From Cyanophora paradoxa CCMP329 (Eukaryota; Plantae; Glaucophyta), in assembly GCA_004431415.1 (NCBI GenBank), contig QPMI01000529.1:9243-73242 (forward strand): 64,000 nucleotides of DNA. The letters run 5' to 3'. A program made the translations under genes and the position numbers. Under the pieces are notes generated by a model, which saw only the letters and a list, made by a program, of their open reading frames with translations, searched no databases and was not told the DNA's origin. Shown in pieces: positions 1-64,000 of this stretch; the first letter of the stretch is position 1, and each line of letters opens with the position of its first letter.

Positions 1-375
1 TTCCCCCCCCCCCGGGTTTACGTGTCTTAGAGTCTTGCAATTGCCATCTGGCGCCCGCTGCCAACTAGGCCATCCGACAATGAAGCCGAGCGCCCAGAAC
101 ACCCGACGCACTCCAGATCCCTCCACCCTTCACTCGCTGTCATCAACAAGAAACCCCAAAGGCACCGGCTAGCCGCGACCGCTCGACGCCCGACGAGCCG
201 CCTGCGAACTCCATCGTCTTCGTTTCACCAAAGAACTCACTATAGGTTCGTCGCGGACGGAGCTCGCTCGCCGCGAGCAGTGCCGGAGCTGATTTATGCT
301 TATGCGCAGACTCGAAGCAAGAAGAGACCAAGGCCACCAAGACCTGAGCCGTCCGGAAAGTGCTCCTTAGGCGCC

Positions 376-1731
376 ATGGCTCCTTATTCGATTCACGCCA
401 CCATCCCGAATCGCCGCCGGCTCTCGCTCACGCGGGTGCTGTCGACCGGTGCGATGCGGGGCCCAGCCAAGCACGGGCGACGCCTTTGCCCGCCGCTCAC
501 GCGGCCGCCCGCAGAGGCGGGGCGGGACAATTGCAAGGCGGCGGCGCACGTGGCGCTCCCGCTGGAGACGGGGTTCGGGTACGGTACCATCTCGCTCAAG
601 TCGGCGCGGCTGCTCTCGCCGTCGTACGCATCGCCGGCGCCGCTGCGGGCGGCGCGGAGCCCCGCGCGACCGGCGGTGGAGGCGGTCGACTGGGCCTCGC
701 CCTCGGAGCGGCCGGCGCAGCAGCCGAACTCGCGGGTGGACGTCCCCTCGGTGCTGCTGCGCTCGTGCCCGTCGGCGCTGGAGCGGGTGGCGGCGGTGCT
801 GCCGGCGGAGGCGGCGGGGCGGGTGCGGCGGGGCCCGATGGCCTTCCGCGCGGTGCAGGGCGAGCTCCCGGACGTCGGGCACCTCTCCTTCGACTCCGCT
901 GTCTTCGACGCCTGGTCCGCCCCCGCCTCCCCCTCCCCGCCTCCTCCTCGCCCCATGTCGTCCGCTCTGACCGCTGCCCGGCCCCCCCTCGCAGCGTGCG
1001 GGGCCTGCACCGCTTCGTGCTGATCGTGGACCTCTTCAGCGTCTGCGAGGTCTCCCACCTCCGCACCCGCTTCCACCCCGCCTCCCTCGTCGTCGGTGCG
1101 CGCCGCCCCGCCTCTGTGCCCCGCCTCTGTGCCCCGCCGACCCGGCGCCCCTCCCGCCCGCCAGGAGGCTACTTCGACCGCTTCCACCCCGAGTCCTCGT
1201 TCCTCTTCGCGGTGGAGAAGGAGGCCTCTGCCGGCGGCCCGCCCCGCTCCGCCCTCATGCGCCCCGTCCGCCCCGCCCCGCCCCGCTGCCTCCGCTTCCC
1301 CCTCCGACCCCCCGCAGGCCCCCGTGGCGTACCCCCGGCGGCTCTTCAACTCGCTGCCGTCGCCGGGCTCCCCCGCGGTGGCCGGCGCCGCCTCCCCGCG
1401 CCGCCTCTCCCTCGACTCCCCCGCCCCCCCCGCCGGCTTCCGGTAGCCCCGCGCCCTCTCTCGCCCCGCGCGGCTGCGGCGCTCACCCGCGGGGCAGGCT
1501 GAGCGCGACGCGGCCGGCCTCCGCTTTCAGCCCCGACCTGGCGCCCCTCCTCCACGGCACCTACGCCACCGTCCGCCCCGCCCCGCCCCGCCGCCGCCGC
1601 CCGGGCGCCTCTGAGGGGCGGGGCGGGGCGGGCAGCTCTCGGCGCGGGCAGCGAACTTCGAGGCGTTCCCGGCGTGGGCCCGAGTGGACGGCGCCGTCGT
1701 CGCCTCCGTCGAGGTCGCCTACTTCCCTTAG
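376..1731 (+). CDS. Multi-exon hypothetical protein (5' end uncertain, may extend upstream)
   Basis: Protein-like segments (VDVPSVLLRSCPSALERV, LHRFVLIVDLFSVCEV, GGYFDRFHPESSFLFAVEKE, ...VASVEVAYFP*) separated by short C-rich introns with CTGAC/CTGAG branch points and CAG acceptors. Confidence 0.55.
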
Positions 1732-2300
1732 GCTTAGGCCCCCAGGAGAGGCCCCCGACCCCGCCTCCACGCAGCCGCCCGGCGGCCCCCGTGCCGTCCC
1801 TCCCCCAGCCTGGCAGGGCCCCTCCGCCCCCGGGGCTGCGAGCCTCGCTGCCCCCTCTCCCTGTCGCCCCTAGGCCTGTAACATTGCCGCTTTTTCCAGC
1901 GCACCAATCCGGATCCAAAAGCTCCTACTCGATCTGTACGCAGTACACTTGTATACGTAAACACCGTGGCACATATAAGCATACACAAGACCGTGCGCAT
2001 GCATGGGCCAGACCGTCGGACCAATTGCAAGGCCTCGCAATTGCATGACGTTCTCCGGGGAATCGGCGGGCATCCACATTCAAACTGCGCATGCGCGTAT
2101 GCGCGCACGCCTATGATCAGCTGCAGCTAGCCAGCGTGCGCCGGGATCGCGCCGGCGCCGCGGCGGCGCGCGCCTGCTGAACTTGTCAAGGGCCAGCCTG
2201 GCATACGCAGCGCGCGCGCGCGCGCGCGCGGAGGCTGCGCATGCAGCGCAGCTGCAGCTGCAGCTGGTGGGCGCACTGCGGGCCTGCGGCACTTCCGCGT

Positions 2301-2340
2301 CCCCGGCGACTCCCCGGCGAGTCCCCGGCGACTCCCCGCG
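2301..2340. repeat. Short tandem repeat of an 11-mer (TCCCCGGCGAC/G)
   Basis: Three near-perfect units plus a partial unit, read directly. Confidence 0.8.
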
Positions 2341-3081
2341 CGACGTCGACACATCCAACATATGCATCCAATGATCTGCCATGGCCAGCTGGCTGCTGCG
2401 CGAGGCAATATGTCGGAGGCATGCGCAGCGCGACACACATCGAACGCGTTAATGTTAACCAGCGTGCAATCGCCGCGGCCGCACGTCTGACCGACGTCGA
2501 CGTGCATACGCGTCTGAAGCTGCAGCCGCAGCAGGCTGCACGCAACTTCCGGAACGTCGAATTCGAGCGTTTCGTGCAGTTTCGCACGCAGCGCTATTCC
2601 GGATCCAGGATGCGTGCGCACCCTCTGCAGCAGCAGTGGATTAGCTATTGCGATCGCACTGCGACAATCCCGGAATTCGAATGATCCATTTCACGCTCGG
2701 AAGCTGAAGCGGCCCCATGCTTCTCAAAGGGTGAAGAAGATACTGTACCCCCGCGGGGAGCCACATTGCTGCTACAAGCAGCAAAGAGCATGCGCGCGGG
2801 AAGGCGCGCCTAGCCGATCGATGGCGGTGTAGGCGGGTATAGCCGATCGATGGATCCGGCAAACAACTTCCTGCTGATCTCGGCGCTGGCCTTGAAGCTA
2901 CGTCATAGCAGCAACCGGGTCCCGGAGAACTTCTCGTTCGACGACAGGGCGCTAACAGCGCTAAGGTGAACAAACGCGCGGGGATAAGCCCGCGGCGCGC
3001 CCCCGGTCCTTTCACTCACGCTTTGCCCCAGCGAGCTGACCCCTGCCGAACTTGAGGCCTTTCTCTTCGCAATCGTCCGGC

Positions 3082-6000
3082 ATGTCCGCTGCGGAAAAGG
3101 GCCGCCGGGCGTGCCCCTCTCCGCCAAGTACATCAACGGTGCGCGTTGCCGTTCGCGCAGTTCTGCTCACGGCTGATCGAGGCACGCGTGTAGACGGCGC
3201 GGAATACATCTCGTCGTCATTCGTTGCTCTGCGGGAGCTCTCGCCCGAGGTTGCGATGGAGGCGCGGGTGATCGCTTCGCGCAAGGTGGGCTGCATCCCC
3301 GCTCGGCTGCCCCTTCGCTCCAGCTGACGCGCTGCGCGCTCTGCAGTTCTACCACCTGCGGGGGAACCTGCTTATGGACGCACAGAAGATCTCGGCCCTG
3401 CGGCGGCTCGAGCCGCCGCAGGCGGTCGCCGCGCTACGCGCCCTTTGCGAGCGGCTGGACGACCCGCGGCAACCGCCGATCGAGAACCTGTCGGCCCTCT
3501 GCCGCGCGTACTTCGGCGGCATGACCGCCGCGGCGCCGTCGCCCCTGCAAGTCCCGGCCCGGCGCGACGTCGGGGTCTCGCCCACGCTCCGCGGCCTCGG
3601 GGGCCCGCCCTTCGTGCCGGGCGCGGCGATGCCGCCGTCGCTACTGACGGTGCCGACGCGCTCGAATGGGAGCGGCAGCAGCGCCGGCGACTCGCTGGGC
3701 GTGCCCTCGCCGGACCGCTCGCGCTCGGTCTCGCCGGACCCGCGCACGATGCCGCAGTCGAGCTCGCAGCGGAGCCTGGAGGCCCTGCTGGGCGGCTCCT
3801 TCGCCGGCTTCCCCGGGCCGTTCCCCGGCGGGGCCTCACGGACCTGCTCGACGACGACCTGCTCGGCGACGACCCCTCCGCCCCGCGCGCCGCCGCCGCC
3901 CAGGACGCCTGCCGCGGCGCCGCCCTCCGCCGCCGCCGTGCGTCTTCGATCCCCCTCTGCTCGCCGCCGCGCGGGGCCCGGGCCGCGTGCCGGGGCTGAG
4001 GGAGGGCGGGGCGCAGAGATCCGGGCGGCGCTGCCGGGGGAGCTGCAGCAGATGGCGGCGGCGATCGAGCGGACGCTGCGCTTCGTGCCGGCCGGCGGCC
4101 GCGTCGCCTTCACGGACGAGGTCCTCCAGCTCGTCGCGTGCGCCCCGCCCCCGCCCCGCCGGCCCCCGCCGGCCCCGGCCCCGCCCGGGCCCGGGCCCCG
4201 CCGAGCCGCGCACGCAGCGATGCCGGCGCCGACAACGGGCGCGTCATGCTCGAGAGCATCGGCGAGGCGCTCAAGGGCGGCGTCATCACCGGTCCGCCCC
4301 CCGAGCCGGTGCCGCCCGGCCGCCGCCCGCTGACGAGGGCGCCGCCGCGCAGGCCCCCGCTCCCTCTTCAACTACGCGCGGGCCCTCCACTTCCGAGCGA
4401 AGCGTGCGCCCTCCCCGCCCCTTTCCGCCCCGCCCCGCCCCGCCCCGCGCCACCCGGCCGCGCCCGACGCGGCGGGCGAGCAGACAGCGGAGGCATGGAG
4501 GCGGGGGTGCGCCGGCGCGTGCTCCGTATCGAGATCGAGTCGGCGGGGCGGGCCGAACAGGGCGTCGGCGCGGCGGCGGCGGCAGCGGCGGCCGCGGCGG
4601 CGGCAGCGGCGGCGGCGAGCACGTCGGCGTCGCCGCACGACGGGGTGCTCTTCCTGGACCCGCGCGTGCTGCGGGAGCTGGCCGGCCTGCCGCTGCCGGC
4701 CGCGCACGCCGCGCTGGACGCCTTCGTGGAGCACGTCGCCCTCGCCGGCGGGCCCCGCGGCGTCGCCGACCACTGCGACCTCCTCGCCCGCTGCCTCCGG
4801 CCGCACGCCCCGAGGGCGACCCGGGCGCCCGCCCGAGCGCGAGGGCCGCCCGCACGACCGCGGCGGCGACTCGGGCGGCTCGCTCGCCCCGGAGGTCCTC
4901 GAGCGCATCGCCGCCAAGCTCCAGCACGCCACCGCCCAGGCCACCGCCGCCCAGGCAGCCGCCGCCGCCGCGCTCACGGTCGAGGGCGCCGAGGAAGGCG
5001 CCGGGGCGGGCGGGGCGGGGGCGCCGGCGGGGCGGCGGTGCCGCCGCTGCTGGCGCTGCTGACGGACCCGGCCGCGCTGCGGTGCATCCAGTGCGCGGGG
5101 CCAAGGACGGCGCGGAGCTCGTCGAGGCGGCCGCCAACTGGGTGGAGGCGACGGTGGCGGCGGGGCGGCCGGGCGGGGCCCCTGGGCTGGAGTACCTGCG
5201 CGCCCTGCGCGACCGCGCGGCGCAGTCGCGCCGCGTGGAGGCCGGCGCGCGGCGGCGGCTCCTGCGGCTCGAGCTCGAGCTGCTCGCGCGGCTCCCCGCG
5301 GGGGCGCCGGCGCCGCGGCCCTTCCGGCTGGGGAGCGAGCTGCCGGGCCGCCTCTCGGGCCTGAACCGCGACGAGGCGGCCGCCGTCCTCGACCACGCGC
5401 TCGAGGAGCTCGCCGCGCGCCCCGCCGCCAGCGACGACGCCGCCGCCGGCCCCGCCGCCGCCTGCCCTGCCGCCCAGGCGCTCGAGCGGGCGCTGGACGC
5501 GGCGGGGGCCCCCGGCGTCTGCGGCAGCGGCGGCATCGCGAACCTGTTCAGCAACGGCGGCGTCGGCGGGTCGGGGGCAGCGTCGGGCACGCCGACGGCG
5601 GGCGGCTCGCCGGCGCCCTCGGGCTCGGCCTCGCCGGCGCGCACGCCGCGCGAGCCGCGCACGCCCCCGCACCGCGGCTCGCCCCTCGCCGGGCCCGGCG
5701 GGGCCGACTCCTCCGAGGAGCCCGTCCCCTTCGGCCCCGACGAGGGCCGCCCCGGCGGGGGCGCCGGCGCGGGGCGGAGCGCCCGCTGGGGCCGCGGGCC
5801 GGGCGGCGGCGGGCCGCTGGAGGCGGAGCTGGACGCGGCGGGGCGGCGGCGGCGGTGGCGCAGTTCCGGCGGGAGATGGCGCAGCTGGCGGGCGCGAACG
5901 AGCAGCTGCAGGAGGAGAACCGACAGCTGCGGCGGCAGGTGGGGGCGCTGCGGGCGAGCGCCGGCGGGGCGCTGGTGCAGCTCGAGGAGGAGAACCGCGC

Positions 6001-6295
6001 CCTCCGCGAGCGCCTCGAGGAGCTCCGCGCCCTCTTCGGCGCCGCCGCCCTCGGCGCCGGCGCTGCCGGCGGGGGCGGGGCGGGGCGGTAGCGGGCCGGG
6101 GACGCGGCGGGGGAGCCTCTCGGCGCTGCCGCCCATCGAGATCAACGACGAGGACGCGTGGCCGTCCCAGCACGACTTCGAGCGCTTCGGCGCGGGGCCG
6201 GGCGCCCAGATGCTGCGCGCGCAGCAGCACCTGCACATGGGGCAGCCGGTCCCGCAGCAGCACCCGCAGCAGCAGCAGCAGCAGCACAGCCACTT

Positions 6296-6330
<35 letters not shown>

Positions 6331-6899
6331 TTGCCTCGGGCGCCGGCGGCTCCGGCTCCGGCTCGAGCGGGGGCGCTGGCGGCGGGGCCTGGGCGGGGGC
6401 GGCTTCGGGGCGTACACGGCCCTCTCGGCGCCGCCGTCGCCGCTGTGGCACGGGCTGGAGGAGGGCGGGGCCGGGCTGGACTCGAACCCCCTCTCCTCCT
6501 CGGCCGCCGCCGCCGCCGCCGCCGCCTACAGCCTCGCCTGGGCCCGCGGCCGCTCCCCCTTCGAGGCCGGCCCGGGCGCCCACGACCCAACGTTCCCCGC
6601 CGGCGCCCAGGGCGGCCTCGGGGCGGCGGCTTCACGCCCCCGCTCGCCTCGTCCCCCTCGCGCTGGGGCGCCGTGGGGCGGCGCCGGGCGCGCCGGCGGC
6701 GTCGCCCTCGCTGCTCTTCGGGACGGGCAGCGGGGGCTCGCCGTGGGGCATCTCCCCCTCGAGCACGCGCTCGCCCTCGCCGGGGCCCGGCCACGGCAGC
6801 AGCGGCGGCGCGAGCGACCCGTGGGCCCCGCCCCCGCTGCCCCGCCTCCCCTCGGGCCAGGCCGTCCCCTCCCTCACCACCACCCCTCCCCCCATGTGA
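3082..6899 (+). CDS. Multi-exon low-complexity protein with repeated helical units (possibly hnRNP Q acidic-domain-like), a coiled coil and a Q/A/S-rich tail; several frameshifts
   Basis: Segments MDAQKISALRRLEPPQAVAALRALCERL..IENLSALCRAY and FLDPRVLRELAGLPLPAAHAALDAFVEH resemble each other; coiled coil LAGANEQLQEENRQLRRQV..LEEENRALRERLEEL; GT-AG intron near 3286-3345. Confidence 0.55.
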
Positions 6900-8102
6900 G
6901 CGCGCCAGGCGCCCCGCGGCCCCCAGCCTCGGGCGCCACGCCCTTTCACTAGGCCGCGCCTGTAGGGACCGCGCAGGTAGGTAGGACTAGGACCCCGCGT
7001 TAGAGTCGCACGTGCATCTTTGAAGTGCCGCCTTCGTCAGCCGCCTTTTGTGCGTTGCCTCAATCACCTTCTACCCGTGTATCGCACATATTTCTTGCGC
7101 ATGTAGTTCCGCACGCAGCTTCTGAGATCATCCCATATGTTCTACAGTGCCTTAGGTCTCACTTTTTTAAGCACAGTATGTAGTTGCCTATTTCCAGTAC
7201 GTACATACAAAGTAGACCTTTGCTTACCGTATACGTGGTACGCTCAAAATATTATAATTCGTATACTCGCGTACGCTCAGTGGGACGTCGACGCTCAATT
7301 CCAATATTAATATTTTTTCAATGCCGACCGCGAGTTCGAACATACGCATGTTCGAATGCGCAATTGCACTCATACGCATGTTTTTCAATCCGGGATCCAA
7401 TTGCACTCAATTGCTCAGCGGCTCTTGGTTCTCAATTGCACGTACGCGTGCATGTGGTGTCGCGACTCGGCGATATCGATTTACCGTCGGATCGGACTAG
7501 TATTCATGATTTCAGGGCTCCCGCGCGCCGACGCCGCGCCGCCCGCGGCCGGCCTTAGCTTCACCCGGCCGCGGATCCTGGACTTTCTTGATCTGAGGTT
7601 CTGAATTCCGAATTCGAAGTTCATGCATATGATCGAATATTAATTCTGATTCTTGAATGAACTCAAATGCAACGACACTCGCTACACTTGACTTACGGTA
7701 ATTACCCGGGCTATGACTAGTAACCCGTATGACGCCACAGCTATTAGGCTACGTATACCTGAACACTTCAGCTCTGTGTTAGATCTGAAGAGCCCTACAT
7801 GCTATCTGCCTAGCACTGGCTAGATAGATATGAACCACAAGAACCCACTACTGCACATTACAACTCGGAGGGGGTTTGGAACAATGAAGTCCAATCCGAA
7901 GCTCGCGAAAAAATCTACAACCTTGAGCGTACGCCCCCGACTTCAATGAATCAGGTAAAAGCATAAGCAAAAACGCGAACGTAAAATCGCAGATCTCGAC
8001 TGTGCTAAAGTACAGGAAGGGAGACGCAAGACAGCAGACTCGTTGGAAAGTAGATTATGTCTGAGAGGCGGGGCCTCTCTCTGAAGAGAGGGGACGGGGG
8101 AC

Positions 8103-11100
8103 TTAGCGGGCGGCGGCGGCCATCTTGGGCGGGGCGCTCGCGGCCACGAGCTTGTGGTAGGCGTCGAGGACGGCCTCGACGGTGGCGGGGTCCTCGAGGG
8201 TGCTCGTGTCCTGCTTGATCGCCTCTCCCCGCGCGATCGAGCGCAGCAGCCGCCGCATCACCTTCCCCGACCGCGTCTTCGGCAGCCCGGGGACGACGAT
8301 CAGCGTGTCCAGGTGCGCGATCTTGCCGATGTGGTGGTACACCATCTCGTGCACCGCCTTGTCCACCTCCTTCTGCGTCCGGTGGCCCTCTGCGCACGCC
8401 CCCGCCGCCGTGAGCGCGGTTCAGCAGCGGAAGACAGGGAGAGAGCTGCGCACCGCCAGCCTTGAGGACGACGTACGCGACGACGGCCTCGCCCTTGATG
8501 GGGTCGGGGCGGGCGACGACGGCGCTCTCGGCGACGAGCGAGCAGTGGTTGATGGCCGCCTCGATCTCGGCGGTGCCCATGCGGTGCCCGGCCACGTTGA
8601 TCACGTCGTCGACGCGCCCCGTGATCCAGATGTAGCCCTGAACGCGCAACGGTCAGACGGGCCGCAGCGAACAGAAAGCGCGGGTGCGGGCGCACGTCCT
8701 TGTCCTCATATGCGCCATCGCCCGTGAAGTAGACGTCGTTGCCCTGGAACTTGACGTGGTCGAAGTAGGAGCTGACGAAGCGCTTGTCGGCGTTGTACAG
8801 CGTGCGGAGCATCGAGGGGAAGGGGCTCGTGATGACGAGCAGCCCCTGCTCGCCCTGCGGCACGCGCTTGCCGGTGGGGTCCACGATGGCGAGGTGGATG
8901 CCGGGGAGAGGGACGGTTGCGGAGCCGGGCTTGAGCGGGGTGGCGCCGGGGATGGAAGAGATGGTCGGGCCGCCCGTCTCCGTCTGCCACCAGTTGTCCG
9001 CGACGGGGGCCTTGCCGCCGCCGACCTTCTTGTGGAACCAGTGCCACGCGACGGGCCCGATCGGCTCGCCGGCCGACCCGATCACTGCCGCCCCCGACGC
9101 GTCAGACAGATCGCGGCAGAAAAAAGCGAAAGTAAGGCGGCATGCACCGCGGATGCTGGAGAGGTCGTACTTCTCGGGCTCCTGGGGCCCCTCTCGCGCC
9201 AGCAGGCGGACGGCCGTCGGGGCGGTGTAGAACTGAGAGACCTTGTACCGCTCGCACATGCGCCACAGACGGCCGGCGTCCGGCGTCGAGATGAAGCTGC
9301 GAAGAAAGGCTCAGCGCGGGCAAGAGATCTAGAATTCGCAGCGTGCGCATGCGGCTCGCGGACCCCTCGTACTGGACGGTGGTCACGCCGAGGGCCAGGG
9401 GGCCGTACATGCTCGTGTGCCTGCGCGGCCCGGCTCAGAGGGGACGAGGCGCCGTCGACGCGGATCCAGGGGCGCCGGCGGCTCACCCCATGATCCAGCC
9501 AAGGTCGCCGGTGGAGAAAAAGACATCGTTCAGGTCGGAGCGAAGGTCAAAGACCCACTTGAACGACTGCTGGGCCCACAGGATGTAGCCCGCCGCCGAG
9601 TGCTGCACGCCCTTCGGCTTGCCCGTGCTGCCGCTGGTGTGCATGACGAAGAGGGTGTCGTTGGCGTCGACGGGGGCGGGCTGCGTGACGGGCGCGAGGC
9701 TCTTGTCCGCCATCAGGCTCGTCCACTCGTGGTCCCGCCCCGCCTTCATCGGGCAGTTGCCCATGTGCCTGCCGGCCCCGCCTCAGCCGCCGTCGAGGCA
9801 CGAGGTACCGGCCGGGGCCGGGGGTCGAGGCGCGGGGCGCACCGGCGGAGGACGATGACGTTCTCGACGCAGTCGGTGGAGGGGGCGCCGGCCTCCGGGG
9901 CGAGGGCCTTGTCGACGATCGGCTTGAGGTCGTAGGGCTTGCCGCGCCGGAACGAGCCGTCCGCCGTGATGACCACCTTGGCCCCGACGTCGCTGATGCG
10001 CTCCCGCAGCGCCTCGTCCGAGAAGCCGCCGAACACGATGCAGCTGCCCGCCCCCGCGTCAGCGCGAGACCGCGCGCCGGCAGAGGGGCGGGGCGGGGCG
10101 GGGCGGCGCACTAGGGGGCGCCGAGGCGGGCGCAGGCGAGGAGGGCGACGACGGTCTCGGGGACTTGCGGCATGTAGACGACGACGCGGTCGCCCTTCTT
10201 CACGCCGAACTTGTGCCGCAGCACGCCGGCGAACTTCTCCACCTGCGCGCCCCGCGTCCGCGTCAGCGCCGGCGATCGAGTTCGGGGGGCCGGGCGGGGC
10301 CGGGGGCGGCGGCGGGGCGGGCTCGCCTGCTGGTGCAGCTCGCCGAAGGTGAGCGTGCGGCGGTCGGCCTCGGGCTCGCCCTCCCAGAAGATCGCCGGCT
10401 TGTCCGCCTTGCCGCTCTTGACGTGCCGATCCAGCAGCAGCGCCGACACGTTCTGGGCGTGCGCGCGCGCCTCGCGTCAGCGGCGGCGCCGGGCAACGCA
10501 CTTCGCGGCGCCGGCACGCACCAGCTTGCCGCCCTCGAACCACTTGAAGAACGGCGCGTTGTCGTTGTTAAAGACCTTCTTCGGCCGCTCGATCCAGTCT
10601 GCACGACGGGCTTCGGCCGGCGGCGAAGAAAGAGTACTAGTACTCGGAAAGAATCTCGCACCGATGTTGGTGTCGGCCATGCGCGTCCAGAAGCCGATCG
10701 GGTCGCGCTCAGACCACTCTTGGAGGGCGCGGTACTCGTAGACGTCGGCGATGGACCACGACCGGTCGCTACGCGGCGGCGGCGGGATGAGCTCGTCGGC
10801 ATGAGGCTCGATGGGGTGCGCCTCCGGGTCGATCTTGTGAGTCTGCGAGTTAAGCGTACGCGTCAGCCCCTTACTTTTGATCCAGAAGCGCTACGATCGG
10901 CCTTGACCTTAAAGATAACTAAGCTTCACTCCCACAACTTAGGGACCCGGTAGTGCTTGCAGGGTTAGGGAGGGAGCGATAACGTCACCGGGGCTCGCGT
11001 CACCAGTTGGCGGCGTGGGCGCGGCCGTGCTTGTTTAGACAGAAACAAGCTTTAGACTGGCGTATAAAATCTATACTTAACGCGTACGTGCGTCGCCGCC

Positions 11101-11363
11101 GGCCAGGGCGCAAGATCGCGATGGCGTCAACTTAGGCGGGGTCGGCTAGCACTCACATGGACAGGGCCGGCGTGCTTCGACCGCACGATGAGCTTGGCAT
11201 GATGAGGAAAGGCGGTCCGCAGCGTCAGCGGCGCCACGGCGGCCGGCGCTGCGACGGGCGCCTTGATGACGGCTTTGACGGCGCCGGCGAGCTCTGCGGG
11301 GAGCAGGAAGCGACGGCCGGCCGAGGGCCGCACAGCGATCCTAGCGAGGGACAGGGACAGCAT
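8103..11363 (-). CDS. acs: Acetyl/short-chain acyl-CoA synthetase (AMP-forming), copy A, multi-exon, with N-terminal organelle-targeting peptide
   Basis: Motifs [63 protein letters not shown] across spliced exons; exon 1 [19 protein letters not shown] is Arg/Ala/Ser-rich and almost acid-free. Confidence 0.95.
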
Positions 11364-11763
11364 CCTGGATCGCTGTGTTGGGCCGCTGGCCGGCAAGGAA
11401 GAGCGAACCTCGGGCGAGGTCGAATGTACCCGCTGAACGAGCCGCGCGCGGCTTTTGTACTAGCCGACCGGCCTGCCTCTGAGTCACGGGTTCAAGCCGA
11501 GCCCGATGGCGTCACCCCCGATGGCGCAATTGACGGCGAGCCGATCCGATGCCGGTGCGGGGGATGCGCATGCGCAGGCGAAGGAGCATGTGGTTGCAGA
11601 AGAGACGACGCCGAACTCCCATGCTCCGCTGGGCCGAGGAGAGAATTCGAACTTGATCCGATGATCACGAGTCACGACCGCCGGGGGGTACGCAGTCATA
11701 GTCCTGGGGGTACGAGAACTTCTAGTCTTTCTGCCGGCCAGCGGCCCAACACAGCGATCCAGA
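11364..11763. promoter_or_regulatory. Probable bidirectional promoter between the two acs copies
   Basis: 400 bp between divergent ATGs; about 30 bp of 5' UTR is duplicated on each side and the centre is unique. Confidence 0.6.
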
Positions 11764-14700
11764 ATGCTGTCCCTGTCCCTCGCTAGGATCGCTGCGCGGC
11801 CCTCGGCCGGCCGTCGCTTCCTGCTCCCCGCAGAGCTCGCCGTCAAAGCCGTCATCAAGGCGCCCGTCGCAGCGCCGGCCGCCGTGGCGCCGCTGACGCT
11901 GCGGACCGCCTTTCCTCATCATGCCAAGCTCATCGTGCGGTCGAAGCACGCCGGCCCTGTCCATGTGAGTGCCCATAGATCCTCGAGCTCGATTAGCGCT
12001 GACGCCATCTGCCATAACTCTGGCCAGTCAACCGCGTACGCATTAGAATGCGCCTTACTACGGATGTAATTATCGTTATATCGTGGCTGCATCCTCCCGC
12101 GGGGGCGGCCGCGGTCGCGGGTCGAGTCGGCGCTGACGTCGATGTGGTGGCGCCATGCGCGGGTCCAACCCGTTGCTTTAACGCTATTTGAACTGCTGTT
12201 TATGCATCAGACGTTTCTAGTCAGAAGCCGAGCCGCTAGACAGCAGCGAGGGCCAACGCTAGCGCTGACGCCATCGCCGATCTATCGCAGACTCACAAGA
12301 TCGACCCGGAGGCGCACCCCATCGAGCCTCATGCCGACGAGCTCATCCCGCCGCCGCCGCGTAGCGACCGGTCGTGGTCCATCGCCGACGTCTACGAGTA
12401 CCGCGCCCTCCAAGAGTGGTCTGAGCGCGACCCGATCGGCTTCTGGACGCGCATGGCCGACACCAACATCGGTGCGAGATTCTTTCCGAGTACTCTTTCT
12501 TCAACGCCGGCCGAAGGCCGTCGTGCAGACTGGATCGAGCGGCCCAAGCGGATTCTCAACAACGACAACGCGCCGTTCTTCAAGTGGTTCGAGGGCGGCA
12601 AGCTGGTGCGTGCCGGCGCCGCGAAGTGCGTTGCCCGGCGCCGCCGCTGACGCGAGGCGCGGGCGCACGCCCAGAACGTGTCGGCGCTGCTGCTGGATCG
12701 GCACGTCAAGAGCGGCAAGGCGGACAAGCCGGCGATCTTCTGGGAGGGCGAGCCCGAGGCCGACCGCCGCACGCTCACCTTCGGCGAGCTGCACCAGCAG
12801 GCGAGCCCGCCCCGCCGCCGCCCCCGGCCCCGCCCGGCCCCCCGAATTCGATCGCCGGCGCTGACGCGGGGCGCGCAGGTGGAGAAGTTCGCCGGCGTGC
12901 TGCGGCACAAGTTCGGCGTGAAGAAGGGCGACCGCGTCGTCGTCTATATGCCGCAAGTCCCCGAGACCGTCGTCGCCCTCCTCGCCTGCGCCCGCCTCGG
13001 CGCCCCCTAGTGCGCCGCCCCGCCCCGCCCCGCCCCTCTGCCGGCGCGCGGTCTCGCGCTGACGCGGGGGCGGGCAGCTGCATCGTGTTCGGCGGCTTCT
13101 CGGACGAGGCGCTGCGGGAGCGCATCAGCGACGTCGGGGCCAAGGTGGTCATCACGGCGGACGGCTCGTTCCGGCGCGGCAAGCCCTACGACCTCAAGCC
13201 GATCGTCGACAAGGCCCTCGCCCCGGAGGCCGGCGCCCCCTCCACCGACTGCGTCGAGAACGTCATCGTCCTCCGCCGGTGCGCCCCGTGCCTCGACCCC
13301 CCGGCCCCGGCCGGTACCTCGTGCCTCGACGGCGGCTGAGGCGGGGCCGGCAGGCACATGGGCAACTGCCCGATGAAGGCGGGGCGGGACCACGAGTGGA
13401 CGAGCCTGATGGCGGACAAGAGCCTCGCGCCCGTCACGCAGCCCGTCCCCGTCGACGCCAACGACACCCTCTTCGTCATGCACACCAGCGGCAGCACGGG
13501 CAAGCCGAAGGGCGCGCAGCACTCGGCGGCGGGCTACATCCTGTGGGCCCAGCAGTCGTTCAAGTGGGCGTTCGACCTCCGGGCCGACCTGAACGACGTT
13601 CTCTTCTCCACCGGCGACCTCGGCTGGATCATGGGGTGAGCCGCCGGCGCCCCTGGATCCGCGACGACGGCGCCTCGTCCCGTCTGAGCCGGGCCGCGCA
13701 GGCACACGAGCATGTACGGCCCCCTGGCCCTCGGCGTGACCACCGTCCAGTACGAGGGGTCCGCGAGCCGCATGCGCACGCTGCGAATTCTATATCTCTT
13801 GCCCGCGCTGAGCCTTTCTTCGCAGCTTCATCTCGACGCCCGACGCCGGCCGCATGTGGCGCATGTGCGAGCGGTACAAGGTGTCTCAGTTCTTCACCGC
13901 CCCGACGGCCGTCCGCCTGCTGGCGCGCGAGGGTCCCGAGGAGCCCGAGAAGTACGACCTCTCCAGCATCCGCGGTGCGGCCCCCAATCCACCCGTCTAG
14001 AGCGCCGCCTTCCGCTGAATCGCTCTCGCTTGGCAGTGCTTGGCTCGGCCGGCGAGCCCATCGGCCCGGCGGCGTGGCACTGGTACCACAAGAAGGTCGG
14101 CGGCGGCAAGGCGCCCGTCGTTGACAACTGGTGGCAGACGGAGACGGGCGGTCCGACCCTGTCGGCGCTGCCCGGCGCCACCCCGCTCAAGCCCGGCTCG
14201 GCCACGTACCCCATGCCTGGCATCCACACGGCCGTCGTCGACCACCACGGCAAGCGCGTGCCGCAGGGCGAGCAGGGGCTGCTCGTCATCACGAGCCCCT
14301 TCCCCTCGATGCTCCGCACGCTGTTCAACGCCGACAAGCGCTTCGTCAGCTCCTACTTCGACACGGTCAAGTTCCAGGGCAACGACGTCTACTTCACGGG
14401 CGACGGCGCATATGAGGACAAGGACGTGCGCCCGCACCCGCGCTTTCTGTTCGCTGCGGCCCGTCTGACCGTTGCGCGTTCAGGGCTACATCTGGATCAC
14501 GGGGCGCGTCGACGACGTGATCAACGTGGCCGGCCACCGCATGGGCACCGCTGAGATCGAGTCGGCGATCAACCACTGCTCGCTCGTCGCCGAGAGCGCC
14601 GTCGTCGCCCGCCCCGACCCCATCAAGGGCGAGGCCGTCGTCGCGTACGTCGTCCTCAAGGCTGGCGGTGCGGATTTCCAAGCATTTCCGACCCCGTGTT

Positions 14701-15027
14701 ACATGGGGAGCCGCGCTCACGGCGGCGGGGGCGTGCGCAGAGGGCCACCGGACGCAGAAGGAGGTGGACAAGGCGGTGCACGAGATGGTGTACCACCACA
14801 TCGGCAAGATCGCGCACCTGGACACGCTGATCGTCGTCCCCGGGCTGCCGAAGACGCGGTCGGGCAAGGTGATGCGGCGGCTGCTGCGCTCGATCGCGCG
14901 GGGAGAGGCGATCAAGCAGGACACGAGCACCCTCGAGGACCCCGCCACCGTCGAGGCCGTCCTCGACGCCGCCCGCAAGCACGCCGCCGAGGCCTCCAAG
15001 ACCGCCGCGACCGCCGCCCACAAGTAG
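11764..15027 (+). CDS. acs: Acetyl/short-chain acyl-CoA synthetase (AMP-forming), copy B, multi-exon, with N-terminal targeting peptide
   Basis: Same motifs and intron positions as copy A; exon 1 ends at GTCCAT/gtgagt and splices in frame to cag/ACTCACAAG at 12291. Confidence 0.95.
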
Positions 15028-15606
15028 AGCCCCCTCCGCCCATCCCCCATTCGCCATCGACGCCACCGGCTTTCCTCCCGGCCTCGCGCTGGACCCTTCC
15101 TTTTTTTCGAGCTTTCTTTCTCATGAACATAATTCTTTGGATGTCTCTGCTTCGTTCAATTGTTGTCTTGTTGTAGCATTTCTGTATCGGCGTGTGCAGC
15201 ATGAGGTTATAGATTTTTCGCTGCACAAGTGACTGTGGGTGTCCGATGTAATTCATTCGCTAGTGCTGCTTCTCTTTCGAAGGTCTCGGGTATACGTATT
15301 CATAGGCAGCGCCTTCGAATTTTGCGAGTGGCAGTATATGTATGTGCTTTAGGTACATATCCATGCAAGGGTAGCTAGGATAGAGGGCAGCTGCAAATAG
15401 ATAGAGCGCTGGGTCCACCTGCGCCGCTGTAACAATTCACTCGCGCGATCTCTATGTAACCGGCCACACGCATATGCGCATATATGTTCGCAGTGTCCCA
15501 CGCGGCTCGTTCAGAGTGGTGCATTGTTTGAAACAGGTGGGGGAGAAGGGGAGTGGGGAGGCGGGGTGAGGGCCGAGGCCGGCGGGGGCGGGCGCCGTGC
15601 GGGCCG

Positions 15607-16303
15607 CTAGCCGCGGATGGCGAGGAAGGGGAACTCAGATCTGAGGGCGGAGATGAGGGCGCGCTCGAGGCCCCACAGGTCCAGCGACGCCAGCCCCTGC
15701 GCCCCGCCCCTCAGAGCCCGCCCCGCAGCCCCGCCCGGCCCGCGAGAGGCGCGGACGCGCCTTGCAGGCGGTCGCCAGGGCGCGCAGGCTCCCGACGGTG
15801 AGGTAGCGGCACCACGAGAGGTTCACCTGCGCCGGGGCGTGAGCGCGGCCCGGCGGGGCGCCGGAGGGCGGGGGGGGGGGGGGGGGGGGGGGGGGGAGAG
15901 AGAGAGAGAGAGAGGGGTCGCCTTGCGCAGGTTGGGGCAGTGCTTGGCGAAGTGCTCCACGGCGCTGTCCTGCATGCGCGGGCAGTTCGACAGGTCGACC
16001 TCCTCCAGCTCTCTGCACGCCTGCGCCCCGCCCCCGCGCCCGTCAAACGCCACGCTGGGGGGTACAGGGCGTGGCGGGGCGCCGCACCGAAGCGATCGAG
16101 CAGACGGCCGAGTTGCCGACGAACTGGCATTGCTGCGGGAGGGATGCACTCGGTTCGGGCCGCGGGGTACGGCGGGCGGGGGAAGGGGTGTACCCGCAGA
16201 TTGAGGATCTGGAGACCGCGGATGCTCTGGAGCAAGGCGAAGGGGTTCTGCACCCGGTTCTGCAGGGTACGGCATCAGCGGGGGTGCGGGGAGGGGGGAG
16301 GCG

Positions 16304-16334
<31 letters not shown>

Positions 16335-18691
16335 GCACCTGCTGGAAGGTCTCGTCGGCGGAGGGCCGGGCGATGGAGAGAGCGCGCAGGTTCCTGCGGG
16401 GCGGAGGGCGGGACCGGGGTCAGGCGGGGCGGGGCGGGCGGGGCGGGGCGGGGTGGCGGGGGAGACGGGGCGGGCCTGCAGAAGCGGCCGAGGGCGTCGA
16501 GGAGGGTGGCGTTGAGGGTGGGGAAGTCCTCGAGGAAGAGGAAGGTGAGGCTCTCGCCGCACACGTGCTCCAGGATCCACTGCACGTGCTCGGCCGGGAT
16601 CAGCGGCAGCCCCGAGAGGTCCAGCGCCGTCGCCTCCCGGCTGCCCCCGCCGCCTCAGCGCCCCCGCCCGGCCGAGCCGAGCGGCGCCGCGGCGGCGGCG
16701 GCGGCGCGCGCGCGCGCGCCTAAGCTTCTGGAAGGGCTGCACGCTGAGCCGCTTGCAGTAGGCGACGGAGAGGCGGGTGAGCTTCGGGCAGTTCTGCGGC
16801 GCGGCGGGTGAGCGCCGGGGGGCGAGAGGGGGAGGGGGAGGGGGGTGCGCGGGCGGGCCTCGAGGACGATCTCGAGCTGCTGGTCGGTGACGTAGTGGCA
16901 CCAGGAGATGTCGAGGCCCTCGAGGTCGGGCAGCCCCGCGAGCGGCTCAAGCACCTGCACCTGCGCGCGCAGCGTCGGCCTCAGCGCCGCCCCGCCCAGC
17001 AGCCGAGCGCGGCGAGCGCCGGCGCGCCTTGAAGCACTTCCCGATGCTGAACTGCGTCAGGCTCTTGCAGCTGCAAGGCGCGTGTGAGGGGCGCGGGCGG
17101 GCAAGGCCGGCGCGGCGGAGGGCGGCAAGGCGCGGTGCAACGCGCCTGGAGGCGACCAGCTGCACCAGCTCGTCGTTGACGATCTCGCTGCAGCCGTTCA
17201 GGTGCAGCGCCTTGAGCTGCCGCGCGCGTGGGCTGCGGCGGCGGGGCGGGGCCGCGCCCCGCGGCGCTCGCTCGGACCTGCGGCGCGAACTGCAGGAAAG
17301 TCTGCAGGCCCAGCGTCGTCACCTGCCCGGACCGGTCAGCGCGGGGCGGGGCGGGGCGGGCTGCCGCGGGGCGCGCCTTCCTGCAGCCGGAGATGTCGAG
17401 GAGGTCGAGCGGCGCCTCCGCTGGGTCGTCGTGCGTCTGGATCTTCTCAGCGAGAATCGCCAGCATCACGTCGTCCATCCTGCCGCCGCCGCCGCGTCAG
17501 GGGCGGCCCCCGGCACTGCGGGGCGGGGCGGAGCGGGCGGCAGCGCGCTTGTTCAGCATGCACATGCTCCGCACGATGCGCTTCATGTAGTCCGGCTTGA
17601 TCTTCAGGTGCTGCGCAGCGATCGTAAGGCGCGGCGCGGCGGCGCGGCGCGGCGGCGGCCGGAGCGCCGGGCGGACCAGGAGCTGTTCCCGCATGGCGTC
17701 GTCCATGTTGATCACAAGGGAGCGCAGGCAGAGCTCGTGCAGCGGTACGGGGCCACGGAAGGTCACCGCGTCCATCTTGCTCGCAGCCTGCAGCGCGCCG
17801 CGTTGGCGCGGGGCCCGCGAGCGGGCGCAGGGCGCCGCTTGCCTCGAGAGCCTTGCGCTGCAGAGTCTCCAGGGTCTCCTTCGGCGGCTTCCTCACTTTT
17901 ATCTTCACCTTGCGCTTCAGCCGCGTCGTTCTTTCGCGCGGTCCCGTGACCACGTCGTCGTCGTCCGAGGTGACGACATCCTCGTCCTCTGCGCGGGCGC
18001 TCGCGCGGGGGCGGCGCGAAGGGGCGGCGCGCGCGCACCGGAGAGCATCCCGTCGACGTCCGCCAGGTCCTCGCCGACCTCGTTCGGCACGTAGTCGCTG
18101 TCGCTGTCGTTGCCCATCGCAGACGCGTTCCGCTTTCGCCGCTGCGACGTCCGCCGCCCCCCGGTCTTGCGCGCCACGCGGGCCTCCTCTTCCTGCTTTG
18201 CATCAGCGAACTGCTTTGGGCGGCGGGCGCGGCGCGAGCGCGCCATGATCCTGCGGGCTTCCTCCCGTGTCTGCTCCAGCTGCTTCTGGCGCGCCTCGAG
18301 GCGCGCCTTCCGCTGCAGTTCTCTTCGCTCCTCCGCTGGTGTCTTCGCCGGTGGAGGCGGCGGCTGCGGGGGCGGCGGCGGCTCCTCCTGCCTCGACTCC
18401 GAAGCGATCGCGCTGCCGCCCCCGAACTTGAACTTGATCTTCTTTGCAGCCTCCGCTTGCCGCTCCTCCTTCTTCTGCTTCTTCTGCGCGTCGGCCACAT
18501 CCTTGGAGACGATCTTGATCTTGAGCAGGCGAGGGCCGACATTCTGCAGGGGCGGAGCGTGCGGCGGTCAGGGCATCCATCCAGCGGCCGCGGCGCGCCC
18601 AACAAGCACGCGGCGGTGAGCCGGGCACGGCAGCGTGCAGGCGAAGGCGCACCTTGTCCTGGGCGAAGTCCTGCGCATTCTTCTTGGACAT
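15607..18691 (-). CDS. Cysteine-containing LRR protein (Rad7/FBXL/AMN1-like) with charged N-terminus and BC-box-like motif
   Basis: LRR_CC-type repeats (LDLLDISGCRK, LEGLDISWCHYVTDQQL, LEEVDLSNCPRMQDSAVEHFAKHCPNLRK, VNLSWCRYLT); VPLHELCLRSL precedes the LRRs; many short introns; ends ALRSEFPFLAIRG*. Confidence 0.85.
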
Positions 18692-18940
18692 TCTCCCTTC
18701 CCGCGGCTGCTCCGCGCCGCTCGACGAATCGAGCGACGGGGCAAGTTACGGGGGCCGCGCTGCGGCCCGCTGGTCGCCGCACCAAGCGCTGCCCGCTGTA
18801 CCTCGCGAGAGACGATCTTGCGCTGCGGCAGCTACTCCGATCGAACGCTGATTTCCAGGCGCGCGATTCCCGCTGTCGCAGCTCTGCTGAGTTGCCCACA
18901 AGCGAGGACTTGGTGGAACTTGCACGGGTACCGCTCACAA

Positions 18941-21900
18941 ATGTCGACGGGAACGGGCCCGCCAGCAGGCGCGACGCCTGTCGCGGGGGCCGTCCCGGTC
19001 CTGCCGGGCGCCACTTTTGTGGTGAAGCAGGAGCCCTTCGCTACCGCGCCGCCGCCCGCGGTCCAGCCACCGGCAGCGATGCCACATGACGCGGAGGACG
19101 ACATCGTGCTGTTCGACGAGCACGGAAACCTCATGATAGATCATTCGGCGCCCCCGAGTGAGCTGCAGCGCTCCGCGATTCCCGGGGGCTGCGCTGACCT
19201 CTCCCTTCCAGCGCCTGCAATGCACCCGGTCGCGCCGGCCGCTTCCATGGCCTCCAGTGCGGATGCGCCGTCTCAGCCCTTATCAGGCGCGCATCACGTC
19301 GTAGCTCCACCGGCGCACGACGACGACATGATCATTCTCGACTTGGGCGACTCCGGTTCGAGCCATGGGCACGCTCTCGTGGTGCGATCGCTCACTGGCG
19401 GTCGCAGATACTCCGGTGAAGTCAGAGGGGATCATGCATGTCAAGCTGGAGCCCGGGGCGTCGCTCCCTGTCGCGGGGGCGATGCCCATCAAGTTCGAGC
19501 CCATGCCGCTGCCGACGACAATGCACCCGCCGATGCCGCAGCCCTCGTCTTCGTATTCCATGAGCATGAGCCACGCAACAGCAGCATCGTCATCATCGGC
19601 AGTGCCAGAGCCAGCGGCCGCGCCAGATCGGTCAGAGACTCTGCCACCGGAGGCGACACGCCAGATCCTGGAATTCCTGCAGAGCGCGTCGCTCGATGCG
19701 TGCGAAGAGTTGCCGCCGCAGCCCGACGGCATGATCTCGCAGCTGAAGGACTATCAGCGCGAAGGTGCCGCCTATCGCCCCTGTCCAGCGCTTCCGCGCT
19801 CAGTGCCGTGCAGCGCTCGGCTGGATGATCAAGCGTGAGTACGGAGATGACGAAGGCAACGTTAGCGGGTGAGCGCGGCTCCCCGCTCGGCGCACTTTCT
19901 GTCCGCTGACCTCTCCGCGCAGCTTCCGCGGCGGCATTCTCGCCGATGGTGTGCTGCACCAGGGGGCCTCGCCCTCGCCGCGCTCTGACGGGGGGGGCGC
20001 GCGTGCAGACATGGGCCTGGGGAAGACGGTCATGATCATCTCGCTGCTGGTCTCCACGCGCGTCGAAGACCCGCATCCGATCGTCAACTTCTCGTCGCCG
20101 GAGCTGCGCGACGCGCCGGGAACGTCCCTCATCGGTGCGCGCGGCCGCGCCGCTCGCCGCGCGGCGGCCGCTGAGGCGGGCGGCCGCGACGGCGCAGTGT
20201 GCCCGCCGGTGGTCATCCAGCAGTGGCAGACGGAGGTGGCGAAGCACACGGAGCCGAACCTCATGTCCGTCTACGTCTACCACGGCACACAGGCGCGCCG
20301 CGCTCCGCCGCCGCGCCGGGGCCGGGGCGCGCCGCCGAGACGCGCCGCAGCGGAAGAAGGACCTGGACTTCCTCTGCTCCCAGCACGTCGTCATCACGAG
20401 CTACGACACTGTCACCTCGGAGAGGCGCCCCGCCCCCGCGCCCCGCCCCCGCCCCGGCCGGGCGGCCGCTGAGGGCGCGGGGGCCGGGGCAGCCCGTTCG
20501 AGCGGATGCGGGACGGGAAGCGGCGGCGGCTGGTGGCGGTCATGGGCGACAAGCCCGAGCCGCTCATGGCGATCACCTGGGGCCGCGTCGTCCTCGACGA
20601 GTCGGCAGCCATCAAGAGTGCCCCGCCCGCCTCCGTCCCGCCGCCCCCGCCGCCCGCCCGCCCACCGCCCGCCCGCTCCGCAGACCGCACGAGCATCCGC
20701 GCGCGCGCCGCCGGCATGCTCCGCACGCCGACCCGCTGGTGCCTGACGGGTACGCCCATCCACAACTGCCTCGACGACCTGTACTCCCAGGCAAGCGTAC
20801 CTCCTCGGCTTCCCCCCCTCCGACCTGAGCGCGGGCGGCAGTACGAGTTCCTGCGGGCGCCCTTCGCGGACCCCGACGACCGGGAGGCTCGGAAGACGTG
20901 CGCGGGACGCGCCGGTCCACCCGGCCGGGCGGCCCGGCTCAGGCGTCGGGGCGCAGGTGGCAGGTGAACATCGCGGCGGCGCTGAAGCACCCCGGGACGG
21001 AGTCGTTCCGGCACGGCATGGGCCGCCTCAACGAGCTCATCGGTGCCCCGGGCCTCGCCTCGGCCCTGCTCGACGGCTCGCGGCGCGTGCTGAGGCGGGG
21101 GGCGTGCAGGGGACACGATCATGCGGCGGACGCGCGAGTCGGCGACGGCGGACCGCGAGCCCGTCGTCATCTTCCCGCCCCGCCTCGTTCGCCTCCGCGA
21201 GTGCGCCCCCGCGCCCCCGCCCCGCCCCGCCCCGCCTTGGCCCGCGCCGGCCCACCGGCCCGCGCGCGCAGGGACCTCCTCTCGCCCGAGGAGAAGGCCT
21301 TCCAAGACGCCCTCTTCGAGTACGCCCGCCGCAAGTTCGAGAAGTACCAGCGGGCGCGCCCGCACCCTCCCTCCCCGCCCCGCGGGCGCCGCCGACGGCG
21401 CCTGGCAGCTGGGGTCGCTCTCGGAGCACCGCCTCGAGATGGAGGGCCTCGCCCTCCGCGTCCGCCAGGCCCTCTGCCACGTGCCTCCGCCCGGCCCCCC
21501 GCCCCGGCCCCGCCGCCCCGCCGCCCCGCCCCTCTCACTCGCTCGCTTGCAGCCGTACCTGGCGATCCGCGGCATCAACCAGCAGGCCTCCAAGATGCGC
21601 ACGAAGAGCCTCGCGCAGTTCCTCCAGACCATCGCCGCCGTCGGCTCCCAGCAGCAGCAGGCGCGCCCCGCCTCCCCCGCCCTCCGCCCCTCGCTGACGG
21701 CCGGCGGCAGGTGCAGCAGCAGACGCTGCAGCTGCAGCAGCAGGCGGCGCAGGCGGCGTCGCGCGCGCCGCTGCCCTCCCACGCGGGGGCCGGCGGCGCC
21801 CACGCCGCCATCTTCTCGCGCCCCACCGGCTCCCTCTCGGCCGCCGGCGTCGCCGCCCGCAGCCAGGCCGCCGCCTCCGTCAGCCGCCCGCCGGCCCCTC

Positions 21901-24900
21901 CCCGCCCGCCCCCACCTCCGTCACCATGACCACCGTCCCCTCCGTCGGCCCCTCGCCCTCCCCGCCGCCCCCGCGCCCCGGCATGCCCACCCCTCCCCAC
22001 CCCCGGCTTCCAGGCCCGCCCGGCTACCCCTCGTCCTCCCCTCCGCCCCCGGCGCAATCTCCTTCGCCTCCGGGTGCCCCCGCCCCCGGCATCCACCACC
22101 CTACTGCCCTCTCCCCTGTTCCCCCGGACAGCCCGGCGCGCCGCCCGCGGGGGCCACCCGATGCAGCCCCGGCCCCCGGCGTGCCCCCGGCCCTCTGGCC
22201 GGCGCGCCCGGCGCGCCCCCTGGCGGACCGCCCGGGCCCCGCCCCCGGCTTCCCGGGCCCGCCGCAGCCGGCCCGCCCCGGAGCGGTCGCCGTGCCGCCT
22301 CGGCCGGGCCCGCCGCAGGCGCCGGGGCTGCCGCCGCGGGCCCGGGGGCGCCGCCGCCCTTCGCCTCGGCCCCGCAGGCCCCCGGTGCCTCCATGGTCTT
22401 CCAGCAGCTCTCCCCCGGCGCCCCTACGCCCCCGCCCCTCCCCCGCCGGCCCCCCGCCCCCGGCGCCGCCCCGGCCGGCGGCCCGCGTCCCCCGGGCCGC
22501 CCTTCGGCCCGCCTGCGCCGGGCGCGCCGGGCGCCGCGCCGGTACCCCCTCGGAGCGCTCCTTTCGTCCCGGGGGCGCCGGCGGCCCCCGGTGCGGCGCC
22601 TTTTCCCGGCGCCGCCGGCGCGCCTCCGCCTCCTGGCGCCGCCCCGCCTCCTGGCGCCGCTCCGCCCCGGGGGCCGCGCCGGTGGCGCCCCCATTCGCCT
22701 CGGCCCCGGTCGCCCCGGGGACCGCGCCCCAAGCGGGCCACCCTCCGGCGCGCCCCCGCCGCTCCCCCGGCCGGCGCCGCCCCTGTGGCCGCCCCTTCCC
22801 CTGCCCAGGCGCCGGCGCCGGCGGCACCAGTGGCGGTGACCGGCCTGGCCCGACCCCGGCCCCGGCGGCTCAGCCGGCTCCTGCCTCGGGCCCCTCCGGA
22901 GCGCCGGTCCTCGCCACAGCGCCCGCCCCCTTCGCTGCTCCCGTGCCGGCCGGCCGTGCCACCCCGCCCGGAGTTCCTGGCGCCTCCCCGCCCGGCGCCG
23001 CCCCGCCCGGCGCCGCCCCGCCCGGCGCGGCCCCGGTTCCGCCGCCGCCAGGAGCGGCGGCGTTGTCGCAGCCGCCGGGCGCTGCGCCGGTTCCTTTCTC
23101 TTCGGTGCCAGTGGCGGCCGGCGTGCCGCGCCCCACGCCGCAGGCCGGCCCGGCGGGCACCCCCCAGCCCCCGCAGGCCCCGCCTTCGCCTCCGCCCCGT
23201 CGTCCCCGGCCCGCCCCCTCCGTTCCCGGCGCATCCGCCGTACCCCCGCGCCCCGGGCCCCGGCTCCGGCCGGGCTCCGGTGCAGCCCGGGGCGCCGTTC
23301 CAGCCCGGGCGCCGGCTCCGCCCGGGCCTCGATGCCGCCGGCTGCGCCGCCGCCGGCCGGGTCCGCGGCGGGCCCGTCACCATCTCCCTCGTCTCCGCCC
23401 CGCCCGGCCGCCCCTCCCCGACGCCGACGCCGCCGCCGCCGCCGCTCCCGGCGGGCCCTCGCCCCCGCCCGGCACCTCTTCCCCCTCCCCGACCCTCCCG
23501 CCGGCGCCGCCCCCGTCGGCAACCCCGGCTCCCCGGTCCGCTTCGCTGCCGCCCCGCCGCCGGCCCCTCCGACGCGGCGGCCGCCCCCTCCGCCTTCCCC
23601 ACTGTGCCCCCCCGCCCGGGCTCCTCGCCCGTCCCGCCGCTGCCGCCGGGGCTGGCCGGCGTCGTCGCCCCGACGCCCGTCTCCGCCCAGCTCTCCACGG
23701 TGCCCGTCCCGCAGGCGTCGCCGCGGGGCCCGCCGCCCGCCTCGCCCTTCGCCTCGGCGCCCATCTCGACGGCGACGGTGCCGGCGACGGCGCCGGGGCC
23801 CCCGCCGGCCTCGAGCCCGGAGACGATCCTGGACGAGCTCTTCTCCAAGTTCGGCGACGACCTCTGCAAGTGCGCGGGGCCCCGCCCCCGCGCCGGCCTG
23901 CGCCGCCCCGCGCTGAGGGGGCGGGGGGGCAGGTGCGCGCGGGACTTCGTGGAGCTGGAGCGGAAGGCGTGCGCGCACCGCATCTGCGGGCAGTGCTTCG
24001 AGGAGGCCGTCTCCAAGAGCGCCTTCCCCAGCGACCCCGACTGCGAGATCAAGTGCCCGCACTGCACCGCCGACCGCCAGGCCACCTGCAAGAAGTCCGA
24101 CTGGGCCCAGGCGCGCCCCCGCCCCCCGCCCCGCGCCCCCCGCGCCTTGTTCCTCTCTGACGCCGGCGGCGCCGGCGGGGCGCAGGTGAGCGGGAGCGCG
24201 GACGACTTTGCGGACCGCGACGCGATGCGCTCGACCCGCATCGACGCGCTCCTCCAGGAGGTGCGGGGCGGCCCGCGCAGCCCCGCCCCGCCCCGCCTGC
24301 GCCGACGGCGCCCAGCTGAGCGACGTGCGGGAGAAGAACCCCTTCGACAAGAACCTCGTTTTCTCCCAGGTCCGTTTCAGCGCAGAGGAAGCGGAGAGGA
24401 AGCTTGAGCCGCCAGAGTGCACGGAGGGGACGGAGCAGAGGGGACGGACCCGCTCTACGCCTCGCCGCGCGCTGCTGACCGGGGGGCCGGCGCCGGCTCG
24501 CGCAGTGGACGAGCTTCCTGGACATGATGGAGCCGTGGCTCGCCGCCGAGGGCTACTCCTACCGCCGCCTCGACGGCACCATGGCCCGCCCCGCCCCCGC
24601 CCGCAGCTGTCCGCGCGCTGAGCTCGGGCGCGCAGAACGCGAAGCAGCGGCAGCTCGCCGTCAAAGAGTTCGAGTCGGACCCGACGGTGCGGCCCCGGCC
24701 CGAGGCGGCTGGGCCGCCCCGGCTCGGCGCTGACGCCGCGGCAGGCGACGGTGCTGCTGATCTCGACGTCGGCGGCGGGCATGGGCCTCAACCTCGCCTG
24801 CGCCCACCACGTCTTCATGATGGATCTCTGGTGGAACCGCGCCGTCCGCCCCGCCCCGCCGCTCCCCGCCCCGCCGCAGCGTCCGAGGCGGCGCGGGGTG

Positions 24901-25243
24901 GGCGGGGGCGCAGCTGGAGGAGCAGGCGATGGCGCGGGCGCACCGGCTGACGCAGACGGACCCCGTGATCATCACGCGCTTCGTGGCGGGGCCGGACACC
25001 ATCGAGACGCGCATCCTCGCCCTCCAGGAGGCCAAGATGGAGGTCGCCAACGGCGTCCTCCGCCACGCCCAGCAGGCCCGCCCCGCCCCCGCCCCGCCCC
25101 GCCCCGCCACGCGCCCTCCCGCCGCATTCCAGCCGAGCGCGCGAGCGCGCAAAGCCGAGGCTGAGGCTGGGCGGCAGGTCTCGACGAACCGGCTGACGCT
25201 GAAGAACCTTGAGAAGCTCTTCATGGGGCCCGGCCGCCGCTGA
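18941..25243 (+). CDS. SNF2-family ATPase with RING-like finger (Rad5/Rad16/Uls1-like group)
   Basis: Q motif LKDYQREG, motif I GGILAD/DMGLGKT, Ia [12 protein letters not shown], motif [36 protein letters not shown]-like [14 protein letters not shown], then [37 protein letters not shown]. Confidence 0.93.
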
Positions 25244-25937
25244 GGCCGCCCCGTCCCGCCCGCCCCGCCCCGCCCCGCCCCGCCCCGCCCCGGCCCTCTC
25301 GTACGAATACACGCGAACCGTCGCCGGGGGCGGCTGCAGGTGATTACGAGTGTGGCCTGCTGTGGAGCGCGCGTGAGGGAATTCCTGGCGAAGCTCTCTA
25401 GATCTGGTTCCCTCTTTAAGCTGGGCCCCCGGCCTGCGACGACGTATACACGTGCATTGACAGTCAGCACGAAGCTGTGCTGCCGGGCTGCCGGGCTGTA
25501 AAAGAGCACTAGTACTCCTGGACTCTCAGTAGCGGCAATGTCCACCAGACCACAAGCCTTGACGCCTACGTACCGTTAACGTTGTACGCTGTGCACTGCG
25601 GCATGCAAATTCCGAAAAGTTCGAATGCTTGCTGAATCATGTTATACGTACATGTACATCTATACGCTCCAGGTATGCAAGGAAGCTTTCCTTTCGATTG
25701 TTAAACGTTTGCGTGAAAAGAACTAGTGAGTCCACGTGCACCGAAGACAAGATAAAGAAATACTATAGCTAACCGTTGAACGCTATGATCACATGATAAT
25801 CTCAGAATATCAGTACTGATCATTAAATGATACGTACTGTGATTTATTCGATAATTATAAGAGAATGCAGCACAGAGAAAGAAAACAAGCTTCAAGGCTT
25901 ATGAAGATCTATAAAGAACAGATCTTCAGACTGGGCC

Positions 25938-27411
25938 CTACAGGATGGTGCAAAGGTTGACGGGCGGGGGGACGCGGGGCCGCTCGGAGGGGGCGGCGGG
26001 GACGAAGAGGCGCCGGGCGCGCGCCCCCGCCACCGAGACCGAGGCCGGGTCGCGCTCCGCCTCCCGCCGCCTCGCCGCCGCCCTGCACGCCCCGCCCTCA
26101 GCTCCGGATCCGGCCCGGGGACCCGGACCCCGCCCACGGCCCAGCCCGCCTTCAATGAATATTACCCGCACCTGGACGCGGCGCGCTCGACCCTGCGGAC
26201 CTGCGCGCGCGCGTGCGCGGAGAGAACTCGGGCTCAGCGCGGATGAACCGGAAACTAAACGGCGCGGGGCGGGGCTCGAACCCGGGCCACCATCTCCGGC
26301 ACGCCTTCCAGGGGGGCGTCCCCCGCCTCCGAGAGCTGCGCGCGGGGGGGAACGGGGGGGGGTAACGGCCTCAGGCGCGGCCCGGAGGTCGGTTCGGGCG
26401 CGGGGCGCGGGGCTGCAGGGGCGGGCGGGCCTTGATTGCGAGGGCGGCGACGGGGGCGGTGGCGAGGGCGAGGCGGGCCCAGCCGCAGGCCGGCTCGAGC
26501 TCCCGCGGCTCGAACGGGAGCCGGAGGCGGAGGCGGAGGCGGGGCTCGAGGCGGCGCAGGAGCGGGGGGCCCAGGCGCCCCGCCAGGGCGAGGAGGTTGG
26601 CGGCGACGAGGCCCTGGAAGAGGCTCCGCAGCGGGTGCCCGCCAGCCGCGCCCACGCCCCGCACGCCTCCTCCGCCGCTGCGCCGGCGCCGGCCTGTCAG
26701 CGGCTGCCGGCGCGAGCGGCGAGGGCCGCTCCCAAGTCCAGCGCGCGCCTCTGTGGAGGAGCCGCTGCGCGTGGGAGAGGAGGGGCGGGGCGGCGCAGGC
26801 GAGGGCCCCCGCCCCCGCCACCGCGGGGCCCCAGGGCGGAATCACCGCTCCGATGGCGGCCCCGGGGCCCCCGAAAGCCCAAGCCGCCGTAGCCGCCGCC
26901 TGCAATCCACCGAGGAAACAGATCAGGTCGGTTCTATACTCGCTCTCAATTTCGGTTAGGGGGCGCGGCGAAGATGCCGCCACGCACGCAGGTCGCTTTC
27001 GCGGAGGCGGCGGCGGCGCCCCTCCAGGCGAGCTCACCGCAGGCCGCCCCTGCCGACGCCCGCCCGAGACGAACGAAGGTTTGATAATTATAACGCGTTC
27101 GGGATTAATATATTCGGGCGCGCGGCGAAATTTAAACGTCGGCGGCGAACGCACAGCGGAGGTCGGAAACGAGGCGGCCGAGCTCGCCGCAGCGGGCGGG
27201 GACGGTCCCTTCGCCGGTGCCGGCGCCGGCGGCGTGCGCTCGCGCGTGGACCTCGCGCCAGGCGGCGGCGAGGCGGCCGCGGACCGCCTCGCAGCTGTCG
27301 TAGACGTCCCTCCGGACCCGCATGCGGTCGCGGCGCTGCGACGCGGCGGGCGTGGGCGCGAATCAGCGGACGAGCAGCAACGCGCCCAGCATCGATTGCG
27401 CCGTCCGTCAT
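25938..27411 (-). CDS. Multi-exon hypothetical protein, possibly ending in a CaaX motif (CTIL)
   Basis: Protein-like pieces (VYDSCEAVRGRLAAAWREVH, EIESEYRTDLICFLGGLQAA, LRSLFQGLVAANLLAL, VNLCTIL*) with host-type introns; exon chain not fully resolved. Confidence 0.4.
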
Positions 27412-27512
27412 TTGTGGCACGTGCAAACCCGCTCTTCCATCAAGCACCACGTGAAGGGGAGGATCGGAAGGAGAATCGCGAACTGCGCATGCGTGCCAAT
27501 TGCAAGTTACAA

Positions 27513-28385
27513 TCACAAATAATTTATTTCAGGGCGATTAAAAACTTTGAAGAGCACCAGCAAGAGTTCACCAGGGCCCAAAGGAGCGCAATCCGCGCCT
27601 CCCGTCTCCTTCCAGGCCCAGTTCCAGGCCGTCACGGAGTCCGCCGCCCCACTTGCTTCCTGCACATGGATATTGATGTCATAATTGTATAGCACGAAGC
27701 TCATGTGCGCGTGCAGGCCGGAAATTTTAAACACTGAAACGCAAAGCATACCTCAAGGTTGGAGATTGCCGAGATCGCAAACCGCTTGTTCTCTCTTCCC
27801 TTCGAATTCTTTCGGATCCGCCCCTCCACTAGATCTCGAGACATCGACGCTTCTAAAGCTTTGCTGCCGCTCGAGCTCGGGAGGTGGTACATGGCCCAGG
27901 TGATCGCCAGGCGTCGCTCCAGCGCCTCGATTTCGGACTCCGCTCGCGCGACCTGCAAGCGCGCAGAGCGGAGAACTGAGCGAGCAGCACTAGAGGGCTA
28001 GAAAGCACGGCGCGGTCCCAATCAGCGATATCGATGGAGCACGTACGAGCTTTTCGAATCCATCAGGGCAAGAATTACCGTCTTTGTCTTTTGTCTCTTC
28101 ATACTTGGAGTCGGCACTGGATCTCGTCTCGCGCTCGAGCCGAGTTACGCCGCGGAAGGCCACAAGAATCGGGTCGAGCAAGTCCTGCACCGCGATCTGA
28201 GAGGAAAAAGCATCTTCCGCTGCTTCGAGCGCTTTCTGAAAGCGTTCTGACGCGCCCCGCGGCAGGGCGGCTACAACGTTAACTTCGCGGTTGCGTTGCC
28301 GCTGCGCCCGAAGCTCTCGCCAGATCTCGCCTGCGCGGTCGCGCGTCGAAGTCTCTTTCTCATCCGAGGCTGCACTGCTCTCCAT
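27513..28385 (-). CDS. Three-exon hypothetical helical protein
   Basis: MESSAASDEKE..GFEKL / VARAESEIEALERRLA..ISNLE / YNYDINIHVQ..EINYL* separated by GT-AG introns. Confidence 0.5.
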
Positions 28386-28856
28386 GAGAGCGGCTGCGGG
28401 CTGCAGCTGGACGAGCTCAACTTGGCAAGCTCGAGCCCGGCAAGGTAAGGGGGGTACGTGCGTCGAAAGGTGGGGAGGGGGTAAAAGCTTGAGGAAGCGC
28501 AAGGGGCCGGGGTGGGGGGACCGCTCGGAATTTCGAAAAATAGGCGGGAGCTCGATCGATCGATCGCGAGGTGCTGGAAATGGATGGCCCAGTGGGATTA
28601 GGGGAGAGCTCGCGAGAGCTCGAGCGAGGAGACTCTGATCATGCATATGAGAGATCGAGATCAGTGCTGGTGTCTAGAGACTGTGGCGCGGCCGGTAATT
28701 CACCAAAACAAAATAGTATCGGAGAGGAAATATCGAATTGAGTACTACACGTAAACTACCTATTCACTGATGTCTACTAAATGCACTGATTTATGTGTGT
28801 TGAGTTTACAGGCCGTCTAATCATAAGAATATCGGTATGGGCCCGATCGAAGCAGG

Positions 28857-29870
28857 TCAGGACGCGCGAAGCCCGCGATCGCCGGCGCGGCGGGGCGCGG
28901 GCCGAAGGACGTACGTCGCCTCCTGAGACTCCGGCGGCGGCGCCTGCGGCAGGGCGTGAGGCGGGCGACAGCGGTGGATTCGAAGGGCGGAGCGGGGGCC
29001 GGGCCTCGTCGAGCGGGGGCGGCGAGCGGAAGCCGGCCGCCGGGGCGGACGAGGCGGCCGAGCTCGAGGCCAGCTGCGCACCCCGGCCCGGGCCCGCGGC
29101 GTCAGAGGGCAGGGAAGCCGCCCGCGCCTTCGCCGGCGCCCCCGCACCGTCGCGGAGGGGCCGCCGGCGCCGGCGCCGGCCGCCCCGGGCCCGAAGAGGG
29201 CGGCGTGGACCTCCCCCGCACTGAGTCGAGAGGCGCTGTCAGAGGCGGCGGGGGGCGGCGCGCACCGGCGGGCGGCGTCGACGTCGCTGGCGAGCATGCG
29301 AGAGAGGCCGGAGGCGAGGGGCTCTGGATCCCCCACGTGCACCGCCCCGCCCGTCCCTGCGTCCCCCGCCGCAGGCCTCGGCCGGGGAAGTGCGGGGCGG
29401 GCGGGGCGGGCGCACGGGGCGCCCAGCCGTGGAAGAGGGCGTGCGAGGGGCGCGCCTTCGTCAGCATCTCCACCGCCGTCGCCGCCAGGCTGCCCCCGCC
29501 CGCCCCGCCCCGCCTCAGCCGCGCCCCGCGTCGCGGCGCGGGGCATGAGCGCCTGCAGAGGTCCGAGGCGGGGCTCGCGCGCCCGGCGCGCTGCTCGGGG
29601 TCCGCGTAGGGGTGGCGAGGGGGCGGTGCCCACCGGCGGGCGGCATCGATTTCGATATCGCTGGCGAGCATGCACGAGAGGATGCATATGGGGACGAGGC
29701 CAGGGGCCCGCCCACCGCCCCGCCCGCCGCTGCCGGTCCCGCCGCCGGCCTCGGCCGGGGATGTCCCCCGGATGGGCGCGCCGGGCAGGCCAGGGCGCAG
29801 ACCGGGCGAGTCGCGCGAGCATGCATGTGGCCAGCACTCGGTACCGAGACGACTGAAACTCCGTCGGCGC
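28857..29870 (-). CDS. Possible multi-exon hypothetical gene with an internal repeat
   Basis: Repeated peptide MLASD(IEI/V)DAARR, each followed by a GT donor; host-type introns; boundaries uncertain. Confidence 0.3.
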   Translation of the reverse strand, partial: APTEFQSSRYRVLATCMLARLARSAPWPARRAHPGDIPGRGRRRDRQRRAGRWAGPWPRPHMHPLVHARQRYRNRCRPPVGTAPSPPLRGPRAARRAREPRLGPLQALMPRAATRGAAEAGRGGRGQPGGDGGGDADEGAPLARPLPRLGAPCARPARPALPRPRPAAGDAGTGGAVHVGDPEPLASGLSRMLASDVDAARRCAPPPAASDSASRLSAGEVHAALFGPGAAGAGAGGPSATVRGRRRRRGRLPCPLTPRARAGVRSWPRARPPRPPRRPASARRPRSTRPGPRSALRIHRCRPPHALPQAPPPESQEATYVLRPAPRRAGDRGLRAS

Positions 29871-30167
29871 AGCCGCTATGCGTTCTGTATGCGGACCCTC
29901 GAACGCGTGGCACCCGCGACCCCTATTAAATTTAACGAGCCCCGGCCGCGGTCAAGCTGCGAATCGCCTTACGCTCCCCTGCGCCCTCCCCCCCCCCCCC
30001 CCCCCCCCCTCCCCTCCCGCACTGGCGCCGCAGACTATACCCCGCCCTGCCCGGCCCCGCATGCAGCTGCAAGCTCCACACGGCCAGGTATTGTAGAGAG
30101 CTCGATCTCGAGCTCCTCGAATTGATTTTGGTAATTTACTCTGATTCTACACGCTGCAATTGCAAAC

Positions 30168-33100
30168 TCAAAACGCTGCAGCTGCGTATACAGCAACCCA
30201 GGCGGAAAGCAGCGCCCAGAGCGTGTGGAGAGAGCGAGCCAGCGGATCCCCGCGGCCGGCGGCCGAATTGGAAGTCCTTTTTTCGTCGGGCACGTAGATA
30301 GAGCCGCCGCCAGAGAGGGTCGCGTTCGCTGACCTGATGGCGGCCTCGAGCTGCGCGACCGTCATGGACGCCTGGGGGGACGGCGCTTCGAGTCAGCTGC
30401 AATTGCGAGCAGTCGACGGGCAAAGTGAGCGATCGCAATATTAACAAGTAACTCTAATACCTGAGCGACCTGTACGAGCGCGGTCTCGCTGAGAGTGCTG
30501 TACTGCGCGGGCAGGCCGCTGGGGATGAACGAGAGGGTTGAGCCCGGAAGCACGGTGAAGAAGCTTCCGAGGTTCACAACTAGCTGGCGTGTCTGCATCT
30601 CCTCGGCCGACAGCGCGCGGGCCGCAGACGCTCGTGCCGACGTCGACGTCCGAATAAAGCAGGTGGCGCCTTCAGTCGGGGCGGCCGCTTTAAGTAAAAA
30701 TAAGAAATCGGAGAAGAAGATCGAACGCTCACCAGTTCCGAGTTTCGGCAGAGTATCGGAAGCAAAGATGGCGGGGCACGGGACTTGCACCTGCGATGTC
30801 GACGAGGAGTCGACGGATTGCACCGTGTACGGGATGTCGAGATCGATATTCAGGCTGCGAGTAGTCTTAGTCGCGACAATTCTGTTCACGCTCAAAGCTT
30901 TGACTCGCCTCTTGAAGCCGTTTTGCTCGTCGAAGTAGGCGCCACCGATGGAAATGAAGGTGCACAGCTCGGGGTTGCAGCCGCCAGTGTACTCGCACCA
31001 CTTGGCTGTGCAGCAACGCTAGCTCAGTGTACTGTTATGGCTTTGAAATTCTTATTGATTGAACAATTGCAAGTGGACGCGCCCAAATCTGCCGGGAACT
31101 CGCACCGCCCGCTCTCCAAGCCGCAGACTGACGAGCACGTGTACGGAGCAGTCAGATACAGAATCAAACTTTTAGGACGCTCGTGCATACCCTGGCACGG
31201 GGAGCAGGAAAGACAGCTGAAGGCTGGGGAGCCGTCGCCGTTGGAGCTCGAGCCCGATCCGCCATTAATTCTCGCTATCATCTCATCGGGCATGAAAACA
31301 TTCGCATACTGAAAGAAATCACTCGCAAGTCAGACTGGCGGCGCGATAGATTTTCGGAAATAAATCGCGAAGTTATCGCTCGCATATGCATACCACCCCC
31401 TTCGCGATATTGGAGGTGGCGAGATACGTCGAGCCCTTCTGCAGCTTTGAGCCCGCCACAAAAAGGCCTGCACGCAATAATAATGTGTCGACGTCGTACT
31501 GAGAAAGGTTGAGTCAGTGAGTTCACGAACCTGCCCCCTGGCCGTCCGCCGCGAGGTTCTCGTTCTGAAAAACATTTTATTTGAATCAGTATCCGCTCTC
31601 TTGTTTGGTGCTTCGACGTTCATACCATTAGAAGCACAGTTTCGTTGAGACGTGCGCAGCCAGCAACGACAGCAAGGCCTGTGCAATCAAACTTTAGACC
31701 GTGCTTTTCGGATCCAATTGAACAGTTAGATGAAATGCTCTTGACGCCGACTGAGTGGCACCTGCTCCAAACATTCCACGAGCTCTATTCTGCATAAAAA
31801 TCGCGTCGCCGATCCAGCTGCACTGCCCTGCAGCTGCCTTTGCCTCCGTGAGACCGATGAACGCGCCACCGCCCATTGGCGTGCTTCCGTCACCCACGCC
31901 ATCGAACCACTCGAAGCCCGCCGTGTTGTTGCTGGCGATACAGTAATTAAGAATGACTTTGTTAACGCAGGAAACCGAACGAACGGACACGAAAAAGGAC
32001 TGAGCGCCGTCGATCCGAATGGCGTCTGCCGCAAAGAGGCCCCCGCTGCAGAAGAGCAATCGTTATTGCGCGATGGTCACAAAGGCAGTTTTTATGCTCA
32101 TGACCAACAAGGCGAACCCCATAATCGCCCGATTATCGTCGAAAATGCACTGTTCAATCTGCGCCACATGTAAAAACGTAAACAGCAACAAACACGTGTA
32201 CGTGCAGCACGAGGAGGTCTGAGTTGGGCCCGGGGAGGAGGGGAGGGGCGAAGGGGGGCGAACGTGAACAGGAGTTTTGGATCCCCAGACAGCGATGGCG
32301 CCGCCCTGCCCAATGTCCGGTCCGACCCCGAACCCCTCCCTTGGGCCAGCAGAATTGTCGTAAAAGACAGCCTGCGGAATACGTATCCCTGGTTCAACAA
32401 ACCTGGAAACAAATCGATATTATCTGTAAAATCTACCTGGTAGAAGCTGGCCCCGCCGGCTTCTGCAGCAGCGCTGGCGTCGGGGTCATCTGGATCCGTC
32501 GGCACCCCTACTGACACCCCGCCTCCCGTGAGTGCAAAGTTTGCTGCTCGCTCAAGCATTCAGTGCACTGCTCGCTCGCTCAAGCATGAAGTACAAAAAA
32601 TCAACCTTGGAAGCGGACTAGAGAGAACGAAGCGACGCATCCCTCTTTGATGAGCGCTCCGCCGCCTGCGCGTCATTTGCAATTAATTTCGTCTTCGTAA
32701 TCTGCATGGCGCCATTAAAAGGGATGATTCAATGTTCGCACCATAAGACGCGGAGAGGTTGTCAATGAATGAAGATGCTGTGACGGAAAGCTTAGCATTC
32801 CGGCCCGAGCACGTGATTCCCGCTCCGGCTGCAGGATTGCGGTCATTTTTTTTGCACGCACAAACCAAACAAGAGAGACACTGATGTGCGAACCGTCCGT
32901 GCGCGTTAGCTCAAACGCGTATTGGATGATCATCCGGTCGAGAGTCGCTTCTGTATCCTCTATCGTGATTGCTCCGCCAATGGAAGTGCGGATGCTCGAT
33001 TTCGAGATCGAAAAGGGCGAGCGCGCCCAGATGGCCGCGCCGTTATCGGAAATGCCCTAATATAGAAGAAAGCTTAGTGTCAATTTTCAACGAAAGAGCA

Positions 33101-36100
33101 ACTGACTCACCCGGTCAAAAACGGATTCCGATATTGTGACAATCGTCGACGATCTCATAAGACCGAGTGCGCCGCCTCGCCTTTTCGTTGGATGGAGAGG
33201 GGTGCCGTCCGTGGAGCGCGCAGTGTTTTCCTTGCGAACGACATCCTCAGTGGTCGCGGAGAGAAAGCATGTAGAGCCCATTTAGCGCACTAGGAAATAG
33301 CATCCATCAAACGAAACGGCGCCAGCGGCCTCGTCTGCTGATCCCACGAGCACGGCGCCCCCGTCGCCGTCCAAGGCCTGGATCCGAAAGCCACAATTCA
33401 AGCGCCGGCAGGCTCGCCGTCGCAGGGGACCTTCGCGGGCTATCAAACCTTATTGAAACTGAAACTGGTGTTGACGAACGATGCAGAAGAGCCCTCAAGG
33501 ATTGCCACGGCTCCAGCACTGCTAACAGCGCGATTCTGAGATTCATTGCAAGGGCCGTCGAGTTCAGACATGTACATTGGCCCACCAGTACCGCAAAAGA
33601 AACAATTTACCCTTAGAAACATGCAATCCACAAATTCAGCGCGAGAGCCGCCTAGCAGAGCCACAGCGCCTCCTGCAGGGCGTCGCCGCGTCGGCTTTGG
33701 CCGCATGCATGTGCACAGTGAATATGACACAAGCATGCGAACGGGGCACCATCGCTCAGCCCGTTCTGATTTGTAGCAAAAGCGACACTCTGCGAAAATG
33801 CAATTTTCAGGTCTTTCAAAAAACTTGGGTATATATATGCAGAGGCGACAGAGATTCAGGTGGAACCTTTAGGGTTAGAATTTGACCGTTCCGAACGATA
33901 AGCGCAGCCCCCGAAGAATCCGTGTACGGGGGAGTGCCGCTCGCTTGGGCAGCAGCCTGCCCGATCAGCGACGCGGCTCTCGTGGCATTGTGGCCACAAT
34001 CCGCAATCGTCACACCCTACAAGTGGGCACTCGCGATCGTGAGCGCAGGAGCCATCTGGCGTCGACAGCTTGGCGATGTGATCGAATGCACGCACCAGCG
34101 GAAGAATGAGAGGAGACGAGTGCGATATTGAAAATGCGGCGCCAGCGGCAAGACACCTGCAAAGCGCAGTTTTGGTTTCGATCAGCTTGATCAGAGCGCA
34201 ATTCGGGTTGAAAGTGATGTGCGCTCACATTAAAAATGTATTCGCAGCAGAGTTTGGCCCCAGAATTTCCCCGGACCACGAGCGTATCTGCAATTGCATT
34301 CAGCACTAATCCAGCCCGTGGCTCGACTCGCTTTTGTAATCGAGCTCACATATATTTTAGCGCCGCTCGCTGCTGCGTTCGCGGGCACTACCAAAGAGGA
34401 TGCGGGCTTCATGTACGTGCCAGGCTTGAGAAATACGCCGATCTGCGTCGCAAACTTTCAATTGGTCGCAAACATGATCTTACTTACCAAACCCCGCGAA
34501 CCTGGGGAGGAGTGGCTCGGCCTGGAGTCATCAAGATCGTCTGTCTGACAGCGTACGCGACGGCGCCCTTGAGCGACATGAAGATGTACGGTTCCTTCGC
34601 ATCCGCATCCGGAATGTAATCCGCCTCGAGCCTGCGTTAAATTCAGAGCACCGGTCAAAGTTGCGTGGGACCCGAGGTCGTTCGAAGAGGTTTGCACACA
34701 TCTCGTCGACGAATACCGACAAATCGTATGGCTGCACGAGGCTGATTTCCAGTTCGACAGGACCTTCGTTAGGGCTGCACCCTCCCCCGTAGCGGGCGAT
34801 GTTCACAGCTACTTGCGTCTGGGTGGTGTCGTTCCCAGCAAGAAACAGCGTTACAACTGCCTTGCCGTGGATGCCCTTGCCACCTGAGCAATTTCGCATG
34901 ACGCTTTACGTATACGAAAATGCACGTAAAATCGCTCGCAAGGTCTATAGCTAGGGGGCACGTGCACACCACCGGCAATCGGGGCCGTGCAGGCGAGCGA
35001 CGAGCATGCATCGGCACTGCGAACGTCGACGACCGCGGGGAAGCCCGAACCACTTGCGTCGAACTTGTACAGGCCGGAGCGCGTCACATTGAAAAGGAAC
35101 TGGACCGCATGCGACGAGGACTGCTTGCAGACCTGGCGGCGAGAAGGTCGCGCTCAAAAGATACGCATGTCCTGTTCGCTAAAGCGCACTTGTGTGAAGC
35201 CTATGACCTTGAAGTCGCATAGGGGACCGGCGACGGTGCGTCCAGGAGTCGCTACCAGGATTTTGTGGTCTGGTGGGCACTTAGATGCACTCATGTCAAC
35301 GTCCACGCCTTCGGCGATGCGCGTTTCATTCGAGAAGGGCATAGCGACGAGGTGCATGAGAGCGCGATTGAGATCGGCTGCGATGGAGAGCGTGAGCGCA
35401 AATCATGATAAATCATAGTACGAGTGTAGTGCGGCCTCGAGCTCCGCAGGTGCAACACTAATTATAAGTCTGCGCACGAAAACAAAAGCGTACCAGCCAT
35501 TGCAGCCTCCGGCGAGTTCGGGACGAGTGGCGGCAAGAAGAACTTGTCTCGTGCTTCGTACAATCCAAAATCCTCCTCCCAAACCGACGTCGGATCTTCA
35601 GGCTGCGGAGCGGCAAACGCGGCAGCCGCCAGAGACATGTCGATCGGAAGCGAAGAATTCAAAACGAAGCTGGCATCCGCGAATTCATCGGGGAAAGGCT
35701 CAGTGGTAAAGTTCAGCATCTCGTCTTCTTCTTGGAGCACTGTAATTGGGTACCGGTCCGGGTGCTGATTAGTATTATGCTCAACTATTCATAAATGTAA
35801 CGCACACGTGCACGTGTCCGCGTGGGGTGCTGTTCCAATGATGTCGACAGCATGCGCCGGCGCGCAATGGGTACTGGCGTCGGTCCAGCTAACGCGCAAA
35901 GAACATCAGCAGCGCCGCTCGGGCAGGCAGCGACAGCATCGTTGACATCCATCTGAATCATTGGACTGGGGCATTCCAACATGACTTCGTCGAGCATCGA
36001 TAAGGGGCACGGCGCTTTGCATGGCCGATCAAGCAGCTCCACGCGATTTGAACCCTCGGCAACCTTGGAGAATCCGGCAGCGGTGACGGCGTTGAGAACA

Positions 36101-39100
36101 AAGAAGCGCTTCAAATACTGTGAGGCGACCGCGGGCGCTTCAGTGCAAGTGAAAATGATGCAAAGAAGGCATTAGAAGCGAGCCTTTATGTGCGTTTTAG
36201 AGTCGAACTTGACGACTGTAGAGTAAAACGCTTGCGACTCAGTGACGGCTACTTTCGTGTACCAGGTTTTGCCAGTGCCGTCCATAACCTGATCGAACAG
36301 GATGTAGCGTGCCGTTTATATTAATTATAATGAGTAAATGGATATGCGGGCGTCGGGAATACCTGAAGCACGACTTGCTTCGCGATGGCCGCGACGACTC
36401 CCCCAAGACCGGACGATTGCTTGATCCATGACACATTCCATACGCCGCAGTCGACGCGGTGTGCGTCGAGAACGAAGGGCAAACTAGTGTTTCCGCCGAT
36501 GAATCCCGCTGCAGGCAGGCCTGTTGGCCGACATTCACGATCAGTCCGCTACATATACATGTGCTGAACGCTCTATTAGACTCATGGATGATCATCAGTC
36601 CGCTCACAACTAGTAGTGTATATATTGGATTACGTATATACGTATGCATATGGAATTGAAAAAAGACGTGTGGTCATGAACCGCATGCGCACCTGGCATC
36701 TGCACAAGAAGAGGGGGCGCAAAATATCCAGGCTCAACGCTGGCCTTGGTCTTGTCAGTCGGATCGATGCTCAATCCTTGGAGTTGAAATCTGCCGTCAA
36801 GCTTTAAGCAGCTGCAGCTTAACCAGGCGTGTGCCCTTAAAGAATTCCAAACGCATGCGCACGAATATACAATCCCTGCAGAATTTGAATCGAATATTGC
36901 ATCAGAGACCAGGAGATGCGCAGCAAAGGTTGGGACCGAGTGAGGTCACTGATCTAGATGTACCTGGTAGCAAATTGAAAATTTGCAGCGACTTCGCGTA
37001 GAAATTCGGGCTCGGAACGTCTGCAATTGCAAGACACAGCAGTTCGTGAGCTTGAATGGCTTGTGACGTCGACACTCGGGTTTTCACGCACAATCGTAGT
37101 AAGGAGCGGATGTTGCTGGCGCAGTGACCATGAGGGCTGGATCAGGCTCGGCTGTAATTGTTCCGACGTTGCGGACGCATTGCTTTGCAAACGCGGGCTC
37201 CGGATTCAAGCTTGGATTGCGGTGGAAGCCTTCCGTGCACGGCTGGCCGCTTGGGGTCCTCGGGGGCAGGACCAGGGCCTGTTTGAAAGAAATCACAAAA
37301 TACGTGCGGATCTAGATATCTCATGCATCCACGTTCTAAATTTAAATATCATCTGCGGGTCGGATGGGGGTGTGGGGTGTGGGGTGACGTGTGTGTGTGT
37401 GGGGGGGGGGGGGGGGGAGGGGGGGGGGGGCTCGAGGGGACGAACCTGGTAGTAATTTGCACCGGTGACGAGATCCCAAGCGATTGAGAAGACAAATCGG
37501 CCGGGATTGCTGAGGTCTGCTGCAATGGAACCGAACCGGACATTCAAAGGCGCCGGCAAAGGCTCCCCTGGGCGGAACCATCAGGTTGTCGGTATCGCAA
37601 GCTTCGAAAAACGCGTATGCTCACGAAGAGTGCTGGTGAGGAGAAGCGGGGCCGTTACGATGCTTCCATTTACAAGTAGAGCCTCGACAGCGACTGTGTA
37701 TTCTTTTCGAGCACATGCAAGTAAGAGACGCATGCGCACGGGTAAGAGCGAGCGTTTGCGGACTGGTATTGACGGCAAGGCCAGTGAGCTTCGCGGTGTA
37801 CTCAGTTCGGTACGATCCGGCAGCGAGAGTCGCTGGGAGGACATATCCCTCCGGAGGCACCATCTGCGCATGCGTTCGTTTCACTCGCGTAGTTTTCCAT
37901 AAGTTGTATACATGGAGCTTGTGCGAACCGAATCAGCAAGCAGCCTGGCGCATATGGCGCGAGGACTTGAAGTGTCGTATAGCATCGCCATTCTCTCACC
38001 TGACGGGCATGTTTCGGGGGCGATCTTTCCGGACAAGTCGGTTTTGAATTCAACGGCCCCGCTTGCGGGCAGGGCATCTGCTGGTTGGGCCATTTTCGCT
38101 TCGAAGCTTGCAGCGGCAAACCACTGGGTGCCGAGCGTTGGGTTTGCAGGGGAGCCCGTAGCTGGCGTCAACGAGTGCATGACCTGCGTGCATGTATGTA
38201 TATATATGCATGCATATGCATTTATTATGCACGCTCACCCGGAAGGCGGCTACTTCGTCCGACATTATCTGTACGCTCGGATAAATCCAAGATACGACAA
38301 TGTAGTTCGAGGCCCTGTCGATCACATGAGTTCTTCTCCATACACTGAACGGCAGGCGCTGCACGTCATAGGCAATATAGGCACCGGCGCATGGCCTTCG
38401 ATCCAAAGCGGTTGCCCAGACTCTCGGGGTTCGCTGGTGTTGTGGGCTGGGGCGGGCACTTCGTCGCGTAGATTGGAATGAAGTCCATAGTGTTCTAGAT
38501 ATGATCCCGGGTATGGTTAGCTATAGCTAACGCGTTCGTCCTCCCGATCGCGAGAGCACCTTCCAAATCCTGCCCTTTCAATTAAATAAAGATAACATAA
38601 ATTTGTAAATAGAAAGGAGAGCATGCACGCACTTTGATGTGCTGTCCTGCGCGCACATCCGAAAACGGTTGTTTCAGTTTTGACCAACTGTATGCGCACA
38701 AGCGAAACAGCTCGTAATCGTACAAAATAGTGGCCGGCTATCATATAATTCAGACCAGCGCCACCAGGCATCTTCAGAAGGCCATCCAATTTCAAGAAAC
38801 CGCCGACAAAAGGATAGAATCCAACCTGTATCTCGAGTGTCAAAGGTTCAATTTAGAGCTGTCCAGCGTTTGCGGCGCACCCAAATCTGTATCGCGCCCG
38901 GGCAGCCCCCGCCTTTGCTGCCGATCTAAAAACCGATGTCAGCGAGCTGGAGCGGCGTTCGAAGCCACGCACGCACTGGTTGCCACAACAGACCCAACTT
39001 AAAGTACACGGCTGCTTGGAACTGAATAAATCGAATCCCGTATACACTATGTATATCACTCAAATCAGTTCGATGTTTGGATGTTTCGAAATCGAAATTT

Positions 39101-42100
39101 GAAGAGCACCCGAAGTCAAGGTCGATTTCAGGAACAAACTGGATCGCAAAGTTGAGATCTGCAATTCGGCAAGCCAGCTCCTCATCAGTTCATCGTGACA
39201 CTCAATCAACAATCAAGACAGGAGGCCAGCTACAGCTGCTCGCACATACGTCGGTCGGCGGGTTGAAAACAGGCGCCTGGTGCCATGAATAATCAAACAA
39301 ATCAGCGAATACAAGATAAAACCCAATCGCAAGATCTTTAAACAGAACTACGCGCCCGGAAACTTGGTGCTTCTCCATCCATCCTTTATATTGTACCCAT
39401 CGTTCAGAAAAATGAGAACTATATATACATCAACTTGCAAAGTTTCGCACCAGCCCGCGATCGGCGTGACTTTTCCTGATACGACAGTGAGAGAAGTACA
39501 GCAGGCCCCAGGCAGGGCCTAGCTTCAGATCGCTTTGCACCGTCTTTGAACTGGATTCCAAATTCGATCCCGCCATTAAGGGACCTTGTACGGGGGACGC
39601 GGTAGGTCGAACAGCAAAATTAAGCAGAACATGCATACCCTTCGAGATTGTTATCCCATTGAATGCTTATAGCTCCATAGCATCCTAGATTGACCTGTCA
39701 TGCTGATTTTAGACTCAAAGACAGTCAGGGCCTCAGCAAGCTCGATTCTTGAAGAATGCGCACATGTAGCTGGCGATGGACGATGATGTAGTGCTCAGTC
39801 AGAAAAGATGCATATGTGCACCCGCAATTCCAGGGAACGCTCAAAGCGCTTACCCCCGGCACGACGGTGACGACGACTGCAAATGGCCGAAAAGAACCGA
39901 AATCTTCAGAGCAAGTGCAAAACCAAGCAGTTGTAGAATAAATTACGCGAACCAGGCCCAACGTTAATATTCTTTATCCATTCCTTGCCTGCATAAAGTA
40001 GCGCTCAAAAAAGTGTGTCGTACAAAAGACAAAGCGGCGCGCCACACCCCAAATTTCTTGTTGTTTTCCGATGTCACCTGAACTGCGAAGAGCACCAAAT
40101 ATATATTCATGTGTTTGAAAGAGGACAAACGATTTTGATGAATTCAAAGGCAACAAGACTTGTCAAGCGTACACGTTCACATGGATGTCAATGCTGAGTG
40201 CCGCTTTAATGCCGGCGAACTCTAAAATACCGGCAGTTAGTTATATTGAACTCGATGCTGAAGCCATTATATATATCACGCTAACGCACTTGTCAGTGTA
40301 ATTTGTTTTAAGTTGTATTCCTCAATGACAAGTTCGAACTTGACGCCTGTGCCGGCCCAGAAATATCTACACACCAGCATCTCAAGAAATAAAAACCCAA
40401 AGAGCGGAGGGGCATGCTTGCATCTCTTTAGGGTCAATATCCATAACTCCCCACATATCGTAGAAAGTCGATCCTTTCGAGCCCTGAATTCCGAACGATG
40501 CGCGCAAGCCGGAGGTCAGCGAACGGGATTGGAGTTCGATTCGAGACCTGATTCCGGAGCAAGAAGATCGCACGCACAGAAAATGAAAAATCTGCAAGCA
40601 GGAACACGTGATCATTGGCATCGCTTTGCACTAATTTATGGGGCATCTCAGGAAGCTGACACGATACGTACCCCAAACTATGTGTGGAAACTACGCAAGA
40701 GAGAGGGCGGTTCATTATCGGAGAGACCATTCGAGGGAAAGTAGAGGAACGCGGCTAAAAACCTTTCTCAGTTGCTTGTGAAACACCTCGTCGAAATTGA
40801 AGCTGATTCCCCACGTCGGAACCCTGAAGTAGATTTCACAGTCGCCTCCAATACACTGCGCGATCCCGGGCGCGACTCAACTCCTCTTCGCGCTCCAAAA
40901 AGATTGAAGGGCAATACGACCGACCGAAATCGCCTCGAAGGCCAGAGACGCGATGTCGAGACCACGGTTAACCGACTCGCCAAACTGCTCGCCAGGGCAA
41001 GAAGAGCGTCGCCCACAATTGCAAGCACGTGCATGCATATGTGAGCACGCGTATACGTTAACGTTTGTGGCTCGGATGAACCGCTTTCAGAGATCTAAAG
41101 CAAGGCGCACGTCTTTTACTCCTGTGACCGCAACATTTTCGATAACTTCCAGCGTTTTGGTAACTGGATTCAAGATAAAATCCAGCTTGCCGCCTTGGAA
41201 GAGTCGGCATCAACGGTTTTGAGCGGGAGCCAGATAAAGAAGCAATGTGGCAGCGCACCTGTGACTGCACTTGCCTGTTCGATTGTATGTTAGCGCGTGC
41301 GCATTATAATTACGTTATTCAATCATGAATCAGAGCGCACGACTTCGAGGAGCATCTTAGGAACGTCGAGAACTTTCTTGACAACCTGGGGCGCCATCGA
41401 TATCGATACCAAGCCCTACATACATATGCGCAGCGAATGGCCGCGAAAGTGAACAAGTTCACGTTTACAAACCTGGACAGCTACGTCCTAGAAGAAGGTT
41501 ACAACCGCAGAAGGTTAGTGTACGAAAACGGCAGAGGATTTCGCTTTTACGAACTGTGATTGCGTTGACGATTTGTTTAGCTGCTTTTGGAATGGCGGCC
41601 TGCCGCGAGCGTCTGTGAGGAGACAAGAGTACTAGCCAATTTACGAGTGCGAAAGCTTGAGTGCGCACTGCTACTTTGGCGAACAGATTGATGCCTTTGC
41701 GGACCACGTTGCCAACTTCGTAGAAAGCCTTGGTCATTCCCGCTGCGAGAGAAAAAGCTCAAGGGGCCTGTTTATATCCGACGACAGGATCACTCATCCG
41801 CACGCACTTTTATCCATGACGCCTAGTATAGGATCGAGAATTGCGCCTTTTATGCCGTGCAGAACCTGGCCGACTACCTTGCAGCAGTCTCTGATTTCAT
41901 CCGCAAAAGGCAAACTTTTCAGGAAACCTCCAAGAAAAGTAAGCTTGCGGCCTTGGCTTTGGCTCTGTTCGGCCTTAGCCCCGTCCGGCCCTGGTCGTTT
42001 ACGTATACGGCTGCGATGACCAGATCCGGACGCCAGGCCTCCGGCCTCGTTCATGGTTGCGAATGCAGCCGCAGATTCTGACTTTGGACCTGCAATAATT

Positions 42101-44464
42101 AGTTAGACGGGAACGTCTCAGCTATATATGTGAGATAAAGCTAATCAAACCCTCGAAGTTGTGACCCCGGACCCTGCCAAACGACTTGTAAACGTGCTCT
42201 GATACCTTACGCGAGCCCGGACCCCTGTGAAGTTGATTGTCAATGTCCAGTGCGCCGGATATATCATGATCAAGTAAAGAGCGCAAGCGTGAACGCAATT
42301 ATCCAACATTGCAACTAATATCGCTTACGTGAACTCGTTATTAATATCTTCATCGTGGAGCTGGATGTGCAGATCCTGCGTCTCCACATGAGCTCACCGG
42401 ACACCTAGATCTGACTTGTGCATTGACCTTAAAAATGTCCTGCGCCCGATATTGGAATTCGTCTTTATACTATACTCGTAATGAAGTAATATAGAAGAAA
42501 TGGTTCACCGCGAGGACGGCGGGCTCGGTCTCCAGCTCGACGCAGAGCCCGCGGATAGTGAAGACTTCATCCTCTTCCAAGTCAAGTTCTAAATTCGCCT
42601 GGCCTCGGCTTCCGCCTTCCACCGCAGTCACGGAACACTCTCGCGAATGAACCTGCATGCAAGCGGTTGCAAGTTCGGCAAGCTTCATTGCAATGCCATG
42701 GCCAGCCAAGTGCTTGCGATCGCTCACCTCAACAATCTTGACCATCAATCCGACCTGACCATGCCCCGCGCATTTCATTACAACATTCAATGATAAGGCA
42801 TCGTCTTCCGAACGAAAATTGTGAGCTTATTACCGTACCTTTCCCGGCTTCTTTGTTCTCATTCCGTACTGACGGCGAGGCACATTGGGCTCGTCATCTT
42901 CCTCGTTTACAGCGTGTGTGCGCCCACAATCCCTGCGCACGCGTGAGGTGTCAACCCCAATAGCCCCTCGGGTCGGCTACAGCTGCTGCACGCGTACGCT
43001 TGAGATCTAGAGTGCAAATCAGGAAAAAAGTTTTTAGGAGGCGAGAGGGTGGTACAGATAAATGACGGTGGGAGGGGGGTGGGTATCGCAGCGAGAGAGC
43101 CGGGAGGCTTCATAAAAATGAGCATCTACCAATCTAACTGGCGTGGGTGGGTGCTAGGAAAGCTCCAAAGTGACGCAGAAGCTTGAGAAGAACTTGCAGG
43201 TGGTTGGTTTGAGAAAAACTCGAGCTTGAGGGGGGGAGGCCATTGCAGCGGAGGGAATTCGAATTGAAAGGGAACGGACGTGCACGTGCGCTGCATATTC
43301 AAGCATTCGATCCGGTACTGACCAGTGCGTCTCGCCGACGACGATGGCTCCCGGTCGAAACTTGCGCGCGTGCACGTGCACGTGGGCTTCCCGTTCTTCG
43401 TGATCCCCGTGGCCGTGCCCATGATTGGTGGTCGATCCACCAAGAACAATTGACACGGAAGAAGGGACGTCCGCGCAATGGACAGCGAGTACGGCGGGCT
43501 CTTCATCGAGATTCACCTGCAGGCTTCCGTTGAAAACCACTATTAATATTGAAAGCGTTTCTGTCAGCCGTCGCACCACATCGGCCGTCTGCACTGCCTT
43601 GAAGGCATAATGGGTTCTCTTGCCTGAAAGCACAAAGACGTTTGCAACGTTGAGTTTGAAATTGACATGAAAGGTAAATTATAATAACATAGAAAGAGCC
43701 TGCACTGCGCACCATTTCTGTGTAGTCGAAACTCCTCGTGCTGATAGTCGACATCACGCGCGGCCCGGCCCCCATGAATATTCAATATTAATAGGGATTT
43801 CGCGAATCGAAGTGCATTAGGATCGCTCAGTAAGCTTGCGCACGTCGTAGTGATGGTGTCCGGTGGTGGGGTCAGTCCGGCGCTACGTATACGTGTATAT
43901 GCGTGCCGCAGTGCAAGCAGTGTGAGCGCGCGGCCGAGCTAATCTTTTGGCGCGCAACGCGAGCAGCGGAGCGATCCGGAAAATCTGGAGCACCTTGGCG
44001 TCCCAACCAAGCGGGCGCGGCCGGCTCCCGTGTTTCGCGGGTCTCGAGATGAAATGTTGAGGTCGCTCGCGATGGGGTTGCTTATGCGATCGATACATAT
44101 CTGAACGTTCGTTCTTAATCCGACTATTATGTTCTTCAAATTCATGCATTTGGTCATCATCATCACTTTTATCATCACCAAGCTCGCGATTGGTCACGGG
44201 CTCACGCGTGCGCATTGGGCCTGCCGCTGCGGGCACCCATACTTAAGAATACCAAAACCCGCTGATTTCGACAAAAAAATGAGAGGTGCTAGCATACAGA
44301 CCTGAAACTTTGTAAGCGTACTCGTAAGCTGCATCCCGTTTATGTGTGGCATGAGTCTGTGCTTGCACTTCTTGGACGTATGCGCAGGCACAGCTACAGA
44401 TGCATAGAGCAAACACGGACAGCAACAGCAGCGCCTGAGTTTTCGACGCTGCAGCTGGTCCCAT
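30168..44464 (-). CDS. Giant multi-exon secreted/cell-surface protein (FN3-like, beta-helix GGA/FxxN repeats, Cys-rich/EGF-like, hydrophobic C-terminus); could be more than one gene
   Basis: Signal-peptide-like MGPAAASKTQALLLLSVFALCICSCACA; FN3-like APLNVRF..FSIAWDLVTGANYYQV and IVVSWIYP; GGAVALLGG..F, SFIDNLSASYG, GGAFIG; Cys-rich CSSVCGLESGRCEF..CNC; GPI-signal-like end SNSAAG..LWALLSAWVAVYAAAAF*; all exon-like pieces on the minus strand. Confidence 0.6.
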
Positions 44465-44700
44465 TTGCGTGCTTGCGCTGGCGGACAGAGTTATCGCGGA
44501 TCGATGTCCCCGACCAGGAAAACACGCGCGTGCGCAGTACTAGCCTAGTAGTACACTGTGACACCTTCCAACCTCCCGCTCCGGGACTTAGTTAACCTCT
44601 ACATCTGGCTGCCCGGCCGCAGTGCTAGTACGAGCCTACTAGGCTAGTACTACGGTAACCTAACAGTAGTACTCAGTGACTGAGAGTCTGAGACTCAGTG

Positions 44701-44767
44701 ACTACCGTGTGGCACGAAAATTACCGTGTGGCAATTTAAAACCACGGCAATTTAACTACTCCTACAG
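44701..44767. mobile_element. Truncated right end of a MITE related to 45391-45615
   Basis: GGCAATTTAA subterminal motifs and terminal TCCTACAG followed by TA, as in the full element. Confidence 0.5.
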
Positions 44768-45000
44768 TACTAGTACGTAGTAGCACCGATCAGCTTGATG
44801 ATGGCATCATGATGCGCCTTGATCTGACTTGCGCATCGATATCATGGGATTCATGGCATGCCGATACCGGTAGTCTCCTGATTCCTGAATCGATATGACG
44901 ACGATATCCTGGCATAATCCTGCCATGGCCATTGGCCAGACAGCAGTGCCACACTGCCACTGTCTGGCAGTGTCTGCCAGCTGCAGCTACTACGCGGCTA

Positions 45001-45352
45001 CTGTAAGCCGGGAAATATTTAGTATACTGGATCTTTATAGTACCAAAGTTTTGAGGCCTGACTACTAAAGTTTTATCGTATACTAAACCGAGGTGCGAGG
45101 GGGGGTACGTAGCCCGCGCGCGCAGCCAGAGTTGCAGTGCGGGAGAAGCTAGCTATAGTGCGAGGGGGCTTCCGGACTCTCCAACAGATCAAGACCCCCT
45201 GGCGCGCCCACCCCCTTCCAGACTTGAAAGGCCGCTACTAAAGCGCTCCGCGCGGCTATCTCTTAATTATTTTCAGCCTACTAAACCGACCAAACCCCGG
45301 GATTATTAATTATTTTGGGGTCTTAAATATTACCCGACTCGGCGAATTACAG
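45001..45352. mobile_element. MITE-like element with imperfect TIRs, flanked by TA
   Basis: Left ta|CTGTAAGCCGGGAAATATTTA versus right TAAATATTACCCGACTCGGCGAATTACAG|ta; non-coding. Confidence 0.55.
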
Positions 45353-45390
45353 TAATCTCCCGAGTCCCGACTCCCGAGTCCCGACTAGTA

Positions 45391-45615
45391 CTGTAGGAAT
45401 GCTTAAATTGCCGCGTAGTTAAATTGCCGAATTCGACCAAAACCGGAATTGCCGTGACGATAGATTGCCGAAACTCTGGATTTCTTCTATGGCGCCATAC
45501 AAAAGCGGCCGTTTAGCCCTACCCCCTGAGAATTGCCGTGGCTTAAAATTGCCGAATTCGGCCTCTCGGCAATATACGGCAATTTAAAACATCGGCTAAA
45601 AAAGCATTCCTACAG
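45391..45615. mobile_element. MITE (Tc1/mariner-type TA duplication) with perfect 14-bp TIRs
   Basis: ta|CTGTAGGAATGCTT ... AAGCATTCCTACAG|ta; multiple internal ATTGCCG / CGGCAAT subterminal repeats. Confidence 0.8.
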
Positions 45616-45783
45616 TACTCCCGACTCGAGAGTCGAGTCCCGACTCCCGACTCTCTCGAGTCCTGACTCCTGACTCCTGAATCGATATCCTACCAGACAG
45701 TGCCAGTTATATATGAGGGCCATCAATGGGCCAAACGCGAAAAGGCAACTCCGAGAGCTCGAGACTCGGAAGTGACGCTTGGA

Positions 45784-45950
45784 TTGCGGAGGTTCTTATA
45801 ACCGCCGCAACAGCTGTGGGGGTACCCCCTCCGAGGCTGGCGATCGCGGCGATCGCGACCCGATCGCGACCCTGGTGATCGCGACTTTCTCCCGATCGCG
45901 ACCCTTTTCGATCGCGATTTCGAGATCGGGGGCATTTCTGCGATCGCGAG
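45784..45950. other. Candidate rolling-circle origin: hairpin plus iteron-like repeats
   Basis: TTGCGGAGGTT-CTTAT-AACCGCCGCAA stem-loop (45784-45810), GGGGGTACCCCC palindrome, then seven GATCGCG copies. Confidence 0.4.
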
Positions 45951-46080
45951 AAAGGAAAAATCGGAAAAGGCCGAAAAGTGCGTTTTTCACGCGTGAAATC
46001 GACCGAAAACGAGGGTTCGAATCCCGGGCCCGGATTTGGACTTGGGCAAAATCTCGGACTGAAATGGGAGAAAAATGGGA

Positions 46081-46160
46081 CCTGGGACTTGGGACTTGGG
46101 ACTTGGGACTTGGGACTTGGGACTTGGGAAGAGTTGGAATCAGAGTCTGGACTCAAAACG
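46081..46160 (+). repeat. (GGGACTT)6 array plus conserved tail, copy 1
   Basis: CCT(GGGACTT)6GGGAAGAGTT.. Confidence 0.95.
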
Positions 46161-46185
46161 GGGAAATTTTCGGAGGGGGAGAAAA

Positions 46186-46656
46186 ATGTCAGGCAATCTC
46201 TATTACGATTTCCCCTTTGAGTTGCATATGGCATTCGAGAGGCTGCGCGAGTTCTGGCGTTGGCACCTCACAGGACATGACATTCCCGACATAACACCAG
46301 AGCCCAACACACAGGGCGTGCTTGAAGTCATCCGTCAATATCCGCGTCGATTCAATGAATGGATCGAGTTCCACGCAACGAACCGTTTCCAGAGTCTCCC
46401 CGAGGCCATACGCGAAAATTTCGTGAGGCTGGTGGGACCAGGCTACGACAACCCTAACAATCATAGACCACGCCCAGCTGGCGTGACGCGCGAAGCTCGA
46501 GAAGACCGTAGACTTTTCCGCAGGGAATTGAGAGAGGATAGACGGAGGCTTTCAATGGGGCTCCCGCAGATTGTGAGGGGGTACAGCCCGGATTACGAGA
46601 CTTACCAAGAATTGTACGGCTTCGAAAATCCCTTTGAGAGGGTACTACCAGGGTGA
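46186..46656 (+). CDS. Viral hypothetical protein (MSGNLYYDFPF..)
   Basis: Intronless ORF with AAAAATG start and upstream ATTTTCGG motif. Confidence 0.7.
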   Translation: MSGNLYYDFPFELHMAFERLREFWRWHLTGHDIPDITPEPNTQGVLEVIRQYPRRFNEWIEFHATNRFQSLPEAIRENFVRLVGPGYDNPNNHRPRPAGVTREAREDRRLFRRELREDRRRLSMGLPQIVRGYSPDYETYQELYGFENPFERVLPG

Positions 46657-46995
46657 GGGGCCAGGGGGGGCCCCTGAGGGTGTACCCCCCATCCGAGACT
46701 CGACCTTCGGCGGACGCACTCGGGCAATTTCCGTCAGGCCGGCTCCTTTTTCTGTCTTCGGTCCAACGCTAAATTTGGCTTTTTCAGGCCAGTTGGCAAC
46801 GTTTTCCGTTGCGAACTAGCCCAGGAAAAAATTCGCCCACAAAACCGCGGTCCGCCGCCATTTTGGCTCACTCTTGAAACGGGTTCGCCGCCTTCTCTCA
46901 GCCCAAGGAATCCCCGCCTCTCCGAATTTTCACAAGTCCGCTCTCTCAGTCACCTCACGTTTTGCCTTTGCTGATCTCTCTTCCCTTTGCGCAGA

Positions 46996-48050
46996 TGTCG
47001 ATTCCCTCTGAGCTTGTCGAGGACCTTGCCAAGGCCCGTGAGATGTGGGCTAAGTCCCGCGATTGGCCTACCCGTGAAATGGAGAAGCGTGCCCGCAAGC
47101 TGGGGTACCTCTACCAAGCTCACAGCGGAGAAGGCTTCCATACCATCAACCTCAACTTTGTATCCACCCTTCTGCCCAAGTCCAAGCAACCCAAGCCCGA
47201 GCCCAAGCCCGAGCCCGTCGACGTGCCCCCCGTCCCCGGCTGGGTCAAGACTCCCACTGGCTGGGGCGACCCCAAGCTTTTCGCCGAGTCTGCCGCCGAG
47301 ACGCTCGCCTGGGCCTATCCCCCTCAAGTCTTCACGAATTTCCCCCCTCCGTCATCGTCGTCATCTGCCCCTCAGCCCGTCGCCGAGCCCGCTCCCGAGC
47401 CAGTCGATGACGCCGAGTCCGAGGCCTCTGACGCCGAGTCTGACATCAACGACTTTATCGACTTTGACGTGCCGATTCCATACGACTCTGAGTCCTCTTC
47501 CGACTCTGAAGGCGACAACGAAAACCCGACTCGCAAGCGCCGCATTATCAAGACCAAGTCAATCGTCAAGAAGAAGTTCATGGAGACCACGTCATTCACC
47601 GACAACTCCGAGCGAGTCAAGAATCCCGCCAAGGAACACGAAAAAGACTTGAAGATCGGCGCTGGCATTGCCCGTTCTCGCGTCACGTCACACTTCAGCA
47701 AGCGCCTGACTCAGCACGTCAAGACCATTGAGAAGCGCATCATCGCCAAGCGCGAAATGGCCGAACTCCGGCGCAAGTTGCGTCACGAGCGCCTTCTTCG
47801 TCGCGAGATGACGCTGGCCAAGATTGCCGAGCGCAAGAAGAAGGAGGCAGCGGAACTTAGGGCGCGCGTCGAGGCTCAGCAGCGGCGCGAGGCAGAGGCG
47901 GCAGCGGCCTTGGCGGCGCAGCGCGAGCAGGAGCGGCAGGACTTAGTGCAGGCAGCGCAGGCCCTTCCCCGCATTCCCCTTAAGTCCGCGCCCGAGGCCC
48001 CGATTGACTTGGTTTCCGATGACGATGATTCTGACTTTGAGATGCTGTAA
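46996..48050 (+). CDS. Viral hypothetical protein with acidic tract, basic/coiled-coil region and C-terminal SIM-like motif
   Basis: Long intronless ORF MSIPSELVEDLAK..; RKRRIIK NLS-like; ends PIDLVSDDDDSDFEML. Confidence 0.8.
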
Positions 48051-48121
48051 ATAGTATTGCGTCATTCCATTGTACATACTTGTAAAAATTGGCCGACTAT
48101 TCAGTTATGACTTGGCGCGAT

Positions 48122-48240
48122 CCTGGGACTTGGGACTTGGGACTTGGGACTTGGGACTTGGGACTTGGGACTTGGGAAGAGTTAGACTCAGGGTCTGGGC
48201 CCAGACTTTCTCTGGATCTGAGAGTTTGCCGTGCCAAGTC
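48122..48240 (+). repeat. (GGGACTT)7 array plus tail, copy 2
   Basis: Direct repeat of copy 1; inverted relative to copy 3. Confidence 0.95.
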
Positions 48241-48540
48241 CCTAACCACCGGGCAGACTTAGAAAGGGGTACGGAAATTTGGATACGACGTTTCTGGTGA
48301 CATTCCAGGTGAGATTTCAAGCGAGGTAGAGTCTGAACTGGTGTACGACTTGTAGCATGATACTGGACATGAAAGCTCACGAGAGTATGCAACCGAAAAA
48401 GGATGTGAAGAGGGGTAGGAGTATTCGTGCGAGATGTCGAGAGAAGGAGGGTACGAGATGGGATACGAGTAAAAAAGACTACGAGTAAAAAAGAGTACGA
48501 GGGGTGGTAGGAGTAAAAAAGTCGGTAGAAAAACTCACCT

Positions 48541-48644
48541 GACTTGTCTGACAAATTTCTGATCCTGGAGAAAGTCTGGGCCGGGACCTGGGTTTCAACT
48601 CTTCCCAAGTCCCAAGTCCCAAGTCCCAAGTCCCAAGTCCCAGG
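48541..48644 (-). repeat. (GGGACTT)5 array plus tail, copy 3 (inverted)
   Basis: Reverse complement matches copy 2, including GGCCCAGACTTTCTC..GGATC..CAAGTC. Confidence 0.95.
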
Positions 48645-48665
48645 TTTTTCTGAACCTAGGGCAAA

Positions 48666-49013
48666 ATGGCCCTGCTCCGGTGCACCGACTCGCAAGACGT
48701 CGCCTACAACGTCCTGGTCAACTCGGACGTACCCCCGAGTGCCTTGGAGTTTCCCTGGAGAGTGGACAGGGACAGGGTGAGCAAGACGTTTGGAGGGCGC
48801 AAGCACTACCTCTCCCAACTGATCCTCGGGAAGTCGCCACGTGGACGCTACGTGGAACACATCAACGGCAACCCGCTGGACTACAGGAGGGAGAACCTGC
48901 GCTGGCATCAATGTCGGATATTCGCAAGAAGAGGAGGGGTACGCCAATTTACAGGAGAAGAGCGAGGAGATTCGGGAGATGATGGAGGCGGCACAGGCGC
49001 TAATGCAGCTTAG
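48666..49013 (+). CDS. HNH endonuclease (HNH_3-like); true C-terminus may lie in the frame ending at 49029
   Basis: YLSQLILG..YVEHINGNPLDYRRENLR matches the V(D/E)HINGxxLDNRRxNLR pattern, with N to Y at one conserved position. Confidence 0.8.
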   Translation: MALLRCTDSQDVAYNVLVNSDVPPSALEFPWRVDRDRVSKTFGGRKHYLSQLILGKSPRGRYVEHINGNPLDYRRENLRWHQCRIFARRGGVRQFTGEERGDSGDDGGGTGANAA

Positions 49014-49018
49014 CCAGT

Positions 49019-49831
49019 CTAGACGCTAGTGGTGTGAATCTTGGTGTCGTACTCGCGACCAACCGTTTCCCAGGCCACGTAAACTTCGGCTCCGGCGCCT
49101 GGCGCTGTCGAGTTGGTAGTCGCAGTCGTGTAGTCCGCCTCTGCCTCAATTAGTTCGGCCATGAGGGTAGAGCCCACGACCATTCCAGAGGTAGGCATTC
49201 CGGCGATGTTGTTGTACAATTTGAAAGTGAATTTCGTGAAGAGGAGCCGGGGCCAGACCTGGGTACGGGGATTCGAGGCGCCGTATGAATAATCGGTACC
49301 CGAGGCGCCGCCCGTGGTGGCATTCGTCATCATCTCCTTTGCGGTCATCTTCCAGAGGTTGTACATCTCAAAGGGAACGGCCTGCGTGGTCTTGTGTGTG
49401 GCATCGATGAGGGCGCCATCTAAATGCGTTTTGATGTTCGGATTCGCACCATTCCCGAATTTGCGAGTGAGGGCGGTGTTAGCGGTGAACTTGAGTTCGA
49501 GCACGCGAATGGCGGGCCGATCAGGCACAGAGGGCTCTATCTTTTTCAGGAGGCCCGAGAGCCAGAGCGCCTCCGCCTCATCCGCGCTCACGCCCGAGTC
49601 GATGTCAAAGTACACGTACACGGAGCAGGAGGCGGGATTCTCGAAATCGTTGGAGGTGACGCGCAACATGACGGGATTCTGGACCCTCACGGTGAGCGGG
49701 GTGGCGTAGTTTCCGTCCCACTCCACCTTGTCCGTCCCTGCGTTGGCCACGTTCCCAGCGTTGCCGTAGAAATCGGGGACGATCGAGCCGGCAGACACGG
49801 TCTTCACGATGGTGGCCGAGGTGGTCGGCAT
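49019..49831 (-). CDS. Viral beta-rich protein, putative structural, paralogue 1
   Basis: Intact 270-aa ORF; shares VQNPV, SGLLKK, LELKF, LFTKF and L.AEL.E with the neighbouring gene. Confidence 0.8.
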   Translation of the reverse strand: MPTTSATIVKTVSAGSIVPDFYGNAGNVANAGTDKVEWDGNYATPLTVRVQNPVMLRVTSNDFENPASCSVYVYFDIDSGVSADEAEALWLSGLLKKIEPSVPDRPAIRVLELKFTANTALTRKFGNGANPNIKTHLDGALIDATHKTTQAVPFEMYNLWKMTAKEMMTNATTGGASGTDYSYGASNPRTQVWPRLLFTKFTFKLYNNIAGMPTSGMVVGSTLMAELIEAEADYTTATTNSTAPGAGAEVYVAWETVGREYDTKIHTTSV

Positions 49832-49854
49832 TTTGCGACCTCAAATGAGAAAGA

Positions 49855-50534
49855 TTATCCGTGAAAGAGGGTGATGTCGCCACCGATGTTCATGACGCGG
49901 GCCCCAGGCACAGAGTCAGCGTCGGTGCCGTACGCGTAGGAAATCGAGCACTCACGCAGCTCCGCGCAGAGGCTGGCGCCCGTGCTGAAGTGGGGCTGGT
50001 CGGCGGCGTAGGAGAGGGGAAGACCTGGAACCTGAAAAAGGTGAAGGGGAAGCGGGGTAGAGTCGAGCCGCGTGGGTTGCCGCCCGTGTAGAGGGCCCCC
50101 AGGGTCGCGGGACTTGGATTGAATTTCGTGAAGAGCACGTCGCCCTTGAGCGTACCCCTCATCTGGTAAGTTCCCGTACCCGGAAGATTCGAAGAACTGG
50201 GGTACCGGTTCACGGTGGGGCCGTACCCCGTCTCCCTGAACTTGACCTCGAGACAGCGCAAGACGTTGGCAGTGGCCGTGGCAGGTGCCACCTTTTTCAC
50301 GAGTCCTGATTCGTGCAGCAGCTCGATAACCTCTGCGCTGAGGCTCAGAGGGTCGAAGAAGAGCTGGTAGGAATAAATCTTGGGCGTGGCGTAGGCGTTC
50401 TGAACGACCTGAATCACGACGGGATTCTGCAGAAAGACGTCGACGTAACTGCCGGAGGGTATGCGTGCGAAATCCTTGGTGTTGTTGCCAACGTCAAGTG
50501 AGCCGCTGAGGGTCTGGTACCAGTTGGAAGTCAT
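49855..50534 (-). CDS. Viral beta-rich protein, putative structural, paralogue 2 (one frameshift)
   Basis: LQNPV, SGLVKK, LEVKF, LFTKF; adding one C in the run near 50017 restores ..GASLCAELRECSISY..TLFHG*. Confidence 0.8.
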
Positions 50535-50572
50535 TTACCCCGGGCAGATATTTTTTCGGATCGTAGAGGAAA

Positions 50573-52712
50573 ATGCCCCGCTTCGTATTCGTGAAAAAGC
50601 AGGTGGTGCAGGCTCCGCAGTATGGCGTGGAGCCGATCTCGCTGACTGTGGGCAGGCCCCAGGTGCGATCGGGCTCCGTGCTCAACAACGGGAACAGTAC
50701 GTACGGCTTTCAGCTGAACTGGGTCGCGGTCACCAACGCCGTCAAGTACAAGGTGTACAGGGCGACCAGCATCAACGGCCCCTGGGATCTCGTGGCCACG
50801 GTGAATGCGCCAACCGTCACCTACACGGACTCTCCCTTTAGTTTGGGGCCCAGCGACTCTACCGCGTGGCGGCGGTTCGCGAACAGGGCAGCAGCAGCAC
50901 GGGCTCTGATGGCAAAGCCCCGCCCACAACCTACGCACAGTCGCTTCTCTACACCCACGAGGGTGCCATGAGCAATTACATTCTCTTCCAAGGCATAGGC
51001 GGCTTCAGCCCGCAGATCGAAGCCTACACCACGCTCACGACCGCCACGGCCCAGACCTACGGCGATTTTATTGCCGGGGGCGGCCCCGCGTCTTCGGGCT
51101 TCCCGAAACCCGCCATAGTCGTCACAATCAACTGGGTGGCCATGGAGGGCGCGGACTCGATTCGAATTTACAGGAACGGTACGCCAATCGGATTTGCGAG
51201 CAGTGCCCTGTCTACCTCGTACATTGACGATAGCACTGCTCTTACGTGGGGCACGGAATACTCTTACCAGGTGGCCGGCATCGTGGGCGGTGTCGAATAC
51301 GACAAGTCCGATCCGCTCCTGGTCTGGACTATGCCAAACGCCCCCACGAACGTGACGGCATCAGCACCCAACGACCAGCAGCAGCCTGTCAGCCTCAGCT
51401 GGACTGCGTCCACGGGAGCGACGGGATACAAGATTTACAGAGACGGGGCCTACCTCACAGACTCCGCGACCAACTCCTACAGCGACACGACCACCGTCTG
51501 GGGTACAGGGTACGAGTACCAGATCTCCGCGACGAACACGGGAGGGGAGGGGCCGAAGAGTATTGCGGCGTACGTCACCACGGACCCGGGGGCGCCCACT
51601 GGGCTCACTGCAACCCCCGCGGCGGGGGCAGCACAGCCTGTTGTGCTCGAGTGGTCGGTGCCGGTGACGGGCGTCACCGTCTCCTACAACATCTACAGGG
51701 GTGGCGTGTTCCTTGCCAGCGACACGAGCAGCCCCTTTTCGGACACAACGACCGTTTACGGAACCACTTACACTTACACCATCAAGGGCGTCAACCAGAT
51801 CGGCGAGGAAGGCCCTCAGTCCTCGTCTGCCAGTGCAACAACTGCAAACGCTCCTGTTTTGGGTACATTCTCCTACACCGGGGCCGACCAGACTTTCGTA
51901 GTACCAACGGGGACTGTGGCTGTGCGTGTCATCGTATGGGCGGCCGGGGTGGAGGCGGAGAACGCGCAGGTACGGGGGTCCGTGGAGGCGCGGGTGCTTG
52001 CGTAGTTGGTACATTGGCTGTGTCCTCGGGGGAGACGCTCATCCTTGTTGTTGGATGCGGCGGCCCAAAGGGTGTATCGGGGACTGCCACTGCTACCGTC
52101 TACGGAGGTGGTGGAAGGGGCTGGAGCCATAGCGTCGATCCGGAGTACAAAAACGGCGCCGGTGGTGGTCGTTCTGCAATTCAGCGCGTTGCAGGGACCG
52201 ACTTGGTTGTTGCAGGGGCCGGAGGTGGGGGTACATGTGATTCGAATGGCGGCGGGGGAGTAGGCGGGGGGTTGACCGGTGGTGCGGCTGGGTTGGTTGG
52301 AGTAACCGGAGAGATACCGGCTCAAGGAGGCACCCAAACCGCTGGCGGAGCCGGTGTTGTGGCCTCAGGGGCCAGGCCCAGCAACCCGGGAACTTTGCGC
52401 CAAGGTGGAGAGACTGGGCCTGATTCAAGCGGCTACAGGTTCGGTGGTGGTGGTGGTGGTGGTTACTTCGGTGGAGGCTCTGGGTCCAGCAGGAGCGGAG
52501 TGTCAGAGAACCCAATAGCAAGAATGTTTGGAGGTGGCGGTGGCTCGAGCTACATAGGAAACTTGACGGATGCTACGGTGTATCCTGGGTCCGGCCAGGT
52601 GGCAGGAAATAGCGGAGACGCTCACTACGCAGCAGGCATTGGTAGGGGCGGCAACGGTGGCTCGTCTTTCAGCGACGGTGGCAACGGTCGAATTGTGATA
52701 CTCGCGGTGTAG
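50573..52712 (+). CDS. Virion fibre/adhesin: tandem fibronectin type III repeats plus C-terminal glycine-rich domain (two frameshifts)
   Basis: Repeated LSW..GA.GY.IYR.G...Y.D...G..Y.Y.(I/V).A; FSYTGADQTFVVP..GTLAVSSGETLILVVG..GGGGGGYFGGG..GGGGSSY..GGNGRIVI. Confidence 0.85.
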
Positions 52713-52732
52713 TTATTCCTAGTTGTTCCAGA

Positions 52733-53800
52733 TCAGCTCGCCAGTGCCGCTACCTGGTCTTTGAGAGTTTGAACTTCTTGTGAAAGTTCCTGAATTGCCT
52801 TCAACGACAGGGAAATGAGCCTGTCGTAGTTTACCCCGAGAAATCCATCCGCGTTCTCGAAAACGAGACTCGGGAAGACGCCTTGGACTTCCTGTGCGAT
52901 GAGACCGTAATCCGTTTTCGAACCCCCCGAGGATGTGTTCTTCCAGGTGAACGACACGGGATTCAGCTGCAGCAGAAGAGGGAGAATGCCCGACATGCTC
53001 GCGACATTTTCTTTCAGGCGGCTATCGCTCGACGAGTTTGTCAGGTATCCTTGAGCATCCGAATAAACGGCTCGGTTTCCATCGCCCGTGAGCGTCGAGA
53101 CGATGAGCCGACCCGTGATGCCAACGCCGACGGTTCCGCACAGCAGTCGTTCGGTGCCGTTGTTTCTCAAGGATAGACCAGAGCTGACGCTGACGCTTCC
53201 GCTATCAACGATTGAAGTGTTTGCTATGCTTAGGCCATTAGTAGGGCCTTCGATTGCCGAGGTAAATAGAGTACCTGTAACACCAACGCCAAGAGTCCCA
53301 CAGAGGAGTCTATCGTTTTCGTTGTACTTTATAGCTACGCCTGAACCACCGCCATTTATGTACGGTGACGTTCCGGTAATTTGCAGCTTATCGTCCAATG
53401 TAACGATGCCCGCCAAGTTTGAAGCCCCGCTCACCCTAAGCCCCCCCACCACGTTTGCTCCGCCTCCTTGCACATACAGAGCCGCATTCCCCTCCCCGTT
53501 CACAGTCCCATTAAAGGTCACCTGATTCGTGGTGTACCCGCTCCCGTCCCAGGCCCCGTTCGTGACGGTGAGCCTCTGCGTCCTCACGCGCCCCGGCACG
53601 GCCGACCCGCCCTCCCGCGTGCGCATCTTGTCGCAGCGCAGCTCGCCGACGCGGACGAGGTCGGCCTCGGAAAAGGGGACGGCCGTGGCGTTGTAGGGGG
53701 CCTCGGTGGCCTGGTTTCCGAGGGTGGTCTCCTTAATCGTGTGATCGCCCTTGTGATTCACGCTGGCAGCATAGGTAAATAGAGGGACAGCGACCGACAT
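52733..53800 (-). CDS. Fibre protein with C-terminal intramolecular chaperone (peptidase S74)
   Basis: SSDSRLKENV..L.PVSFTWK..GLIAQEV..FP.LV..VNY..LI...KAIQEL plus coiled coil; upstream duplicated RLLCGT(L/V)GVG repeat. Confidence 0.92.
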   Translation of the reverse strand: MSVAVPLFTYAASVNHKGDHTIKETTLGNQATEAPYNATAVPFSEADLVRVGELRCDKMRTREGGSAVPGRVRTQRLTVTNGAWDGSGYTTNQVTFNGTVNGEGNAALYVQGGGANVVGGLRVSGASNLAGIVTLDDKLQITGTSPYINGGGSGVAIKYNENDRLLCGTLGVGVTGTLFTSAIEGPTNGLSIANTSIVDSGSVSVSSGLSLRNNGTERLLCGTVGVGITGRLIVSTLTGDGNRAVYSDAQGYLTNSSSDSRLKENVASMSGILPLLLQLNPVSFTWKNTSSGGSKTDYGLIAQEVQGVFPSLVFENADGFLGVNYDRLISLSLKAIQELSQEVQTLKDQVAALAS

Positions 53801-53824
53801 TTTTGGATTGCATCAGAAAATCGA

Positions 53825-56800
53825 TTACATAAGCAGCTTGCCGATCGCGGTCCAATGAATAAAAAGCTGGACAATTTGGGTGGGCGTGACCGTCATTCTG
53901 GGTTGGAATCTCACTTTAACTGTAAAGCCAGTGTGACTCACCGCCGTGACGTTGGCCCCGTAGAAATCGACATCCGTGCTGCCGCCGGGATTGATGTCGA
54001 ACGAGGGGGTTACGTTAATAACCGGCGTTGGGTTTGCTGGGGTCCCCAGTCCGCCTCCAGTGTCGTACGCCTGTCCGAATGTAATGTTGAACGTCACCGT
54101 GTATGTTGAATTGATGTTAAACTCCGTGTACGCAGCGTAGGAGTGGAAGGACGTGCCGTGCGTTATGTACGCATCCATGTTCACGTTTCTGTGCCCGTGG
54201 CTGGTGAGCGAGTACTCTGTGTGACTGTGCGTAGAGGGTGGGAAGGAAGTGGGTCGGTCGATGACATTATCCCAGTACACATTGTGACTGTGTGTAGAGG
54301 GGGGGAAGGTAAGTGGCTTGCCCGTTACGTTGTCCCAATCCACGGAGATGTTCGTCAAGTCCGGGGCCGTCCAGTCGCTGATCTGAGAGATGGTGTGCTG
54401 GTGGTCTGCGTGGGGATACGTACTCGGCTTCCCCGTGATGCTATCCCACGCCCACGTTGTTGGTATCACGGGTATCGTCGGCCTCCCGCTGAGATCTGCA
54501 TACGCCCCCGTGTGTGCCACCGTCGCCAGCTGCGGCACGGCAACGCCCACGGTGCTCACGGCCTGGCTCGCCCCCGGCGCCATGTGCCACTCGTAGTTCT
54601 GCGATGCAAACACGGGCTGGCCTGGCTCGGGCGCCCAGTACTCGATGCCTTTGGCGATCTTCTTGGTGTATGGTGCTGCAGGCCTGTCAACCAATTTATC
54701 GACGTAGGCCTTGGGTACCAGCCAGTTTGCCTTGGGGCTCTGCGAATTGATCCCGTTGTCTATGAAGGCCCCGTAATTCCTGAAGGCCTCGGCCTCCCAC
54801 CAATCCTGCATGCGGAAGGTCCCGGGAATCTCGAGGCGCGAGTTGGCGTCCGCCAGGCGGGCCACCTGCGCCCCTCCGTTCGACGAGACGCCCGAGTGAC
54901 GGATGGCCGAGCCGAATTCGCGCCTTAGGGCTTCGATGTGATTGATCCTGTTGAGGCCCTCCTGGTAGACGGCAATTAAGACGCGCTTCCGCCCCTTGGT
55001 CTCCTCCTTTATCATCTGCTTCAGGTCGCGCATAAGTCGACTCAGGGCGAGCGAAGTCGACCCGAAGCCCTCCTGCATTTTAACGGTGAGCTGGGAGAGG
55101 AAGAGCACGGTCGCGCGATCGATTTCGAGCAGGGTCTTCTGGTCCTTGGGGTACGGTAATCGTTGATGCTGTTGTCGAGCGCGCGAATGAAGGCCTGCAG
55201 CTCCTTCGGCTCCTTGATTTCGTTTAACCGCAGCTCCTGGGCCAAGAGCGAGGCCATTTCGCGCGCCTCCGAGGGGTCGTACACACCCAAAAATCCGGAG
55301 CCCAGCTCGCCCTCCAGCCGATTAATTCGGTTGCGCAGCTGGCTCGCCTCGTCGCCCCACGTCTCGACGCCCCAGTCGTAGATCTGTTGCGAGAGCTCCG
55401 CGATGAACTGTATGGTGTCGGTCGCCCAGTCGACGGGGTACTTGAAAAAGTTCTTCACGATTTCTTCCGCGCTGCGCCCGTTGATGATATCCACGATCAC
55501 CTGCGCGATGGCGCCCGCGAGGATGGACAGGCCAAGTCCGCCCACCGTGCCGATCCTCATTTTCGTGAGGGCGCTCAGGGCGGACGACATGCCCGTCTGA
55601 AGGCCAAAAGAGCCGACCGTCATGATCATCTGATCGCGGAACGTATCGAAGAACTCGGCCTCCCCTATCTTGCCCTGCGAGAGCGCCTGGTAGGCCGAGA
55701 GCAGGCCGCCGGCCGTCGCCAGCCCAAGGCCCGCCGCCGCCGCGCCCGCCCGCCGCATGGCCCGCGAGCCCGTACCCCCGAGCCCGGCGCCCACCAAGTC
55801 GATGCCCGCCCCCTGAAATAAATCGGCTGCCCGAAAGACATGCCGTCGTTGTTCGCCGTACCCGCCGCCGAGAAGAGCGTCTCGGCGCTGAGGGCCTCCT
55901 TGGCCACCCCGGGCCGCCTTGCCCTCGGGCGCCCCAGGTACGCGTCGCGCTGCTCTTTGGTGGTGAATCGCTCGAGGTCGAAATCGGCGAGGGCGTCGGC
56001 GGTGGCGCGGTTCCAGTCGCCGTAGGGCATGAGGGCGTTGCGCAAAATAACGTCCGAGTCGCCCATCACGCGCCTGTCGAGCGTCTGAAACACGCCCTCG
56101 GAGGGCAGGCGGGCGGTGCCCGGGCGCATCTCCTCCACGGAAACGTCGTCCCTCTCCGCGAGTGTGATGTCGTCTGGGCTGGCCAAGCCGACGCCCGCGC
56201 CCTCATCGGCGTACGCCCTTCCCCTTCGTTTTAATATTTGATTGGCCTCCCGTTTCAATGCTTGGTACTCTGTCTCTACCTTGGTCTTTCTTGCCTCTTC
56301 CTCTGCCGCCTTGCGCTCTGCGATCTTCCGCCTCTGCTCTTCTATCTCGGCGTTGCGTCTCGCCGCGTTCTCCTTGGCTTGCTGCTTCCGCTCTTCGATC
56401 ACCCTGTTTGCGTACTCCTTGTCCGCTTGGGCCTTTCTGTAGCGCTCCTCGATCTGACTCTTGGCCTCGTCTCCTCTCTTCCTTAGATCGCCCATGAATG
56501 CCGTCGTATCTATGTGAATCTTGTATTTGGCGGGTGGGTGCTCACGTTTGAAGGCCTCCAGATCGCGCACCATGGCATCGTACTGCGCGAGCCCCTCCGC
56601 TGGAATGATGGCTCTTCGCATTTCCCAAAATTTGCTCAGCTTGCCCACGTAATCGACCATGGAGAGGTACGCGCTCTGTGCGCCCGCGCTCACCGTTTTC
56701 GGATTGGCTCGCAGCTCTGCCAAAAACTCCCCCTTTTGTATCCGGTACAGTGACCATTCGAGGGCTCCCCGCCACAGGCTCGCTTCCGTCCGCAGTTCTC

Positions 56801-58928
56801 TGTGCATCTCCTCCACGTCGCCGTATGCTATCCAGATGGCATCGCTGATGGGCCTCTGAACAGCCTGACGCTCAAAGTTTTTCCACTTCTCATCGGCCAT
56901 CTTTCTCCTCAGTTCTTCGGCGTCTTTCTGACCCCTTCCCGTCAGCTGATCCATAACGTAGCTAAAGTCGCGCATGTTCTCTTCCATGGCGCGGAGCCTG
57001 TCCCCGATGCATTTCCTTCTTTCAGTCTTTTGAGCTCCGAGCGGTAAAAATCCATCTGCGCCCCCCTGAACGTCTCCAGTCGTCGCTTACGCTCCGCTAC
57101 CTTCGGCTCCTCCAGCCGTGCAAATTCCTCGTCTGATGCAGTTTGCATTGCCTTCAGTCGTTCCTCTTCTGTCTTGGCAGCTGCCTCCTCGTCCGCCCTG
57201 CGCCGCTGCTCTAACGCGTCGAAGAGGGCCCTCTGATCCTCGAGCGTGAGGCCAATGAGCTCTTCCACCTGGTCGCTCCTACCCAGCCGCGCGAAGGGCA
57301 GCCTCTCGGCGGCCGGCCTTGGATCGGGCCTTGGCGTCGTCTGCGTCTCCATTGTGCCCCTTGGCACAGCCGTCCCTATCCTCTGCAGCTCGGCCGTCAG
57401 CGTTTTCACTTGCTGCTCTAGGTTGAATCGTATGGTGGATGCGAGCCCCTCTGCCTTCTGCCTCTCCTGTTCTCGCAGTTCGAGCTGCCTTAAATCCTCC
57501 TTTGCTTTTCTGGCTTGCTCCTCCGCTGCCTTTCGCTCATCGTCCAGCATCTTTGTGCCCTCTTCGACCTCGTTTGCTATGTTGACCTTGTTTGCTATTT
57601 CCATGTCCAGTTTCTCCAGCTCGGTCCTTGCCTGCTCCTTTGCCTCCCTTATCGCGTTTTCCACGATCCTATCGGCCTCTCTCTTCCGGATCTCGGCTTT
57701 CTCCTCGGCCTCCAGGGATTTCTCAATTCTATCGCTCGCCTCTTTCAAATCGTCCGCTATCTTTTTCTCGGCCGCTGTCCTCATTTCGTTAAATTGCCGC
57801 TCCCTTGTCTTCAGCTCCTCTGCCAGTATTCTCACCTGCTCGTCTGAGTAAACGATCGTTTTGTTATCTTTCTGCAGCTCTGCAATGTCCCTTTCGTACG
57901 CCTTCCGATCCCTGTAGTACTTTGCACCGCCTGCAATCAGGGCCGCGCCGAAGATTCCCGTTGTTGTACCAAGGATCGGCACGAGCGTACCCCCTCCGCC
58001 GCTCTCTCCGCCCGAGCCGCCGCCACCCGAGCCGCTGCTACCCCCGCCCCCTCCCACGGGCGTGCCACTGGAGCCCCCTCCGCCCCCCCCCCTGTACTCC
58101 CACCCCCCGTACCTGTACCCCCACCCCGGTGCCTGTACCCCACCTCCCGTGCTTCCGCCGCCCGTACCCCCACCCGGAATCGCGCCCGGCACCTTGGGCC
58201 CGCCGATGATGTCGTCGTACAGGTGGCGGTGCGCCCAGTCCGTGATGTCGGCCTTCACATGCGGGTGCTTGACGAGGGCGTACCTCTCGTCGTGGAAGTG
58301 GTCCTTCAGCGCCCAGTTCTGCGTCTTCGCCCAGTCTGAGCGATCGGGGAGCACGTCGGGTGCCGTTGGGATGCGGCCCCCGCCCGTCGTCTCCGGCGTC
58401 TCGCCCGTCCTGTCGGCGCTCAGGGCGCGGATGTTCACCTTGAAGTGGTCGAACCACGCGAAAAACTCCTCCCTGTCGCGCCTGTACTGCTCGGGCTCCA
58501 TGCTCGGCAGCGCCTGGCGGCTCCAGTAGATGTGGCGCAGGGGCCCGCGATGCGCTCGAGTGCGTTGTACCCGGGCCTCACGTCCCCCTCTGCGCCCTTT
58601 AGAGTCAGTTTCACGAGGTTCAGGGTGGCGTCTTTCGCTGTAACGGAGTTTGCGATTTTCACGTCGGCCGCCCTCTTAATAATGTTCCAGTCCACGCCCG
58701 TCTCGGTCGTGACGCCCAGAGCCCCTTGATAATTGCGGTGAGGTCACCGTAATCGTCCAAGGTACCGACGGACGTCAGGAAATCGCTGTAGGTCGCGCCC
58801 TTGCGCAGCCTTATCTCGTCCGCGTAAATTCCCCTCACGCTCAGGCTCCCGTCTATCGCGAAGGCGCCGTTCAGCACCTCGTCCGGATTCGGGATGGCCA
58901 TGCGCCAGGGGTCGTCGAGCATCGACAT
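53825..58928 (-). CDS. Very large virion protein (about 1700 aa when joined): Gly linker, long coiled coil, hydrophobic segments, phage tail-fibre repeats, beta-sandwich tip (five frameshifts)
   Basis: Six consecutive ORF pieces join by single-base additions in G/C runs; C-terminal LATVAHTGAYADLSGRP, WDSITGKP..HQH, WDNVTGKP.TFPPSTHSH repeats. Confidence 0.8.
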
Positions 58929-58953
58929 TTTATCCGCGAGAGAGAAAAATTAA

Positions 58954-59428
58954 CTAATGCTCCGCGTCCCACGTCCACTTCAGCTTGCCGCTCACCTCGC
59001 CCGTTGTCCAACGGCCCACGGGCACCTGCCAGAAAACGTCGGCGTAGGGGTAATCGGGCCTGATAGTGATCTGCTCGTCACGCAGCCAGCGGTAGGCCTC
59101 GGAGGCGTCGCGTATTTTCGGCTCCCAGTATTCCCCGCCCGTGCCGTTCGGCAGCGAGTACCCTCCCTTGCTACCCGTACCCTGTAAACGTGCTCGCCCG
59201 TTAGCGTGTCTACCCCCCTGTACTCGAATTCTACGATTAAGGCCAAGTCCTGCCATGCGCTCTCGCCGAGACGGATGTGACTGAGGCTGTGCAGCAGCCC
59301 GTATTTAATTGGACCAGAGGCGGTTACAAGATCGACTCTGTAAGTGAGGGGCGAGGGTAGCCAGGCACGCCCGTAAAGGTGCGCGTCTTGACGCCCGAGC
59401 CCTTCCGCGGAAATATGATCAGGCGCAT
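58954..59428 (-). CDS. Viral hypothetical protein (two frameshifts)
   Basis: MRLIIFPRKG.. / LTYRVDLVTASG.. / YSLPNGTGGEYWEP..WTWDAEH*; upstream ATTTTCGC motif. Confidence 0.65.
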
Positions 59429-59448
59429 TTAAGGGGGCCTGCGAAAAT

Positions 59449-59898
59449 CTATTTCGCAAAGGCCCAGAGGCCGAAGTTCTTGACGATGAAGGCGTTGTTC
59501 TTCTTGGTGGCGCCCGTGATGTCGGTGAAGCGCACGCGCAGCTCCTGGAACTTGTCGTACGCGACGTAGTTCGGGCGCACGGCCATGGGCACCTCGAACC
59601 AGTAGAGGATGGTGTTCTCGAGGCCGTCGTGGCCCCACGTCGGGATCACGACCTTGTTGATGCACGTGTTGACGTTCGAGATGGTCGTGACGTTCAAGTC
59701 GGGCACGTCCATCAGCAGAACGTTGACGGTTTTCGCGGCGGTGGGGTCCGGAATCGCGGTCGTGTCCAGCTCCAGGTAGACGCCCTTGATCTGCAGCGTG
59801 TCGATGTCGGCGGGGATCTGGTTCAGCCTGAGGCGCCAGAAGCCCTCGGAATCCTGCGTCTCTCCGTTCGACTGGACGTAGAGGTTGACGCAGGACAT
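59449..59898 (-). CDS. Putative minor capsid (penton, single jelly-roll) protein
   Basis: 149-aa beta-strand pattern (VNLYVQSN..LQIKGVYL..KVVIP..ELRVRFTDITG) typical of Bamfordvirae pentons; pattern recognition only. Confidence 0.5.
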   Translation of the reverse strand: MSCVNLYVQSNGETQDSEGFWRLRLNQIPADIDTLQIKGVYLELDTTAIPDPTAAKTVNVLLMDVPDLNVTTISNVNTCINKVVIPTWGHDGLENTILYWFEVPMAVRPNYVAYDKFQELRVRFTDITGATKKNNAFIVKNFGLWAFAK

Positions 59899-59921
59899 TA
59901 TTTAGGAAGGGGCCTGAGAAA

Positions 59922-60110
59922 TTATGCCTTCCTCAGGCCGTTGAGGAGGTAGGGCCCCACGAAGTAGTAGCCCGCGAACTGCGCGGCGAGGATCCGCACG
60001 AGGTAGTAGCGCGCGGGCGACATGTAGGCGACCGCGCCGAGGGTCAGCAGGCTGCCCAGGTAGCGGGAATCGCTGGTGATATCATCGAGGCTCGGGAGCA
60101 TGGACGACAT
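59922..60110 (-). CDS. Small two-TM membrane protein
   Basis: 62 aa with two hydrophobic stretches; upstream AATTTCTG motif. Confidence 0.7.
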   Translation of the reverse strand: MSSMLPSLDDITSDSRYLGSLLTLGAVAYMSPARYYLVRILAAQFAGYYFVGPYLLNGLRKA

Positions 60111-60132
60111 TGTTAAGGGCCCATTCAGAAAT

Positions 60133-60762
60133 TTACTTGGGCATGAAGAAATTCCTGACGCGCTCTCCCTCCTCGTGCAGCGCCCACTGCAGCCGGTCGA
60201 TGACGGCGGCCATCACGGGCGGGCTCGCGGCGGGGTTCTTCGCGTACGCCCGGGCGTCCTCTGCCATCTGGGGGTGGTACTGCTCGACGCGCTTGGCGTA
60301 GCTCGCGATGGCGCGGCGGGTGCACCGATCCAGGTCAGCCGCCATTTCCGCCGGTGCCTTCGGCTGCTGCTGCTTCTTTCGCGCGTAAGTCCTAAGAAGC
60401 CAAGGGTAGGCCGCGGTGCTGCTGCTGGAGTTGCTGGGCGCTGGAGCCTCTGCGCTGGGGCTGGTGTCGCGGGAGTCTCCATTTCCCATGTTCTCTAGAA
60501 AAAAACGGGTACCGGTTTGCGTCATCTGAATGTCGACGTGGTGCGGCCCTATGTTCTGCGTGCTCTCGCGCCTCTGCTGCTCCGGTGGGGGTTCGGGCTC
60601 GGGCTGTCCGCGGCGGACGACCCTAAGGGCCGCCGCCTTCAGGGCGCCCAGCACTGTGTTGGGGCCGACGCGCTCCGTGCCGCCCAGCAGCTCCGAGACC
60701 AGGAAGAGCGCGCCGCAGACGACGGTGATGATGTCCGAGTGGGTGCATTCCCCCTGGAACAT
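60133..60762 (-). CDS. Small membrane protein, in frame with a probable second gene starting at 60489 (MGNGDS.., N-myristoylation-like)
   Basis: IITVVCGALFLVSELLG hydrophobic helix; internal TTTTTTCTA motif just upstream of ATG GGA AAT. Confidence 0.65.
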   Translation of the reverse strand: MFQGECTHSDIITVVCGALFLVSELLGGTERVGPNTVLGALKAAALRVVRRGQPEPEPPPEQQRRESTQNIGPHHVDIQMTQTGTRFFLENMGNGDSRDTSPSAEAPAPSNSSSSTAAYPWLLRTYARKKQQQPKAPAEMAADLDRCTRRAIASYAKRVEQYHPQMAEDARAYAKNPAASPPVMAAVIDRLQWALHEEGERVRNFFMPK

Positions 60763-60784
60763 TTTCGCGGGCCCGTCAGATTTA

Positions 60785-62814
60785 TTATCCGCTACCCCTT
60801 CCCCTTCCGCGCCCCTTGCCTTTGCCGCGCCCTCGGCCCCTGGCCCTCAGGTCGCCGATTTCCGCGGCCTGCGGCGCGAAGCGGGGATCGTCCGCCTGGC
60901 CGGCGTCCGCCTGGAAAATCGTGAAGAGGTACCCGTCCGTGTTGTTGTCGGTGTTGTTCGTGTTTCGCGCGTGCGACCACTCTTTCAGTAAATCGCGCCT
61001 CTGCTTGTCGGGCAGCGTCTTTGAGAGGTACTCCTGCAGCTTGCTCGCGTAATTTTCCTCTGGGATCAGCGACGCAAGGACGGTGGGCGGATCTTTCCCC
61101 ATGCCTATCTTCTCTTCCGTCAGCATGCGCTCGAGCTCTGCGATTTCCACCATCGTATCGATGCTCGGTTGAGGCCCTGCCTCTGCCCTCTTCTGGTCTA
61201 CGAGGCGCTGCCCCGCCGCCGTGAATTTCGCGGACAGAATTTGGTGCAGCCGCTCGTACACCGTCGTGGTGCTCGGCTCCTTCTCCTTCAGCAGCACCAC
61301 CCAGTCGTAATTCGCCCACAGCACCTGCAAATTCGATATGTGATCGATCGTCACCAGCACGTGGGCGTGCAGCGCGCCGTCCGTCGGCCCCACCTCCACG
61401 CCCCCTTGCACGCGAATTCCGATGATTGCGTTGGCGTACGTGTCGTCCTTGTACTTGCCGTTCTCTTCCTTCATATTGAAGCGTATGAACTTGTAGAATT
61501 CTGCATCCGAGAGCACCTCTGCGAGGCTGTCGCGCAGCGCCGCCGCCTCGAATTCTCGCGCCTCTCCCAGGCGCTTGTGGGTGTTGAAGAGCACCCAGTA
61601 GCGCGACTGGCGCGCCTGTCGTATGTCGTACCGCGTGCTTCCGTCGGGATTCTTTTTGTTGAGGATGAAGACCGACCGCCCCGTCTCGCTGATTTCCGTG
61701 ATCACCTTCTCGAGCGCCTCCAGCCCGTTTGCCTGCGCCGCCTGCAGTCCCGTTTTCGCCTTCTCTATGTTCTGCTTTACCTCTTGCGCGTCCGCGAAGG
61801 TTGCCATTAAATCTTCCATGCTCGGCGCCACGATTTTCGCCTTTCTGATTTTCGACTGCGCAGAGTTGGCTCGATGACGGACGATCCGAAGTCAGCGGCC
61901 GTATCCTTTGCCTTTTTCGTGGTCTTTGGCTTCGGCCCGCCGAGCACGCTCTCGACCATGTGGTCGCGCGTCTGCTTGGAGACGGTGGCCGTGTCGCCCC
62001 TCTTTCGCCTCTGCAGGCCCAAGATCACGAGCAGGCCCTTGTTGCCGAGCAGCGTGACGCACTTCTGGCAGAGCCACGAGTTTCTGGGCGACACCGTGGG
62101 CACCTGCGCCGGCTTCTTGTCCTTGATGAGGGGGTACGGCTCCTGGCCCTTTTTCTTTCCCTTGCCGTTTTGCTTGGCCGCCCACGCGTTTGCCTTCTCT
62201 ATGACCGCGACGTACTCTTCGTACACGGCATCCTTCCTCGCCTGCGCTGCCTCCCTCGCGGCGATTTTCTCTGGCGTGTTGGCCCCCTTGGCGCTCGGCA
62301 CGGGCGTGGCTTCGTACATGAGGCGAAGGCAGCGGTAGCAGATTGGCGGCGATTTCTGCGCGCTCTGGTACGTGCGCGGTATGGCGCGCAGTCGCTCCTC
62401 GGGGAGTTTATCGTACTCGATTTCGCTGTGGATGCTCCAGAGGGTCGCGGGCTCGTGGTATGATTTATCGAGCAGCGATGGGAGCATCTGAACTTCTTTG
62501 GTGGCCGAGAGCTTGATGTAATCGGATATGCTCTTCTGCTGCTGGAATATGCCGTCCTCGCCCTGAACCAGCACGTATCGCTTCGGAATCTCAACGACGG
62601 GCGTCTCGAGCTCGTCCACGCCGGTATCGGGCGCGTTTCCCTTTGCCTTTCCCTTTCCCTTCCCCTTGCCCTTGCCCTTCGGCTTAGGCTCCGGCTCCTC
62701 TTCCTCTTCCTCCTCTTCTTCCTCCGACTCGGAGGACGGGGACGTGGGCTCCTCTTCCTCTGACTCGCTCGAGCTCTCTGGCTTCTTCTTGCGGCCTCGG
62801 CGCTTCGGAGGCAT
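60785..62814 (-). CDS. Long HUH endonuclease: acidic/basic N-terminus, CxxC..CxxC, C-terminal HUH Rep-like domain (one frameshift)
   Basis: Motif I YWVLFNTH, motif II EVGPTDGALHAHVLV, motif III YLSK; CYRC..CQKC; ORFs 61807-62814 and 60785-61831 join by one added G near 61870. Confidence 0.8.
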
Positions 62815-62835
62815 TTATTGGACACGAGAAAAAAT

Positions 62836-63675
62836 TTACACGAGCTTTACAGCGCCCGTCTCGAGGGCCTCTACCGTCTTCGTAATGTACAGCTGCAGCA
62901 GATCCTTAAGGTTGCTCTGCGGCAGCAATTTTACGTCTACGTGCATCTGCCTGGCGGTTTCTCGCTTCCTGTAGCCCGTCTCCTTGCCCGTCCACTGCAT
63001 GCCGAGGGCGTCCTTTCTCCGTATCGGCCGCACCGCCGTCTTCTGGTACTCCTCCCCGAACCAGTCGTCCTTGTAGAAATTCGGCAGGCCGCCCTGCCCT
63101 CCGTTTGCATGAACTTGATGAGGAAATCCGACGCCTTCTTGCCGTCGAATTGCACGCGCGAGTAGTGCACCAGCGTGAGCAGGATGTGCGCGTGGAGCCG
63201 CCCCGACCGCGGCCCGTACTCGATGCCGATGTTCGCGTTGCCCTTCTCCACGTGCGTGTCGTACTGGTCGGACTTGAAATCGAAGCCCTTGGGGTTCGCC
63301 TTGTCGGGGTACACCCCCATCTTTATGCACCGCGCCAGCTGCCTGTCGTCGTAGAAGAGGGCCTCCAGCCCCCTGTGAAACGCGTCCTGCACCTTGGAGC
63401 CCTCTCCCCTGCTCCGCGGCTTGTAGTTGGTCTGGATGGTGATCATGAAATTCGACTCGCGCTGCGGCCGATCCTCCCGTTCAGTTTCCTCACGGGCGCC
63501 GCGTCCAGCACCTTCTGGAACACGTCTTGTCGGGCGCCAGCACCTTGTCGTTGATGTTGCCCACCACGATGTGCGTCTCTACCCGGGAGCGGCCGGAGGC
63601 GTCCATGCGGAGGTGAGGGTTCGGTGCCCGGGCTTGCCTGTTTGCTGCCACGCCCCTCGCGATGAGGTTGAGCAT
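62836..63675 (-). CDS. HUH rolling-circle replication endonuclease (three frameshifts)
   Basis: Motif I FMITIQTN, motif II EYGPRSGRLHAHILL, motif III YITK; start preceded by AAAATTTTCTA. Confidence 0.85.
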
Positions 63676-63748
63676 GTCAGACCAAGGCCTAGAAAATTTT
63701 CCGAGGCTGGGGTGAGCTTCCACGTGGGGCCCCGGGGTACGTCCGCAC

Positions 63749-63790
63749 CTCACCTGAGCATCACCTGAGCCTCACATGAATCACCTGAGC
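63749..63790 (+). repeat. TCACCTGAGC direct repeats in the divergent intergenic region upstream of the HUH gene
   Basis: Three exact copies plus a degenerate TCACATGAA. Confidence 0.75.
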
Positions 63791-63905
63791 AACGCCTTCT
63801 GCAACAAGTGCTTCCTCACTTGCAAGTGGGACCCACTCTCTCTGAGAAGCCAACCTGTTGGGTTCTGCAGGGAATAGCTCAGCTGCAGTACGAGGACTCA
63901 GAGGA

Positions 63906-64000
63906 ATGGCAGACTCTAACGAAATCGATCTCCTCCTCCGAAACTTCGAGCAGATCCAGCGCTACGGCGCCATCCTTCACGACGGGGGACCCAGACTTCG
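63906..64000 (+). CDS. Start of a viral ORF running off the window (MADSNEIDLLLRNFEQIQRYG..)
   Basis: Open frame to the window end. Confidence 0.45.
   Translation, partial: MADSNEIDLLLRNFEQIQRYGAILHDGGPRL

What the first reader, a model, noticed from the sequence alone, without database searches (positions are those of the whole stretch)
45707..64000. Endogenous rolling-circle DNA virus (Mriyavirus/Yaravirus-like) integrated in a protist chromosome
Seen: more than 18 kb of intronless, tightly packed genes contiguous with intron-rich host DNA, including two HUH endonucleases, a penton-like gene, three fibre-type genes, small membrane and myristoyl-type proteins, HNH and a common promoter motif. 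Established (from memory): Mriyaviricetes are small Nucleocytoviricota relatives lacking DNA polymerase and encoding HUH endonucleases, whereas Polintons/virophages typically use pPolB or primase-helicases. Inference: a new endogenous lineage of this kind, with the capsid/ATPase/VLTF3 module beyond the window.
Basis: partly seen in the sequence, partly recalled or inferred. Interest (0 to 1): 0.92.

Follow-up and report, generated by a model that had tools for sequence, protein, structure and literature searches.

The report
Multi-copy Mriyavirus-like provirus in Cyanophora
The freshwater alga Cyanophora carries, on dozens of genome pieces, near-identical copies of a DNA element with two DNA-nicking genes and tail-fibre genes, likely an integrated small relative of giant viruses whose kind was already catalogued in this alga but whose way of inserting itself is still untested.

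Summary
The element is real and sits in the chromosome. From 45,708 to the window end lie about 15 packed genes: a short HUH endonuclease followed by an HUH_long, three fibre-type genes, an HNH gene, a beta-sandwich protein and a shared upstream motif. Relatives at 90% identity or more are labelled Cyanophora paradoxa, and family genes occur on 33 named contigs. Short-read contigs join flank to element and show other copies starting at the same base. The HUH-HUH_long tandem matches gamadvirus-type Mriyaviricetes, and HUH_long is their sister in a tree (98/88). But it is about 680 aa, not 1,500 or more, and no other gamadvirus gene family matches the visible half. Capsid, ATPase, VLTF3 and integrase could not be tested because the window ends. 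Many genes are frame-broken, probably by assembly errors (not tested with reads). Published surveys already count NCLDV-like capsids in this alga and Mriyaviricetes-related regions in a glaucophyte. Verdict: a new variant of a known kind. The open question is whether an HUH enzyme itself integrates it.

The parts
44730..45707 (.). Host flank at the insertion site: dispersed high-copy repeat motifs
   Evidence: summed depth up to about 55,000 against 183 in the flank, run X1
45708..46185 (+). Left terminal non-coding region; the end at 45,707/45,708 is shared by other copies; structured DNA
   Evidence: junction contig, 2 joints, 4 loose-ended contigs; 45,690-45,960 folds at z -4.1
46076..46129 (+). 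Heptamer array, 7.7 copies, G-quadruplex-type pattern
46186..46656 (+). 156-aa ORF, no family match, has the shared upstream motif
46936..46994 (+). Candidate 59-nt host-type intron directly before an ATG (untested with RNA)
46995..48050 (+). 351-aa charged, coiled-coil-like ORF without the shared motif; candidate early gene (inferred)
48105..48660 (.). Non-coding region with two inverted heptamer arrays (48,124-48,177 and 48,603-48,642; 78-nt arms, 88%); candidate replication origin (inferred)
48666..49013 (+). HNH endonuclease
   Evidence: Pfam HNH_3 E 5.7e-6; PHROGs
49019..49831 (-). 270-aa protein of unknown fold; 15-member cluster at 90% identity
49858..50534 (-). Paralogue of the 270-aa protein, frame-broken
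   Evidence: 31-40% identity in the shared part
50573..52712 (+). FN3-repeat plus glycine-rich (ALK/LTK-type) fibre-like gene, in three frame pieces
52733..53800 (-). Tail-fibre-like protein with Peptidase_S74 chaperone
   Evidence: Pfam E 2.7e-14; PHROGs
53825..58928 (-). Run of overlapping frames, probably one ~1,700-aa structural protein (Gly-rich, coiled coil, hydrophobic segments) ending in phage tail repeats and an H-lectin-like tip (joining inferred)
58957..59428 (-). ~155-aa gene in frame pieces, unknown
59449..59898 (-). 149-aa beta-sandwich protein, candidate minor capsid (inconclusive)
59922..60110 (-). 62-aa hydrophobic ORF
60133..60762 (-). One frame that probably holds two genes: a ~90-aa protein with one hydrophobic segment, and a 118-aa protein starting MG at 60,489
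60785..62814 (-). HUH_long, about 680 aa: acidic/basic N-terminus, two CxxC motifs, C-terminal HUH domain (LHAH, YLSK); one frame break near 61,870
62836..63675 (-). Short HUH endonuclease, about 280 aa (LHAH, YITK); three frame breaks against intact relative P0029
63777..64000 (+). Probable start of a divergent gene cut by the window end
   Evidence: read from the sequence; not tested

Best explanation
This is the left 18 kb of one copy of a multi-copy element integrated in Cyanophora paradoxa, likely a small dsDNA virus of a lineage sister to the gamadvirus-type Mriyaviricetes. Shown: an HUH + HUH_long tandem with catalytic motifs, fibre-type genes, a shared upstream motif, family genes on 33 named contigs, and a left end shared by several insertions. 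Inferred: the short HUH nicks an origin (candidate: the inverted heptamer region, 48.1-48.7 kb) and host polymerase copies the genome in the nucleus; the shared motif drives late structural genes; capsid, packaging ATPase and late transcription factors lie beyond 64,000. Insertion happened repeatedly at a defined genome end. My single best guess for the enzyme is HUH strand transfer, about level with host repair of a linear genome and with an integrase in the unseen half (roughly 0.35 / 0.35 / 0.3). The frame breaks are probably long-read errors in young copies.
For: HUH hits include 1,500-1,900-aa proteins with a C-terminal HUH. Among 17 viral loci fetched with an HUH alignment, HUH directly followed by a long HUH protein on the same strand is seen in at least 8 (L003, L004, L007, L011-L014, L017), as in the window. 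These loci carry VLTF3 (PF04947), and 3 of 3 searchable records carry an A32 ATPase. Yutin 2024 names the duplication as a gamadvirus trait. Tree of 42 rows: window HUH_long + P0125 are sister to 8 gamadvirus-type HUH_long, 98/88. Three Logan proteins (P0031, P0125, P0290) each list a longest contig of 8,181 nt, probably one outside relative with HUH, HUH_long and the 149-aa gene together. Junction: a 147-nt contig covers 45,590-45,736 with no differences at depth 193 against 183 in the flank; 4 contigs in X2 have unlike flanks before 45,708; 2 joints resume at 45,708 in X1 and X5. A published NCLDV-like MCP lies on tig00020936, which also carries a family gene.
Against: Of 22 gene families shared by 4 or more gamadvirus-type loci, only the HUH family hits the element convincingly; two marginal hits were at E 0.016 and 0.034. 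HUH_long is less than half the gamadvirus length and its N-terminus does not match theirs. The short HUH falls outside the gamadvirus short clade, and the sister grouping joins two long branches. No capsid, ATPase, VLTF or helicase is visible. The junction contig has 29 letters on the element side, under the tool's 31-letter rule; one joint has a 24-letter side; 228 loose-end rows were not shown, so ragged ends are not excluded. With 366 MCPs in the genome, sharing a contig may be chance. About 85 of 156 glaucophyte elements in Bulzu 2025 Table S6 carry rve.
Confidence: 0.68

Rival explanations
1. A Zora/VC218-like or PLV-like virus with an rve integrase in its unseen half, which carries a mriyavirus-type HUH pair as its replication module.
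For: Zora and VC218 combine HUH with rve (57% and 62% rve). About 85 of 156 glaucophyte elements have rve (the column alignment is ambiguous by one, both readings give rve). Multi-copy insertion at a precise end suits an integrase. No gamadvirus family other than HUH matches. A C. paradoxa element with tail repeats plus H_lectin was filed as a PLV.
Against: The passages read mention no HUH duplication in those groups, while HUH_long groups with gamadvirus-type HUH_long. 18 kb without capsid or ATPase leaves little room in a 20-30-kb genome. The shared end begins TA, not the TG or AG recalled for rve elements (recalled, weak).
Confidence: 0.22
2. A capsid-less rolling-circle transposon (Helitron/IS91-like) with viral cargo genes.
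For: No capsid gene in the window. HUH_long has CxxC motifs before the HUH domain, recalling zinc-finger HUH transposases (recalled). The copies share an end.
Against: Three fibre genes, a beta-sandwich protein and a shared promoter-like motif are kept together across copies and probably in an outside relative. The nearest labelled HUH neighbours are viruses with ATPase and VLTF3. No helicase is fused to either HUH.
Confidence: 0.06
3. A free virus or contaminant joined to host DNA by misassembly.
For: The junction lies in repeats, the sequence is indel-rich, and the junction contig misses the 31-letter rule by 2.
Against: The junction contig matches without differences at flank depth, and other copies show other flanks at the same end. 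Family genes are on 33 named contigs. 14 runs hold 79-81% of the words of 44,000-53,500, dated 2012-2024.
Confidence: 0.04

Closest known systems
'Gamadviridae' (Mriyaviricetes; Pleurochrysis endemic viruses, Phaglo-G; Yutin et al. 2024, PMC11253617)
   Same: Short HUH followed by HUH_long on one strand, motifs I-III in both; HUH_long sister in the tree; no polymerase seen; a relative (Phaglo-G) is reported from a haptophyte genome assembly.
   Different: HUH_long about 680 aa with CxxC motifs, against 1,500-2,100 aa. Structural and fibre genes, not an SF3 helicase, follow it. No match to the other 21 families tested. Glaucophyte host, tens of copies.
Mriyaviricetes-related regions in a Glaucocystophyceae assembly (bioRxiv 10.1101/2025.04.19.649669) and 366 NCLDV-like MCPs of C. 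paradoxa (Bellas 2023, PMC10120064, Tables S2/S4)
   Same: Same host group, embedded elements, NCLDV-like capsids; one listed MCP shares a contig with a family gene.
   Different: Identity with this family is likely but not shown (the preprint's supplements were not readable). The preprint's text never mentions HUH and suggests accidental insertion for Nucleocytoviricota-related regions, whereas a shared end is seen here.
Zoravirus (VC102) / VC218 (bioRxiv 10.64898/2026.06.19.733378)
   Same: Mriyavirus-related small viruses, some with HUH.
   Different: 20-30 kb, mostly with rve; no HUH_long in the passages read; integrase untested here.
Yaraviridae (Yaravirus brasiliensis)
   Same: HUH endonuclease, no polymerase.
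   Different: No HUH_long in Yutin's Table 1; lytic amoeba virus.

Membership tests
Mriyaviricetes | HUH endonuclease with motifs I-III | tested here: met
   the Atlas lead to PF21578/PF23343 is weak; no Pfam or PDB sequence hit
Mriyaviricetes | NCLDV-like double jelly-roll MCP | not testable with these tools
   Window ends and no genome is held; a published MCP shares tig00020936 with a family gene, linkage not shown
Mriyaviricetes | A32 ATPase, VLTF2, VLTF3 | tested here: inconclusive
   VLTF2/VLTF3 profiles and Pfam find none in the visible half; the VLTF3 search listed only the best 120 of 382, none from Cyanophora; in gamadvirus order these genes lie upstream of HUH, beyond the window
Mriyaviricetes | Mriya_48/50/51, RuvC, PDDEXK, SF2/SF3 helicase | tested here: inconclusive
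   No match in the visible half to 21 non-HUH families from neighbouring loci; the family names are my assignment from gene order; RuvC and PDDEXK were tested only through Pfam
Mriyaviricetes | No DNA polymerase; genome 35-45 kb | not testable with these tools
   None in 18.3 kb; the rest is unseen
'Gamadviridae' | HUH duplicated as adjacent HUH + HUH_long | tested here: met
'Gamadviridae' | HUH_long with the family's long N-terminal region | tested here: not met
   About 680 aa; the family profile hits only the HUH domains. Not filed in this family.
Zora/VC218 or PLV | rve or tyrosine recombinase, pPolB, terminal repeats, target duplication | not testable with these tools
   None in the visible half; the right end is unseen
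Helitron | Rep-helicase fusion protein | tested here: not met
   Both HUH proteins and their intact relatives P0029 and P0125 lack a helicase domain

The most novel reading that the evidence does not exclude
A capsid-bearing relative of giant viruses that has no integrase and inserts itself with an HUH endonuclease (HUH_long as a dedicated rolling-circle integrase). It would have spread to tens of sites in a glaucophyte genome, stay largely intact and transcribed, and use a host-type intron in an early gene.
Probability: 0.27. Interest if true: 0.87.

Novelty: new variant of a known kind. Interest (0 to 1): 0.58.

Why it matters
Mriyaviruses are proposed to resemble the ancestors of giant viruses, yet their rolling-circle replication and the role of the second HUH gene are predictions, and they are said to lack integrases. 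A young, multi-copy family in a cultured, sequenced alga makes these points testable from existing reads: both termini, target sites, circular forms and expression. If an HUH enzyme integrates it, that is a route to provirus formation not described for this phylum in the papers I could search. If an rve gene turns up, it is one more PLV-like element with a borrowed replication module.

Tried and rejected
No whole genome is held, so nothing beyond 64,000 was read. Scans of viral contigs with window proteins or their alignments gave no loci; one search reported 2 matching stretches but returned 0 loci. Metagenome scans found nothing. The PEV2 accession is not in the annotated collections. The VLTF3 profile search was crowded out by gamadvirus-type hits, and no capsid protein of this host was available as a query, so capsid linkage stays open. 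The 270-aa model failed (pLDDT 29) and its Atlas hits were under 0.9. The 149-aa model gave only generic beta-sandwich matches and no profile match to the gamadvirus minor-capsid-position family. No tRNA or Rfam match. No RNA holder is listed on record. Reads were laid only on 44,001-46,075, so frame breaks, the intron and expression are untested. The idea that the heptamer is the host telomere repeat could not be checked (listing only). No BLASTN similarity between element and flank; the TBLASTX output was low-complexity noise. The first tree was the quick fallback; I rely, which used 42 chosen rows, left out the frame-broken Cyanophora copies and held only the N-terminal part of the window's short HUH. 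Look-ups of earlier findings by place, by sequence and by the longer word list were empty.
Full report
Observation. The window's left 30 kb is GC-rich (71%) host DNA with AMP-binding and SNF2 genes and short GT-AG introns. About 15 kb at 53% GC follows, ending in dispersed repeats. From 45,708 to the end (60% GC) lie about 15 packed genes, some 88% coding on my approximate extents. Pfam and PHROGs identify an HNH gene and three fibre-type genes. An A/T-rich motif precedes 13 of 15 chosen starts, against 32 of 371 element ATGs; I chose it after seeing those starts.

Host and copy number. No genome is held. HUH_long found 10 homologues, all named tig-type gene models on 10 contigs. The 3 of these looked up, and all named members of two 90%-identity clusters of window proteins, are labelled Cyanophora paradoxa. 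Counting names gives 33 distinct contigs with family genes; some may be redundant assembly pieces. Two subtypes are visible, near-identical and about 70% identical. Single contigs of the terminal region are 10-17 times deeper than the flank; the tool warns that depth is no copy number, so I take only 'tens of copies'.

Junction. Four runs were laid on 44,001-46,075. The flank is matched without differences up to 45,113 in X2. A 147-nt X1 contig covers 45,590-45,736 without differences at depth 193 against 183 in the flank. It has 29 letters on the element side, 2 short of the tool's bridging rule. Four X2 contigs have unlike sequence before 45,708 (agreement 0.53), and two joints in X1 and X5 resume at 45,708 (sides 24 and 30 letters). 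Several insertions therefore share this end. 228 loose-end rows were not shown, so other ends are not excluded. No single piece spans the whole stretch.

The HUH pair. The short HUH (63,675-62,836) is collinear with an intact 279-aa metagenome protein, P0029 (66% identity over the query), through three frame breaks. The ORFs at 62,814 and 61,819 are one gene: other copies read through, and the intact 613-aa P0125 matches both parts. Both have the HUH histidines and YxxK. The phmmer search gave 123 hits, including 1,500-1,900-aa proteins with a C-terminal HUH. An alignment of 20 hits fetched 17 IMG/VR loci. At least 8 show HUH directly followed by HUH_long, with VLTF3 nearby and an A32 ATPase in 3 of 3 searchable records; I call them gamadvirus-type on that basis, not by name (one search found none of 5 ids tried in Yutin's supplements). 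In a 42-row tree the window's HUH_long and P0125 are sister to 8 of their HUH_long proteins (98/88, long branches), while the short HUH lies outside their short clade.

Against simple membership. Of 22 families shared by 4 or more of these loci, only the HUH family hits the element. HUH_long is under half their length with a different, CxxC-bearing N-terminus. The 149-aa protein folds as a low-confidence beta-sandwich with generic matches. Its homologues are Cyanophora copies plus 3 outside proteins. One of these, P0290, lists the same 8,181-nt longest contig as P0031 and P0125, so a relative outside this genome probably keeps the module together.

How it likely works. Shown: the anatomy, the multi-copy state and the shared end. 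Inferred, following Yutin et al.: HUH-initiated replication by host polymerase in the nucleus, with late genes under the shared motif. The inverted heptamer region at 48.1-48.7 kb is my candidate origin, and the 351-aa gene behind a host-type intron my candidate early gene. The integrating enzyme is open: HUH strand transfer, host repair of a linear genome, or an integrase in the unseen half, about equally likely.

Literature seen. Yutin 2024 (PMC11253617): parts 2-4 of 7 of the text, passages and a supplement search; no occurrence of 'integrat' or 'endogen'. bioRxiv 2025.04.19.649669: passages and section 11; it reports Mriyaviricetes-related regions in a Glaucocystophyceae assembly; its supplements were not readable, so identity with this family is unconfirmed. 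bioRxiv 2026.06.19.733378: passages; integrases absent in Mriyaviruses, HUH with rve in Zora/VC218. Bellas 2023 (PMC10120064): a term search of the text (no hits) and supplement rows from a file cut when stored; 366 MCPs in two groups of 272 and 94, six listed with NCLDV-type HHpred hits, one on tig00020936. Bulzu 2025 (PMC12220804): passages and table rows; a C. paradoxa 'PLV' with tail repeats plus H_lectin; about 85 of 156 elements with rve and none with tyrosine recombinase, column alignment ambiguous by one. bioRxiv 2022.07.28.501842: passages on Phaglo-G. Searches found no paper describing the HUH pair or termini of the Cyanophora elements; the library lacks most subscription papers.

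Verdict. The element works like a polymerase-less, HUH-dependent mriyavirus and is integrated many times. It is not filed in 'Gamadviridae', and class membership awaits the capsid module. Its existence in this host was largely anticipated in print; the divergent HUH pair, the shared end and the integration question are the new parts. Interest 0.58.

Noticed in passing
window 46,076-53,500: Six runs guessed to be RNA (5 studies) hold 37-43% of the words of 44,000-53,500.
   Followed up: partly
window 46,850-46,994: Host-type 59-nt intron directly before an ATG, preceded by a CCGCCATTTT motif recalled as a YY1-type initiator element.
   Followed up: partly
window 45,590-45,736: This junction and its flank are about twice as deep (193 and 183 in X1) as the joints of other copies (87-94): a duplicated flank, or homozygous against hemizygous insertions.
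   Followed up: no
window 45,361-45,620: Two other copies have pieces of the same host repeat motifs upstream of their left end, a possible preference for repeat-rich intergenic sites.
   Followed up: no
window 8,000-15,150: Two near-identical acetyl-CoA-synthetase-like genes in opposite orientation.
   Followed up: no
window 41,465-41,760: 90-aa ORF in the flank preceded by a sequence resembling the element's upstream motif; no family match.
   Followed up: partly
window 30,300-34,200: Lower-GC fragments resembling a beta-helix adhesin-type host gene; 2 pieces gave no Pfam match.
   Followed up: partly
L005, L006, L010: Gamadvirus-type loci whose short HUH has no HUH_long beside it and faces the VLTF2-like gene in the opposite orientation.
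   Followed up: no
window 63,750-63,791: Four copies of an 11-nt repeat between the HUH start and the next divergent gene.
   Followed up: no
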